DNA of 64,000 nt. It comes from Rhizophagus irregularis. Its lineage: Eukaryota. How positions within the stretch are numbered: position 1 is the first letter of the stretch; every line of letters begins with the position of its first letter. This document shows, one piece after another, positions 1-64,000 of the stretch. The stretch spans positions 4,154,001 through 4,218,000 of the forward strand of contig NC_089431.1 of NCBI RefSeq assembly GCF_026210795.1, given 5' to 3'. Both the position numbers and the translations under genes were made by a program. The notes beneath the pieces were generated by a model that was not told the DNA's origin, made no database searches, and saw nothing but the letters and a program-made list of their open reading frames with translations.

Positions 1-1214
1 ATCTTTAGTACTGCTATAATCACCAGCAGATTTCCATTCAACTGGATTATACCCTCCAAGGATTTTATCACTACCTTTCACTTTAACAATTGTTACAGTA
101 CGAGGTTGATTATCACAGATTTCATGAAATTTATTAACAGAAAACCCATCACGAGATCCACAAAGCATTAATTTGAATTCGTATGAAGCTGATCTATCAA
201 TCCATTTTGAAATTAATTCAACATGTTGAATTGTAATAATTTTTGAATCGATGTATTTACGAGGTATTGATTTGCCACTTGGTCTGCTATAAGGATGTAA
301 ATTTAAAAAAATTTTCAATAAATCTACGCATAATTCCTTTGGTAAAATTTTCTTATAAGGTAACACTTTATCAGAAAATTCTTTAGAAGTAAAATTACAA
401 AATCTAATAAAAGGAATACATTGTCGCAACGTATTTTTTAATGTATTAAAATCATCTTTTAAAAAATTTGTAGGATCAGAGGGAAGTTCAGGATTTTGAG
501 CAAATCCCCATTTAAGCACATGTTCCCAAACCTGGATTTCACTCATCTGAAGTTCATCATTTTGAATAATTAAAATCAAAACTTTTTCCGGAATTAAAGA
601 GAAGTTAAGCGATTTGAGTATCTTATCTGGTTTCTTTATTATAAAATCGTTACAATACCTTTGAAGTTCTAAGAAAGAATCATTTTTAAAACTCGTCTGA
701 TACACCAGGTTAAAATTTTGTTCTATCCAACTTGCATTGTTTTCAACCAAAAAAGATTGTAAATAGTTGTTCAATTCCTGAAGACTTAATTCGTTAGCAG
801 TAACCAAAATTTTAAAGATATCAGAAATATCATCATATTCTTCCAAAGTAAGTTTTCCTCCATAAATATACCTAAGATAAAAAACGTACGTATGAATAAT
901 TTTAATCGCTCGGTTTTACGGTATTTATCATAATAATTTTTTAAATTTTTTTCTTACCTTAAAATTATCTGAAAAATTTCAGGTGAAATATTAGGTAATT
1001 TTATATGTACCAAAGTTCCATCATTATTTTTTTTATTTGTTGACAAAATTCTTCGCAAATAAGGAGAACGATAATTTAATATAACCATATGAGCTTTAAA
1101 TATTTTTACGTTAGGGTCATTACCAACTTCAATAGTAATATCATAATATTCGTCATCATCTAAAATTTCAAGTAAATTTTGTGATAATTTTGGTAAAAAT
1201 TTATTACCAGCCAT
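1..1214 (-). CDS. BTB/POZ-BACK-TLDc domain protein, 3' end runs off the window
   Basis: Exon 1 958-1214 (DITIEVG..FKAHMVILNYRSPYLRR, BTB). GT-AG intron 872-957. Exon 2 continues RYIYGG..QVWEHVLKWG (BACK)..GSRDGF..FHEICD (TLDc). Confidence 0.9.
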
Positions 1215-2844
1215 TATAAGTGTTATAATCGGTTTTACAATAAAAAAAAAAAAATTTTTAATGAGAGGGTGATGTTGAATTAATCTTTAATTTAACCTTA
1301 TATTCGTGATGTGCTGCCTCAGCCACAAATTTGCAGATCATCCAGTGACTGATTCATGCAAAATAGTAAATAATGGAAATACGCAAAGCTTCCAACAGGA
1401 TTACGGTAATTTTATTTAATAAAAGAATCAAAGATTGTTAAGATTTGGCATTTATTAAAAATATGTATCACTTAATACAAATGCTTTTACAGATTTATCC
1501 ATATTTTACCCAGATAAATCCGGTGATTATAACATGCCCACTGTATATTTGTAAAACATAAATAAATGTAATTTTTTAAAAAACAATTTTTTTATAATAA
1601 ACATCGGGTATATTATCATATTTATATTTTTATAAATATATCCAAAACTTTCATATTAAAATATCACCAAGGTTTATATTTATATGATCGTAAATCAAAA
1701 GTTAGAAAAGAACAATTTTTTCATTTATATCTAATAAAAAAAAATTACTTGTTTAGTTTTAATAAAAAAAAGATGATTTTATTATGAAAATAAAAAATCA
1801 AGCGTGTTTCATTTTTAATAAAAAAAATGATATTTTTTACTTGTATAATAAAAAAATTACTTATTTTAGTTATTTTTCATTTTAATAGATTTTTTTTACG
1901 AAAAAATCAAGTGTACTTTATTTTTTATTACCATTTTCAAAATGGTGTATGCAGTTATATTTGAATAAGAAAAAAAAGAAAACTGAATACCGATCAAATA
2001 TTGGTATTTGACACAACAAACTTCCCACATCATTTTGAAAAATTGTTATAAATAATAAAAAAATTGATTCTTATTTAATAAAAAAACAACTTTTATTTTT
2101 GTTTATAAGCCTTTTTTCCGTTTTCAATAAAATAAAATGACTTTTATTTTATACCCACAAAGAAAGAAGTAAATGATATAATTTAGTAAATTAAATTTTT
2201 AAGATATTGAAAATCTAAGAAAAGAAACAATGGATAAATATTTTTTACACTTAGTTTTCGTGGTTTTTTTTTAATTTTAATTCTAATAGTAAGTAATAAC
2301 AAATGAATAAGTTTGATCGTTCGATTTTTGATCGTGTTTCAAGTAGATAATTATTGGCTAACAGGATCGTGTAACTCGATCAGTGACCCGATTTTCCCGA
2401 ACTACAGAAAAGTAGAATTTTTTGATCGTATTTTAAAATAGGCAAAGCACAACAAAAATTTTTACGACAACGATCAGTGTACTCAATTTTGATTTTGATC
2501 ATATGTTCGGATTGGCTAACGGAATTTGCGATCAAAAATCCGAATGATCAAAATTGAACTGGCCTACTACGTGACTACGTGTCAAAGCAAGAAATATTCT
2601 GATTTTAAATAATCAATAAAAGAAAAACAAGTATAAATTACATTTTACAAAATAGCGACAATAGACGTATTTTTAGTCCTGTTTTAATTTTACGTTAAGG
2701 TGTACAAATTATTGAACATTAGGAATTATGAGGATAATAATAATATTATTATTATCTCTAGTTGAAATGTCATATTAAAATATTACATTAGTTTAAATTC
2801 CTTTTTTTTTTATTTCATGCTCCTAAACTCTTACCCGAATACCA

Positions 2845-3066
2845 GGGCCCCGAGCTATATATATAGAGGTAAGGTGCAGCCAAAAAAAAATTACTATTAG
2901 CTCTACGCATTTTTTCAGGGCCGGAATTATGATAATGCCAGTCAGCGTCTAAAAAAGGAAATAAATTCCGGCCGGCATTATTTATAAAAGGAATGATCTA
3001 CATGATTATTTTTGGTCAATTCTACGCAAACCCTTACCCTACCTTTTTATGTATAGCTCGGGGTCC
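2845..3066. mobile_element. MITE, Mutator-like (GGRCCCCG termini)
   Basis: About 30-bp imperfect TIR GGGCCCCGAGCTATATATATAGAGGTAAGG / CCCTACCTTTTTATGTATAGCTCGGGGTCC. Degenerate 10-bp flanks CCGAATACCA / TCGAATAACC. Confidence 0.65.
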
Positions 3067-3340
3067 TCGAATAACCCGATCATCATGTCCAAAAATTTTA
3101 TAATTTTCCTTAAAATACATATCTCGTTCTAAATAACGTATAGTAACTTCTGACCAAATTAAACTTCTTGTTACATAACACAATATTACATACTATTCTT
3201 TAATATACTATGCATTTAGAAATATTTGACATAACATTTATCAAAAACACTTATCTAACATTTAACTATTAATCAATTTCTACCCTTTTTAATATAAAAT
3301 GAAGTAAAAATATTTTACGAAAAAATTCTATAAATAAAAT

Positions 3341-5260
3341 TCAAGGTTTATAAATATCGATATCAAATTCAAGTTCAAGGGTGACGTAATCTACAGTCTA
3401 ACCTCGATATACCGATATTCGATATACCGATATACTATTAAAAACTTGATATACCGATAAAATTTTATTTTCCGACTATATGTGAGGACATATAAATATC
3501 GGTATAACTTTGATATAACGATATTTCCTAAAAATTTCATATATGTCCCGACATATCGTTATATGAAGGTTTGACTGTATATTCAATTAAAAATAAATAA
3601 ATAAATAAATATTATAACATATAATACCTAGATAATATTAAAAGTACTAATAAGTTATTTACCTTTATTAAAATTCATATTAATATTAATCAAATTCAAT
3701 TTCTTTCGTAAGAAAGTATAAATTTTAATTTAATTAAAATTATAAAATGTTAATATAATAAAATAAAAATTAGTTAACTAATTATTATTTACCATTAATT
3801 TCATTTCCACATAATTTTTTCCTTTTAATAATTTGACCTATAAAGTTTTGATTTATTAAAAGTTTTCTTAGTTAATTTACAAATCAAATAATAAAATTTA
3901 ATAACATAATACCATTGTCATCATTAACTTTAACTAAGTCTTCAAATTTTCTTTTATCTTTGAAAGAAATAATAATTATTAATAATAATATACAGTAAAT
4001 GAAACAAATTAAAATAGCTTAAAATAGTAAATCTTAGTTTTACCAGTTCTAAATTTATAGACTGACTTTTTGAACTCCTTAAAGCAAGACATTACAGAAT
4101 GAATCATTTTACTTAAAGGTCTACTCTTATAAATGGCACCTGGGTTATTCATTGTTACGGGCCCAATATCTGATGATTTTATAATCTTAGTTGGAATATT
4201 ATTATTACAATTTTTCTCTTCATTTTTCCACATTTCTATAATTTTATCATAAATATCAGTGGTTGTTTGTCTTTTCTCTGGATCAAAATGCCAGCATTCT
4301 TTCATTAATTCAACATATCCTTCAGGCGCATTTGTGACAATCGGTGGTCGTAAACCATCGCATATATCAATAATAAGATACGTATCATGACTTCGATCCC
4401 AAAAAGGTCTTCTACCTGTCATAAATTCCCACATAATCATTTCATAACTGTATATCTCTGAAGCTTCAGTATATTTATATCCTTGAAAAACCTCTGGTGC
4501 CATATAGGGAATAATACCATAATTCTCATTATTATCTCCAGATTCAGTTGCAGATTTACTTATACCTAAGTCACCTATACATACATGATAACTTCCGGAA
4601 TGTTTATTAAAAAAGATATTTCCATTACTAAAGCAATGTATCAAATCACCTAATTCATAATATGGCATAATAATCATGATATCATTGGTAATATTTACAA
4701 ATACAACTAACATTTGAAGAAAGTTGATAAAATATCTTGAGCTAATAACAAAATAAATACATTAATTTATTTATTTTATATAAACGTTTTGCTAATCAGT
4801 ATTAAATAAAGTACTACTATACCTCATTTAACTCTTTAGTTGTAATATTTTTGGAATTAACAAGTTTTTTGAGAACAACTGTATCATTCTTCAAACGAGT
4901 AATATTATCGATATTACGACTAATACTATACAAATGAATTGGACCATCAATCCAAGTTGCTTTATAAATTTTACTAAATCCTCCCTCAGCAATAAATTCT
5001 ATATTTTTGAATTGATCATAAGGAACAAACTCCATTTTCCCTTCACTTTTGGTAAGATTAATTTGTGTATATTTGATAAAATCATCAATAACCTTGTTTC
5101 CACTTGATTTAAAAACTGATTTTAATTTGTAACACAGACGACAAAACTGATGATCTTCCCCAAAAGGTATTCTTCTTCTATTACATCCGTTACATTTCTT
5201 GTATGTTTCACCTTGTTTTGATTTAACTGGTATGGTTTGTGTTGGCTGACTTAAATGCAT
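3341..5260 (-). pseudogene. Tyrosine-kinase-like (TKL) protein kinase pseudogene
   Basis: Close paralog of 23076-24964 (FIAEGGFSKIYKATW, GDLG, YMAPE; same small 3' exons). It has a frameshifting deletion near 4690 and lacks the HRDLHS catalytic loop (DLIHCFSN-GNIF). Confidence 0.85.
3394..3577. mobile_element. Tc1/pogo-type MITE, copy 1
   Basis: CAGTC..GACTG termini, TA duplication at 3392-93 and 3578-79, internal GATATACC motifs. Near-identical inverted copy at 13244-13416. Confidence 0.9.
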
Positions 5261-5529
5261 ATTGTCTGATATTAAAAAATCAATTTTATGTCTATAATTT
5301 GTTGATTTTTTTTGAAAAAGATTATTTTTGAATGTTGTCCTATTTATAAAAAAATATTTTCAGCAATAATATTGTATTAAAACATATAATTCTTCATAGA
5401 AGTTCATAAATCGAAAAAAGTTAATACTAATATAACTAATCCAAAAATGTATCCTTGAAAATGAAAGATGAACTTAGTAATATTAAACAATATGAAATTT
5501 CATTCATTTGTTTCATTCATTTGAAGACG

Positions 5530-5788
5530 TTGCATGATTTCCAGTAATTGGAACGTCGATCAATTTCTGCAAAATCGAACAACGAACACATTCCGAACAC
5601 GGCAATAAATGAAAAAATTTTTTTCCTTTATAAACTAAATATATAAACTTTAGTAATATAGTTGCATAAAAATATATTAAATTATATATTATCTACATAT
5701 GCATTCACCTGAATTTGTTGTGTTCGGTGTGTTCGGTGTAAAATATATATTCAACATTTCAGGTTACTAACATTTCTGAAAACAGCAA
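5530..5788. mobile_element. Degraded MITE related to 32942-33406
   Basis: Shares the ACATTTCTGAAAACRGCAA end and CCGAACAC / GTGTTCGG subterminal repeats; opposite orientation. Confidence 0.65.
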
Positions 5789-6182
5789 CAATCAATTTTT
5801 AAGATAAAAAATAAATCGGCTATTGAATATTAAATAAACACGTACGGTAATCATTAGTATCATCCGGACCCATGTCTTCTTCCGTCATTACATGAATCCG
5901 AGCTAATTTCACATCGGATCCAATGAAAATTAGTATAGCCGTCAATGACGTAACACAATATACACAATATGGCGCAACTTGAGATAACGTAACTAATCAA
6001 ATGTCTGCAGCCCTAAACTTAATTAATATTGGACTGGATTTTAATTTGGTCTTTGGCCGAAAAAAGTTTCATTGCAAGGTTCCATTTTATTATTATTTTA
6101 ATTTTTAAATTTGACATATTTAAAATTTTCATATAATCATGTAAAAATAGAATTTTCTATTGATTGAAAAAATTATTTGAAA

Positions 6183-7371
6183 AATGGATACTGAAAAGAT
6201 TATAATAAAAAGAAATATATTTCCACATTAGGTATTGACATAATTAATAATTTAGTAAAGCAACACGACAAACAATTTAAAAATAGAGAATTCTAGAGCA
6301 TTTGTAGAATTCTAAGAATGTTTTATTGATTTATAGAATTTACAATCGAAATTCTATAATGAAATTTTGTAAATAAATAAAGTTTCAATTTTGCTTGGAA
6401 AAATGTTTATTTATTTGGATCAATATTGTTTACGTTGTACAATAAAGAATGTTTTCTTGTTATACTTAAAGATTTAACAAATATGGTATTCGTCTACTTT
6501 ACTTTAAGCTATTGCACAAAATCCTACATAGTCGTCATATTATTTGAATAATAAATGTCAATTTATATAATTTGCATTTAATTGATTCTCATATGTTATA
6601 ATAATCATTCAGAAAAAAATAAAAAAAAATTGGCAAAGAATACATACAGTATCGATCCAAATAATATTCATGTAGGACATCATTAAAACGTATGGATTTA
6701 CAAAAGTTCCTGAATTATGGGATTATATATTCAGTTAGTTATGAGATATGCGCCAGGAGGAGATTTACATAAGTATTTGCAGAAGAATTTTAAAAATATT
6801 AGAATCAAAAAATACATATTTTAAATCAAGTCTCATATGGGTACTTATATTTTATATTTACTGATTATACTCTTTAAATTAGGTTATTAATTTTTTATAT
6901 TTTTTAGGTAAAAAATTTATGCATCGAGATTTCCATAGTGGAAACATATTATATGATTTAGGTAGTCGTGATAGATGGAATTTTAATCGACTATTCATTA
7001 TTGAATGGAAAATTAGAGATTTAGGATTATCACAAGCTGTAAATAATAGATCATCAAATAATGAAATATATGGAGTAATACCTTATATTGCACCAGAAAT
7101 CTTTAAAGAGTCTAAATTTTCTCAGAAAGCTGATATTTATGGGAACTTACTACGGGTAGTAAACCTTTTGCTAATGTTAAACATGATATTCATCCTAGAT
7201 GTAAGATTATTGATGGAAAACGACCTAAAATTACAAGATGATACACCAGAATGTTATGCCACCTTAATGAAAAGTTGTTGGGATCCTGATCCCAAAAAAA
7301 GGCCTTCTATAAAAAATATTTATAATACTTTAATTATGTATTTGGCTATTTGCTCTCAATTTAAAATATAA
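6183..7371 (+). pseudogene. TKL protein kinase pseudogene
   Basis: Kinase fragments YGFTK, MRYAPGGDLHKYL, HRDFHSGNIL, DLGLS, PYIAPE and CWDPDPKKRP are separated by frameshifts and deletions. Confidence 0.8.
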
Positions 7372-8374
7372 AAAATAAAAAAAAATTATTTTATTAAGTG
7401 TCAATAGTACATAATTATTTATATTTTATATTGCGTGATTGTTTAAAAAAACCTTTTACATTAATGATCACCTTCGGTCTTGAACCCAAAGGTCTACAGT
7501 CCTCCGGCAAAAGAATCGAATAAATTATTTAGCAAGTTTGAAATTATTTCGGTAAACATTCAGATGGCATTATTTTTCTTGTATTTTTATATAAATGTTG
7601 TTGTTTTAAGTTTATCGATGAACTAATATCATATTTTATGAATTTTTCTTTATTAAATAAAGACTCGTAGTCAATTTATATGAATACATGTCGAGAAAAA
7701 TAGAGAAACTATTAAATAATCTAAATTAATCATGGCAAAGATCACTATTATGATAATTGTAGACTAACGTTATTTTTATACACCCTATGTTAAAGATTGT
7801 ACAAAAAGTATACAAGGATGTGAAAGTAGTATTGAAAAATAAAAACAATATTACCATCTAATAATTTAACGATTTTTTAAAATACTGTAACTGTTTTTAA
7901 TGATAAAAATGTTTTGAAAAATAAGAGTTTAGAATCGTAGCTAATTTGTGTAAGCTCATCTTTTTTTTTTAAAAAAAAAAAAAAATATCTCGTTTTGTGA
8001 ACAAATTCCGATTTTTACCAGAGCGAAAGCGGACTACTTTTGGAATTTGTGTACTGTTGATCGTCACGTGGGTCATACTCTGATTGGACAGTTTATAACT
8101 GGCGGAATACCAATTAGTAGCCAGGTGATAAAATACGACAGGCAGTCTGACTTTTAACAGATTATCTAAAAACGCGTGATATTTTCGATAACTACAATAA
8201 CTATTGATTAATCATTGACGCGTTTTGTAAATAATTATGTAATTATAACGCCAACGCCAACTTTCATAAGCTTAACCAATCAGAATTTGAGGATAATACA
8301 ATATATATATCCTATCTATGCGAAAATTAAAAATTTCAAGCCTTTTTTATTTATTTGCTGGCAATATAAAAAAA

Positions 8375-9011
8375 ATGGCTTATCAACGTACTATTCTTCC
8401 GCTTCATTACAACCCAGGCCTTTCACCATGCAGCAGGACTGTATGGTTTCTTACTGGGTTTCTTTTTGGTTCTTTGGTTGTGTTGGCCTTTGGAAGGCCA
8501 TCACTTTTTTATGATTTCTTTAATTTTCTTTTTACTTTTTTTCATTTAGTTTTAGATTTTCACAAATCAGAAACTGGACAACAAATAGTTATTTATATCA
8601 AAAAACTATATAATAACTATTCAGTCTTCTGCTCTATAGGAAACTTGAAAGAACTAATGGAAAGGGGAAATCACATGGTACCTTCCCTTTTCATTTGGAT
8701 TTTTCAAGAATATCCTGAGTCAGCTGGACATGTTTTCAGAAGGTTTAATCTGATTGCACTTAATGTGATATATAATAAAATATCAGATTACCTTTTGGAT
8801 TGTGTATGTACTAATTTTAATATTTATATTTAAAATTAACTAATCTATTAAATTCATCATATTTACTTTTATAGGCAGCTGATTTTCTACTTCCTAACTG
8901 GATCTTCCTCAAAGACTGGATGAAGGGTATGGCTAAAAAGGTATTGATTTATGTATATACTAAATTTATTATTCCTCGCATTTTTTCTTCTAGGTTACCA
9001 AGTATTTTTAG
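8375..9011 (+). CDS. Small hypothetical membrane protein, 3 exons
   Basis: ATG 8375; exons 8375-8803, 8875-8940 and 8994-9011 join in frame across GT-AG introns. Hydrophobic segment VWFLTGFLFGSLVVLAF. Confidence 0.6.
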
Positions 9012-9639
9012 AAAGCATAGATTAACTCCTGAGGACATGGTCTGAATGTATCCTTTTCTTTAATAGAGCAGAATTGTCCAGTTTCTGATTATTATTTTTT
9101 TATTTTATTTTGCCTATTATTCATTTGATACCTGGCTTATGATTGGGGCAGCATCCAGGAAATATTTAATTTTTAATGTTAAGGAATGTATTATTTATTA
9201 TTGTATTTCGAAGGATTAGGGGTTGGACACTTCAAATTTTGATTTTTGGAAGTGACAGAGTATGGCGAGTGTAGGGGCCATATTCAATAGTTTTGAATTA
9301 ATAAACACAAGTAATTTTGCAATGTATGAATTAAAATTATTTCAGTTTTCTAAGTGTATTTAAAATGTTCAATTATTTTTGAGTGATCAAAAAAAAAAAC
9401 TCATATATTGATTTGAATTATAAAGTTGAAATATACAATATAATTGAAGGTAAAGAAATTGCACAAATAAGTACCAATGTGTAATGAGCATCTATGACAT
9501 TAAAGGTATGAAGCTTAAATTTTTTTTTGTAAATCCTATTTAAAGTGATAATAACTAAATACAGTACATAATGTTATACCATCAAGACATTCAATTTATA
9601 CATTTGTTATAATGACTTCTGAATGAAAACAATACATTT

Positions 9640-10300
9640 ATTCTTTAGAAGACATGAAATTTTTCATATACAGCAGTATTATGGGAGGATCTCACAATAG
9701 AATTACGTGACTTTGATTGATCGATGGGAGCAGTAGTGTATTCTTGCAAGATTTGGCTTTATTCCGCTAAGCTGATGATTTTACGACCTAACCTCAGAAA
9801 ATTATTCGTTTTCATTCCCCACTCTTTCATCTTCTCCAAAATCCCGATTCCATGTTCTCTGCCCAATGTATTCAGAGCCTCTGATCTTGATGGCTTCCTA
9901 TTCCATATCGCTAGAAGTTGTTGTAGAAATCCCTTCCAGTTCCATTAGCTTGTCCTTTACCTCTTTTAGACCTTTGGGTGCATCGTTGGATGCTTTATAT
10001 CATACATACTTTATTTTTTCGTCCGCGTAATGACTTCAACGATGTCCTCTGGCGCAATGTTATCTCGTTTATGTTTTATAAAATGTATATTTGTACTTTA
10101 ACTCATATTATAACGAAATTATAAGAGCCTAACGATATTACTGAATACATTTGGTTATCCGCAATAGCAAAGTGTGCTAATGTTTTTCCTCTATCAACTT
10201 CATTTTTATTGATTTTAATTTAACAATCTTTTTGCCAGATTTCAATTTCCACTTCAAGTAAATATAATAATCTTTGTAATTACGTTTTAAATTTTTTATG
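9640..10300 (-). pseudogene. Degraded coding remnant, possibly ankyrin-repeat-like
   Basis: Minus-strand fragments VDRGKTLAHFAIADNQ and WKGFLQQLLAIW..; multiple stops and frameshifts. Confidence 0.3.
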
Positions 10301-11540
10301 AATTTTTTTTTAATAATGAAAATAATTTTCGGATAGACAATTATTATTATCTTTTTCTAGACATTACATGACTAGGATTCCATAAACATGGAGATTTTCT
10401 CGATTTGTCGGGTGATATTACTTATTACTATATTACATGTTGCCTTTTACTTATCTTATTTACCTTCTACTGCTGTTGTGCAGTGTTGCATACAGACATT
10501 CCTATCTAATTAAATATTAATAACTGACTGAAGTGTGTTTAACAAGCTTCGTTTAAAATTAAATTACGGTATTATGACAAACTGATCAATGAACGAATAT
10601 TTTTCAGCTAGTTTAGCATTATTTTATTATAAAACACATTCGGAAGCTATGATGAAACTCAAATTAAAAATTATAATATTAAAAATACAATAGCCTTTTT
10701 GCTAAATAAATTACGTTTATCAACTGAATAAAGTTGCCGATTTTTGTCGTATCCCACATAATTTTCTAATTTAATTTTCATTATAAAGCGAATATAAAAT
10801 TGGAAATAAAGATCATGCTTAAATTTGAAAAAAAAAATACATAATATTTTATAATAGAAAATCATGTTAAAAAAAAAATTATTATCGAAGCTTTACTTCA
10901 GTAATTTTACCTGAACGCATAAATTTCTCGGCTATCAGCGGGTCATTATAAAAAAATTAATTAACGGCTATATAGATAAGATTTATTTATTGTTTAATTT
11001 GTTTTAATTACATTTTTTTTTTCCGGAAATGTGATATTTATTTAAAACTTTTGACGAACAAACTGCGCGTTCTGTGTGCGTACTGCACGTTTTGAAGTGC
11101 TTGTAACAAGTAACATTTGATTTAATAATTAAATTGTACTACATCCGAATTTCATAGATTTATTTTATTCTTCGGCACGAAAGTTAATTAGTTTTATAGA
11201 TAAATATATGACTTTAATAGCAAATATATATATAAATTTATAGAAAGAAAAAGGTTTTTTTTTTCCATAATTTTTACTTAAAAATAAAAATTTAATAAGA
11301 AAACTTAAAATAATAACGAATATCCTGGCTATATTCTATGTAATATGGTGCCGCTTTGTTGCTAAGAAGTAGAAATTGGTCCAATTTTAATATAAAATAA
11401 ATTTAAAAATTATTACTTTTTTTTAATCCAATTACTTTATTTTATATAAAATCTAAAAATAATCGTGATCCGTACAAAATCCCGAAAGAATGGCATAATG
11501 CTGTGCGGTTCGGGATTTTCGGGAATGTAATAAATACACT

Positions 11541-11755
11541 GGATTCCTTAATGTACAGTGGGGGTGTACATTATTAATGTACGAACTGGCCGAAGTTAAC
11601 GTTAACGCTATCACGTGCAAGTGCATAACTCCTAAACTCGGGCCAGTTTGTACGTTAATATTGTACACCCTTTTTTACGCCTTGCCAACTTCACATAAAA
11701 TAAATAAAATAAAATAAATAATATTGTACACCCTCACTGTACGTTAAGGAACCTC
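11541..11755. mobile_element. MITE, Mutator-like
   Basis: Long TIR TTCCTTAAYGTACAGTGRGGGTGTACA. Flanked by the 11-bp direct repeat ATAAATACACT (11530-40, 11756-66). Confidence 0.75.
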
Positions 11756-11783
11756 ATAAATACACTACCATAGTACTACCATA

Positions 11784-12924
11784 GGACCCCGGATAATTAT
11801 AATAGAGGTCACATCCGCAGTACTAATTAAAAATCTAATGAAATATACATAAATTTTGCCGTTTTGATATACATTTTTATCATATGACCTTATTTTGTAC
11901 TACAAATATCCTTTTTTATCATATGACATCAATTTACTAAAAAATAGGTCAAAATTTTATTTTATATTAAAATTATACAGCATTATCATCAATTGACTCT
12001 GTAGAAATAATCAAGTGTAATTTATCTATAGCTGAATTAAAAAATTATAGATTATCATTTCTTTTTTTCCTACGATCAAAAATCCCATATTTTCAGTGAA
12101 ATTTTCGCAATTTCCCAAAAATTCATTAATTCTAAAATCATAGCTAGTCTAAATTGTAACGCTAAGGTTTAATAAACAACCCCCATTAGAAAAGACAGCT
12201 GCGGAAGTTAAATGTGAATATTGCAAATGAAGGATCTTTTCAGCAGTATTATCAATTCTGGCTAACGGTGAAAGAGTCTCATAAGGAGTATCAAAAGTAA
12301 TAGAAAAGATATCAGATATATTAATATTTGAAACATGAACAGAATGAATATTAGGAGGTAGAATTGTAGAAAGTATTAATGTTTAAAAGTTTCTCGAGAT
12401 ATTTCATTTTGTATTGATATATAATGACATTAAAGACAAAAATTAAAACACGAAAACGCGTGTCTTAAGTCTTAACATTTTAAAAATAATTAATGGTAAA
12501 TCATATTGAATCTCTGGTAAATTTATCTGACATGAAAAGCAAATAAATTTAATAAATTTAAATAATTATATTACATTGTGATAAAAAAATGAACTTTTTG
12601 AATATAAATTTATTACGTTATCATTATGATAAAATTATCTCAAGCAAAATTTGCTATTTATATTAAATTTGATGTAACACTACTGCATATTATATTCCCC
12701 ACTATATTCCCCCTAAAATATACGCTTTATTAGAAAAATTACATGTGACCTTAAAATTTTACAAAAATTATATACTTATTTTACTGTGACCTAATTCAGA
12801 AGTATTCTATTTTTGCATGTGACTTTTACTTAAAATACCCGCTTTTGCATATGACCTTTTCATTAAAAATACAATAAAATATACTTTTTTTGTATATGAC
12901 CTTTATTATAATTATCCGGGGTCC
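11784..12924. mobile_element. Non-autonomous Mutator-like element (1.14 kb)
   Basis: TIR GGACCCCGGATAATTATAATARAGGTCA. Perfect 10-bp TSD TACTACCATA (11774-83, 12925-34). Subterminal ATRTGACC repeats. Confidence 0.9.
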
Positions 12925-13243
12925 TACTACCATAGTACCATGTGGAAAAATTCAATCCACGTGATGCAGGCTACGCCACAGAGGCGCAGAAAATCAATCA
13001 TCTGCATTCGGTAAAAAAATGGCTCATTTTTAGAATATTGCTATCTCGGAATTAATTTTTCTGCTAACCTTCTTTTGGTTAAAGTAGTTCCTATACAGTA
13101 TATATACAGTGTATAACTTATTTTATATAACTATAATCATGTGATCTAAGTTATCGAATCATTTATTTCAATTAATCGTTGTTTATAATCTGAATCAACG
13201 TGGCTATAAATCTATAATAATTTATAAAATAAATTGTCAGATA

Positions 13244-13416
13244 CAGTCAAACCTTTATATAACGATATGTCGGGACATATATGAAATTTTTAGAAAATAT
13301 CGTTATATCGATATTTATATGTCCTCACATATAGTGGGAAAATAAAATTTTATCGGTATAACAAGTTTTTAATAATATATCGGTATATCGAATATCGGTA
13401 TATCGAGGTTAGACTG
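13244..13416. mobile_element. Tc1/pogo-type MITE, copy 2
   Basis: CAGTC..GACTG termini with TA TSD; reverse-complement copy of 3394-3577. Confidence 0.9.
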
Positions 13417-13677
13417 TACTTGGATCACCGGGATAAAAGTGTTACTAATATAACTACGCATTTTTGGATAATATAAGTTATAAAATTTTCTGCTATTTTG
13501 CACCAAGTGTAAAGTAAATTTTTTATAATTTTCATTATTTTAAATTTCATAACTTACAATCGAATAAAAAAAAATTTTATAAATTTTACATTTTACAACG
13601 TAAAAGATTTAATTAGATTTAATTTCCAATATATAAATTTTCTTGATACCACACATTATTTTTTCATTTTCTAAATT

Positions 13678-15585
13678 TCACTTAACCCTCTTTTCGATAA
13701 TAATTCCACTAGAACTTGGGTATGCAGTTGGACCGTACATCCTTCTTCCTTCAATTTTACCACTCTTTGTACAAATATTATATTTTAAGATAATGTTATG
13801 CAAAAAAAATTTGATTTCGTTTATAGCAAAATGTCTTCCAGGACATCTAAATAATTTAATGATAATTAGATTAATTTTAAAATATTTAAATATTTGCAAA
13901 AAATAAAAAAAAATTAATTATCTATTATAAACTTACGCGTGTTTACCACCTCCAAATAACATAAAATTTTTACCAATTTTTGACGCAGGAACATTTGTAT
14001 CTACATGTCTAAATGGTTCAAATGATTTCGGATTTGGACCTTGTAACAATTCATCTTGATAAATATCATCAACATAAATCTTAACTGTATGATCTTTTGG
14101 TAATTGTAAACCATTAGAGAAAGTATAATCTTTTAATACAGAATGATCAAGTGCTAATATGTGACCAGTTAATCTTAAAGATTCTCTAATAAAACTATCT
14201 AATTTCTTCATATTGTCAAGAGCTTCAAATGGAAGCAAACCATTCTCATCAGCTTCTTTATGTACTTCCAATTGTTCTTCATATAATTCTTGCATATATT
14301 GAGGACGAGAAGCTAAATCCATTAAAGCATTTGCACAACCGTTTGATGTCGTATGAATTGAAGCGAAAAGAAATAAAAGTAATTTATCAGCTAATGATAG
14401 ATAATTAACATTATTAAGATCATCAATATCTTCTTGTTCTATAATATCTTGAAGTAAATCATCAGGACGCTTCCAAGAATCACCATATTTTGCTTTCTCT
14501 TGCAAACGTTTACAAACTTGATTTTTAATATATTTAATTAATATATTTCTATGTTTAATTGCTGGATTATATAATCCTGAACTCACGAGAATGCGGTTAA
14601 GGAGTCCCGGATAAAAAAAATTAAGAAATGGTGGAATTTTTATTAATGCCGATAAATCACTTGTAAATTCTGCAAATGTTGTTACAACTTCTTCATTTTT
14701 CGATTCCTCCTATAAAAAAAAAAAAAAAGTAAATATTTAATAAAAAAAAATTAAAATAATAAATATAAACAAGTATAGAACGTATATATACTTACTTCAC
14801 CAATAAAAACATTTGCAACAGGAGTAGAAATAATTTTAATTATTAAAAAATACATATTATCAAAAACTTTTGGATCATCATGAACATTACTATCAATATA
14901 TTTTTGAGTGGCAGAATGAAGACATTTTTGCATACGTTCAGAATAAAAATTTAATTTACAAAAAATATGTTCTTTAAGCAATTTTGGCATATTTAACATA
15001 TTTACTAAACCCATATGTTTAAGTAATAAGTCATACGGAATTATTTCGAAAAATGCTTTCCCAAAATTAAACGCATCATCCCTTGATAATATCTCTTGCG
15101 AATATTCTTTTCCTATTAAAGTACATATAATATTTTATTGGTCAATGAACATTAAAATTATTTATATACAGTATATATATTTATAAATGTATTACCGACG
15201 ATTGTTCTCACTTGACCCCATACATATATACTAAAGATACCACCATACTAATTAATACGAAAATGTAAATTGTTAATAGATTTGACGCAAAAAAAAAAGA
15301 AAACAAAAAATTTTTACTATTTTATTTACCTCCTTTTTGCATTGTTTAAGGAATTCTTCGGAATTAAACGTATAACTATAAGTATGACCGATAATTGGAA
15401 TGTTATAACGAACAAGAGGTGGCATATTCTAAGAGAATATAAAAAAAATAAAATAAAAAAAAAACTCTATATAAAAAAAAAATTAATAATGAATTTAATT
15501 TTCTTACGAATTTTGGTTTGCGAACACGCTTTAAAATATAAAATGATACCAATAGAATGGATCCTAGAATGATCGTTTGATACAT
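13678..15585 (-). CDS. Cytochrome P450, 6 exons
   Basis: N-terminal TM anchor, PP..IPIIGH hinge, I-helix FASIHTT, ESLR (ExxR), and heme motif FGGGKHA/CPGRHFA assembled across an intron. GT-AG introns. Confidence 0.95.
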
Positions 15586-17844
15586 TTTTTTTGATATGGA
15601 AGAAATAAAAGTAAAATGGAAATATCGAAAATTTTAGACTTTTGAAGGGAGTCGATAACTTTTTGCGTGAGGGAAATAAATACGCATTTTTATATCTACT
15701 TTTGAACTTACCAAATTAAGTTAGTAAAATATTCTTTGTCATTATTCTTAAAATTAGATAATCATAATCGATTTGCTAACTCAAAAAAATATGGCGGACA
15801 TGTGAATTAAAACTCTAATTCGACCAAAGTAAAAACCTTTACAATACGTACAACATGCAGATTATAAATCGTTTGAAATATCATTAATAATTTTTAATGA
15901 AAATATTAGTCATAATAAACAAATGTTCGGATACCATATCAGACATTCTTTTGTAATGGTTAAATCAATTTTATCTTAAACTTAGGTTTTAATAAACTAT
16001 CATTTAAACTTTATTATAGCTTTTAACAACTAGCTAAAACTAAAATAATTTTAACATCTGGTTCGGCATCAAAAATGAATTTTGGGGCCGTCGACGATCA
16101 GAATCCTGACAAATAATATTTCGCGTTACACGCAAAATTTATTTTAAAAGTTAATATACTTTGCGAAAATTAATGATTTTATTTTAAAAATTAATACTTT
16201 TATTATTGATATTTTTAAAATTTAATAATTCTTAATGTTAATGATTCTTAATATAAATAATAAATATGAACAAAAATGTATGGTATTTTTTTATAAATTG
16301 GGTTATCACTTCTTTAATTTATTATACCATATTTCTGGTGGTATCGGGACATTTCGCTGAGCCGAAAAATAATCTTTATTCATAATGCCCCTATTTTTCG
16401 GCAGAGCTTCCTTGGCGAAATATCCTGTAACTATTTCTGGTTGAAGTAAATTGGCGTTACTTGCGTTACGATAACAAAATTTCGTATCACGGTATAATAC
16501 GAACCAATTTTTGTGATTGATATCATTTATAAAATTAAAGTTTCTTTCTGATTATAAATTAGATTAACTTTACAGTTATTTGCACCCATTTTTAGTAATT
16601 AATTTCGCTTACTGAATTTTTTATCGAATCCCGTATCCCGAATATCATGAGAATCGGATATCCCGACCATCAATTTTTTTTTTCCGGATCATATTTTTTC
16701 CAATGCACTGATCTGCATTATGATTGTTACAGTGAATCGTGACACGCTTTTTCCTCCTGAGAGTCAAAGCAAATTAAAAATTTTATTAAAATAAAAAATT
16801 AAAATAGAAAATACCTTCATTATTAAGTAATAAATGATTAATAATGTATTACTAAATTTAAATGTTACACTATTATATCCAGTATCATAATCACTTTTTT
16901 ATATGAAGTTGAGATATTTGATCTGCTTTTTCAAAAATAATTTTAATTTCTTTTCCCTTATGACGACCTGACGACCGAATTTTTCTTTTTCTTGATATAA
17001 ACCACCAATAGAATAATACCAAATTTTTAAAATGTTCACTAATTCTTTAGCTGTTTATTTTTCACTTGAATTAGTATTCATACTTTCTTATAAAATTCAG
17101 GATCGATCAAAGGAGTTTTATGTGAAGAAACGTAAATCTATACTTAGGTGATACAATATTACATTTGCATATTTTTATAATCGTATTAAATTCAGCCGAC
17201 AAGAATAATAAATCGAAAAAATAACCACGACCTGTCCCCTGTTTCACATGTATTTGAATGAATCGTTCTTGTATACCTAATATTGAACAAAAATGAACTA
17301 AAGGTCACGATTAAATTATCACCACGTACATGATGAAAAAATCTTGGGTGATTTGCTCGATCGGAAATAATTAGTTTTCACATTGACAGGCTAAAAGCTT
17401 ACCGCAATATACTCATAATTTTCACCGACTAACCAAAGTAAGATATTAAACTAATAGACGGCCGATATGGTGTTATACAAATAGGTTTAATAGATTCAAC
17501 CCCGTGCTTTCTTTGTCAATAAGGATTATATTTGTAATGAATAAAATTTGGACGACCTCGAGCAATACAATAACGCGTCTCTTCAGGGCGAGAATTTCCA
17601 GAATTACATAATGCTGCTTGGCATTATCCAAAAAAGGAAAGATCTATTTTTTCAAACTCTCCCACATATGACTCCATCTGATAAGTGAAATTACACACCA
17701 TTTGTCATTTGTCATTTGAATCATTTGTCTGTCATTTGCCAAATAAGGTAGTACAGTGATGTTTATGTAAAAAAATTTGTTTCTAAAATGTGACACGCTT
17801 TGTATACCTTAGAAGTACTTGTCAGACAAATATTTAACTAATGA

Positions 17845-18413
17845 ACTTTCAAAGCTGGTGTATCAACTTTCTTGAAATACGATTGGTCAGAACACGCAAA
17901 ACAACATACATATTTTGATAGAAATCCAGAAATAATCGAAAATATTGTACGTTCATATAGTACATATACTGGGGGCTTTATTAGAGAGCGTGACAGTAAT
18001 AGAGGTCCCAACGCACCCTCGCTTCTTATGACGGTGATGACAAGATAGTGTCGTTTGAAATTTGGGAAGCATCGAAGTTATTGTGTTGCCATTTATTTGA
18101 TACTTCAGAAATGATAAATAATAAACCACCACTCTCTCTTTATCCCATTTGTTATGAAGATCACGATGAATTGGAGGTTCTCCTTATTGGTTCTAAGCCT
18201 TCATTCATCACATTCGAGAAAACTGGGGATAAAGATATTGAAGTGGGAATGGATGACGAAAATAAAATCGTAACATTATTGTTTCACAATGCAAGTAGCA
18301 GATTGGCGAAAACATTACCAGAGAACGAGAGAGACAAACTTGCAGAAGAAGCGAGGTTGAGATCATTGGAAAATGCAAAATGGGATCGTTTATTATTAAA
18401 CAAGCAAGATTAA
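17845..18413 (+). pseudogene. Frame-disrupted gene with tandem DUF2283-like motifs
   Basis: Frame A 17845-18048 (KYDWSEHAKQHTYFDRNPEIIENIV) overlaps frame B 18003-18413. Frame B has YDGDDKIVSFEIWEASKLL and YEDHDELEV..DIEVGMDDENKIVTLLFHNASSRL. Confidence 0.55.
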
Positions 18414-18849
18414 TATCAACAATTTATTCAACAACATCATCATGCCAACATTATGCCAAAGAAGATGCCATAATGGAAGATTTATTAATTACAAATTTCA
18501 AGAATACGAATCTTATAAATTGACTGAAAAAGCAATATACAAATAATAAGCTAGGTGAATAAATCTAAATAGGTTTAATAACAAAGCTTTAATATAGTTA
18601 ATAAAAATAATTAATTTGCGTTGTGATTTATCCAATTGTATATCTAGCAAACATAATGCAATTTTTCATACAAAATATCATTTGAACGTAATATTAAATT
18701 TCATTAAACTGATACTTAAAATTAAATTAAACTAAAATTATTTCAAACGAAATTATTTTAGCGACTTGTTAATACTAAAAATAAATTTTAACAATCAATA
18801 TAGAATAAAAAAAAATACTTCGCCATTTACTTTATAGAGAAGTGGCTTT

Positions 18850-19560
18850 TTGGGATCGCACGTTGCCACACAAGTTATCGATAATAACCCACTTGAATCT
18901 GGATCACTTGTAATATAATCTTTTCCAAAATATATATTATTTAATATTTGTGCACCTTTGTAAAGATTATTATTATAATTCCTATTCTCTATATAATTTT
19001 TGTTATAACTTCTTCTTTATCCTTTTTCGTAATACCTAACTTTTATTAAAAGATTATTTCTATTATCTCAAATCGCTTTTATTCTTTCTTTAAAACTGTT
19101 TGTAATAAAAATACTCCATAGTTATTATATTTTACTAATACCAAGACGAATAAAAAATTCCATGATTTCTAAAGGAAAAACTCCTTTAATTAAATCTATA
19201 AAAGTTAAAGTGTTATCACGATATTCTAATTTAAACCACATCAATTTTTTAATTTTAATTATGAATGTAATATCAAAGAATCGGAAATTGTTTTATAATT
19301 TCTGTATATAAAATTTTTGCAACATTATTGATAATATCTGAAAAAATTCGCTTATTTTTTTCCAATCTTTATAAATATTACAAGAACTTTTCTTCCTTTA
19401 TTCGATCATGGGTATTTCTTCGAATAATCTTTGTATTTTTATACGTTTTGCTCAACTAGAACGACAAGAAGTTTGTAAGATGTTTTCGTAATTTTTTTAT
19501 ATATTCAAATGTTTACATTCCAGACCACTTCCAATTTTCTATATTTACTATTTCTTCGTA
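18850..19560 (-). mobile_element. Degraded 3' fragment of a non-LTR (LINE-like) retrotransposon ORF2
   Basis: Minus-strand LTFIDLIKGVFP..KAI*DNRN..GITKKDK resembles LINE ORF2 C-termini; many stops. Confidence 0.5.
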
Positions 19561-20931
19561 AATTTAAAAATTTTAAACGGTAGTTTTATTATTCTTATAT
19601 TCTTGGTTAAAAAAAAAATATATATATTTTATTGATAAATAAATATGCATTAAGTATTAAATGATTTATATAATTCTTTTAAATTCATATTTGATATCAA
19701 GAAAATGGAAATTCATAACTTTGCTTCAACTGGTTTAATTATTGGTTATTAAAATCATCCAGTTACAAATTACAATAAATTACTTCGAATAACTCGCATC
19801 GAACAGGTCAGGTGATATCAATCCGATCCGAAATATTAAAAAAATCAGTCTAAAAACGAAAAAATTGATTTTTTAATTAAGTTATGACTGATTTTTATTT
19901 AAATAATAAAAAAAATCATTATTTTTTTTTTTAAATTATAAAAATCATTATTTTTTTTATTAAAAACGAAATAAATAATAAAAAAAACGTTTTCTTACGA
20001 AAAAAACTTATTTTTATTAATAAAAAAAATCGTTCTTTTCTTTTAAAAAACAACTGATTTTTTTATTAATTCGTCATTTTTATAATATCAATTGTGCGAT
20101 GATTTAATTCAAAATACTTATTTATCATCGACTTTAGGCATTCCCTCAAGAATTACTCATTTGTTAGATTTGACTGTCATTTTTTTTTTTAAATAAAAAA
20201 CACAAATGTAATTTATCAAAACTGTTTATTTATGTTAGAAAAAATATGGTTTGACTTTGAAAGAATTTTCTTATGATATTTAAATTTGGCTAGCAGGGTC
20301 TAGGATGGTCAATATCTAATAACTATCAACCACCCTCAATTATTAGGGTCAGGAGAAATACTCGTCGTAGGTGTAAAAAAATTACCATGGTTGTCCCGTA
20401 ATTTCTATAGAGAAAAATAAAAATGATAAACCTAATTCGGTTGACCTTAACTGACAAAGTATAATCAGTTGGTTTAATATACAATTTCTACTATGTGACG
20501 AAATAAATAAGACGAATATATGTAATGTAAAATTTAATGGTATTTCTCACTGAAATTAAAAAAGTAAACAATTAAAATTGAAATTACAGTATATGGGAAC
20601 TTTCTTGAAGACCTCGATCCCAAAAATAAGTTTGAGATGAGATTAACTGCGACATCAAGTCAACGAAAAACAAGTGACATTTTCACTGATGCTGGTAATT
20701 AATGAAATAATAAACACGTGCATGCGTTAAACTAATTATCATAATAATAAATTTTAATCTTCTTTATATCATAAAGTAACAGCACTTTTGAGTCTATTAT
20801 AGAGCTATTAAATGGTTATATGCTCGCAATCAAAAAATACTTAACGTATTTCTGAATATTTTATTAAAAAAGTAATAATTACTCTACTAAAATAATAGTC
20901 TTAAATAACCAAAAAAAGACAAAAATCAAAA

Positions 20932-21318
20932 CTAGAAACTAGAACAGGAAGACGTCCTATAATATATAAATAATAAATTTCGCACGAAAGGTATAATTTT
21001 TTCACCGATAGTCATTTTCTTGTTAATACAAATGATATTAGCTGCTTTATGACCAATCACGAGATATTTTAAGACTTTAAAGGAGCCTCCTAATAGTGTA
21101 TCACAACCAATAATGTATAATATTTCACCTGCAAGCCCGGAAACATAACAACTGCCAATAATCATTAAACCACCAATGGGAATTGCCGCAAAACCTGTCA
21201 TATACACAATTGTTCCTGGTACCGCCATCGATGCCAACTTTATTCCCCATTCTGCAAATTTCCAAATTTTTTTCTCGTTTTCCTTCGCTGGTTTCAATAT
21301 TAATTGATTTGTTTCCAT
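20932..21318 (-). CDS. Hypothetical membrane protein
   Basis: ORF from METNQL with glycine-rich hydrophobic segments (VPGTIVYMTGFAAIPIGGLMIIG); the 3' end may be spliced. Confidence 0.5.
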   Translation of the reverse strand: METNQLILKPAKENEKKIWKFAEWGIKLASMAVPGTIVYMTGFAAIPIGGLMIIGSCYVSGLAGEILYIIGCDTLLGGSFKVLKYLVIGHKAANIICINKKMTIGEKIIPFVRNLLFIYYRTSSCSSF

Positions 21319-22030
21319 AATCAAGGTTCCTTCGTTTTTACCTTGGTGACTAATATTCCCTCTGTACAAGTTATTTTTATGATTTATATATTAATAGGAA
21401 CACAAGTAAGGGAAATCAGCTTATTTTGAAAAAAAAAACAAAAGCTATTCAAATTCACAAGTGCGCATGAAGTGAATATTTATTCGAACTTTCATAATAT
21501 GAGATGTGACCGACATTTTTAATTTGTTGATTAACAATCATATTACTAAACATCATAACCATGTTGAACATATGAAAATGATTTTCCACATTTGTCATAT
21601 GTCATACACTTTACATATTTTTTTCGTAATTATCAAGAGCTTGTGGCGGTATATTGTACCTTTCTATGTAGGTGTAAATTAAATTCTAATATCGATTATA
21701 CCTATTAATTTTGTACTATTTCGCTGGTTGTATCCCATAATCACGTGCTAATATATGAGCGAGAACGCTGAAACTGATAAAAATAAACACAAACCGTACG
21801 TTTTTCACAATCACAAAATCAATCAACATAAGTTCTTGTAACACAAAAAATAATTAGATAAACAATAATAAGAAAAAAATATTTGAAATTATGTATAGAC
21901 TTGATAAAATTGGATGTTTAAATGATAATTATTTATGACAAATAAAATTGTTAATGTTAATTAATAGATAATTATATAACAAAAAAAAACCCTCAAAATG
22001 AAAATAATTCATGCGTGCTACATAATTCAT

Positions 22031-22324
22031 TGCGGCGGATTTATGAAATTTGGCAAAAACCCTGCTGCGCCCTCGGGAATTAAAATTGACTTACAGAAAC
22101 ATTCCTAAAAAATGTCAAATGTGACGCACCTTTAACACTGGAAAAATTGGTTAGGTAACGGAATAATTGGTTAGACGCAAGATTTGGGGTACAAAAAATT
22201 TTTTTAGGGCTCATTTTTGACTGTTCACTAATAAATTTGGGAAATTTGGTGACTAAAAGACTGTCAAATATTTATTTAATTTGACATGACGGACAAATTT
22301 AGGGTATTTCATAAATCCGCCGTG
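22031..22324. mobile_element. MITE, possibly CACTA/EnSpm-like
   Basis: 17-bp perfect TIR CGGCGGATTTATGAAAT. Right end reads ..CCGTG (CACGG on the minus strand). 2-bp AT flanks. Confidence 0.55.
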
Positions 22325-23075
22325 ATGTATCCTGCTACTATTTCCCTTTCCTTTACCTTACTCCTCTTGATGAGGTTTTTACCTCAAAAGCAGAATTTTG
22401 AGAAAAAATTTTTTTACCAATAACCAATCAGAGTATAATTTGATTTCTTTCCGAATAGAATCATGTAATAAAATTCAGCGGCGGGCAAGATCAGTTGTTC
22501 AAGATCAGTTGTTTCTGGCAGGATCAGTTATTTCATGTGCAGACATACTGATTCGTGATATCGTTTAGGTCATATGTGCTTTGACCACATTTACTGCTTT
22601 AATCATGTTAGAGACTGCGGCATTACATCATTATGTAATTATGTAACATTTTTACTTTGTTTACATCATGCTTTTTTATTTTTTCATGTTAAAAATCATT
22701 AAGGAGTTCTTATATCCAGATCCACGCAGTACATAATCTTAATCTCTGTAGAATTTTTCTAGAACTGCATCTAGAAAAGAATGAGAAAATTTTTTTACTT
22801 TGTTCGTTGGAATTACAACTGAATTTGTACTTACGCCACATTATAATTGTCCTACGTATTGTACATGAGAGTACATATGAGCATTCTTTGAAGGAATTCT
22901 TTCATTTTCCAAGATACATTTTTTAAATTAGTTATTAACTTTTTGGGTTAAAAACTTCCACGAAGAATTATTTGTAAAATTTATATAAATTTATTATTGA
23001 AAATAAATTTATAAATTGGACTACATTCTCAAATGCCTCAAAATAAACCTAATTTTTTTCAAAACAAATTAATAT

Positions 23076-24964
23076 ATGATGGAACAATTAACAAATTATA
23101 AACATAAAATTGACTTTTTACTATCAGATAATATGCATTTATGTCAACCAGCACAAACCACGGTTAAACAAAATAGAAAAACATATAAAAAATGTAATGA
23201 ATGTTATAAAAGAAAACCATTTGCTGATTATCAGATTTGTCGCATGTGTTACAAATCAAAAATAGCTTTTAAATCAAGTGGAAATAAGGTTATTGATAAT
23301 TTTATCAAATATACACAAATCAATTATTCATCCCGAGATGGAAAAATGGAGTTTGTTCCCTATAATCAATTCAAAAATATAGAATTTATTGCTGAAGGAG
23401 GATTTAGTAAAATTTATAAAGCTACTTGGGTTGATGGTCCAATCAAAGGTTGGTATATACGTGATGGTGCGAATATTTCTCGTAATAATAATTATACTGT
23501 TGTTCTCAAAAAACTTCACAATTCTGAAAACTTTACACCAAAGGAACTAAATGAGGTACAGTACATGTAATATTTTAAATATTCAATATAACAATGATGT
23601 TAAATTAAGGATTTTTTATTTAGCTCAAGGTATTTTATCAGATTTATTCAAATAGAGAAACTTCTAATGAATTCATTTGCCAATATTTTGGAATTACTCA
23701 AGATCCTATTACCAAGGATATTATGATTATTATGCCATATTATGACTTAGGTGACTTGATACGCTACATAAGTAATGATTTTTATAATATTTGTTGGGAT
23801 ACAAAGTTGTTTAAATTACGTCGTATAATATATGCACTTAATAATATCCATAATTCAGATATTATTCACAGAGATTTACATAGTGGAAATATCTTTATAA
23901 GTGGAAGGTTTGCATATATAGGTGATCTGGGAATAAGTAAATCTGCAACTGAATCTACAGATAATAATGAGAATTATGGTATTATTCCTTATATGGCACC
24001 AGAGATTTTTCAAGGACAAAAATATACAAAAGCTTCAGATATATATAGTTTTGGAATGATTATGTGGGAGCTTATGACAGGTAGAAGACCTTTTTGGGAT
24101 CGAAATCATAATACATATCTTATTATTGATATTTGTGATGGTTTACGACCACCAATTGTCACAAATGCACCTGAAGAATATATTGAATTAATGAAAGAAT
24201 GCTGGCATTCTGATCCGGAGAAAAGGCCAACAGCCATTTATATATTTAAAAAACTTCTTAATATGTCGGGTTTGATAATTGAAATTGTAAAATCATCAGA
24301 TATTGGTCCTGTAACAACTAATCATTCAGGTGCTGTTTATAGGAGTAGACCTTTAAATAAAATGATTCATTCCGCAATGTCTTTAAGGAGTTCAAGAAGT
24401 CTGCTGTCTACAAATTTAGAAACTGGTAAACAATTATAATATTATTTATTATAAATTATTTAATTTTGTTTATTTATGTTATTATTAATAATCATTATTT
24501 CTTTTAAAGGTAAAAGAAAGTTTGAAGATCTAGTTACAAAAAATGATGACGATGGTATTATGGATAATAAAATTTATGGTTTTATTCTGTAATTAACTAA
24601 ACAAACTTCCAATAAATCAAAAACTTTATAGGTCAATGTATCAAAAAGAAAAATTTATGTGAAAATGAAATTAATGGTAAATAATTATTATTAATTAACG
24701 AATTTATTAGTATTTTTTAAAATTTACACTTTTATATGTTTCTCTAGAATATCTTACGAACGAAATTGAATTTGATGTTAATGTGAATTTTAATCAATCC
24801 CATAAACCTCATAATAAAGGTAAATAGTGTAAATAGTTTATTGGTGTTTTTAATAATATCTTAGTAATGAATGCTTTTATATGTTATAACCATTTATTTT
24901 TTAATTGAATATAGATTACATCACTCTGGAATTTGAACTTGATATCGATTTTAATAATCCTTGA
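23076..24964 (+). CDS. Tyrosine-kinase-like (TKL) protein kinase, apparently intact, 6 exons
   Basis: Exons 23076-23555 and 23624-24425, then four small 3' exons ending in TGA at 24964. Motifs GGFSKIY, VLKKL, HRDLHSGN, GDLG, YMAPE; N-terminal CxxC..CxxC. Confidence 0.92.
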
Positions 24965-25089
24965 ATTTTATTTTTTTCTGTATATCAGATATAAATTTAT
25001 AGATTTTTTATTTTATACTATAGAGGGTAGAAATTATTAATAGTTAAATATTAGTCATAGATAAATGTTATGCAAGTCTTTTAAAAACT

Positions 25090-26738
25090 TGTTGTCACCT
25101 GATCACCACGTTTGAGGTGCAGAAGAAACATTGATCAGGAGGGAAAGGGGAAAACGAAAGGGAAAGGAAAAACGAGAGGAAAGAGGAAAATGAGAGTGAG
25201 AGGGAAAACAATAAACCACTTTTTACAATAGACGATTATTTTAATAGAATAATTAATTATATACGTTAAAGTAAATATATTATAATTACAAAGAATGAAA
25301 AAGCAATAACTATTTAAGCCCAATATGATTATTATAAATATAAAAATCCAGAATATGCATATCAATGATATCAATGTCACTTTTTGTTTCTTATTCTGGT
25401 AAACCCGAATCTAGAAGAAAAGAAATTGCTACATTTAGATAAAGAACAAAACAAAATATGTGTAAGTACCAGATTTGAACTCCCATACAGTTCCATCTTC
25501 TAGTACGCCCATAAAATTTCACAAGGCTTCTCTGATACTGCTTTGAAAAAAATCCTCCATAAATACTAATATGCCATTCAGCAGAGAATCCCATTTGAAT
25601 ACATGCTCATAGCAATCCAAAAACGTAAACCAGAGTAAGATTTTCCAATAATAATTATACGATTGAAACCGCATAGTGCACTTCCATTAAGTAACTACAG
25701 TCTACGTCTACGGATACCATTATTTGATCATCACTGTGTATTTTTATACCGTCTGATTCATTTGCGGTCATTTCGGCTACCAAGGGTGGATTATTGCAAG
25801 ATGTGTCGAATCTATTATTGTCTGATAATGAAGGCATGGAGGAATTATTTCTCCAATTAGGTGAGTACAATGTAGCATGACGTCAGGAGTTTTCTTCCCT
25901 CAAGGGTACCACTTCTGCACAATGGCCCCAGGAATTTGCGCAATCTTCCATTTTTTCCTTGGTTTTGACATTTAAAAATAATGTCCTCATCATTTTATCT
26001 CTCCTATTCGCTGCTCGTTTGATAATTTGGTATTTCAATTTTCTCTCTTCTTTCGTACAGTACTTCCCATCTCTCCACGAAGTGATATCAAAAAGTAATT
26101 CTTGATGCTCCCTCTCCGGATGGAAAATGTGAGATTTATCGTGGACGGACGAGCTAATGAATTCTTCTCCGTTTCCATAATCTTGTCTACAAGACCGACA
26201 GCATTTTCTCCAAGTACGCAGTTTGACTTTCGAGTTTTTTATTCAGAGGATTTACCATGTAATTGCATTTTTACTTTTTTGGAGGTCGACTTATACTGTA
26301 CTTCCAAGGCAGGCTATTCCGCTATTACATCCCACACACTGATGATAAGAATCGGGTGGAGTCACCATTTTGCCCAAATGGCTATAAGACATTACAATTT
26401 GTATAAAATATGTTTTGTTAAATCACGAACGATACCTCTTTCAATTCAAGGATTCTTTTTATTATTTTCCAGGGCAGCCAATGATAATTTCACTACCCCA
26501 TTTATATTTTTTTCACGTAAAAATTCACCTGTAAGGAACTATGAAATCCGGTATTGTATCTTTCATCCATGATTCGTGTAGTTTGTCTAACCAGGCGTAA
26601 GGAATAGAGAAATTAATAACAAAAAAATAATAAGTAAATACCAATTATTTCTAAGCCTAACTAATCTAAAACTACCCTAGCGTTACCCCGCAATTTTTTA
26701 CGCAATGTCACGCGCGATCAAAATTAATTTTGTGATAC
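25090..26738 (-). mobile_element. Putative inserted element with decayed coding content
   Basis: GC-richer island bounded by TGT..ACA. Similarity to the paralogous kinase 3' region stops near 25085. Minus-strand reading frames are riddled with stops. No TSD found. Confidence 0.35.
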
Positions 26739-27203
26739 AGCATATAGATTTAAAACATAAACTCTTTTTTAAAAGTAATCAAACTAAATTTTCCAATACG
26801 ACTTATATTTAATAATTATCTCAATTAACTCGTCATTTATATACAGTACATTTTGTTTTACCAAGGGAATGATCTTTTAGATAAAACATCAACATTAATA
26901 AATTTCGCAGTACAGTATCTTTAATACACGAAAATTTATTCTTTATATTATAATACGGTAACAGTTGCACCATAATTTTTAACTTTTCATAAATTCATAA
27001 AAAATAATATCTCTTTATTAACCATAACCATAAGAGCCGCAGAAAATTTATTTAATTTGAATGATTCCCGGACCACAAATTATAACCGAGACGAAATTAT
27101 GAAACTGCTCAGGAATTCAGCATACCATTCTCCCGAGCTGTCGGAAACTTGATCAACCATTCGAATAAAAAGAATAATACTTATATAAAATAAATAAGTA
27201 ACA

Positions 27204-28750
27204 TTATTCAATTACAATTTGAAATATCTCATATTCTTCTACAGAAAATTTACCTCCAATTTCTCTGATCGATTTTTCATAAGATTTTTGTTTAAAGTAA
27301 CTAGTTTTATAAGAATTAAAATCCTCACCCCTCAAAATAAGATCATTACTACCAATTACCAAATGATGGTCCATTATTAATATAGCACTATATTCATCAA
27401 AAACATAACTTAAAATATAATTTCCAATATTATCACTATTATCATTATCATTTTTAAAAGAGAATATAAAACTATTAGCAGTGCTATAATTATAATTGAG
27501 TTCCCAAATTGTTGGATTATACCCTCCAAGAATTTCATTACTATTTTTAACCTTAATAATTGTTACGGTATTAGATTGATTATCACAAATTTCATGAAAT
27601 TTAATAGGTGTAAACCCATCACGAGATCCACGAAGCATTAAATTGAATTCGTATGAAATTATCTTATTTGTATTATCTGTATTATCTGTAATATTTGTAA
27701 TATTTGTAATATTTAATTCATCAATCCACTTTGAGATTAATTCAGCATGTTGATGCGTAATAATTTTAGAATCAATATTTTTAAATTCATTTCTCTAGTT
27801 ACATGTGGTCTTGGTTTACTATTAGGATGTAAACTTAAATGATTTATTAATAAATCCTTATATAATTCTTTCGATAAAATTTTTTTATAAGGTAATACTT
27901 TATCTAAAAATTCCTTGGAACTTAAATTATAAAATCTTATAAAAGGAATATATTGTTGTAAAGTATTTTATAATATATTGAAATCATCTTTTGAGAAATT
28001 TGTAGGATCAGAAGGAATTCCTGGATTTTGTGCATGTCCCCATTTAAGTACGTGTTCCCATACATGAACTTCACCCATTTGAAAATTATCATTTTGAATA
28101 AGTGTGATCAAAATTTTTTCCGAAATTAAAGAGAAATCCATTGAATTAAATATTTTATCCGGTTCTTTAGATATTAAATCGGTACAAAATTTTTGAAGTT
28201 CTAAAAACGAATCATTTTCAAATAATGTTTGATATATCATGTTAAAATTTTGTCCCAACCAATTTGCATATTTTTCAATCAAAAAAGATTGTAAATAATT
28301 AACTAATTCTTGAAGACTTAATTCATTAGCAGCAACTAAGATTTTAATGATATCATTAGCATCATGTTCCTCTAATGGAAGTCTTCCTCCATAAATATAC
28401 CTTAAAAATCGAAATCGGTGAAAAAAAAAATTTTTTAAAAAAAAAATTTAATTATTAAATAACATCATAAATTATTAAAAATTCTTTCCCACCTTAAAAT
28501 TGTTTGAAAAATATCGGGTAAAATATTTGGTAATTTAATATGTACCAAATTTTCATCATTATTCTTTAAAATTCTTCGTAAATGAGGTGAATGATGATTT
28601 AAAATAACTTTATGAGCTTGAAAGATTTTTACGTTAGGATCATTACCAACTTCAATGGTAATATCACAGTATTCGTTGTCATTCAAACTTTCGAGATAAT
28701 TCTGAGATAATTTTGGCAAAAATAATTTTGGTAAAAATTTATTGTTTATT
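27204..28750 (-). pseudogene. BTB-BACK-TLDc pseudogene
   Basis: Same two-exon structure as its paralogs. No ATG at the homologous start, premature stop at 27968 and further frameshifts. Confidence 0.85.
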
Positions 28751-29397
28751 ATAATTATTTTCTTCTCTTTCTCTTTTTTTTTTTCTGGGAAAAAGGAAAA
28801 TTATAATTTGATCAAAGGTAAATTGGCAATAAATCAGGAAATCATAGTTGCACAACATTGTAAATCCGGATTATAAGCCCAATTAGATTTGATAAAACAA
28901 TGAAAGATTAATGGTAATTTGTCATTATTATAGCATTGTATTGTGGCAAAGGTTACCTGTTTCTCTGTTGTAAAAAATCAAACACATAGTGTTCCACATT
29001 GTGGTAAATCCGTAAATATAAACGTGAAAATTTATATCGTGATATTATCCGATTTGGACCGCCATCTAAGCCATCTAAGATAGGACGAGATGAATTATTA
29101 GATAGAAATGCAGTAGCCGTATTTTCTGATCGTTAACGATCATGATGTTTCGTTCGTAAATATTTGTTATCATTTGATGTAATGTTGAAAATTGAACAAT
29201 TCAATTGAAAATAAAATGTCAAAATAACCAAATAATTTCGTTTCTCGCCCCTCAAATGCAAGCAGTTCATTAGATAATTTTTGTTTTTTTTTAAAAAAAA
29301 AATACAAATTAAGAAATATACATAACAACGAAATGATCCTGAATTTCTACGTGTAAATACAAGAAAACTATATAACATAAACACACTAAATTAATTA

Positions 29398-30852
29398 TCA
29401 ATTTTTGATTACCAAGAAAACTTCGTATTCTTCTATAAAAAAATCACCATCAGTTTCTCTGATCGATTCCTTATAAGAATTTTTTATACAACTACTACTT
29501 CTATATAAATTATTTAATGATAAAATAATGTCCCCATTACCAAATGATGGTCCATAATTAGGATTATTAAATATGGCGAAATTTCCATCTTTTATACGAC
29601 TTAAAATATGATCTTCAAGGTTATCATTATTCTTAAAAGAAAATAAAAAGCTATTATTAGTGACACCATAACTATTAATATTAGAATTCCACGTTATTGG
29701 ATTATATCCTCCAAGAATTTCATCACTATCTTTTACTTTAATAATTGATACCGTATAAAATCTATTAACACAAATTTCATGAAATTTTTTTGGTGAAAAT
29801 CCATCACGAGATCCACGAAGTATTAATTTGAATTCATATGTAGAATTCAATTTATCAGTAATTTGTAACCCATTGATCCATTTTGAGATTAATTCAGTAT
29901 GTTGAAGCGTAATAATTTTTGAATCAATATTTTTACGAAGTTTTGATTTACCGATTGGCTTGTTATCAGGATGCACACTTAAATGATTTCTTAATAAATC
30001 CTTATACAAATCTTTTGGTAAAATTTTTTTGTAAGGTAACACTTTTTCCAAAAATTCTTTAGAAGTAAAATTATAAAATTTAATAAGAGGAATACATTGT
30101 CGTAAAGTATCCTTTAAAATATAGAAATCATTTTTTGATAAGTTTGTAGGATCAGTTGATAGTTCCTGATTTTGAGCATGACCCCATTTAAGTGCATGTT
30201 CCCATACTTGAACTTCGTTCATCTGAAGATTTTCATTTTGAATAAGCGAGATCAAAATATTTTCTGGTATCGAAGTGAAACTTAATGAATTAAATATCCT
30301 ATCCGGTTCTTTGGACATTAAATCATTACAGTATTTTTGAAGTTCCAAAAAAGAATCATTTTCAAAACTCGTTCGATATATCAAGGTAAAATTTTGTTCC
30401 ATCCCATTTGTATAGTTTTCAATAAGAGAAGATTGTAAATAACTAACTAATTCTTGAATATTAAGTTTGTTCGCAGCAACCAATATTTTAATGATATCTA
30501 AAATATCATATTCTTCCAAAGGAAGTTTCCCCCATAAAGATACCTGAATTTCAAAAATCTTTTAAAAATAAATTCTTATATAAATTCACATATAGTACGT
30601 CCTCTTACCTCAAGATTATGTGAAAAATTTCTGGTAAAATATTTGGTAATTTAATATGGACCAAAATTCCATCATTTTTCTTATTAACTGACAAAATTTT
30701 TCGTAAATAAGGTTTAAAATTACCATATGAGCTTTAAATATTTTTACGTCAGGGTCATCACCAACTTCAATAGTAATATCATAATATTCGTCATCATCTA
30801 ATATTTCAAGTAAGTCTTGTAATAATTTTGGTAAGAATTTATTATCAACCAT
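29398..30852 (-). pseudogene. BTB-BACK-TLDc gene with frameshifted exon 1
   Basis: MVDNKFLPK..KAHMVILN then a deletion/frameshift near 30710. Exon 2 (29398-~30543) is largely open, with BACK and TLDc motifs. Confidence 0.8.
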
Positions 30853-31259
30853 TATATTGAGGAGATTGTTGTTTTGAAGAAAAAAGAAAAACAAACGTGA
30901 TCGTGTATGGTAGGGTAGTATGGTAATTGTCAACCTTATAAATCTTTTTTTCTGAATCGGGAAATCAAGATCGCACATCGTTGTAATGAAGTTGATATCT
31001 TAATTAAAGAAAATTTAATATTATGGGTCAGTCGGTATAGAACTTTCTGCAAATTCGCTTTAATAATCATTATCCCTTTGTTTTTTTTTTTAAAAAAAAA
31101 AAAAGATTCAATGCAATTCGTTCGATGGAAATGAATGAATGATCTGAATGATACGGGAGGTTGGATCACGTGATAAAGGAATTTAAGTATAAATAGTACG
31201 CCACACAAACTCCCCTAAAAAAACCAAAAAAAAGTTTAAACCACAACTATAAACGAAAC

Positions 31260-32795
31260 ATGATAATGGATTTAAAGGATTATGAGTTTTTGCCTCAATT
31301 ATCTCAAAATTTACTTGAAAGTTTGGACGAAGACGAATATTATGATATAACTATTGAAGTTGGTAAAGATCCCTACGTAAAAATTTTTCGTGCTCATATG
31401 GTTATTTTAAATCGTCGTTCTCCTTATTTGCGAAGAATTTTATCAACTAATAAAAAGTACAATGATGGAAACTTGGTACATATTAAATTACCAAATATTT
31501 TACCAGAAATTTTTCATATAATTTTAAGGTGAAAGGAGAATTAAAACTATAAAATAATTTAATTAATATTTTACAATATTTTTTTTTTAATATTAAGTAA
31601 AAAACTTTTTTTTCTTTTTTTTTATTTTAGGTATATTTATGGGGGGAGGCTTTCTTTAAAGGAATATGATACTGCAGATATCATCAAAATCTTGGTGGCG
31701 GCTGTTCAACTTAACCTTAAGGAATTAATAATCTATTTACAATCATTTTTAATTAAAAACAAATCCGATTGGATGGAGAAAAATTTTAACCTTATATATA
31801 GGACGAGTTTTGAAAATGAATCTCTCTTGGAACTTCAAAATTACTGTAATAAACTTATTTCAAAGGAACCAGAAAGGATGTTTGAATCACAAAATTTTTC
31901 TTCAATTCCAGAAAAAGTTTTGGTCTCGCTTATTCAAAATGAAAATCTTCGAATGAGTGAAATTGAAATTTGGGAACATGTTCTTAATTGGGGACTTGCA
32001 CAAAATCCGGAACTTCCATCTGATCCTGCAAATTTTTCGAAGGATGATTTTAGTTTATTGAAAAATACCTTAAAATCGTATATTCCTTTTATTAGATTTT
32101 ACGATTTAACCTGTAAGGAATTTTCGAAAAAAGTATTACCTTATAAGAAAATTTTACCAAAGGAATTATATAAGGATTTATTGGATACATTTTTAGATTT
32201 ACATCCTGATAGTAAACCTGATAAATCAAACCCTCGTAATTCTAATAGTTCAAAACATATTGATTCTAAAGTTATTACATCACAACATGCTGAATTAATA
32301 TCGAAATGGATTGATAGATTAGAAATTACGGATAAACTGACTTCTTCATATGGATTCAAATTAATTCTTCGTGGATCTCGTGATGGGTTTACGTCTCGTA
32401 AATTTCACGAGGTGTGTGATGATCAAACTAATATTGTAGTAATTGTTAAAGTGAAGCAAAGTAATGAAATTCTTGGAGGGTATAATCCAGCCACGTGGAA
32501 ATCTGGTTACCGTTTTAGCACTACTAGAAATAGTTTCATATTCTCCTTTAAGAATAATGATGGTATTGAAAATTTTATTTTAAGTCGTGTAATGGATGAA
32601 GAGTATGCCATACTTAATAACCCTACCTGCGGTCCTTCGTTTGGTAATGGTGACCTTATTTTGTCAGGCGAAGAGAGTTCTTCTGGTTATTGTGAAAGTT
32701 ATTGTGAAAAAAGTTCTTATGAGAGGCTTATTAGGGAAACCGAAAGTGAATTTTCTGTAGAAGAATATGAAATATTTCAAATTGTAAAATACTAA
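31260..32795 (+). CDS. BTB/POZ-BACK-TLDc domain protein, intact
   Basis: Exon 1 31260-31528, intron 31529-31630, exon 2 31631-32795. Motifs LRGSRDGF, FHEVCD, GGYNP, GPSFG, EEYEIF. Confidence 0.92.
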
Positions 32796-32941
32796 GTATC
32801 GGTATTAACAGTTAAAAAATTTATTTAATTTACTTAATTTACTCTTATTATTTGTAGTATAATTATATTTTATTTTATTAAATTTTTTTTCTTTTTTTTT
32901 TAAAACAATAAAAAAATATGTAAAAAAATTTTTAAGAATTA

Positions 32942-33406
32942 TTGCCGTTTTCAGAAATGTTGACAATCTGAAATTTTGACCATTTTATACCGAACACACC
33001 GAACACACCGAACACACCGTGAACACATACAAAAAATTATGCAAACTTGAAGTATTCATGCATAACTTTATATAAAAACTATTTTTGTCACTTTTTAGAT
33101 ATGAATAAAATTGAAAATATGAAAATTTGTACCGAACACACACCGAACACAAACGAACACACCAAACACACCGAACATTGGCAAATACAAGCAAATACAA
33201 GTGAATACATATATGCAAATAATATAATTTTTATACATTTTTTTATGCACACTACCTAAAAATATATTACTAAAGTTTTAATTTTGCTTTTTTTAAAGGA
33301 AAATTTGTTTTTTTTTAATTTTAATTGCTGTGTTCGGTGTGTGTTCGGTGTGTTCGATTTATAGAAATGATCGACATTCTAATGTCAACATTTCTGAAAA
33401 CGGCAA
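32942..33406. mobile_element. MITE with CCGAACACA subterminal repeats
   Basis: About 25-bp perfect TIR TTGCCGTTTTCAGAAATGTTGACA, TA flanks, tandem CCGAACACA motifs. Confidence 0.85.
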
Positions 33407-34460
33407 TAATCGGTTACAGAATATATATATTTTTTGTTTATGACTAGAAAGAAAGTTTTATAAATTAAATCATCGAATTCATCTTTAAAAGCGAAGAACT
33501 CATAAACAGTGATGAATTTCTATGAATAAGTAATAATTTTATCGCTAATAAATATTCCTTTTGATCTTCAACGCTAAAGCAATATTTGATTGGTCTACTT
33601 GATAAGAGAAAGACGCATTGGGACACATGTACTGGTAATTAAACAATGTGGAGAATTGTAAATCCTCAAAAATATGGGTAGTACATTTTTAGAAATTACA
33701 TGAATGAAAAAATTGGCGTATATTATTTATTTAATCACGGAGTAACCAAGTGTGATTTTCTTTGTATTATATTGTTATATTTCGTCATTGAATTTTTTCA
33801 TCACTATATTATATGTTTTGACAATTATTACTTTATATTTGTGATATTTTATTAAATATTTTAATGGTTTTGATGATGATTGAAAATTTAATTCTATTTA
33901 TATATACATATACTATATATTTTTTTCGGGAAAATATATCATTAATTCATTGTATTATTTACTTACAACTTTTAAAAAATTATTATTTAAATCAACCAAA
34001 AAAGGGTAACTGGACAATTCAATAAATAATCACGCCAGCCGGCTGAAAAAAGCCACGAATGAATTCAATAAACATTCCAAAATGGGAATCTATTATGATT
34101 GCATTTATACCAAAAAAAGATTATCATTTAAGTTAAATTCCTATGAATGGAAAATTTCATAGAGTAAAAAATCTTTGTCTCTGGAGTCCGGATATGCAGT
34201 ACACACAAACAATGATTAAAGACTTCCTTTTGTTAAAAATCGCTAGGTTTTACAAATTAAAAGTAAAAGAATCCTATACGATCTAACCATACCCCTTTGT
34301 GTTAAAAGTATTACATCTTACGATTTGAAAGTAAAATATAAGTTATAAATATAAAGAATATGATTATCCCGAACATTTCAGTTTAATTTAATTCTTTACC
34401 AAAAATTTAATTCTTTACCAAAAAAAAAAAGATCTAAAAAAAAACAAAAAATATTTTGAG

Positions 34461-36736
34461 ATGGCAAATTTAGATGAAAATAATCAAGGTGAAAGTATGG
34501 AATTATTAGGCGTGATTTATGGTATAGGAATGAACGTTAATAATATAATAGGAGTTGGTTTGTATATTTATATTTACTGATTTTAAAAAAGGAATATCAA
34601 TACTAGATTTAAAAAAATGATTTTAAAATATATATGCAGGCATTTTTACAACTCCCGGAATTGTTTGGAAACAGGTAAAAACGCCTCATGTCGTTATATT
34701 ATTATGGCTAGCCGGTGGGATTGTAAGTCTATTTGGTTCCCTTATTTATACCGAGGTAAACAACATTGTCTATATATAAATGAATTTTTTTTTAAAAAAA
34801 AAATTATGTCGATTTAACTGTTCTCTGGTTTAAAAAAAAAAAGTATGGAGCCCTACATAGAGATAATGGTGGAGAAAAAATTTATTTGGAAAAAGCATAT
34901 CCATCACCACCATTAATGGCAAGCTACCTTTTTAGCTTCATGTTCATATTGTGAGTATAATAATTATTTTCGTAAAAAAAATTTATAAACTCTCCATATA
35001 ATTAATTTATCATGGTATTATTTAGCGTGATTCGACCCGTGATTATATGCGCAGTATTACAGTCTGCTGCGCAATATACATGGTATATGTTTGTTGGAAC
35101 CTCTCCATTGGATGGAGATGACAAAATAGATCCACTCTTAAATGGTTGGCAAAACAAATTTAAACCTTACTGGTATTTATTTTAAATTTATATACAATCT
35201 GTAAATTCTTTTTATTTTCATTATTTAAAATCCTTAAATAATTTCTCTTATTCATAGGATATTGAAATTGATAGCAATTTTTTTTTTGTTATTAATAACA
35301 GGATATCATTTGTTAAATAGAAAATTGGCAAATAAGATAAATCATGGTCTTGCAATAACTAAAATGATCGTGATATTGGTAATTGCATTGGGTGGAATAT
35401 CAAAGTATCATAATAACGAAAATTGGAAGAAACCTTTAGATGATAATTCGATCAATACAGCCGTTAATTCTTATCCTATTGCAATTATTCAAATTTTATT
35501 TAGTTATAACGGATGGAACACTCTAAATTATTCTTTAGATGAATTTAGAAATCCTGAAGTAAAATTAAAACTTAGCAATATTTCTAGTATTGTAATTGTA
35601 ACGATATTATGTAAGTTTTTTTTTAAAAGTATTTTTTTTTTGAACAAAACGTTGTATCTTTTATCTAATCACTTACTTTTATCAGATTTATTGGCAAATG
35701 TTGCATTTATTACTGCTTTACCATCTGATGTTATAACAAAAACCGAACATTTTAATGAGACAATTACAGCAGATTTCTTTAAAAGTATTTTTTTTGACAG
35801 TAATGTTGCTGCAAGGGTATTATCACTTTTTGTTGTTCTTTCTGCTGTTGGTACTGCTGCAACAAGTGTTTGGAGGTATTTAGTGTAAATTTTTCATTTT
35901 TAAAAATTTTTTTTTTTTAAAAAAAAAACATATTAAAAAATTTTTTTTTGATTAGTGGATCAAGAGTTATTGTGTCAGCGGCGAAATCAAATTTTTTTCC
36001 AATCTTTTCACCACAATTAGTAAAGTGGAGAGAAAGGGAGATAAATCAGCAAGGGCAAAGAGGGGAAAATATGCGATATACTGAATATACGCCAGTTAAC
36101 GCGTTATTAGCGCAACTTGTATGGTGTATATTCATTATATTAATCGTTGGTGGATCAATACAAGTTGATAGTTTCGTGCTATTCACTTCAATAGCAACTT
36201 TTTCTGTCTGGATATTTTACATTGTTACAAGCTTGGGTTTAGTTGTAAGCATAATTCAAATTCATTTTTTTTTTTATTATTTAACATTTATTGTTATTTT
36301 TTATTCATTTTTTTTTTAAAAAAAAAATTTTTAGAAAACACGAAAAAGATATCCTGGTAACCCTCCATTCAAAGTACCACGTTCAATAATTCATTTGTTT
36401 ATAGTTTCGGGATTTCTATTTATTGCATTATCATTTGTCCCTGATAAAGAATCAATACATCCGTATATAGTTCAAATATCATTTATCTTGGTTAGTTGTA
36501 TATTTTTATTTATTGGATTTATTTGTTATTTCGGATTATTTCGACAGCAACAGCAACCGATACAACCGCAACAGATACAACTACAACCGATACAACCGCA
36601 ACAGATACAACCGCAACAGATACAACAGCAACAGATACAACCGCAACAGATACAACCGCAACAGATACAACCGCAACAGACACAGCAACAACAGATACAA
36701 CAGCAACAGATACAACAGCAACAGACACAACAATAA
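34461..36736 (+). CDS. APC-superfamily amino acid permease (LAT/Mup1-like), about 8 exons
   Basis: GMNVNNIIGVG/IFTTPG, GGEKIYLEKAY, LFSYNGWNTLNYSLDE, SGSRVI, TPVNAL, PFKVP; many TM segments; GT-AG introns. Confidence 0.9.
36545..36733 (+). repeat. 15-bp coding tandem repeat encoding (QPQQI)n
   Basis: About 12 copies of CAACCGCAACAGATA immediately before the permease stop codon. Confidence 0.95.
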
Positions 36737-39348
36737 ATACAACGGCAATAATTGTAGCATCATAGTCGACAAAATGTAGAAGAATTATAATTTATCAATC
36801 AATGGCATTATGAGTATATTATATATATTTATAGTATTTTCATTTTAGTAGTAATATATATCTATATTATATAGATTCACTGTAATTATAATAAAAATCA
36901 AATCATCATTATATACATATTATTTAATTTATAAACGACAGCTTTTGGTGTGTTAATAATCAAGATCAAAATATTAAGATCTGACCAGTAAAAGTTTAAT
37001 TGAGTGTATGGAAAGGCAAATTAGTTAATTTGACGCACATTCGAAAAGGTGTGAAAGATTTGGAGTAATAAAATCCACAAATAAGGCTGGTCAAAAGGTT
37101 TATTTAACACGTGATTTAGGGCGGAATTAGAAAAAATTCTTTGATTTAGGCCAAAACTTGATGTATACTTTAATTCCAGCTCAAATTAACTACCATACTC
37201 CGAGATTGAGTACGTATTTCTATGAATTAATTATATTATCAGGAACTAAGGAGTTTGAATATAAATTTTTGCTTGAGCATCGGGCTATTATGGCTTTCGA
37301 TTCATTACTCTCCAAATTGATCATTAAAATAAGATTTAATTTTGAGATAAGTCGAAAAAAAAAGTAGGGATTTTATATATAACACACATTCTCAAAATAA
37401 CTATTACATATTTTAAAAAAAGCGGTACTGCAGATTCTTGTGACAAGTTTTTTTTAATATAATACAATTATTCTGATTTAATCGCTGTTACGCACGTTAC
37501 GCTGAGGCGATCGATTTTTGGAAGGTTTTTATTTTTAACGCGGTACAAAATTTTACACATAATTAATTTTTTATTAAAATTTTCATGTGGATATCCAAAT
37601 TTTACGGCTAATATTAAGGTAAATATCAACTAAATTTGATACACTAATTGTATTGCCTATATTGCCTTATTTCTTTTGTTTTTTTTAACCCTATATTATC
37701 TGTATTATCTGTCCAAAAATGTTCTAAACCGATAAAAAAAAAAAGTAAAATCAGCCCAAAACTTAACCAAAAAAAGGTTCACTTAAGTGTTAAAGTTTTT
37801 TTTAACCGGTTCTTAAAAATTGCCATTTTTAAACCAGTTTTCAAACTTGTTAATCTGAAATAAATTTTTTGTTACTCAAATGATAAAATCAAAAAAAAAA
37901 AAAAGACAAAAAAAAATTCTTTGTCAAAGTAATGTATCAGTAGTGTATCGTTATAACTTTTCCTTAAAAAAAAAAAATTATTATTATTATTATTTAATTT
38001 CGAAATTAATTAATATTATTGAGGATCAAATAAATCATTTTTTACATTTTTTTAGTAATATATTATAATATATTATGTATTAAACAATTAGAAATTTCTT
38101 TGTGTGCTGATCATTCCATTTTTCTATTTTGTTATTCATATTAAGATATATATATATTATATATAATATATTTACAAAAAAAACATTTGCTTTTGTTGTA
38201 AATCAAATCTATATCAGAAAATCAAAAAAAAAAAAAAATCATTTTTTAGTACGGGTACTCCTTTTGATTATGACCTGCCGAAATACAAAATATCTTGTTT
38301 TATTGGTAAGGTGATACATGGATTTTAATGAATATTTAATAAAATTAAATAATAATAATATATAAATAATATAAATAACAAACAATAACCAAGTCACAAA
38401 AAAAAATGGGAGCCACAAACAAAAAACAAAAAAAATAGAGTTAAATATTATTCATGAGAAAAAAATAGATTTATGATAAGTTCAATTGTTTATTCGAATT
38501 TTTTTTTTCGGTTAGTCAAGATTAAATAATAACATAATAATGATTAAAGTTCAATTTTAATAATTTTTATATAAGATATTGTCAATATTTTTTATTATTA
38601 TTATCTTTTTTTTTTATTAAATCTATTTAAGAGATCGGCAGCCCGTCATACAATCACATGCGCTTTTAATATTTCGTATCCGAAACATAGAATGAAAGTA
38701 TGAAAAAAGGAAGTATCACCGAAACATTTTTTAAGTGTCATTTTTAAAGAATTCGGGGAATATAATAAAATTGTAAAAATTGTAAGGAAATACAAGGAAC
38801 AAATTAATTTAGGTTTTGTAATTATTTTACTTTTTTGTTATTATGATTATTATGATTTTTTAGTAATAAATTAAAAAAAAAAATTTTCTTTCAATTATTG
38901 GTCTGCAATATAATAACGTAGTTTTGCTAATCGGTAAAAGCGATGGTGGTACCAAAAAAAAAGAAAATTATTGTTAACAAAGAAAAAATACTATAATAGT
39001 ATAATGGATTTTTCGCGTAATGATGTCCAAGAAATAGTTAATTGGCAAGTGATTTGTCGTGATCGCGTTTATTTTTTAACACCGTCTAAAAATTGTAATT
39101 TTTAATTGAATAGATCAAAGTATGATAATAACATAAATAACGCACATATACCAATATATTATTCATCAAAAAATACCAATTTAATATAATAATAAAATAA
39201 TTAATAAAAGATTAATAATAGTAATAATAATAATTATTTCTCAATAATCTCCCACCAAATAATATTTTTTAAAAAAGATCCTAAATATCCCAAATATCTA
39301 TAATTATTTGATTCTAATAAGTAATTTCAAATGAATTCTATCAAAAAT

Positions 39349-41148
39349 TTAACACACCTCAAAACCAAAAGATTCGTAAAACGGGTGATAAAAATCAGAA
39401 ACTTCTTCTCGTATGATGCCTATATATTCTCGCCCATTTTGTATCAAAAATTGATCAAAATCTTGATTAAAATTTTCTATAACATATTTAAATTTGAAGT
39501 TTCTATAATCACTATTTTCATAATATCTAATTCTATTTAAAGCAAATTGTAAAATTATTCGTAAATTATCATTTCGAATCATTTGATCATTATAAAAATA
39601 TAATTCACATAATTTGTTATAGCCCATATTTTCTAATAATTTCAATAAAAAGTATGTGATGAATTCTTCTTCAACACAACAGAGATTTAAACCTAATTTC
39701 TTCAAAGAACTAGGTAATGAATTAGCGAACGCCACGATATAGTTATCATTTAGCATTGGCGGTAATTTCAATTTCAATTTAAGATGTTCTAACTCTCCCA
39801 ACACCTCCAATAACCTGATAAACAACCAAAAATCTTTAATCGGTAATTCACACGATAAATGTGTTAAATTATGACAATTTTTTCCTAATGTTGTAATGAT
39901 CGAAGTATTTATTCTACCTAAATTCAATGTTCGTAGATTTGTTTTGGTCATTATGAGTATTTTCTTAAGACCAAAAGCAACTATATCATCACTAACTGAG
40001 AATCCATTTTTTTGTTGTTGATGTTGTTGTTGATGCTCATCGTATATACAATTAATATATTCATTATCTACGCCTACACAATCTTCAACACAATAAATGT
40101 TTTTAATGTTCAATTGATTGAATCCAAACTTTTCAAATATGGGTACTCCCCTCATTTTAATATCACAAGATCCCCAATTAACATCCATCATATACTCCTC
40201 CCCTTCTTTTCTTTCAAAGATCAACGACTCCAAATTGGTGCAATTTCGTAATTGTTTGATTATACTTGCGAAATTTTTTAATTTCCCTTCAATTGTCAAA
40301 TATTTTAAATTGGTTTCCTGAGATTTAATGATTTCTCCGAATTCAAATAAATTCTCAGTAATTAAAGATTCGTTAAAAGATAAACCTTCTATTTTAAACT
40401 GATGAGCAATAAAATCGGAAATATTTTTAATGAACCGTGTGGTAAATGATATGATATTATTAGATGAAATATTAATTTTAACGAATCTAATTGAAGAAGT
40501 GTAACGAGATAAAGCAATGAATAAATCATTAAGGTTGTCCTCATCACTTTGAATACTAGGATACCTTCCTCCAACAAAATGGGTAACTTCTAAATTTATT
40601 AAACGAGATATAGAATAAACAAATTCTTTATGTTTAATAAAAAATACTCTATCATGAGAGTTTAACTTAAAATATTTCAAGGATTTCAATCGTTTCATCG
40701 ACGCAAATAATAAGTTACCAACAAGATAACTTGTATAAATAAATTTATCTTGATAATTTACTCGATAATTATATGGGTCAATTAATATTAACCACCTCTC
40801 GATTAATGATTGAAATGTTTGTGAATTAAAACTTTTCAATAATTCTGGATAATAAAAATATGTCGCTTCCGGTGATTCCAAAGGAATTCCCGTATGTAAT
40901 AAATATGATTTATCTTCATCCACTAAAGAACTGATGTATGTATTTATAATAAGAGGTGATTTTGGACTATCTAAATTTATGTGTTCAAAAGGTTTACCCC
41001 ATAATAATGGGGTCGCCAAATGACAAAAAAATCGGTTTACGAATATACAACTGTGTAATGTTTTTCTATCATTTCTAAGTTGATAAAAAATTTCATCGTA
41101 ACACTCGACGGGTATTGGACTATTTACGTTAAACTCGCTAAAGTCCAT
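39349..41148 (-). CDS. F-box / LRR-like (RNI-like) protein, intronless, 599 aa
   Basis: N-terminal IPVECYDEIF..LHSCIFVNRFFCHLATPLLW F-box; LRR-like repeats (NLKYLTI, NLESLIF, NLRTLNL, NLTHLSC). Confidence 0.88.
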   Translation of the reverse strand: MDFSEFNVNSPIPVECYDEIFYQLRNDRKTLHSCIFVNRFFCHLATPLLWGKPFEHINLDSPKSPLIINTYISSLVDEDKSYLLHTGIPLESPEATYFYYPELLKSFNSQTFQSLIERWLILIDPYNYRVNYQDKFIYTSYLVGNLLFASMKRLKSLKYFKLNSHDRVFFIKHKEFVYSISRLINLEVTHFVGGRYPSIQSDEDNLNDLFIALSRYTSSIRFVKINISSNNIISFTTRFIKNISDFIAHQFKIEGLSFNESLITENLFEFGEIIKSQETNLKYLTIEGKLKNFASIIKQLRNCTNLESLIFERKEGEEYMMDVNWGSCDIKMRGVPIFEKFGFNQLNIKNIYCVEDCVGVDNEYINCIYDEHQQQHQQQKNGFSVSDDIVAFGLKKILIMTKTNLRTLNLGRINTSIITTLGKNCHNLTHLSCELPIKDFWLFIRLLEVLGELEHLKLKLKLPPMLNDNYIVAFANSLPSSLKKLGLNLCCVEEEFITYFLLKLLENMGYNKLCELYFYNDQMIRNDNLRIILQFALNRIRYYENSDYRNFKFKYVIENFNQDFDQFLIQNGREYIGIIREEVSDFYHPFYESFGFEVC

Positions 41149-43049
41149 TTTTTCGAAAAAAAATTTATTTAACTCGCGAAAAAAAAGAAAAAAAAAAATA
41201 GAGAAAAAGAGTTTATTTGTTTAGTAAAAATTTATTTGTTTAGTAAAAAAATTGAACAAAATGACAAAATGAACGTGAAGTTTGTTTATTTATATATGGG
41301 TGTATATTTTAAAAAAGATCAACAAATATATATATACATTTTATTGCATTTTTCACATATTTCACATAAACAAAAAAGTCACTACAAATTTGAAACTCTG
41401 AAACTCTTATCGATCATAACAAAAAAAATTTCCCACAATTGAATTATAAATATTTACAATAATATAAATAATTCACGAGGCGTAGTAACAATTTTGTTGC
41501 GGTAATAAGTTCTCCCGCAAATTTTTCAAAAAAAAAAAGTCTTACAAAAAAAAACAGCTTTTACATATCTGGAAACAAAAGACAAAATGTCAAACGTAAT
41601 GCTTGTCCACCCATGACTTACTGACCGCAGTAATAATAATGAGTTTTTTTTATCGATTCTTCGAACAAAAAAGAAGTATGATAGAATTTCAAATATTTAT
41701 TTATTTTATTTTATGTACTGTACAGTAAAAGAATGTGACTTTATAATAAACTCTAAAAAGGGATAGACCGGATAGTTCCTTTTTTAGGGGCTTAACTTTT
41801 TTTGGATCGTCAATCGTCATTTTCAGGCATCCCTTCCCATTCCTGAATTAGTTCTTGTTGTTTAAAGATCCGATCTTTCGCATAATTTGCCTCAAGTTTC
41901 ATAACTTTCATGGCTTAGTTGGCTTGGTTTAATCTAAACGTATTTAACGATAATAATTGGTATTAAAAAAAAAAATTTTTTTATATTATAAAATATAAAA
42001 CGTTTCCGTCTTATCTATTTCACAATGTTTACTTAAACAGCATTAAAAGTAGCGAAAGATTACCATATATATAATTTATTTATTTTTTTAAAAAAAAAAA
42101 TTATTTCTCCTTTCAAACTTTAAAATTGTAATGGCAATAATACATGCACTCTGTACATAGAGCAACCATAAACGTGCATGAATCTTATGAAAGATCTAAA
42201 TTTTATTCTGTATTACATAGAATACATACTAGATAGCAGCCCTTGTGAAACCCGCCAATTTTTAAAAAACCTGGAAACCTTGATGGGGAAAAAAAATAAG
42301 TACAGAGAAAGAAAAGTATAAAGAAAGCACGGCAGGAGAAATGGAGAATCTTGATATGCATAATATATTTTACAGTAAAGTCTATCAAGAATAATACCTC
42401 ATGTCTATCAAGAATGATACTTTTGCCACGAGTAGACTTGGGCAGCAGGGCAAGTCATCACAAAAACAGTAAATATTTTAACAAATTATCCATTTTAAAA
42501 GTTTGGTAAGGTAAACAACTGGCTAATACTAATCTAAGATATCAGTTTCTTGTAAAAAAAAAAATAATGTAAATAATATTTGTCAAATAAAAATTATATC
42601 ATTTCTTTTTATACGCGATGCATCGTCACTTTCCTTTTTGTCGCCACCCCCCTTAAAATGGCGATAAATAAATTAATAGTATGGTGCGTGGCACCTATAC
42701 TCTTCAAAAATATTGCATAGTTCCTAATTGTATCTAGTTTTTCAATTTATATTTTATTAAAAGATTAAACCAATTTTTATATAATTTAAGTTGTTCTCTT
42801 TTAAAAATTGGTTCACATTTTAGATTAGCTTAATTATTAAAAAAGTTATTGGGAGTCAAAAATAAGGCATGTTATTATAAATTAAGCAAATTCGGACTAA
42901 CTTTGCAGGGGTAATTACAAGGGTAATTTTATAGATTGACCAATAAAATAAGAGATCTTTTATCACGTGATAACAATGTTCAAAAATTTTTTTTAAAAAA
43001 AACGAAAAATGCCACCTTTGTCCAAAAATCAAAAGAGCGGTCACATACA

Positions 43050-44280
43050 ATAAATGGCCAATATGATGTTAAAGAATAGTATAAAAATAATCATAAATTA
43101 ATGCTAGTTAATAATAATAACGCAAAAAAACATTATGATAGAATAATTACAATGAAATTGCTGATGTATCCAATTCTCTTTACAATAATCCAATATTTCA
43201 GGTTTGGGTGATGATGGTAATGATGCATTAGTTAGTGATTTCTTTAATAAAACTGAGGATTAGAACAATGATAATGATAGTGAATGGGATAATTCAGAAG
43301 ATGTAGAAGATGAAACAAAAGAATTTGATTTAGTATGGCAAGATGATAATTAATTAGAAAAAATAAAACAAGAACCATATAAGGTAGGCAAAATACCAAA
43401 ATCAACCTGATGGCTATTATAATAAATATGGTCCAAATGGTTCATTAACTAAAGCAACAGCTGATACAAAAAAAATTACAAATTTCTTTAAAGAAAAGTG
43501 ATGCTCAGGATACTGATCAATCATTTAATTTAAACACATTAGAAGATGCTTCAAATGGTTTGGAAAGTGATATCATTAATCCATATACTTATCAAATGAC
43601 TGAAAAAATAAGAAAAATTAAAAAAATAATTAGAAAAATAACACAGTCAGTTAACAATTACAGAATACAATTATAAAAAAGCAATATTTGAATATTTTAT
43701 CCTGTTAAACAGTAATAATGGGTGTAGATAGGATTCCACTTACTTATAAGATAAGTCACCCCCAAGCCTAAGGTAAAAATCATATATAAAATTCTTTGCA
43801 GATCCTACTATAAAAGAAAATTTTATGTTACATTGTTATGATTTTGTTCCTTTTTAGCTAATTAACCAATAGAATTTAAGAAAAAAGTAAGGTAAAAACT
43901 ATTAGTAAAAGGCCAATTTTCTACGGTGACCTTTATTATAAGTAAGCGGAATCCTGTGTAGATAAATAGATATCAGTTTAAGGGTTGCACAAAAAATCTT
44001 TATTAATGGTGGTATATAGAAAGCATGAAAAATTTGAAACTTTACAAGATATTAGTTAATAAACAATGACCTTTTAGCATCTAGAGGACGTAGAAAATAT
44101 CAAAAAACAGTTAGAGTGATTGATAATGAAGATGTTGCAGAAAGATGTCATGTTTGGATCTGAAAATAAAACTTTAATACTACATCTGTTGCTTTTAAAA
44201 ATTTTATTGAATATGAATTATTTTCTGCTATTGGAATTGCTAAAAAGAAGACCATTTATAATATAAGGATTGCAATAAGA
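43050..44280 (+). mobile_element. Degraded Tc1/IS630-like transposase, N-terminal half
   Basis: Fragments KIPKST..KYGPNG..KKITNFF and QKTVRVIDNEDVAERCHVWI..FKNFIEYELF..KKKTI with many stops; interrupted by a MITE. Family assigned from recalled resemblance. Confidence 0.55.
43731..43954. mobile_element. Mutator-like MITE nested in the transposase remnant
   Basis: TIR GGATTCCRCTTACTTATAA..GTCACC. 10-bp flanks GGTGTAGATA / TGTGTAGATA. Confidence 0.85.
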
Positions 44281-44685
44281 TGTAAGTGATTTTATTTTTA
44301 TTTTTTTTTTTAATCGCAGTGCATTTGCAGTTTTATTAAAAAAGAAAAATAATAAGAATATGTATATAAAGTATGATTCTAAAAGCTACTCTAATATAAT
44401 TAAACTACAAATCACTCATCATATATATAGTACCCTACATGTGTACGTTCAAGTGATTATTAGATTCAGTAGGTAAATAACATTTATAATGCGTCATCTT
44501 AACCAAATAGTTCTATCTTTAAAGTTAGGTGATCACAAGACCAATGTAAGTGATTTTAAAAATAATATGCAATTATTATATATAATATTAATTTTAATAA
44601 TTATATCTATTATAAAAAAAAGGGTTTAAAGTTCTTAGTTATTTATTTCAGCAATATTATCATAAGTGGGATACCACATATAATA

Positions 44686-45142
44686 CAGTCAAATTTCAAT
44701 ATACTGAACTCATGATTTGGAAGTAAAAGTTTGGTATATAGTAGAGTTTGGTAAAGCCAATTTTTATTATATACTAAACCCCTAAGTTTTTTCAGTAAAA
44801 GTTCAGTATATAAAGAAAATCACATGATTAATATCACAATTTTGGCTAAAATTAAAGATGACTTAATTTAGGCAAAAATTAAGTGGTTCTAATTCTGGCC
44901 AAAATTAATTAATTTCAGGCAAAATTGGAAAATCATGTGATTGAGTTCAGTATATCAAAATTTTTTTACTATGTTTTATAATACGTGATGAATTAATAAA
45001 AGTTCAGTATATGTTATACAAAGTTTATATAATGTTCAGTATATCAAGATATTTTTAAATATTATGAAACTGGTTTTTAAAAAAAAGTTCAGTAAGTCGA
45101 GAGTTTATTACATCATGGGTTCGTTATATCAAGATCAGACTG
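44686..45142. mobile_element. pogo-type MITE
   Basis: CAGTC..GACTG termini with TA TSD; internal AGTTCAGTATAT repeats. Confidence 0.75.
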
Positions 45143-45149
45143 TATAAAT

Positions 45150-45510
45150 TATATTATATGTAGTATCTCACTTACCTTAGATTATAGTATCATATGTAAT
45201 CTAAATATTACATATAATATGAATACCACATATAATCTAAATATCACATGTAATTTAAATATCACATATAATCTGAATATCACATATGATCTTACATATG
45301 ATCTAAATGATGTGATCTAATTACCATATATAATCTAAATAATATGGTTTAAATACCACATATAATCTAACATTTTATTATTTTTTATATTGCTTTTATG
45401 TTCTAACTATGTCTTTAAGTCTTTCTTGATATTCATATTTTTATGCTAATATACTTTTTATTACCACAATATAATCTAATTACCACACATATATAATCTA
45501 AATATCACGG
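45150..45510. repeat. Degenerate ~19-bp tandem repeat (AATATCACATATAATCTA)
   Basis: Repeated ATAYCACATATAATCT units. Confidence 0.75.
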
Positions 45511-46443
45511 TTTTCTTTTTATTTCTGAATTGTTTATATACTAAATTCTATAACTAGGAAACGGGAACCGTTGTAAGTCCAGAACGAAAAACTAAAATTT
45601 GCCGATTTCATTGGGTGACGATCACATGGCGGACAGAGAAACTCACGTGATCGATTTTTTTTCATAGTGCGTAGACATATATTGTCCTTCGCTTCGCTCT
45701 GGACAATAAAGTTGTTGACCTTTTGTAGTTGTTTAGATACCTAATTTTATGTTGAGATGCTGACTTCTTGCACCTAATTGGGTGCTGGATTCTATATTGG
45801 AGTACTTACTCTTTGTGAGCATAGCAGACATGCTCATATCACCTTACTGATTATTTACTGATTACTAGATTCTGCAAAATATCTGATTCGATTTGAATCC
45901 GTGAATTAGATCTGAATCAGATCTGGATCAAATCATTAATTTATAATCCATAAATCTGATTAGACCAAAAAATAATGATCCGATTTGAATTGGATTAGAT
46001 CTGAATCAGATCTGAATCACATTTTGAATCATTTGAATCAAGCAATAATAGCTATCCGAAAATTTTTTTTAATCCAAGAAAAATGTTTTATTTAACAATT
46101 TAACAGAAATAACATTTTTTCTTTAGAACTCTTAAAAAAACCAATTTTTTTTTAAAAAAAATCTCACTAACTCTTTAAAAAAGAGTTTCTGTAAAAAATG
46201 AGAAGGAACGTCACGAGTCTAATGATAACAAATTGGCAACCAATCAGATGCTAATAGCCTTTCTTATTGGACTCTGACCATTTTTATGAATGCCAATTGT
46301 GGTCAATTAATGGCGCAAATCAAGATAAAATCGGAATGCAATATTGGCATTAAATGGGAGAACTAATTTATATATATCAGAATTTACCAATAATATTAAA
46401 TTGTTAAAATCAATTGCATTTAATAAGTAAATTTATATAAATA

Positions 46444-48119
46444 TAGTGCTCCGAAAAAAATCTGATCTGATCTGGGATCCGCAGATTTGATCCAAGTCAG
46501 ATCAGTTTGGTTTTCAAAATTTTGATCCGTAAATCAGATCAGATTTAAAAAAAATCTGATCTGATCAAATTCAGATCAGATCAGATCAAACACAAGAAAA
46601 TCTGATCTGATCTGAACAGATTTCGGATCAGATTTTTTTTTTAAATTAAAATTTTTTTTAAAAAAAAAATTCATTTTTTTAAAAACCCTTTCCTGGACAA
46701 ATGGACGCCAGACGACCAAGATTTAAAAGAACGAACTAGGTAAGTTCATTTCTTTTTTTTTATTATTTTTACTTGAGGGAACTTAATTAACGGTTTTCTT
46801 CTTTTTTATTAGGAAGCCTAGATGAACGAAGCCTAACGACCAGGATTTAAAAAAAAAGAACGAACCTATGGTGAGTTCGTTCTTTTTTTTAAGGTTTTTT
46901 TTTATTTTTTATTTAAGGGAACGTAATTAACGTTTTCTTTCTTTTTTTTAGGAAACCTGGACGTAAACAAAGTCGTTAACGACCAGGATTTAAAAAAAGA
47001 ATGAACTATGGTAAGTTCGTTTCTTTTTTTAAGTTTTTTTTTTTAATTTACTTAAGGAAACATAATTAACGTTCTCTTTCTTTTTTTTTAGGAAACCTGG
47101 ATGTGGACGAAGCCATTAATGACTAGGATTTAAAAAAAGAATGAACTATGGTAAGTTCATTTCTTTTTTTAAGTTTTTTTTTTATTTTTACTTAAGAGAA
47201 CGTAATTAACGTTCCCTTTCTTTTTTTTTTAGGAAACCTGGACGAACGAAGTCGTTAAGATGTTAACAACCAGGATTTAAAAAAAAGAACGAACTATGGT
47301 AAGTTCGTTTCTTTTTTTAAGTTTTTTTTTAATTTACTTAAGGGAACGTAATTAACGTTCCCTTTCTTTTTTTTTTAGAAAACCTGGACGTGGACGAAGT
47401 CGTTAATGACTAGGATTTAAAAAAAGAATGAACTATGGTAAGTTCATTTCTTTTTTTAAGTTTTTTTTTTAATTTACTTAAGGGAACGTAATTAACGTTC
47501 CCTTTTTTTTTTAGGAAACCTGGACGTGAATGAAGCCATTAATGACCAGGATTTAAAAAAAGAACGAACTATGGTAAGTTCATTTCTTTTTAAGTTTTTT
47601 TTTTATTTTTACTTAAGGAAACGTAATTAACGTTCCCTTTCTTTTTTTAGGAAACCTGGACGAACGAAGTCGTTAAGACGTTAACGACCAGGATTTAAAA
47701 AAAAGAACGAACTATAGTAAGTTCGTTTCTTTTTTTTAGGTTTTTTTTTTATTTTTACTTAAGGGAACGTAATTAACGTTCCCTTTCTTTTATTTTTAGG
47801 AAACCTGGACACGAGACAAAGCTAAACGACCAGGATTTAAAAGAACGAACTATGGTAAGTTCATTTTTTTATTTTTATTTTTATTTTTTTTACTTTAAGA
47901 AACGTAATTAACGTTTCCTTTCCTTTTTTTAGTACAAGGACCAGATCTGAACCAGATTCGGATCAGATTCAAATCGGATTCAAATGGATCCGAACCAGAT
48001 TCGGATCAAATTGAACTAGATCTGATCAGATTCGGATCAGATCAGATCTATTAAAATAAAAATCAAATTAGATCAGATTTAAGTTAAATCCAGTCTGAAC
48101 CGATCTGTTAAGAGCACTA
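46444..48119. mobile_element. Non-autonomous hAT element nested in the larger hAT
   Basis: TAGTGCTC..GAGCACTA termini, perfect 8-bp TSD TATAAATA (46436-43, 48120-27), dense TCAGATC subterminal repeats at both ends. Confidence 0.92.
46700..47935 (+). repeat. Tandem array of ~140-bp intron + micro-exon units (9 introns)
   Basis: GTRAGT donors at 46740, 46871, 47011, 47151, 47299, 47438, 47574, 47717 and 47855. Each is followed by TAATTAAC, poly-T and TAG. Confidence 0.9.
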
Positions 48120-48221
48120 TATAAATATATTGCTCAAATTTATTTACATTATAAAAACAATTAAAATACTAATTTAATATATTAAATGTCCTATAATATA
48201 TAATACATAAAGTATTACTCT

Positions 48222-49095
48222 CGAAACTTATTATCTAATCCAAGAGAACCTACAAAAAGAAGTAAAATAAAACGTTAATAATGTTTCTTAAAAAAAATTA
48301 AAGTTTCAAAATTTCAAAGTTGAAACTTATCGATCAAAAGCCCAAAAGAAACTGATATCTAAAAAAAAAATAAAATTAAGCCAATTTAATTTTACCAATC
48401 CAAAAGGCAGTATTAAAGCCGATACCTAAAAAAAGAAATAAAAAAATGTTAGAAAAAGTTATTTTTTTAAAAAAAACAAAGTTTCAAAAAAACAAAAATT
48501 TTGAAATTTACCCGATCTAAGTGAAGAGTCTCACCGATACCTAAAAAAAGAATAAAAAAAAAATATTAGAAAAAAGTTTTTTAAAGTTTTGAAAGAACAA
48601 GAACGAAACTTTAAAACTTAGAAACTTATCCAATCCAAGTGAAGGGTCTCGCCGATACCTAAAAAAGAAATGAAAAAAAATATTAGAAAAAAAATTTTTA
48701 GTTTCGAAAGAACAAGAACGAAACTTTTGAAACTTACTAATCCAAAGTGAAGGGTCTTGCTGATACCTAAAAAAAGAAATAAAAAAACATTAGAAAAAGT
48801 TTTTTTTTTAAAAAAAATAAAGTTTCAAAAAAATGAAAATTTCGAAACTTACCGATCCAAAAAAAGATTCAAAAGAAGAACGAAACTTACCTATTCAAAA
48901 GAAAGGTTGAAGCCGATACATCATACATACCTAAGAAAAAAAGAAAAAAAATTAAATTTATTATTTTAAAAAAAACAAATAAGTTTCAAAGTAAAACCTT
49001 CAAAACTTACTGAATCTAAACTAAAAAATGTTTCAAAATAAATGAAATGAACGAAACTTATCAATTCAATTCAAAGAAAGCCGATATCTAAAATG
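48222..49095 (-). repeat. Tandem array of ~110-120-bp intron + micro-exon units
   Basis: On the minus strand, repeated GTAAGTTTC..CTAAT..poly-T TAG|GTATCGGC..TTGGAT units. Confidence 0.75.
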
Positions 49096-49625
49096 GAAGT
49101 GTTTTTTTAAAAAAGGAAAAAAAGTAACTTTTAAAAGCTCAAAAAGATTATCTTTAGACACAAACCATAATTGACTAGGCTGATCTGCCAATTGATTTAT
49201 TTTGCTGATTTTGCCATTAGTCAAAAATTTTGACAATTCTTTTTTTTAAAAATTCATTAAAAGATGGGTATGTTTAATTGTTTTAAAAAAAAAATTGTGC
49301 ACTTATCCCTTTTTTTATAAATTCATTTAAAAAGGGGCAGATTTTTAGATGTTAGAAAAAAAAATTTTTATTTCATTAATTTCATTATAAAGGATGTCCC
49401 TTTTTCTTTTTTAAAAATTCATTAGAGAGTGAAGTAATTATATTTAAGAAAATTTTTTTTTTTTACTAGCACTTTTCCCTTTTTTATAAATTCATTTAAA
49501 TGGGCCAATTTTTATATAGAAAAAAAATTTTATTTCATTATAAAAGAATGAATTTTTTAAAAATGTTAAAAAAGAAATTTTTTTTTATCACTGATTTACC
49601 CTCTTTATAACATTATTAATACACT

Positions 49626-51860
49626 ATGGAAGTCGGTGATGATGATAATGGTAATGAACAAGATTTTGAAAATGAAGTTTTACTGACAGTGGAAAGTTTT
49701 AAAGGTAGTATTGTCTAGATCTATTTTACAAAAGATCCTGATTTTAAAGAAAATAAGAAGGCCACCTGCAAACATTGTTCTAAAGTTTATGTGTATTTTG
49801 GGGGCAACACATCAAATTTAAAGAAACATTTAAAAAAACATAATATACAAATGAATTAAAATCATGGACAAGACATTAGAGAAATGTTTAGCTCTTCTAA
49901 GGTATATGTCTTTACTTTATTTCTTGTAAAGTTTTTCAAATTTGAATTTCCATTATTAATAATAGTTATTAATTAGTGGGTTTATAATAATGATACAATG
50001 AGAGGAAAACTTGTCCAATAGGTTATAATGAATTAACAACCCTTTAGCGTTGTTGAAGAACTAAGTTTTATTGAGTTTATGCATTCATTCCATCCCAGTG
50101 CCTTGGTATCCTTAGTAGACACGATCAAGAGAAACATTTACAATCTTTACAAAGTAAATGTTAAAAAGATTAAAGATATTTTGCAAATGGTGCCAGAAAA
50201 GATATTATTTACAACCGATATCTGGACTTCCCTCTCAACCAAATCTTTCCTGTCCTTAACTGCCCATTTCATTGATAAAGAATGAAAGTTATGAAGTGTG
50301 ATAGTTGACTTTATACAAATGTATAGATCTCACACTGGCAAAAATATTAAAAATACATTCATATTAGGATTAGAAAATTTGTCAATTGAAGATAAGGTAA
50401 TTACTTATTCTTAAATTTATTCTTAAATTTAAGTTAGAATAAATATATTTAATTTGTTTATAAATTTTATAGCTATTTGGAATTACTCTTGATAATGCCT
50501 CAAATAATCAAGTATTTATTAATGAATTAAGTAAATGGGCAGATCAAAATCATATCATTTTTAACAGTGAAAACTACTTTAGATGCTTTGTGCATACAAT
50601 TAATATAGGTGTACAAGAATTTTTAAAATATTTAGATCAAGAACTAGGTTTAAGTCAGGTTAGAATTTTTTTATTTTACTTAATTTTGGTTTATTAATTA
50701 ATAATTTAATTTATTCATTTATAGCTCAGGCAACTTCTTAATAAAATTTGTGCATCTACTCAACGGTGTGAAAAATTAAGCCTTGCATGTAAGAATAATA
50801 GTATTGATGATTTAAAACCTATAATAGATGTGCCAACAAGGTGGAATTTGATGTGTGAAATGATTTCAAGAGCTTTATTAATAAAACCTGTAAGCTTTTT
50901 TACGTACTATATTTACTGTAATTTTGTATTATTACTTATTACTTTTCAAATTAATTATTTATTGGGCTCTTGATATTACTGCAATATCTGATCATGATCT
51001 CAAAAGCTATACACTTACAGAAGAACAATGGAATGGACTTAGAAAAATAGTGGATTTTCTTGAACTATTTAAAGAAGTAACAGCAGTAATTTCAGGAAGT
51101 ACATATTCAACACTTTTTATGATGATTCTATTATTCAATTTTTTAATTAATCATGTAGAAGATATTATTGGAGATGAGAATGAAAAAGTTAATGATGAAA
51201 ATGATGATGAAAATGATGATGAGAATATACGAATTGAAAAATCAATAAAAAAAGCTGCTAAATATTGCAAAGATAAATTATTGAAATACTATGTCAAGAC
51301 AAATAACGTGTATTCAATAGCAGTTATCTTAGATCTGAGATTAAAAATACAATATTTTAAAGATGAAGAGTGGGATGATGATTTAATAAATGAAATTAAT
51401 CAAAAGTATGTACTTTTAAAGTTTTTGATATATTTATTTAATAATTATATTAATCATTAATTTTTTATTTAGTTTTGTGAATATTTTTAATTCTAATTAT
51501 GCCACTACCTCCTTAAATTCCAACATTTCCTTCACCTCAAAAGAAAAATCAGTAATATCACGTGTATTTAAACGTCACTATGGAAAATGTAGATAAATTT
51601 AAAACATATATTGCTTTACCAACTGTTTCTGGTAAAACTTTGGATCCTCTCAAATGGTCGCGAATTAATGAAACTCAATATCTACAACTTAGTAAGATGG
51701 CCCATGATTATTTAGCTATACCTGCTACAAGTGTACCATCAGAGCAGTGTTTTTCAATTTCAAAAAATTTAATTACAAACAATAGAAACTGTTTAATAGG
51801 AAAAACAATAAGAATAAGTATATATTTGAAATCCTAGAATTATTTATTGAATAATGAATA
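49626..51860 (+). pseudogene. hAT transposase pseudogene (zf-BED, DDE, dimerisation domain)
   Basis: ATCKHC..TSNLKKHL, FTTDIWTS, DNASNN, RCFVHTIN, DVPTRWN, PATSVPSEQCFS; introns; several premature stops. Confidence 0.92.
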
Positions 51861-53331
51861 AATAATTATTTATTTTTAAAATTATATTATTTTTTTTATT
51901 TTATTTTATTTTTTTCTTAGTATTATAAATATAAGTATCATGTCAATAAAGTAACTAATCTAATATCTATCTATATAACTAAAAAAGATTAAGTGAAATA
52001 TAATTAATGACTATAGAGAGGTTGGCTAAATACACTTTTTTGAATAATAGTGTAGTTAGCCGAAATATTCACAGATAACTGTAACATTTTGAATTGCTGT
52101 TTCGTATTCTTTATAAGACCCGCTTGATCAACAAATCATGTTGTACATATTGTATATCTAATAGAATTTTTTTTTTTTTTTTTTTTTGATTATTAAATTA
52201 CCGATTTATTTTTTTTTCAAATATTTATTTTTTTCATCATTTTTTTTTTAAACCTATTTTTAAATTTTTTTCCTTTTCTTTACCATTCTTTTTTTTCTTT
52301 TCCTCTTTCTTTTTGATTTGGTTTTTTTTTCACCAAGAATTTTTTTGGTTTTTTTTCATTCTTTTCCCGTTTATTTTTCCAAACTAAAATTTTTTTTTTT
52401 TATAAATAATTCTATTGTTTTAGTCTTTTAAGACCGATTTTTTTTATACTATTTTTTTTTCGGTCTTTATTTTTAGACCATATTATTAAAAATTTTTTTT
52501 CAGTCTTTTTGAACCTTATTTTTCAGAATTTTTTTTGGTACCTATTTTTTTTATGAATTCCTTTTTTTTCAAAAATTTCCTTTTTTTAAACCAATTTCTT
52601 TTTTTATCCTTTTTTTTCCCCTAATTTTATTTTTGTTTTTTTTTCAAATTTTCTTTATTGTTATTTTTTTGGGGTTTTTTTCGAATTTTTTAAAACCTTT
52701 TTTTTGAGTTGGTTTTTTTTCCAATTTGAAAATTCTTTTTTCACTTTTCTTTTTTTGGATTAGCTTTTAACTTTTTTTCCAATCTGAAAAATTTTTCTTT
52801 TTTTGGTTTGGCTTTTTTTTTGTTTTTTCCTGAACCATATTTTAAACCATTTAGATTTGGATCAGTGATCAGATTGATGCTGCAGCACCACAGTAATTCT
52901 TCTTAATAAGAATATTTTCTCTAATTATTTTTTAGGTTCAATAATAGACTGACATATAATTTACTTATTTATTTATTTTTTGTAATAATAGATCTGACAA
53001 TAGATCGGAATAATTAATTTTCTAAAAAATTTTTTTTTTCATAACAATAGATTGTTATAATTGATTTTTGGAGGATTTTTTTTTACTTTAATTTTAAAAT
53101 ATATTATTAATACTTTAAAACTAAAATGTTTGCCATGAACCCTTTTTTTAATTAAAAATATAAAATTGAATCAGATTCAAATTGGATTTAGATTAGATTC
53201 AGATTAGATTCAGATTAGATTCAGATTAGATTTAATTTGATTTGGATCAAATCCAATTTTTTTAAAATAAATCAGATTGGATCAAATCTTACTATCTAAA
53301 TCTGATCTGATCTGATCTGTGCGGAACCCTA

Positions 53332-54728
53332 CTAGTACCTGAATATTTCATAGCGTTACTGAGTTTCTTGAAGTATTTGAGGTTTCCTTGCGGGATGGTA
53401 CCACATCTAAAAACACTGTGCGCCTATCATCATTCTCCATTCTGAAAACATTTTCATTAGTTAGGACGATGGTAGACATAAAGTTCTTGTACTATATTGG
53501 TGTCTTGTGTTTTCATGGATTTCCATTATGCCACCTATTACCTTATCCTTCAAAGAGCGATACAGATTATTTCACTGGTTTTTTTCTGTGGGTATTTCCT
53601 CGAGAAGGAGAAGGACCTTGCCTTGTAACTGCGCATTGAAACTACTAAGAATCGTCTGAGGATCGCTGGTCTTATAAATGAGTTGAGTGTCTAGGATACT
53701 GCGTTAGATGAAATCTGTTATAATACTCTTATCCCAATCCTGTCCTGATTTCAGGTAAAGAATTGAGTACATCTTCCTTTCAGCAGATATACTGGCCAAC
53801 CATTTGATGATATATTTGGTGAGATTCCAATCACCTGAACACCAGATATCCTGAATATGGGAGAAGATAAACTTAACTGCAAGATGGATCTTAGATTCAA
53901 AGGTGGATATTGGACGCAAGATGTGGAGAAATCCTGGAAAGATATTCAAATAGAGTTGGCCTGTTGAGGATCTGAAGATTCGCTGTTTATGAGGATCACA
54001 GATTGCAATTAAGGTTGCCTGCCTAAACCTCTCCAAAATTTTACGATTAGCTTTTCCAAGATTTTACTATAGTTTTATTATAGTTTTGGCAAGGTTTTGG
54101 CAGTTTCGGCATTTATAATAAGTTTTGTCAGGTTTTGCTTTTTTCCAGAATTTCGCCAACTTTTTAATAAGACTTTCATATAGTTTTGGCAAAGTTTCGC
54201 TATTTCAGCATTTCGCCAACTTGCCAAAACCTTCTAGTTTCTCCAGCAACCTTAGTTGCAATACATACATCGGTATTCTCATACATAAACCACTTGTAGA
54301 TGTTGAATTCAGTCTTTTAAGAGGGACTTTGTTCAGGTTGTATGTAGAATGCCTTAGTGATTGGATGGATAAGTTTACCAATATTTTTGTCAATAATATG
54401 TTTCAAACTTTTACTATCTGGGTCCTACCAGAAAACCCCATGAGGATCTGCATAGGAAATAAAATAACTGTAAAGATACCTCTTGACTTGATTGAGATCA
54501 CTCATACTCTTTGCAGCGATAATAAGCCATTTAAGCTCATTGATACTGAAGGCTTTCTTTTATTCGTCCAAACTTGAAAATAACTTGAACTTGAGTAGTT
54601 ATTTTTTGTTCTATCAAATCGAGATCTAATTTGTAGTTACTTAATCTTCAATTGCTGAATATTTTTCCAAAGATCTGCACTCCTACCTGGCTATTTCTCT
54701 GCGGCTCAACAGACTTTCTAGGGACCAT
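53332..54728 (-). pseudogene. D5-like (SF3) helicase-primase remnant
   Basis: LYLNIFPGFLH..DIWCSGD..IKWLA..ILYLKSGQDWDKSIITDFI (decayed Walker A), LLLEE (Walker B), VLTNEN..ENDDRRTVFLDV. Truncated by the hAT end and split by a MITE. Confidence 0.8.
54010..54254. mobile_element. hAT-type MITE inserted in the helicase gene
   Basis: TAAGGTTGC..GCAACCTTA termini; 8-bp flanks ATTGCAAT / GTTGCAAT. Removing it rejoins DVCIA to CDPHKQRIF. Confidence 0.85.
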
Positions 54729-55804
54729 TGCGTGTCAGAATGATATGTTTACTTGAGTATGTTAGAGGTTTGGATTACCGCCCCTATTGGTCACTTGCTC
54801 ACTACGTTCGCTCTATATAGAGATAATCAACCTGCTAACCAAGAGTGTAAACTTACCTGCTGACCTACCTGCTGACCTACCTGTTTACTCAGTTTGCTAT
54901 CTCACTGCTTCCAATAGGAAAATGAACGGAATCCTGAAAGTGTTTCAGATTGTTTCAGAATTTTTGATCTGAGGGGTAAAAATAAAAATATTTTCTGAAA
55001 AGTATTCCTGCCTACTTTTACCAAAATTGCCGAAACATCTGAAACATTGAAATACCCCCTATGATTCTCTCTTATTTTCCTCTCTTTTTCCTTATTTTAT
55101 CGTTTTTTAGTATATTATTATATTTTAGATCTAGTTTCAGATTGTTTCAGATATATGGAGTATTCCTGAGCCCCATAGGGGTCAAATAGGTACTGTGAGA
55201 CCATGAAGCCAAGATGGGTAGAGCCTGTGACACATACATCCAGCCCGATGATAATAGAATGCCAATTGTTCAGCCAGAATTAATGTTAATTCTAGCTAAA
55301 ATGATTTATAAATTCATATTATTAGAAATTTTATTATATATAAAATTGTGATACCCATTAAATTTTTTCTATATTCATTAAGAATAATAAATATATATTT
55401 AATTGTTTCAAAAAAAAATAAAGTTTATAGGATAAATAATTCTCATTCAGTTATTTTAAACAAAAATATTTTTATATTAGTTTTTAATTTAGGCCAGTTT
55501 ATAAATTTAAGCCTGCATTATATTAGTATTAAACTGGCCAAATTCCTTTAAATTTATTCAAAACATAGTAAAATAACCAAAATTAAAACTTATATATCTT
55601 ATGTTACAGTAATTCAATTTGAAAAAACTCTTTGTTACATAAAAGTATACTGTTTAAACTACAATATTACAGAAAGTTTTTTTAAAAAATATTGATTAAA
55701 TTTTTTTTTCTATTTATTTGAAATCATATAATAAAAAGTGGTGGCTTTAGACTGTGTGCACCATATAATAAAAACTCAAATAAAAATTAAAGTACAAATT
55801 TATA

Positions 55805-56014
55805 TTATTTGTTTGTTTCATCTTCTATTTCTGGCGATTCTTTCATTCCCATTGGTTCTGATTCTTCCACTCCCATTGGTTTCGATTTTTCTATTCCCAT
55901 TGATTCCAATTCTTTCACTCCCATTGGTTCTAATTCTTCTATTCCCATTGGTTCTGAATTTTCTATTACTTCTATTTCGTTCATTTCTGCTAACATTTCT
56001 ATATTTTCTGCCAT
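55805..56014 (-). pseudogene. Acidic 8-aa repeat exon (EPMGIEES)n of a degraded gene
   Basis: 24-bp tandem repeat at ~55840-55960; upstream coding-like sequence is interrupted by a solo LTR. Confidence 0.4.
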
Positions 56015-56196
56015 TATTAGATTTTCTTCTGTTTAAATCAGTGTTTCTGGCTTAAAAAAGTCAGTGTTAGCTAACATATTCTGCTCTATATAGGTCCAAT
56101 TTGAAGTACCTCATGGATAACAAGAGACAATATTATATATCTCATCATTATAATTTCACGTTTGTATTAATTGTGAAAATTGAAGAGAGAAAGCGT

Positions 56197-56734
56197 TGTT
56201 AACCGATTTGGTACGTTGAATAGATTAACTATGATTTGCAGTCAGGGAGATTAAGTACGTTTAACTATGACTGAAATCCAATCAAACAAGACACGCTTAA
56301 AACAGGGAGTTCATTTATTGTGTAAAAGGTTATACTTTATTATAGAACTTTATAATTACAAGAATAAGAACTAAAGGAACTAATTCGAACTGAAGGAACT
56401 AAACTTATAACGAAGGAAAATACCAACGTTATTTATATAAAAGTTACTACATATAAAGATATAATAAATATAATAGATATAATAAATATAAGAAATATAA
56501 CTAATATAATAAATATAACTAATATAATAAATATAATAAATAAATTAAATATAATAAATAAAATAATTATATCGATTATATTAAATATAATTAATATAAT
56601 AAATATAATAGAAATAATAGGCTAAATAGGCTGCGGCTAGGTCGGCTTGGCACAGTTGGACACAGTAGATCCTAATTTTCCACATGATCTTCTGGCGTAG
56701 TAAATTGTAACTCTACACGTAACTAGGGGTAACA
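56197..56734 (-). mobile_element. Solo LTR
   Basis: TGTTAACC..GGGGTAACA termini, 4-bp flanks GCGT / GCAT, TATA-like and AATAAA-like motifs on the minus strand. Confidence 0.6.
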
Positions 56735-57158
56735 GCATGTTGGTCCAAATATTTTATAATAAATCTATTAACTATTATTAAAAAAATTAATTCTATTACG
56801 AAAAAAATAAAACAAATAAAAAATAAAAAATAAAAAATACGATAAATAAGTTATTAAACCTCTTCAGATCTTCAAGATGGATTATAAATATTAATTTGTC
56901 TTTTCCATTTGGTTGTTTGATCAAGGTGCAATCAATGGTACTAGTTAATATATATTCATAATATTAATATACAGTACAACAAGTAATAGTAATTTAAAGA
57001 TTTATAAATTTTTTATTGATAATTTATTATTTGTTGATGTTAAAGACATAAAAATACTGTTATTTGATTTATGATATAATAAATCTAAAAACTTTAATTA
57101 ATTTTTATAATTACTTAATGGCAAGTAATTATTATTTATAGTTTTTTAAAGTTTTAGG

Positions 57159-58265
57159 CAAATTTACTACACAATTTTTTTTTAATAATTTAACTATTAA
57201 CAATTTTTGTCTATATATAACCTAAATCGGCCTTCTAAACCTTCTTTTTAAGCTTAATAAAAGTTGTAAAGTGAGGTGAAATACATAATATATATAAAAT
57301 TCAAACTTTTAAAATATATAAATGAAAAACACTATATGATTAACTCTGTAAAATTTTATAAATTTTGCCAATTTTTACAAATGTAAAAATTCATCTATAA
57401 GATATCTATTCCAAAAAATGATTTATATGAAAAAATAATGTTTTTAATATAAATTTTATAATGTTTTCTATGTAAAAATAAAAAAAAAATCTAGGTTAAT
57501 TTATACATGAAGTCAAAATTAAAGCCTAAAAGTAGAAATATTTCGACTTGGGAAGGTCAAAAGTTGAAATTAAAGTTGAAATGATCGAAATTACATCATA
57601 GTCATGTGATTTTTATAATTATAATTTAATATAAAATTTTAAATGTAAATAATTCTGTCAATATTGATGTTACAAATATGAAATATATATCATTGGAATC
57701 CTCTCGATGAGCTGAATCCAACCGCATAAAGGTCATAAAAATCGAATCACTGGATGTGGAGTTCGTTAACTTTGAATTTTAATATTATTGTTTACTATAA
57801 AATCATATGACTATAACGTAATTTTGACCATTTCAACTTTGGAGAGGCTCAAGTTGAAATCATTTCGACCATTTCGACCATTTTGGAGGTCAAAATTAAC
57901 CAATTTCGGTTTCATGTATAGGTTAATTATTGCAATGTCACATATATAATAATTAAACAATGTTAAAATTGCATACAAATTTACACACAATTTTTTTTTA
58001 ATAATTTAACTATTAGCAACTTTTTGTCTATATGTAAAGCTTAAATTGGCCTTTTAAACCTTTTTTTCAAGATTAATAAAAGTTGTAGAGTAAAGTGAAA
58101 TATATAATATATATAAATTCAGACTTTAGAATATATAGATGAGAAACACAATGTGATTAACTCTGTAAAATTTCATAAATTTTGCCAATTTTTATAAATG
58201 TAAAAATTCATCTATAAGATAACTATTCCAAAAAATGATTTATATGAAAAAATAATGTTTTTTAA
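57159..58265 (+). repeat. ~290-bp direct repeat pair (57159-57447, 57976-58265)
   Basis: Two clearly alignable copies separated by a MITE-containing spacer. Confidence 0.85.
57502..57920. mobile_element. MITE with 8-bp TSD (hAT-like)
   Basis: TATACATGAA..TTCATGTATA termini; perfect TSD GGTTAATT (57494-501, 57921-28). Confidence 0.85.
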
Positions 58266-60431
58266 AAAAACCTATCTTTGATCGTAAAATTGAGAGAAAT
58301 AAAAAGAATATAGTGAAAGAAATAGAGTGAAAGAAAAAAATAAAAGAAATAGAGCAAAGAGTTAAAACAAAAGAAATGGAGTAATAATGAAATGGCAAAC
58401 ATAAAGAAAAGGATAAAAGAAAGTTAGTAAAAATAAAACATAGAGAACAAAAGAAACCAAAATTGGAAAATGAAAAAATACCTTAATTGCGAAACTGGAC
58501 CAGATAGATTTCCAGAGTTGTTTAGCTATTCTTAAAAACTTTAATAATATTCTCAAATTAAAAAAAACTAAAAATAAATGAAAAAAAATGAAATGATACC
58601 TTGCAACATTAAAATCCAAGAGAATGTTCAAAGCAGCAAAGCCACTTCTAAAAAAAAATAAAAAAAAATTGCATTATACGTTGATATTACAATTGTTATG
58701 CATGGTGAATTTTACCATTTTAACAAAAAATTTAAATATTTAAATATTATGGTAAAATTCACCATTTGGTAAATTTATTATCTGGTAAATTTAACCACCA
58801 GTTATTGTTAAATTAATTCTAAATATTAATTAAAATATTGCAAAAAATATGTTTTTTTACTTTTTTTTTTGTAAGTTATAATAATATTATTTGGATTTTA
58901 ACTTAAATTTATTAAATAATTTTACTTAAGCAATAAAAATAATTTTTTAATTAAAGTAAAAAAATTATGCTTTAAAAATTTCTATATATTTTAATAATAA
59001 AAAATATAATAATATTTTTATAAATGCATTTAAATTATCAGAAATTTAAGGTAAAATTCATAATTTTAACTATATTATTCAAAGTTTTAATAGTAATTGT
59101 CCAGAGTGTAGTGAAGAACTATATAATTTTATGAAGGTCAATGACAATTAGTATTACATGGCGATTTCTGGTTGTTTGTACACGTCATTTCTGATTGGTC
59201 TGCATAGAATATGTATTGAAATTTCATGTTACATCAAAAATTAACAAGTTATGATTACCTTTTTTTTTTAGATTTTGGCTAGTAAGTATATTTTTCTTTT
59301 AAATAACTTTCTTATTGTTTTCTTGGGGTTTCTGGATTTCTTATACATATCAGACTAAAGCTCTGAATGGGTCGGTTCAGTTCAGTTTTAGTAAGGAACC
59401 AGAACCGGCCTGACATTCAGTTCCAGTTTTGGTTCAGTTCTTTGGATTTAAGCCCGACCTGAAACTAGAACCGAATTTTTAACCTGAATCGAACTGAAAT
59501 TATGGTTCGGTTCTTAATTAGATAATCAAAAGATTATCGATTTTTTTTTGTAAAAAAAAAAATATTCATCCGCTTCTTTAAAGTGCATTTCTTCACGAAG
59601 AATTTTTTTTTTAGTTTATTGTTTTTTTTCGTTCCTTTTTGCGTTCCGTTTTGCTAAATTCGTACATTTCTTTTCTTTTAGGTCTCAGTTCTTGCAACTC
59701 TTCACGGAAAGAAGGTGTTACTTTTTTTTGGTTTTTTTTGGTTTCCGTTTCTAATTTCGTACACCTCTCTTCTTTCTTCGTTTAGATTTTCCGTTCCTTG
59801 AGGTTTTCCTTGCGAAAGGTTCCAGTTCCTTGGAAAGGCAAGTTTTTTTTTCTTTTTTTTTGGATCCCTTTTCTAATTTTGTACGCCTCTCCTCTTTCTT
59901 CATTTAGGTTTTCCGTTCCTTGCGGTTCTTCTTACGAGGGCTTCGGTGGCAAGTATTTCTTTTCTTTTTATTTCTTTTTTTTTTAGATTCCTTTTCTAAT
60001 TTCGTACGCCTCTCCTATTTTTTCATTTAGATTTCCATTCCTTGCAGTTCTCCTTGCGAAGGGTTTCAGTTTCTCATTGCATTTCACAGAAATGTAAGTG
60101 TATTTTTTCTTTTTTTCTTTTTTCTTTTTTTTTGGGGTTTCTTTTTCTAATTTCGTACGCATCTCCTCTTTTTTTGTTTAGGTTTCCATTCATCATGTAA
60201 AGGCTGGTGTGTATTTTTGTATTTCATTATTTCAGTTTTTTTTTTTTTGTTTCTGTTATCCTTTGTTAATTTTATCCTTCCTCTCTTTTTTTTTAGGATT
60301 TCAGTTCCTTACGATTCCATTGGAAGGTAAATAGTTAGAGTATTTCTATCGCGTCTCTTTTTTTGTTTCTTTCATTCTTCTTTACTAATTCCATCTTTCT
60401 CTAAGTTTTCAATTCTTGCGGTTCTTCGTAG

Positions 60432-60540
60432 AAGTCTATCAAATGGAGCTGTTGCAGTACGACTTACCGCACCAGTTATCATACCAGCGAGAAGATATTT
60501 TAGATCAGTTGGTGGTATTATTACTTCACCATCCATATTA
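60432..60540 (-). other. Captured fragment of a Ca-binding mitochondrial ATP-Mg/Pi carrier (SAL1/SLC25A24-like)
   Basis: NMDGEVIIPPTDLKYLLAGMITGAVSRTATAPFDRL matches carrier helix 1 and the start of the Px(D/E)xxK signature. No other carrier sequence nearby. Confidence 0.8.
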
Positions 60541-60620
60541 TCACCTGTATTATCGCCTGTATTATCGCCTGTATTATCATCTGTATTGTCACCTGTATTA
60601 TCACCTGTATTGTCACCTGG
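60537..60620. repeat. 12-bp tandem repeat (TATTATCRCCTG)n
   Basis: About 7 copies; reads (GDNT)n on the minus strand. Confidence 0.9.
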
Positions 60621-62067
60621 GCTATGACTTTGTAGTATTCGAAATTTCTGGACCGCAGACATGGTTTGATTTGGTCTACAACACCAAAGGCGGCTTTTCT
60701 TTAGTTTTATTTCAAGGATCTTTAGTTCCTTTCACCAATTCTTATAGATTTTCATTCTTTGCAGGTAAGATATTTTTCTTTCTTTTTTTTTTTTTGTTTA
60801 TTCATTATCCTTTGCTAATTTCGTCCTTCTCTTCCTTCAGGCTTTTGCTTCTTTTGCGGCTCTTCATGAGAAGGTGGGTATTTATGATATAATTTTTTTG
60901 TCTTCTTCTTTATCCTTTGCTAATTTCGTCCTTCTTTTCTTTTCCTTTAGGTTCTTTGCGATTCTTTGAGGATACAGGTGTTTATTTTTTTTATTTTCTG
61001 TATTTTTTGTTTTCTTAAATTTAGGATTTTGATTCTTTGTACTCTTCAGAGAATGTATGTTTATCATTTTTTTCTTTTTTCGTATTCTTTTTTTGTTCTC
61101 TTGCTAATTTCGTCATTCTCTTTTTTTTTCTTTTTTAGATCTTGATTTTTTTGCACTTTAAAAGAAGCAATGAATTAATTTAACAAAGGAAATAAAGGAA
61201 ATATACGAAATGAAACAAAAAATAAAAAAAATTGAACCACCTACTTTTCTGTAATCTTCATTTCTAATGATCTTTATGGATTCACGGGTAAGGTAGTTTC
61301 TTTTTAATTTTCTTTAATTTATTATTTATTTATTTTTTTCTCTGTCCGCCATATCACTAATATTAACAATTACTTTATAATATTTTTTTAATTCCCTATC
61401 AAAAAACTGTCATGTCACATGTTCATGCGCCAATATAAATGAACTACCCAATATTATTTTTAACGTCCAAATTCTTTTTTTTGATATATAAATGGCAAAA
61501 AAATTAGCATAAAAGTGGCCATTAACTATATTAACTATGTTGCTGAAGCATAGGACTGTGCAACTGAAATTTTGCCTAGCATATTTTTAATTTTTTTTTT
61601 ATTTTATAGTTTTTTTTTAATTAAAATTAGAAATAGCTGTGCGTGTGACATGTAAGGATCGTATTCTTTATCTTCTTATATAAAACATTCAATTATACAA
61701 AATGTACGAAAATTAATTTCTAACAATAAAAAAAATTTTTTTTTGATTGATATTGCCGATTTTGATTGATGTTGCCAAAACATTGCGCCAATCAATTTTT
61801 TTTGCCAAAACATTGCACCAATCAATTTTTTTGATTGATATTGCCGATTATTCTGATTGATTATTACCGATTAAATATTGTGATTGATATTGTCATATTG
61901 CCGATTGATATTGCCCAATTTTTTTAGTAAATATTTCTATTTAAATGGTGTATAATATATATTTAAAAAAAAGATTTTGAGAAAAAAAAAAAGAAAAATT
62001 ATTTTTACATTAAATAATAAAATTTCTTTGATCCATCTTTCACCCCTCTTCTTTTCAAATACTTCAG

Positions 62068-64000
62068 ATGAGTAATATTGATATAGATTCTGAAAGTTTA
62101 TCTGATAATGGTATATCACGTGATGCAACACCTCATGTTAGCGAACCAGAAGATATTCCACAGTAGAGTAGTAGAAACTATAAATCTGTAGTTCATGATT
62201 ATTTTACTTTAAATAATACATAAAATTGATATGATTGCAAGCATTGTAATAAAAATTATAAAATAGCTAAAGATGGTTCAACATCTAGTTTATGGAAGCA
62301 TATTAAAACTAAACATAATGATATATATTCAGAAATAAGTCAATTAACCAGTGCATTAAATAAACTTGAAATCTCAGAGCCATTGGTATATAGTATTTTA
62401 TTTTTAATTTATTATTTTATATTTTATAATATATCTGATATTAATTAAACCAATTATATTATAGATATTTACACAGGAATCTTTTCGTAATGATTTAGTT
62501 TATTGGATTATTAGTGATGAACAGCCTTTTACCATAGTTCAAAATTTATTATTTCAAAAAATGATAATACGTCTTAATTCTGAAGTTAAAATACCTTCAG
62601 CTGATACAATTCATAATGATATTATAAAAATTTTTAAAGATGAAAAAGAATTTATAAAAAAAAAATTACAGGTTTGTTATGTATTTAAATATATTAAATT
62701 ATTACAAATATTTTATTTAATATATTATTTTATAAATTTATAGGAAATACCAAGCAAAGTTTCTATTACACTAGATGCATGGACGTCAAAGAATCAAATT
62801 TCTTTTTTAGGAATAACTATTCACTGGATTACAAATGATTGGAAACTTGAAAACACTACTCTTGATTTTTCTCATATAGAAGGACCACACTCAGGAGAGA
62901 ATCTTGCATCCAAATTGTTTGAAGTTTTGAAGGAATTTGAACTTTTACAAAAAGTAAATATTGCTAAATACTTTATTTAATAAATTTTTTAATTTTAATT
63001 TTTTTTGAAATACATTAGATATTAGGTATTAGTACCGACAATACGTCTAATATGAATAAGATGTTTAGTAAATTTGAAAGTATTTGTGAATATGAAGGAA
63101 TTGAATTTATTGCTAAAAATCAACGTATTCGTTGTTTAGCTCATATAATTAATTTAGCAGTACAAAATATACTTAAAACATTAAAGGAAGAAGCTCCTGA
63201 AAATGAAAATGAAATTTTACAAGAAAATACTTCTACTATTACATTAGGAGTTATTGCAAAAGTAAGTTATATAATTTATAATTAATTTTACTTATAATAA
63301 ATTATTAATTATTAATAATTATATTAATGAATTTATTACATTTTTATTAATAGCTTCGAACATTAATAATAAAAATTAGAGCATCTTCTCAAAAAAAAGA
63401 AAAATTTAAAAGACAATGTATTGCTTTAAATATAAAGCCATTAGAATTAATCCCTGATGTCAAGACAAGATGGAATTCTACACATAATATGATAGAAAGG
63501 GCTATTATTTTACGTGAGGTAAAAATATTTTATAGTATATAAAAAATATATTATATATATTAATACTTATTAGTATTTATTTATTAGCCACTATATAATT
63601 TTGCTGTAACAGATAAAGAACTTTTATCTTATGTATTAAATGATATAGAATGGAAGAAAATAAAAGAAATATAAGGTTTATTAACAGTAAATATATAATT
63701 TATATAATTGCTATTAAATTTTTTACATTATATTAATTTTTAATTAATTTTTAGTGTTTTGAAAAAGCAACCTTAGAGATGAGTTCATCATATTTTCCAA
63801 CACTTGGCCAGACTGTGCCAATATATAATTATTTAATTGATAAGATTGAAGATTTTCTTGATAAAGAAACTGATACAAAATCAGAAGATGTTGTTAATGC
63901 CACAAATAATGCCAAAAATAAGTTACAACAATATTATCTGAGTTCAGATGGACTTGTTTATATAATTGCAACTAGTATGTAATATATATATTTAGTTAAT
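62068..64000 (+). pseudogene. hAT transposase pseudogene, runs off the window
   Basis: CKHC..STSSLWKHIKTKH (zf-BED), ITLDAWTS, HSGENLA, TDNTSNM, RCLAHIINL, DVKTRWNST; in-frame stops in exon 1. Confidence 0.92.

Follow-up and report, generated by a model that had tools for sequence, protein, structure and literature searches.

Maize Ds is a non-autonomous hAT derivative with short terminal inverted repeats (TIRs), an 8-bp target-site duplication (TSD) and subterminal repeat clusters; it has lost its transposase, and one of its ends provides splice donors through which splicing removes it from host RNA. Passages of PMC9659126 describe non-autonomous DNA transposons and MITEs which carry internal tandem repeats, namely miDNA4 and Xstir of Xenopus and Pearl/CvA. 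Multiplied structured introns are described in part of PMC8469720 as fungal introner-like elements and symmetrical sister (stw)introns, and part of PMC2572040 presents Turmoil-1 of C. elegans as a case of transduplication. Splicing is tied to silencing in both directions (parts of PMC5554785 and PMC6232588): in C. elegans, introns hold back nuclear RNAi (PMC5554785), whereas poorly spliced transposon introns of Cryptococcus draw silencing rather than avert it (PMC6232588). Rhizophagus irregularis possesses RNAi and has mCG on its transposable elements, with many hAT copies lowly methylated (part of PMC8647823).

We analysed one stretch of R. irregularis DNA (the window; 64,000 nucleotides, GC 22-31%), in which BTB/TLDc and kinase genes are abundant. 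At 46444-48119 it contains a hAT-type element whose interior holds nine exon-intron units (array A). We favour, tentatively, the reading that this is a gene-less R. irregularis hAT with an amplified non-coding exon-intron module, which is transcribed, rarely spliced and kept for spliceosome loading, a form of gene mimicry. Its features are as follows.

46436..46443, no strand: left copy of the TSD, TATAAATA, 8 bp, a perfect match to the right copy
46444..48119, plus strand: non-autonomous hAT-type element, 1676 bp, with TIR and TSD and without transposase
46444..46451, plus strand: left TIR, TAGTGCTC, 8 bp, a perfect inverted pair with the right TIR
46452..46640, no strand: left subterminal arm, dense in GATC/GATCAGAT repeats, almost without RNA reads
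46641..46739, plus strand: presumed first exon, start unmapped, masked in the read alignment
46740..46812, plus strand: intron 1, 73 nt, degenerate hairpins
46813..46870, plus strand: exon 2, 58 nt
46871..46951, plus strand: intron 2, 81 nt, GTGAGT donor, retained in most aligned reads
46952..47010, plus strand: exon 3, 59 nt
47011..47091, plus strand: intron 3, 81 nt, donor read through in ~95-100% of aligned reads
47092..47150, plus strand: exon 4, 59 nt
47151..47232, plus strand: intron 4, 82 nt
47233..47298, plus strand: exon 5, 66-nt type
47299..47378, plus strand: intron 5, 80 nt, two perfect hairpins
47379..47437, plus strand: exon 6, 59 nt
47438..47514, plus strand: intron 6, 77 nt, two perfect hairpins
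47515..47573, plus strand: exon 7, 59 nt
47574..47650, plus strand: intron 7, 77 nt
47651..47716, plus strand: exon 8, 66-nt type
47717..47799, plus strand: intron 8, 83 nt, two perfect hairpins
47800..47854, plus strand: exon 9, 55 nt
47855..47932, plus strand: intron 9, 78 nt
47933..48111, plus strand: right subterminal arm and presumed last exon, with GATC repeats and AATAAA at 48055 (candidate poly(A) signal)
48112..48119, plus strand: right TIR, GAGCACTA, 8 bp
48120..48127, no strand: right copy of the TSD, TATAAATA

The TAG-ended pair of TIRs with its TSD is the only one in the window. An earlier note made from the sequence had described nine units of about 140 bp, each running from TAG through an exon and GTAAGT to TAG, inside a non-autonomous hAT with a perfect TSD, and this description holds, with a period of 140 and exact TIR and TSD. 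The element shows the features of a hAT: a short TIR, an 8-bp TSD, subterminal clusters shared with a transposase-bearing hAT, multiple copies and an absent transposase; there is no ORF of 90 aa within it. GATC words number 15 in 257 nt at the left end and 11 in 187 nt at the right, against a window background of 3.5 per kb, and the left-arm GATC/GATCAGAT repeats are likely binding sites of the transposase. The right end is 72% identical over 152 nt (E 3.6e-13) to 53170-53320, the end of a decayed hAT that encloses the element. Like ends of the two align better (scores of 78 for left with left and 100 for right with right) than crossed ends (73 and 59), and array A therefore probably lies in the sense of the lost transposase. 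The autonomous parent was not found in transposase scans of non-fungal collections, in which 0 of 12 and 0 of 93 candidate stretches were confirmed. Further candidates for a TIR with an 8-bp duplication, some of them nested, lie at 3546-13275, 11783-12925, 31755-33312 and 57502-57920 of the window.

The element is present in multiple copies. In the single contig run aligned (X15), whose kind is not on record and which is probably DNA, the arm had a depth of ~13,000 and the units one of ~64,000, against 114 and 152 on two versions of the flank, summed depths which are no copy number; the arm stands at 49-98 times the flank as a rough figure, and the family has, very roughly, 50-100 ends and 240-480 units per genome. 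The two versions of the flank (46303-46442) carry 0 and 6 differences and both stop at the insertion point; they represent either a pair of alleles or paralogues of the enclosing element. Scans with the unit pattern, in collections which hardly contain R. irregularis, returned one locus among metagenome contigs (L001) and none in viral or prokaryote genomes. L001 carries a near-identical unit at high identity after another subterminal arm. This contig has, within its positions 1-505, one unit behind a different hAT-like arm with ATCTG-NN-CAG repeats, and it breaks exactly at the exon 3' end into an antisense helicase-like remnant with a TGxGKS motif, which we take to be RecQ-like; being a single contig, it may be chimeric.

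Tandem repeat analysis of array A gave nine units with a period of 140, 8.8 copies and 82% matches. The units are 71-92% alike, and the 92% shared by units 5 and 8 reveals a three-unit higher-order repeat. All nine introns (73-83 nt) have GT(A/G)AGT donors, TAG acceptors and TAATTAAC placed 19-23 nt ahead of the acceptor AG, with the first donor 296 nt inside the left end of the element and the last acceptor 187 nt inside the right end. Every one of them thus displays the anatomy of a U2 intron, with a GT donor, a YTRAY branch 15-35 nt before YAG and a host-like length; the coding introns of the window measure 40-102 nt with a median of 72 (from 11 of 12 approximate anchors, some of whose borders may be imprecise). 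Scanning the two strands of the window for introns under strict criteria returned 35 candidates, 18 of which fall in three clusters, and these clusters are the window's three tandem arrays with a period above 100 bp (arrays A, B and C). Under a fixed intron rule both array-A test units pass, as do 0.5% and 1.0% of their 2000 dinucleotide shuffles each and 1 of 459 background pieces of the window. A tandem repeat of a different kind, 12 copies of a 15-bp repeat at 36548-36731, gives an amino-acid-permease-like gene a QPIQQ-type glutamine tail.

The exons do not appear to code for protein, as the earlier note had expected. Six of the eight internal exons (58, 59, 59, 66, 59, 59, 66 and 55 nt) are not multiples of three, and the fully spliced product has 16-17 stops per frame and a longest ATG frame of 38 codons. 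We rejected an origin of the exons from a coding repeat on account of these phases and stops. The notion that the units are mirtron-like precursors of hairpin small RNAs, or that the exons are a decayed repeat protein, is already largely refuted and is scarcely credible: the intron size would suit mirtrons and the 59-nt exon has one mostly open frame, but that frame shifts at each junction, the 44-aa frame holding exon 7 has no relative in protein searches (a weak test), none of 22 Rfam matches reached its gathering score, and the long stem pairs exon with intron across their border rather than joining the two ends of the intron. The last point also speaks against the earlier suggestion that the introns could release mirtron-like hairpins.

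All 36 GT/AG letters of array A are intact, for which P is ~0.09 at the array's own non-CpG rate with units that are not independent, and so selection on the splice sites is not demonstrated. Changes are about three times as frequent at CpG (28 of 126 cells) as at other cells (63 of 968) and are mostly C>T and G>A; this CpG-biased decay suggests that array A was formerly methylated, not protected.

RNA was sampled from two poly(A) raw-read runs labelled R. irregularis (X21 and X22, from two samples in a single study; roughly a quarter of each run was used), aligned at 88% likeness to 46300-47100, the left 801 nt, of which 268 nt were masked. The alignments recovered 132 and 230 reads of 11 million; most are 90-99% alike and consequently derive from paralogues, that is, from family copies rather than assignably from 46444-48119. 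A third run (X24) gave one read and was uninformative. Depth is 62-123 on the units and 0 and 0.75 on the left arm, where DNA carry-over would have produced 13.6 and 23.3, and the signal is therefore not DNA carry-over. The family copies are thus transcribed, and at least four reads (two in each run) join a predicted donor and acceptor to the base, which bears out the earlier proposal of a transposon-borne non-coding RNA that can be spliced at exactly the sites it named. The joined reads are of two sequence types, the next exon being of the 66-nt type in one run and of the exon-6 type in the other, and their number is a lower bound, given the 268 masked letters and the difficulty of aligning short, divergent exons.

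The same note had presented the RNA as multiply spliced, and this does not describe its main form. The 3' part of intron 2 is as deep as exon 3 in the aligned reads, and the implied depth just past donor 3, the sole measurable donor, is 64 against 67 in one run and 125 against 125 in the other. Since depth does not change across this donor, the aligned reads are almost all unspliced (~95-100% read-through), although short divergent exons bias the alignment against spliced reads. The search for spliced junctions which the note had called for accordingly gave a mixed outcome: exact junction reads exist, whereas no GT..AG joint in 46300-47100 reaches a threshold of three reads in X21 or X22. The exon-exon joined form is absent among the joint rows listed for the contig run X15; in family copies the joined reads represent exact removal in RNA as a minority form, and an intron-less DNA copy is a less probable source of them. 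Nine X22 reads pass from an intron 3' end into right-arm sequence. First mates fall about equally on both strands, and part of the array RNA may therefore be antisense or read-through; the library may be unstranded.

The units were also said to hold hairpins that place the 5' splice site and the branch point in loops. Against 60 shuffles per unit, the folds of units 1-9 have z scores of -0.41, -5.71, -2.54, -3.85, -7.85, -6.40, -3.43, -5.57 and -2.02, so that the folding check bears out the hairpins in eight of the nine units (z -2 to -7.9), while unit 1 is no more structured than its shuffles. Their presence "in each unit" was overstated: the 8-bp core of the donor stem is fully Watson-Crick in four of nine units and the 10-bp branch stem in three. 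In the predicted ensemble, donor positions -3..+3 are open as claimed, but +4..+6 sit in the stem in units 3-9. Likewise the AATTA loop is predicted to be open in six of nine units, in which the would-be branch A of TTAAC is itself paired and closes the stem. A third helix, CCAGG/CCTGG, which the earlier account had missed, is predicted to pair the acceptor AG in eight of nine units.

An alignment of the nine units with L001 (ten rows) shows pairing in 92.9% of 297 cells. Its covariation, 0.081, does not exceed that of shuffles (0.082; 250 of 500 shuffles are as high), a comparison of low power with ten closely related rows; in these rows two-sided changes occur at 3 of 31 stem pairs against 2.6 in shuffles. 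Units 4 and 6 appear to replace C-G by U-A, but we rejected this as covariation: the change lies on a CpG pair, and five of ten rows lack pairing there, unit 2 because it is misaligned. Stem-restoring letters are the family majority (T>C at 46935/6 in more than 90% of X15 contig depth), which fits young amplification as well as selection. The check that the note proposed for genome-wide copies, run here within array A (with L001 for covariation), thus demonstrates no excess of stem covariation or of splice-letter conservation, and the claim that the structure tunes spliceosome engagement is not sustained, with covariation as in shuffles and the neighbouring hAT arrays unstructured.

Two other explanations turn on these hairpins. 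In the first, spliceosomes would stall on strong splice words held in hairpins, and siRNAs against the family would be made as a result, either as self-limitation or as exploitation by the host. Near-consensus donors in introns that are mostly retained would suit such a trigger, as would the predicted pairing of donor +4..+6, branch A and acceptor; CpG decay is compatible with methylation, and R. irregularis has expanded AGO and RdRP families, with 49% of its small-RNA loci matching transposable elements (part of PMC8647823). However, arrays B and C lack hairpins and no covariation rises above shuffles, and we judge this trigger quite improbable. The second takes the inverted GAACG, CCWGG and AACGTT half-sites as palindromic sites in DNA for the transposase or a host factor, with the intron look inherited or incidental. 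By folding, the stems are almost equally stable on the opposite strand, and GAACG is present in both hairpins. Such sites are nonetheless very improbable in view of the exact spliced junctions in reads, of typical hAT subterminal repeats, which here are a different motif confined to the arms, and of the unstructured arrays B and C, which retain the intron words only.

Arrays B and C lie in two other hAT elements, within 15 kb of 46444-48119.

45865..53333, plus strand: enclosing decayed hAT, ends approximate, its own TSD 4 of 8 alike
48250..49010, minus strand: array B, about seven intron-like units within the enclosing hAT, unit of ~118 bp, exons of 28-29 nt
~49626-51837, plus strand: transposase gene of the enclosing hAT, Pfam Dimer_Tnp_hAT, E 5.8e-16
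59583..61138, plus strand: array C, ten intron-like segments of 69-99 nt with a CTAAT-type branch

The piece of transposase encoded at 51020-51457 resembles R. irregularis proteins with 98%, 95% and 91% identity (the best three of five matches). Array B sits between the left arm and this transposase and points away from it (divergent); its introns are 79-89 nt where well placed, with a CTAAT/CTAAC branch, and decay has turned two donors into AT. The last intron of array B is 79.6% identical over 54 nt to an array-A intron, a weak relation. Array C, with branch sites of the CTAATTTCGT type and donors GT or GC (two of them GC), has a presumed hAT left end (~59360) on one side and, on the other, a second hAT transposase with its start near 62065. 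This BED-type transposase runs off the window and is ~30% like a homologue of the enclosing hAT's transposase. In blastn comparisons at E 0.01, array C matches neither A nor B. It is split by an unrelated 460-nt stretch that contains a 12-bp repeat (60300-60760). Just past the right end of the enclosing hAT (53340-54060, minus strand), decayed frames resemble by eye a primase/helicase-type NTPase of large DNA elements; they have no Pfam match at 0.01.

Test units of arrays B and C satisfy the fixed intron rule, as 0.1-1.05% of their shuffles do, so that six of six test units from the three arrays pass. Their folds show no structure (z -0.05 to -1.57 against shuffles). Intron-likeness thus recurs and the hairpins do not: the hairpins are a property of one family, while the intron anatomy and its position recur across arrays. 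All three long-period arrays of the window (>100 bp) are intron arrays in hAT arms, in both orientations, and arrays of this kind are likely a recurring feature of these hATs. Since array C has no blastn match to A or B and its transposase is only ~30% like the neighbour's homologue, this recurrence, which includes a sequence-unrelated array, points to design or a strong bias.

The recurrence also bears on a neutral explanation, in which a hAT arm started out with a single ordinary non-coding intron, the array is a passenger satellite and its RNA is functionless leaky transcription. Any tandem duplication of 110-150 bp across an intron would yield exon-plus-intron units, with hairpins aiding slippage and template switching restoring them. 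Tandem repeats arising within non-autonomous DNA transposons are well known (in part of PMC9659126). This explanation is consistent with the covariation of array A, which is not above shuffles, with the tolerated mismatches and CpG-driven decay, with a higher-order repeat typical of unequal exchange, and with the few reads recovered (132 and 230 of 11 million). It does not predict that three of three long-period arrays are intron arrays in a like position in hATs, one of them sequence-unrelated and both orientations represented, nor that the RNA is restricted to the array and begins behind the arm. We regard it as unlikely but a serious contender.

The position of arrays B and C suggests a further role, as a 5' leader of the transposase (sense, as in C) or a divergent upstream transcript (as in B) that damps transposase output. 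Both lie between a left end and a transposase and have in common a TGAT..TGCC motif that comes after them, 150-450 nt ahead of the coding start, array A is sense relative to the element ends, and eight of its nine units end in or beside an upstream ATG. Against a leader or regulator speak the antisense orientation of array B, the AATAAA-rich sequence after array C, ~900 nt before the transposase, and, for array A, the autonomous parent missing from non-fungal collections and the absence of any aligned read that links array and transposase; we consider the role improbable. The motif, TGAT(1-2)TGCC, occurs shortly upstream of both hAT transposase genes (49181-49215 and 61748-61915), which account for 5 of its 12 matches in the window, and is a candidate shared promoter element.

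Returning to gene mimicry, we are confident of its first four steps taken jointly, namely the element with its nine-unit array, its derivation by deletion, growth at the DNA level, and family transcription with rare splicing. The element as it stands has its TIR, TSD, nine units and three-unit higher-order repeat. An internal deletion would have removed promoter and transposase and kept left arm, array and right arm, on the model of the two neighbouring hATs, in which this layout appears intact. The array would have grown as DNA, enlarged by tandem duplication and by unequal exchange, and transposition would have spread it. For the family, rather than for 46444-48119, poly(A) RNA covers the units and a few molecules are exactly spliced. 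The family-specific hairpins are predicted to bury donor +4..+6, branch A and acceptor and so to cut splicing; they would not be the selected feature. The proposed benefit is that spliceosome loading in cis would keep the arm beside the transposase promoter transcribed and less silenced.

Several observations stand against the gene-mimicry reading: the CpG decay, the Cryptococcus precedent and the low splicing rate, since splicing so rare among the aligned reads means that spliceosome engagement may be slight. The undemonstrated selection on the splice letters of array A and the AT and GC donors of arrays B and C weigh in the same direction. The argument from recurrence is further limited in that it draws on a single window with no more than three arrays, two of which are distant relatives. 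A broader proposal, which we hold to be rather unlikely, is that repeated, independent evolution in the hAT transposons of arbuscular mycorrhizal fungi has placed non-coding, tandemly amplified exon-intron arrays beside transposase promoters, where splicing would set how visible the elements are to RNAi and methylation; mimicry of introns would then be a transposon counter-defence, and hairpins over splice sites one family's dial.

Genome defence reads splicing as a signal of self or non-self, which protects in some systems and incriminates in others. A transposon class that mass-produces non-coding introns in its arms, from several unrelated sequences, would offer a natural test of the direction of this signal. 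About a quarter of the R. irregularis genome is unclassified repeat and 41% of its small-RNA loci are unannotated (part of PMC8647823). Arrays of this kind, should they prove neutral, would still readily give rise to false multi-exon gene models and supply new introns when elements land in genes.

No description of hAT exon-intron arrays was listed in the literature searches; a consensus of the family may exist in supplements, among them curated AM-fungal TE libraries. The main text of the R. irregularis TE paper (PMC8647823) contains neither "splic" nor "intron", and passages of PMC10234402, PMC11952901 and PMC5751038 do not describe such arrays.

Element 46444-48119 resembles maize Ds in its short TIR, 8-bp TSD, subterminal clusters and lack of transposase. 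It differs in its nine internal arrayed introns, the splicing of which would leave element exons. With introner-like elements and (stw)introns, as described in part of PMC8469720, array A shares many near-identical, structured spliceosomal introns within one fungal genome; those are dispersed singly in host genes, without flanking duplications, and the stems of sister introns join the intron ends, whereas array A runs head-to-tail with its own exons inside a transposon and its stems straddle the splice sites. An introner-like identity was rejected, the units being tandem inside a TIR element and not single dispersed insertions in host genes. The stalled-spliceosome RNAi of Cryptococcus (parts of PMC6232588) likewise concerns poorly spliced transposon introns in an RNAi-competent fungus, but there the introns lie within coding transcripts of the transposon, while array A is non-coding and its link to siRNA hypothetical. 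Like Turmoil-1 (part of PMC2572040), the element is a DNA transposon with gene-like pieces in its arms; unlike Turmoil-1, no host protein-coding source was found for its exons (in a weak search with 44 aa), and the exon lengths keep no frame. A further likeness is to miDNA4, Xstir and Pearl/CvA as described in passages of PMC9659126, gene-less TIR elements with a homogenised tandem array inside which spreads with the element. In array A, by contrast, the monomer is a complete spliceosomal exon plus intron that is transcribed and now and then spliced, and unrelated hAT arms repeat the design. The known kind to which the element belongs is thus the non-autonomous hAT carrying tandem repeats, and what is new is that the monomer is a working non-coding intron and that the design recurs.

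Follow-up and report, generated by a model that had tools for sequence, protein, structure and literature searches.

hAT transposons are recognised by short terminal inverted repeats (TIRs), 8-bp target-site duplications (TSDs), subterminal repeats and a transposase with zf-BED, RNase-H and dimerisation domains. Some DNA transposons, namely introner elements and maize Ds, carry splice signals and are removed from transcripts as one intron by way of sites at their ends. Tandem repetition of splice sites is described from amphioxus, where the "mirages" of Adh3 and the globins BflGb6/9 are minisatellite duplications of exon-intron boundaries, in units of about 150 bp that evolve in concert and in many cases keep AG/GT (PMC3087553). 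Tandem repeats inside DNA transposons include the VANC targets of Arabidopsis VANDAL elements, which vary from one related family to the next and are linked to loss of DNA methylation (PMC5735166). In the fungus Blumeria hordei, long non-coding RNAs antisense to transposons are spliced and have non-coding exons (PMC10648671).

Here, we analysed a 64,000-nt stretch of Rhizophagus irregularis (GCF_026210795.1, NC_089431.1, positions 4,154,001-4,218,000, forward strand; "the window", whose coordinates are used throughout), in which three hAT elements (A, B and C) each carry an array of intron-like units. A mirage copies one boundary inside a host coding gene, whereas each unit here is a complete non-coding exon plus intron, lies inside a mobile element and recurs across several element families and in divergent lineages. 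A dedicated anti-silencing protein is part of VANDAL; none was found here, where the carriers are hATs with a unit built like an intron. The Blumeria transcripts are proven by RNA, average 2.3 exons and rarely exceed five, with no tandem unit in the accessible text of that report, whereas splicing of our arrays is predicted from sequence. In their TIRs, 8-bp TSD (A), subterminal repeats, transposase domains (B and C) and captured fragment (C), the elements are like non-autonomous or Pack-type hATs. Unlike introners and Ds, they insert as ordinary hATs, and their many internal introns would leave exons in the RNA; because the splice signals are internal and repeated and the ends of A are TIRs with a TSD, excision as one intron does not describe them. 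The strings "intron" and "splic" are absent from the main text, supplements and repeat libraries aside, of two papers on R. irregularis hATs (PMC8647823, PMC11075540). We found no description of such arrays in the main text of the largely open literature searched, and a curated R. irregularis repeat library may contain the families uncommented. New here are the recurrence of one unit in metagenomic elements, the retention of GT and AG, the CpG contrast and gene models that disagree in frame.

Elements A, B and C

Element A (46444..48119, + strand) is a multi-copy, non-autonomous hAT of 1,676 bp, without transposase, with short TIRs and B-like subterminal repeats. It is flanked by an 8-bp TSD (46436..46443, with the same eight bases at 48120..48127) and is nested within B. 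Contigs begin or end at its boundaries (46444 and 48119), and A is abundant in the DNA run, its summed depth being tens to hundreds of times that of the single contig pieces of the flanks. The copy in the window carries CpG-to-TpG variants.

Element B extends from a degenerate TIR with ATCTGA/GATTCA subterminal repeats (45866..46045, + strand) to its right subterminal repeats and TIR (53150..53331, - strand), and no clean TSD was found for it. Its intron-containing, stop-interrupted transposase (49626..51837, + strand) has zf-BED, hAT RNase-H and dimerisation domains (PF02892 and PF05699 above cut-off, PF14372 below). A and B both have TIRs and subterminal repeats at each end, and the subterminal repeats are common to the two (local scores 92-132 vs a shuffle maximum of 54-60). 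The preliminary description had taken the three elements to be unrelated in sequence. Since A and B share their ends, this does not hold, and the independence of the three reduces to two end-families plus shared motifs.

Element C is a separate family. Its left end (59356..59520, + strand) begins like a TIR, carries CGGTTC/ACTGAA subterminal repeats and has no relation to the ends of A and B; the right end and TSD lie outside the window. The C transposase (62068..64000, + strand) has a zf-BED domain (PF02892 above cut-off, PF14372 weak), is stop-interrupted and extends past the window. Across one exon it is 38% identical to P0002, a full-length B-family transposase. Besides transposase, no anti-silencing open reading frame was found in A, B or the visible part of the incomplete C, and Rfam gave no match at gathering score across 45800-64000.

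Splice architecture of the arrays

In all three arrays, the unit is a short exon followed by an intron-like spacer of 47-90 nt (GT/GC donor, branch, pyrimidine tract, AG), repeated head to tail on a single strand. Array 1 (46740..47932, + strand) has nine such introns (73-83 nt) alternating with exons of 55-66 nt, at a period of about 140. Array 2, in B (48222..49110, - strand, units at about 49010-48250), has seven that point away from the transposase. Array 3 (59614..61138, + strand) has eleven of 47-90 nt on the transposase strand, with exons mostly of 25-63 nt, and sits between the arms of a 24-bp inverted repeat (59564..59587, + strand; 61152..61175, - strand). The common architecture and strands first reported for the three arrays were thus recovered, with donor, branch, tract and AG in each of the 9, 7 and 11 units. 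Their placement just inside hAT subterminal repeats fails for array 2, which lies about 530 bp inside the left repeats of B once A is subtracted.

We trained a splice model on introns of genes in the window, of which 28 were tried and 24 located. Strict splice chains numbered 7, 2 and 3 in arrays 1, 2 and 3; shuffled sequences averaged 0.11, 0.04 and 0.01, and none of 300 dinucleotide shuffles reached the observed count in any of the arrays taken separately. The same model gave no strict chain on the opposite strands of the arrays or in the T-rich 3' region of B. Chance motifs in T-rich DNA are ruled out by these shuffles and by the zero score of the B region, and the motifs stand far above the chance frequency at which the earlier claim would have failed. 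In donor, branch motif, pyrimidine tract and AG the units look like U2-type introns, and their spacing is like that of the host; host introns measure 65-102 nt, and the array intron lengths match. Array 2 fails in part, with AT instead of GT in 4 of 10 donor-like copies (one A/T-rich false match left out); GT directly follows several of its acceptors. The donors of array 3 are nine GT and two GC-AAG, and its units average 77% identity to their own consensus, keeping G[T/C] and AG in 11 of 11.

Unit profiles of the three arrays gave no cross-match at E<=0.01, and cross identity was 51-54% (45-51% when shuffled). The arrays were rightly called unrelated in sequence at the profile level, with one exception: the same donor extension and branch-site hairpin occur in both array 1 and array 2 (a marginal model match, E 0.38). 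The array-1 unit is built of inverted repeats with GAACG/CGTTC palindromes, which array 3 lacks, and hairpins cover its donor and branch site. Hairpins of that stability are missing from arrays 2 and 3, and on array 1 they would hinder splicing. Covariation in the hairpins is weak (two-sided changes in 3 of 17 pairs; score reached by 7 of 500 shuffles) and is explicable by relatedness alone, so we do not claim the RNA structure as proven. The changes tolerate G-U, which fits an RNA reading somewhat better than a DNA reading. Overall, the intron-unit arrays are real, and the original observation is partly confirmed, with the corrections given above.

Array 3, its flanks and public gene models

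No reading frame is conserved over units and copies. Spliced in silico, array 1 has no open frame among the three and array 3 has 5-11 stops per frame, and a coding origin was rejected on these grounds; 6 of 10 array-3 exons have lengths divisible by 3. A weak protein search found no relative of an array-1 frame. Matches to an array-3 peptide were in 6 of 8 cases unrelated repeat proteins, which we discarded. One array-3 exon contains a captured host fragment in antisense (60432..60539, - strand), which over 36 aa is 89% identical to an EF-hand mitochondrial carrier of R. irregularis; a 12-bp tandem repeat comes next (60536-60619).

Downstream of array 3 (61254..62067, + strand), an exon ends at a donor near 61293, and a pyrimidine-tract CAG acceptor abuts the transposase ATG. 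Of two public gene models, PKY52181.1 and RGB23977.1, one, from another copy, has a predicted join of array 3 to that ATG through these sites; the acceptor it uses is also present in the window copy. Both models run through array-3 exons, and they read a common exon in different frames. This bears out the suggestion that the arrays are a source of spurious multi-exon gene models.

The array-1 family in soil metagenomes

The array-1 unit occurs at 9 metagenome loci (8 distinct) on soil contigs, at about 70-78% identity. These loci have several end-repeat types, and the array varies in position and orientation relative to the transposase. In L005, an element with an 8-bp TSD, it lies upstream of a transposase remnant in sense, and in L004 it is antisense at the transposase 3' end. 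The array locus of L009 is beside a MULE-like gene, and L003, L006 and L009 hold further unit types of like architecture.

We compared 35 units, 9 from the window and 26 from 7 metagenome loci. GT is retained in all 35 and AG in 32; the last exon base is G in 29 of 35, and a G follows the tract-ending dinucleotide in 21 of 34. The donors are GTAAGT, GTATGT, GTGAGT and GTTAGT, and branch-to-AG spacing is 20-29 nt. Exons (49-66 nt; 20 of 27 not multiples of 3) drift in length and frame. Eighteen columns are invariant, and the exon motifs, which resemble subterminal repeats, are as invariant as GT; constraint is therefore not on the splice sites alone. Units group by element lineage and are homogenised within lineages. 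The nine loci, the several end-repeat types and the retention of GT and AG strengthen the case for a recurrent, conserved module, putative in its function and in any tie to hATs; the earlier interpretation is partly supported.

No match came from viral contigs, searched with two patterns of array 1, one of array 3 and a transposase, or from prokaryotic genomes, searched with a donor pattern. A prokaryotic match to the 21-bp hairpin (L010; RNA model E 6e-6) is an isolated hairpin in intergenic DNA with bacterial genes around it, and we discounted it as a chance match.

CpG content and RNA reads

CpG observed/expected was 1.06-2.43 in 9 of 9 arrays (1.94 in array 1) vs 0.17-0.48 in the 3 hAT transposases measured. 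Within elements, the p values were 9e-5, 0.014 and 2e-5, uncorrected for repeated units. In R. irregularis, CG methylation takes part in TE silencing, and many copies of recent hATs are lowly methylated (PMC8647823).

Reads were mapped to array 1 and to the final units of array 2. In a polyA run, 311 of 11.05 million reads were placed, mostly as partial matches to A/T runs, and a second, possibly-RNA run added almost none. On array 1, the few reads from the two runs cross the junctions unspliced and in both orientations, with an uncertain strain match and T-runs skipped. PolyA depth was 17 within intron 1 vs 21 in the next exon. No GT..AG ends were seen among the 15 joints listed of 18 in the polyA run, for array 1 and the last array-2 units.

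Discussion

The arrays are most likely spliceable non-coding leader or antisense cassettes, and the chance that they serve in anti-silencing or expression is somewhat below even. The fuller explanation that we favour, tentatively and with somewhat less than even confidence, is that apparently non-coding exons and predicted spliceosomal introns in Glomeromycotina hATs form a gene-mimicking cassette that would leave the inside of the element unmethylated and its transcripts handled as normal pre-mRNA. Intron architecture, head-to-tail repetition and the lack of a conserved frame are direct observations. They point strongly to tandem duplication of a single exon-intron unit that belonged to a non-coding transcript of a transposon. 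Its copies were very probably re-amplified or homogenised in each lineage and shifted among hAT families and positions, ending up as a sense-strand leader (C and L005), as a divergent array (B) or in antisense at the 3' end (L004). Selection would preserve the GT, the branch site and the AG and let the bases around them drift. The most speculative step is that repeated recruitment of the spliceosome to a CpG-rich, presumably low-methylation patch might shield the element in cis against silencing, or might raise transposase output in elements whose array serves as leader. In Cryptococcus, introns raise expression cumulatively (PMC5851062); as counter-evidence, foreign DNA in S. pombe is silenced with or without introns (PMC13402810). 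It is less likely, and on balance doubtful, that in Glomeromycotina DNA transposons a portable anti-silencing cassette made of splice substrates only was invented repeatedly and swapped between families, its CpG-rich units recruiting the spliceosome to make the host take the element for a gene and its donor and branch-site hairpins tuning the speed of intron release.

Four other explanations were considered. An exon-intron unit of the untranslated leader may simply have been duplicated as a mirage-like minisatellite, its splice sites kept for the transposase mRNA or by youth and having no further role. The paper splicing of array 3 to the transposase ATG, the sense array ahead of the remnant in L005 and the homogenisation within lineages all suit this account, as do amphioxus mirages with AG/GT that left regular splicing undisturbed (PMC3087553). 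We nevertheless judge it unlikely, as signals are equally intact in the antisense L004, the divergent B and non-autonomous elements, where the transposase mRNA does not depend on them, as several unrelated unit types are alike (arrays 1-3; L003, L006, L009) and as the CpG excess stays unexplained. Less probable again is an array of DNA binding sites: the BED domain of the transposase, or some other protein, would recognise the GAACG/CGTTC palindromes, and the splice signals would have been carried along from an ancestral intron. It would explain the inverted-repeat unit, the strongly conserved, subterminal-like exon motifs and the unspliced reads, and it has parallels in hAT N-terminal domains that bind subterminal motifs (PMC8097297) and in VANC targets, which are variable tandem repeats (PMC5735166). 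It leaves unexplained why GT and AG persist amid flexible flanks at a 20-29 nt branch-to-AG spacing; array 3 has the same architecture without palindromes, no anti-silencing reading frame was found in A, B or the incomplete C, and the G-U-tolerant hairpin changes, with their weak covariation, lean somewhat towards RNA.

The hairpins and retained introns could instead mark a self-limiting device, an improbable reading in which masked, poorly spliced introns stall the spliceosome or yield antisense RNA that feeds RNAi and restrains the family. Donor and branch site do lie under hairpins in array 1, reads retain introns and the L004 array runs antisense into the transposase 3' end; siRNA is triggered by stalled splicing in Cryptococcus (reviewed in PMC5851062), and spliced TE-antisense lncRNAs are known from Blumeria (PMC10648671). 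Against this, A is abundant in the DNA run, the arrays appear shielded from CpG decay rather than targeted, and arrays 2 and 3 have no comparably stable hairpins. Finally, C did capture a host fragment, more than half of the array-3 exons tested keep a multiple of 3 and public protein models exist, all of which could hint at a decayed Pack-type capture of a host gene with repeated coding micro-exons. This account is largely refuted and very improbable: the two models use different frames for the same exon, stops interrupt the spliced arrays 1 and 3, the weak search gave no protein relative for array 1, and the captured fragment is antisense.

Whatever their function, the arrays explain one kind of multi-exon "orphan" model that is spurious in Rhizophagus annotations (two cases here) and are a marker for classifying some unclassified Rhizophagus repeats. 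If the function of the favoured gene-mimicking cassette holds, the arrays would be a protein-free counter-defence of transposons that exploits a proposed "spliced RNA = self" rule. They would also offer a natural, many-copy test of intron protection of mobile DNA in a fungus that has both CG methylation and RNAi.

Intron-unit arrays in three hAT elements

The AT-rich window holds three hAT elements, A, B and C, with tandem arrays whose head-to-tail units each join a short exon to an intron-like spacer. Element A (46444-48119) has short TIRs and an exact 8-bp TSD, lacks a transposase and is nested inside element B (45866-53331), whose broken transposase gives zf-BED, hAT RNase-H and dimerisation matches. 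An R. irregularis-labelled protein matches one transposase exon of the window (100% identity, 91% query coverage). Contig run X15, which is DNA-like, makes clear that A is a mobile family with many copies: eight contigs exit A at 48119 and enter different flanks. Summed depth in X15, which does not equal copy number, is 8,900-38,600 at the ends of A and up to 80,700 in its array; single contig pieces flanking A have depths of about 100-240. The preliminary description took the three elements to be unrelated in sequence. This holds for the ends of C, which did not align with A or B ends, but A ends align with B ends (scores of 92-132 vs a shuffle maximum of 54-60). P0002, a full-length transposase of the B family, shares 38% identity with one exon of the C transposase. 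Directly right of B, decayed coding-like sequence without a Pfam match (53340-54600) is possibly a mobile-element remnant.

We trained a splice model on introns (n = 24) from genes within the window. Array 1 (in A) consists of nine units, their introns 73-83 nt long; array 2 (in B) has seven on the minus strand, pointing away from the B transposase; array 3 (in C) has eleven in the same sense as the C transposase. Strict chains numbered 7 in array 1 (shuffle mean 0.11), 2 in array 2 (0.04) and 3 in array 3 (0.01), and 0/300 shuffles reached the observed count for any array, which upholds the claim of intron-unit arrays in all three elements and argues against chance motifs in T-rich repeats. 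No strict chains were found on the opposite strands or in the other T-rich region of B, a long stretch of degenerate repeats in its 3' part (52150-52900) that has no splice signals on either strand and was used as a negative control. From the shuffle means, the chance of a single unit is about 1% or less, units within an array not being independent. The unit profiles of the three arrays gave no matches to one another, in line with an architecture shared without sequence, but arrays 1 and 2 have a donor extension and one branch hairpin in common.

AT replaces GT in 4 of 10 donor-like copies of array 2. Several acceptors in this array (48250-48931, minus strand) directly abut GT, one of them GTATGT; AG followed directly by GT is the layout of recursive splice sites, and could bypass units whose own donor is AT. 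Array 3 is enclosed, from first through last exon, by a 24-bp inverted repeat (59564-59587 and 61152-61175), so the two ends of its RNA, once spliced, could base-pair.

Constraint on the units

For the array-1 family, 35 units were compared, with loci L002 and L007 omitted as duplicates. GT is present in 35/35, in a donor search that sought GT variants and is partly circular; a tract-ending AG, whose count is not circular, is present in 31/35, plus one AAG. Two of three acceptor failures fall in the last unit of an array, and branch-to-AG spacing is 20-29 nt. Array 3 retains GT or GC and AG in 11/11 units at a mean identity to consensus of 77%; a crude neutral estimate for its 44 splice positions is ~1e-5. 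Array-1-family exons (49-66 nt) have no frame preference, and no frame stays open through spliced array 1. Exon motifs are also conserved, which may reflect a constraint on these exons other than splicing. Hairpins are predicted for the array-1 unit: the donor falls within one of the loops, the branch motif at a second (94% of cells pair; covariation is weak).

CpG observed/expected is 1.06-2.43 in all 9 measured arrays, compared with 0.17-0.48 in three hAT transposases and 0.52-1.04 in four host genes. As TEs of R. irregularis carry CG methylation (PMC8647823, section 6), the arrays look either long shielded from methylation or selected for CpG.

Related arrays in soil metagenomes

An exact 21-bp pattern retrieved nine metagenome loci (L001-L009; L002 and L005 are the same locus), eight of which align with array 1 at ~69-80%. 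L007 is a fragment of A (93% identity). L004 encodes a complete hAT transposase; its array lies antisense at the 3' end of this gene, toward which more donors continue; L005 is a 1,091-bp hAT with an 8-bp TSD and the array in sense, upstream of a transposase remnant. On the minus strand of L005, this element is inserted in CACTA-type sequence that has decayed and matches Transposase_21 below cut-off. L001, L003, L006 and L008 have hAT-like ends with differing repeat words, the L006 end resembling that of C. Units cluster by element lineage, and L003, L006 and L009 additionally contain other intron-unit types. At 242-670 of L003, an A-like end adjoins a B-like right end with two introns of its own pointing to the TIR, an arrangement that echoes the nesting of A in B.

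L009 adjoins a SWIM/zinc-knuckle gene (both domain matches below cut-off), which we take to be MULE-like. The module may thus also occur in MULE-like elements and need not be specific to hATs. Three intron-unit types lie downstream of this gene, which has CCGCAAT repeats (minus strand, ~1900-2970 from the far end).

Gene models and RNA reads

The preliminary description proposed arrays as a source of spurious multi-exon gene models, and array 3 provides examples. Searching with one of its peptide frames retrieved PKY52181.1 (R. irregularis) and RGB23977.1 (R. diaphanus), both built across array-3 exons with several junctions predicted here. They are best seen as spurious because their common exon is translated in different frames. 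PKY52181.1 continues into the C transposase via an acceptor immediately before the ATG, also present in the window. Array 3 and the transposase are thus connected in a second copy as well, and a predicted spliced leader becomes plausible. Within array 3, element C also holds a captured stretch of a host EF-hand mitochondrial carrier, 36 codons in antisense (60432-60619, minus strand), with a 12-bp tandem repeat at the edge, and PKY52181.1 contains a related peptide stretch in the array's sense frame.

We aligned reads, whose strain may differ from the window's, to 45800-48440, skipping T-runs. PolyA run X20 gave 311 aligned of 11.05 million, 284 only partially, and 261 loose-ended reads trace to two A/T-run chance sites; for X23, possibly a DNA run, 154 aligned, 153 of them partially. 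None of the 15 joints listed, of 18, had GT..AG ends. Depth was 17 inside intron 1 of array 1 vs 21 in the exon that follows, and the two orientations were about equally frequent. The array-1 family is nearly silent in these reads and the visible reads are unspliced. As these could be DNA carry-over or host-gene read-through, and given strain and skipped T-runs, the result weakens splicing of array 1 without refuting it. Array 3, outside this stretch, is the best leader candidate.

Other features of the window

An apparently non-coding region (8330-9200, plus strand) with a few intron-like and GC-richer exon-like pieces may represent a further element, part of which is non-coding and spliced. 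A short element with GATATACC repeats occurs as two related copies in inverted orientation, ~10 kb apart (3394-3541 and 13253-13420), and 44690-45150 may hold a further relative. No intron array was seen in the element at 32940-33420, both ends of which carry ACCGAACAC repeats; a related partial copy lies at 5560-5800. Four paralogous genes (1-1220; 27400-28750; 29500-30850, minus; 31260-32790, plus) presumably resemble BTB-TLDc proteins. A permease-like gene ends in 12 copies of a 15-bp coding tandem repeat (36548-36731).

Possible roles of the arrays

The units are probably introns by origin and maintained by selection. Our preferred reading is a spliceable non-coding cassette that would make its host element gene-like; taken in full, with a role in escaping silencing or boosting expression, we hold this reading only tentatively. 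Precedents point both ways: introns increase expression in Cryptococcus and poorly spliced ones trigger siRNA (PMC5851062), while in S. pombe silencing took place even where introns were present (PMC13402810). A self-limiting RNAi trigger, for which the siRNA finding is a precedent, is improbable. Functionless expansion within a leader is unlikely; it would resemble mirages, the closest system in form, although a defining mirage feature is absent here. Closest in proposed role are VANC target arrays, which likewise have a defining feature absent here. An array of DNA-binding sites, with which the conserved exon motifs are compatible, is also rather improbable. Decay of captured coding sequence, set beside exons lacking frame preference, is very improbable.

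The literature searched did not describe the module, and the main text of the R. irregularis TE papers looked up contains neither 'intron' nor 'splic'. The hAT membership of A, B and C is ordinary, and the internal array module is the unusual part. The module, for which a role is only proposed, is a real, transferable and apparently undescribed feature of these elements.

Follow-up and report, generated by a model that had tools for sequence, protein, structure and literature searches.

How did a piece of a mitochondrial carrier gene come to lie inside a transposon of Rhizophagus irregularis, and does it act on the gene from which it was derived? Both questions arise from positions 60406–60764 of the window, the 64-kb stretch of DNA that was analysed. 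This block is the largest predicted exon (359 nt) of a tandem array of intron-like units on the plus strand (59600–61140), in which ten exons are predicted, the other nine being micro-exons of 25–63 nt. The preliminary description had placed about 36 minus-strand carrier codons within the block, and this reading was confirmed: positions 60539–60432 translate as NMDGEVIIPPTDLKYLLAGMITGAVSRTATAPFDRL, of which 32 of 36 residues (89%) are identical to residues 189–224 of the Rhizophagus EF-hand carrier P0007. A tblastn search of the window with P0007 recovered the same residues with E = 8e-14, in agreement with the proposed Sal1-type origin. Among 5.8 billion proteins searched with the fragment peptide, the best named carrier was matched with E = 1e-8; four rows above it were repeat-driven, and one was a carrier piece without a name. 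The best carrier matches (81%–89%) were EF-hand carriers of Rhizophagus clarus, R. irregularis, Glomus cerebriforme, and Funneliformis, which have EF-hands and Mito_carr domains; for P0006, P0007, P0008, and P0013 the match at 81%–89% included the linker before helix 1. One member of the carrier cluster is named 'SCaMC-1-like'. Pfam Mito_carr was found at positions 6–28 of the peptide (E = 3e-4, below the gathering score), a PDB sequence search returned repeat-driven matches only (E = 0.74 or worse), and an exact 22-nt carrier pattern had zero matches in metagenome contigs. We take the parent carrier to be Sal1, presumably with the ATP-Mg/Pi function of the Ca-regulated SLC25A23-25 type.

The larger captured piece of the Sal1/SCaMC exon occupies 60432–60537 on the minus strand and corresponds to residues 190–224 of P0007, that is, the linker and helix 1. 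A second tblastn piece (residues 176–199, E = 0.10) was found beyond a 12-bp repeat in a different frame. It includes FEYYKVIA (residues 179–186), so the repeat interrupts the captured exon; this smaller upstream piece lies at 60618–60648 of the minus strand, its upper end being approximate. The two pieces amount to about 137 nt of one exon, which exceeds the length given in the preliminary description. The latter had also described the fragment as fused to the 12-bp repeat; the repeat is present, but the arrangement is not a simple fusion, since carrier sequence continues on its far side.

Four sequencing runs (X24, X17, X10, and X1) were compared with positions 59300–60960 at 80% likeness. 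X24 consists of raw poly(A) RNA reads, of which about 24% were read, and shares its species label with the best DNA run. X17 was guessed to be RNA by its label, but its contigs are unspliced and genome-scale, and it was therefore treated as likely DNA. A parent carrier gene of high nucleotide identity, which the preliminary description had proposed to look for, was found in X24, X17, and X10 at about 95%, and its form is intact and colinear in the X24 reads and the X17 and X10 contigs. Seven X24 reads and one contig each in X17 and X10 join 60537 to 60618, with 6 other nucleotides between these positions that restore the P0007 reading A-Q-V-S-M-D. The 80-nt repeat therefore replaces 6 nt within one parent exon; its interpretation as a parent intron was rejected, since the DNA-type contigs of the parent have 6 nt there. 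Parent-type reads show seven listed differences from the window in about 137 nt (94.9%), all of them transitions: six fall in the 106 nt of the larger piece, and one, at 60632, in the smaller piece, which these reads also cover. An X17 contig across 60438–60532 has exactly six differences from the window. The listed differences alter 3 of 35 residues, and perfect-match runs of 36 and 25 nt persist. X1, possibly the run from which the window originates (flat depth of 159.8, 48 million letters), contained no parent contig on the fragment in its filtered records, so the parent is documented from the other runs only.

The open stretch of 35 codons, 89% identical to the parent, could also belong to a real minus-strand carrier gene or to the remnant of a duplicated gene invaded by the array. 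However, tblastn with P0007 detected no further carrier exon in the 64-kb window, only the two pieces rising above noise, and the EF-hand domain, the later helices, and the three carrier repeats are absent at the locus; the fragment is therefore not an exon of a carrier gene. An exon of a full carrier gene was rejected for the window on this ground. Both ends of the segment also lie inside one parent exon, which is unbroken in P0004 and contiguous across the parent joint in DNA-type contigs, the two pieces are shifted in frame, and 3 of 35 residues are changed. Compared with an intact Sal1/SCaMC carrier, the locus retains only residues ~179–224 of 520, with a frame shift and in antisense orientation relative to the element. 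We regard a carrier gene or its remnant at this site as extremely improbable.

The insert is likely composite. The 12-bp repeat is present in 7.0 copies at 60536–60619, and the 80 nt at 60538–60617 that take the place of the parent's 6 nt likely came from a second, transcribed locus. About 100 X24 reads match the repeat only, 67 of them with one common unlike end before 60535, and they differ from the window at several sites, including 60543, 60579, 60588, and 60591. The same 12-bp unit thus occurs in a transcribed locus elsewhere. A foreign origin of the repeat is favored, while a local one is the less probable option, suggested by the resemblance of the repeat unit to carrier sequence a few codons off. 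No Rhizophagus-named donor of the repeat appeared among the 120 of 166 listed protein matches that were scanned for motifs, most of the matches being nameless, and other protein searches for the repeat or third donors yielded only element-derived models and weak unrelated matches. Two of the seven units in the window have a CG-bearing form and five a CA form, as methyl-CpG decay would give. A 34-nt piece at 60653–60686 likely represents a third donor locus, since X17 contig(s) have loose ends before 60653 and behind 60686. Ten of its letters (60656–60665) also fit carrier codons T174-M175-S176 (P ~0.002 over 20 offsets), which makes the junction of this piece ambiguous. Adjacent sequences overlap by 3 nt at the array/carrier junction; repeat-type reads match the window up to 60535 on one side, where the parent departs at 60537, and up to 60619 on the other, where the parent resumes at 60618. 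Overlaps of 2–3 nt thus occur at all three readable junctions. The repeat and the 34-nt piece have matches at other loci, so the insert was likely assembled from several sources, its parts being joined at 2–3-nt microhomologies.

The surrounding exon begins with an array-type start (60406–60434, by unit alignment), the last 3 nt of which also form the last carrier codon, and closes with an array-like tail (60687–60764) that ends at a GT donor and shares 8–10-nt exact matches with neighboring units, although the assignment of this low-complexity tail is weak. Array exons and their splicing are predictions, and six public gene models use these exons. Nine branch-to-acceptor motifs were found on the plus strand of the array and none on the minus strand; 200 local shuffles averaged 1.5 and reached at most 5 on the plus strand. 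The units are tandem copies, and their motifs are therefore not independent evidence of splicing. In one public model, a further predicted exon (61252–61292, plus strand; residues ~167–177 of P0131) bridges the array and the beginning of the transposase. Similar arrays occur in related elements. A second hAT-like element of the window (46700–47940) has nine such motifs against a shuffle maximum of at most 2. L005, a 77% relative, has long inward-facing intron/micro-exon arrays at both ends (1–1050 and 4700–6400), with 8 motifs on the plus strand and 11 on the minus strand (shuffle maxima of 2 and 3); the two arrays consist of the same unit and form long inverted arms around the transposase. 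L012 and L014 contain only one and two motifs, respectively. The array at both ends of a relative without the Sal1 piece indicates that the array is a family trait older than the capture. The 25 longest of 768 inverted-repeat pairs included no long one by which the array could form a hairpin. Intron-like arrays at two ends are perhaps the less familiar feature.

The carrier piece is located between the left end of a hAT element and its transposase, as the preliminary description had proposed in attributing the capture to a hAT. The left terminal inverted repeat is at 59356–59375 (plus strand): six X10 contigs whose flanks are unlike meet at 59356, another contig starts matching there, and the first 16 nt of the element match the reverse complement of the right ends of the relatives L005, L012, and L014. 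The subterminal region (59376–59520, plus strand), as read from the sequence, is dense in short GGTTC/GAACC-type motifs, and the ends of L005 are similarly motif-rich. A hAT transposase pseudogene with introns and in-frame stops begins at 62068 on the plus strand and runs off the window at 64000. It encodes a zf-BED domain (E = 2e-7) and weakly resembles the Hermes DNA-binding domain (E = 0.07), and four of the six exons tested gave no hAT-specific match. The transposase region matched a copy, L001, at 97.8% as well as hAT-like relatives (L001–L024). In this part, 35 of 40 substitutions relative to L001 are transitions, and L001 has a stop of its own. The right end of the element lies beyond the window, and L001 ends before reaching it. 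The element is decayed and keeps a stop-broken transposase, being non-autonomous in effect only. Its earlier designation as Pack-type is thus apt as regards a host fragment in a hAT; it is not a classic transposase-free Pack element, since the broken transposase is retained. No carrier match was found in the 24 relatives L001–L024. On the minus strand of L001, at ~3150–3345, the right-end array starts with a unit whose exon is oversized, not of array type, and includes an open stretch of 35 codons. It is possibly a second captured piece; an Atlas search of this insert gave no usable match. At 59270–59356 the element was inserted into another intron-like repeat, and 51 X24 reads continue differently behind 59356, indicating that relatives of this flanking repeat are transcribed.

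Further copies of the insert were found in a second haplotype, with 13–14 differences in 304 nt, whose sequence in X10 and X17 runs across the same array/carrier junction. The element also underlies six NCBI gene models from R. irregularis and R. diaphanus; they are predictions and not transcripts, and four of them include the antisense carrier exon. In one of these models, P0131, predicted splicing links the array, the fragment, and the transposase start, so that the model holds both the host carrier piece and the beginning of the transposase. The copies have drifted differently, reading APAIAPA, APAIVPA, or APANAPA where the window has APVIIPA, and the number of 12-bp repeats varies among them from about 2 (P0140) to 7. 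Three clustered changes at 60476–60482 are common to the window and one X17 contig, and the parent letters at 60476/81/82 are kept in all three X10 contigs, P0131, and P0133. These shared changes are unexplained by a simple copy tree and may reflect gene conversion or strain history.

Such copies could have arisen without any role of the transposon, if the piece was a templated insertion into a resting repeat that was later multiplied by segmental duplication or is seen as alleles. This explanation agrees with the assignment of the majority of Pack-TIRs present as single copies to transposition-independent gap filling in the accessible text of PMC8277862, and no single contig links the second haplotype to a different flank. 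However, several different flanks join at 59356, and three models derived from the element are placed on contigs that differ in length within one R. diaphanus assembly (one locus-tag series), the carrier piece being visible in only one of them. We consider an origin independent of the transposon unlikely.

The best-supported reading is that the locus is a decayed multi-copy hAT that probably acquired about 137 nt of a Sal1/SCaMC exon as filler DNA by template switching, later spread it, and now carries it as a neutral passenger. A break would have occurred in the array, with repair synthesis starting in an array exon and switching onto the carrier exon. A brief switch onto the locus with the 12-bp repeat would have been followed by a return to the carrier exon 6 nt further on, and then by a switch onto the third locus and back to the array. 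The overlaps at the junctions agree with capture by template switching, and a median microhomology of 2 bp has been reported for the breakpoints of Pack-TIRs in the accessible part of PMC8277862. The captured piece was later likely spread along with the element, after which each copy would have changed on its own through slippage of the repeat and mutations that were mostly transitions. Located at the end of one array unit, the piece is now likely a neutral passenger; element-type RNA is nearly absent from the one RNA library, X24, although a single library of unspecified strain, about a quarter of which was read, cannot establish neutrality. If this scenario is correct, the insert preserves, within 330 nt, a readable record of likely multi-template repair.

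The preliminary description had also proposed that a spliced plus-strand transcript antisense to the carrier mRNA could silence or methylate the parent gene. In the X24 library the parent carrier is transcribed. At seven diagnostic positions, including 60476, 60481, 60482, 60502, and 60528, the parent letter was missing from 1/33, 1/31, 2/30, 1/30, 0/23, 0/11, and 0/7 reads. Nearly all reads carry parent letters, which puts RNA of the element over the fragment at no more than about 3% of parent RNA in this library. None of the eight joints listed (threshold of 3 reads or one contig) corresponded to a predicted array intron; the region compared, 59300–60960, stops short of the final array units and of the connection to the transposase. 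First mates were about equally distributed between the strands, so X24 is apparently unstranded, and as a poly(A) library it would miss small RNAs. The spliced antisense transcript is thus unsupported in this library, and expression at other stages may differ.

Silencing of the parent in trans by such a transcript, or by small RNAs of the element, agrees with several properties of the locus: the fragment is antisense to the element, the 36- and 25-nt perfect-match runs persist, the splice motifs of the array exceed those of shuffles, and the P0131 model joins array, fragment, and transposase start by predicted splicing. In addition, Argonaute-loaded small RNAs, with 49% of loci on transposable elements, are described in the available text of PMC8647823 for R. 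irregularis, and silencing of donor genes by captured pieces was reported in maize (PMC13317346, seen in part). On the other hand, only 0–2 X24 reads per site lack the parent letter, no array intron joint was listed, the parent is transcribed, and the available text of PMC8647823 places core genes outside highly methylated regions. RdRP small RNAs made from an antisense transcript would moreover have the polarity of the parent mRNA and be unable to pair with it. In Cryptococcus, stalled splicing can trigger siRNA, according to the accessible portion of PMC6643885. Silencing of the parent by the element is improbable; if real, it would show a transposon controlling a core mitochondrial gene in nature, in a small-RNA-rich fungus, and would be testable in strains with and without the element. 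Equally doubtful is the broader idea that inward-facing intron/micro-exon arrays at both ends of Glomeromycotina hATs act as exon traps, host pieces that were copied into an exon being spliced into the leader to give small RNAs against core genes, the carrier among them, or chimeric antisense-frame orphan proteins. The six Rhizophagus 'hypothetical proteins' predicted from the element array, four with the antisense carrier exon, bear on orphan-gene counts in any event.

The capture can be compared with known systems. A host gene captured by a hAT has been described before in fungi: histone H3 was transduplicated in Pseudocercospora fijiensis and other Dothideomycetes (PMC6710886, accessible text), and the Sal1 case extends such capture to a Rhizophagus-like genome. 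In both, a fungal hAT carries a host housekeeping sequence, amplified with the element in the histone case (PMC6710886, same text) and likely so in the Sal1 case, the copies are decayed, and the parent is intact. The histone H3 element contains a near-complete spliced transcript and has hundreds of RIP-hit copies (PMC6710886, same text), whereas the Sal1 insert is an interrupted stretch of about 137 nt, internal to one exon and linked to other pieces, and lies in an intron-like array with few copies seen. Animal Pack-TIRs are mostly hAT (208 of 370) or Tc/mariner elements, according to the available part of PMC8277862. They likewise hold short host pieces in TIR elements, with 1–3-nt microhomology (median of 2 bp at the breakpoints) explained by gap-filling or template-switch models, and antisense transcription was noted there in a few cases. 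They are mostly single-copy in that text, unlike the Sal1-bearing hAT, which has several copies and likely three donors and of which the left TIR, but neither the right TIR nor a TSD, was seen. Plant Pack-MULE and Pack-hAT elements also carry gene fragments in a TIR element and are often mis-annotated as genes, and plant Pack-TYPE elements can feed small RNAs against donor genes; as non-autonomous elements they are set apart from those with transposase hits, in contrast to the Rhizophagus element with its broken transposase (accessible texts of PMC8903248, PMC5861414, and PMC13317346). Neither hAT capture nor intron arrays in arbuscular mycorrhizal fungi are described in the accessible passages of PMC8647823, PMC11075540, PMC11952901, and PMC10234402, whose supplementary transposable element libraries may hold the family; a search of the open-access literature for either returned only unrelated papers.

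Other features were noticed elsewhere in the window. A complete small hAT-like element at 46445–48120 is bounded by the terminal repeat TAGTGCTC and an exact 8-bp target duplication, TATAAATA, and contains about nine 140-bp intron-like units. A larger decayed hAT (~45870–53335; Pfam Dimer_Tnp_hAT at 51556–51834, E = 6e-16) appears to enclose both this element and a minus-strand intron-like array at 48418–48857. At 1–1286 and 27204–32795, four genes of presumed BTB/BACK-TLD-like type form a cluster of direct and inverted copies, and what we take to be kinase-like genes lie at ~4000–7400 and ~23000–24400. A 15-bp repeat of 12 copies at 36548–36731 was read as the glutamine-rich tail of a transporter-like ORF.
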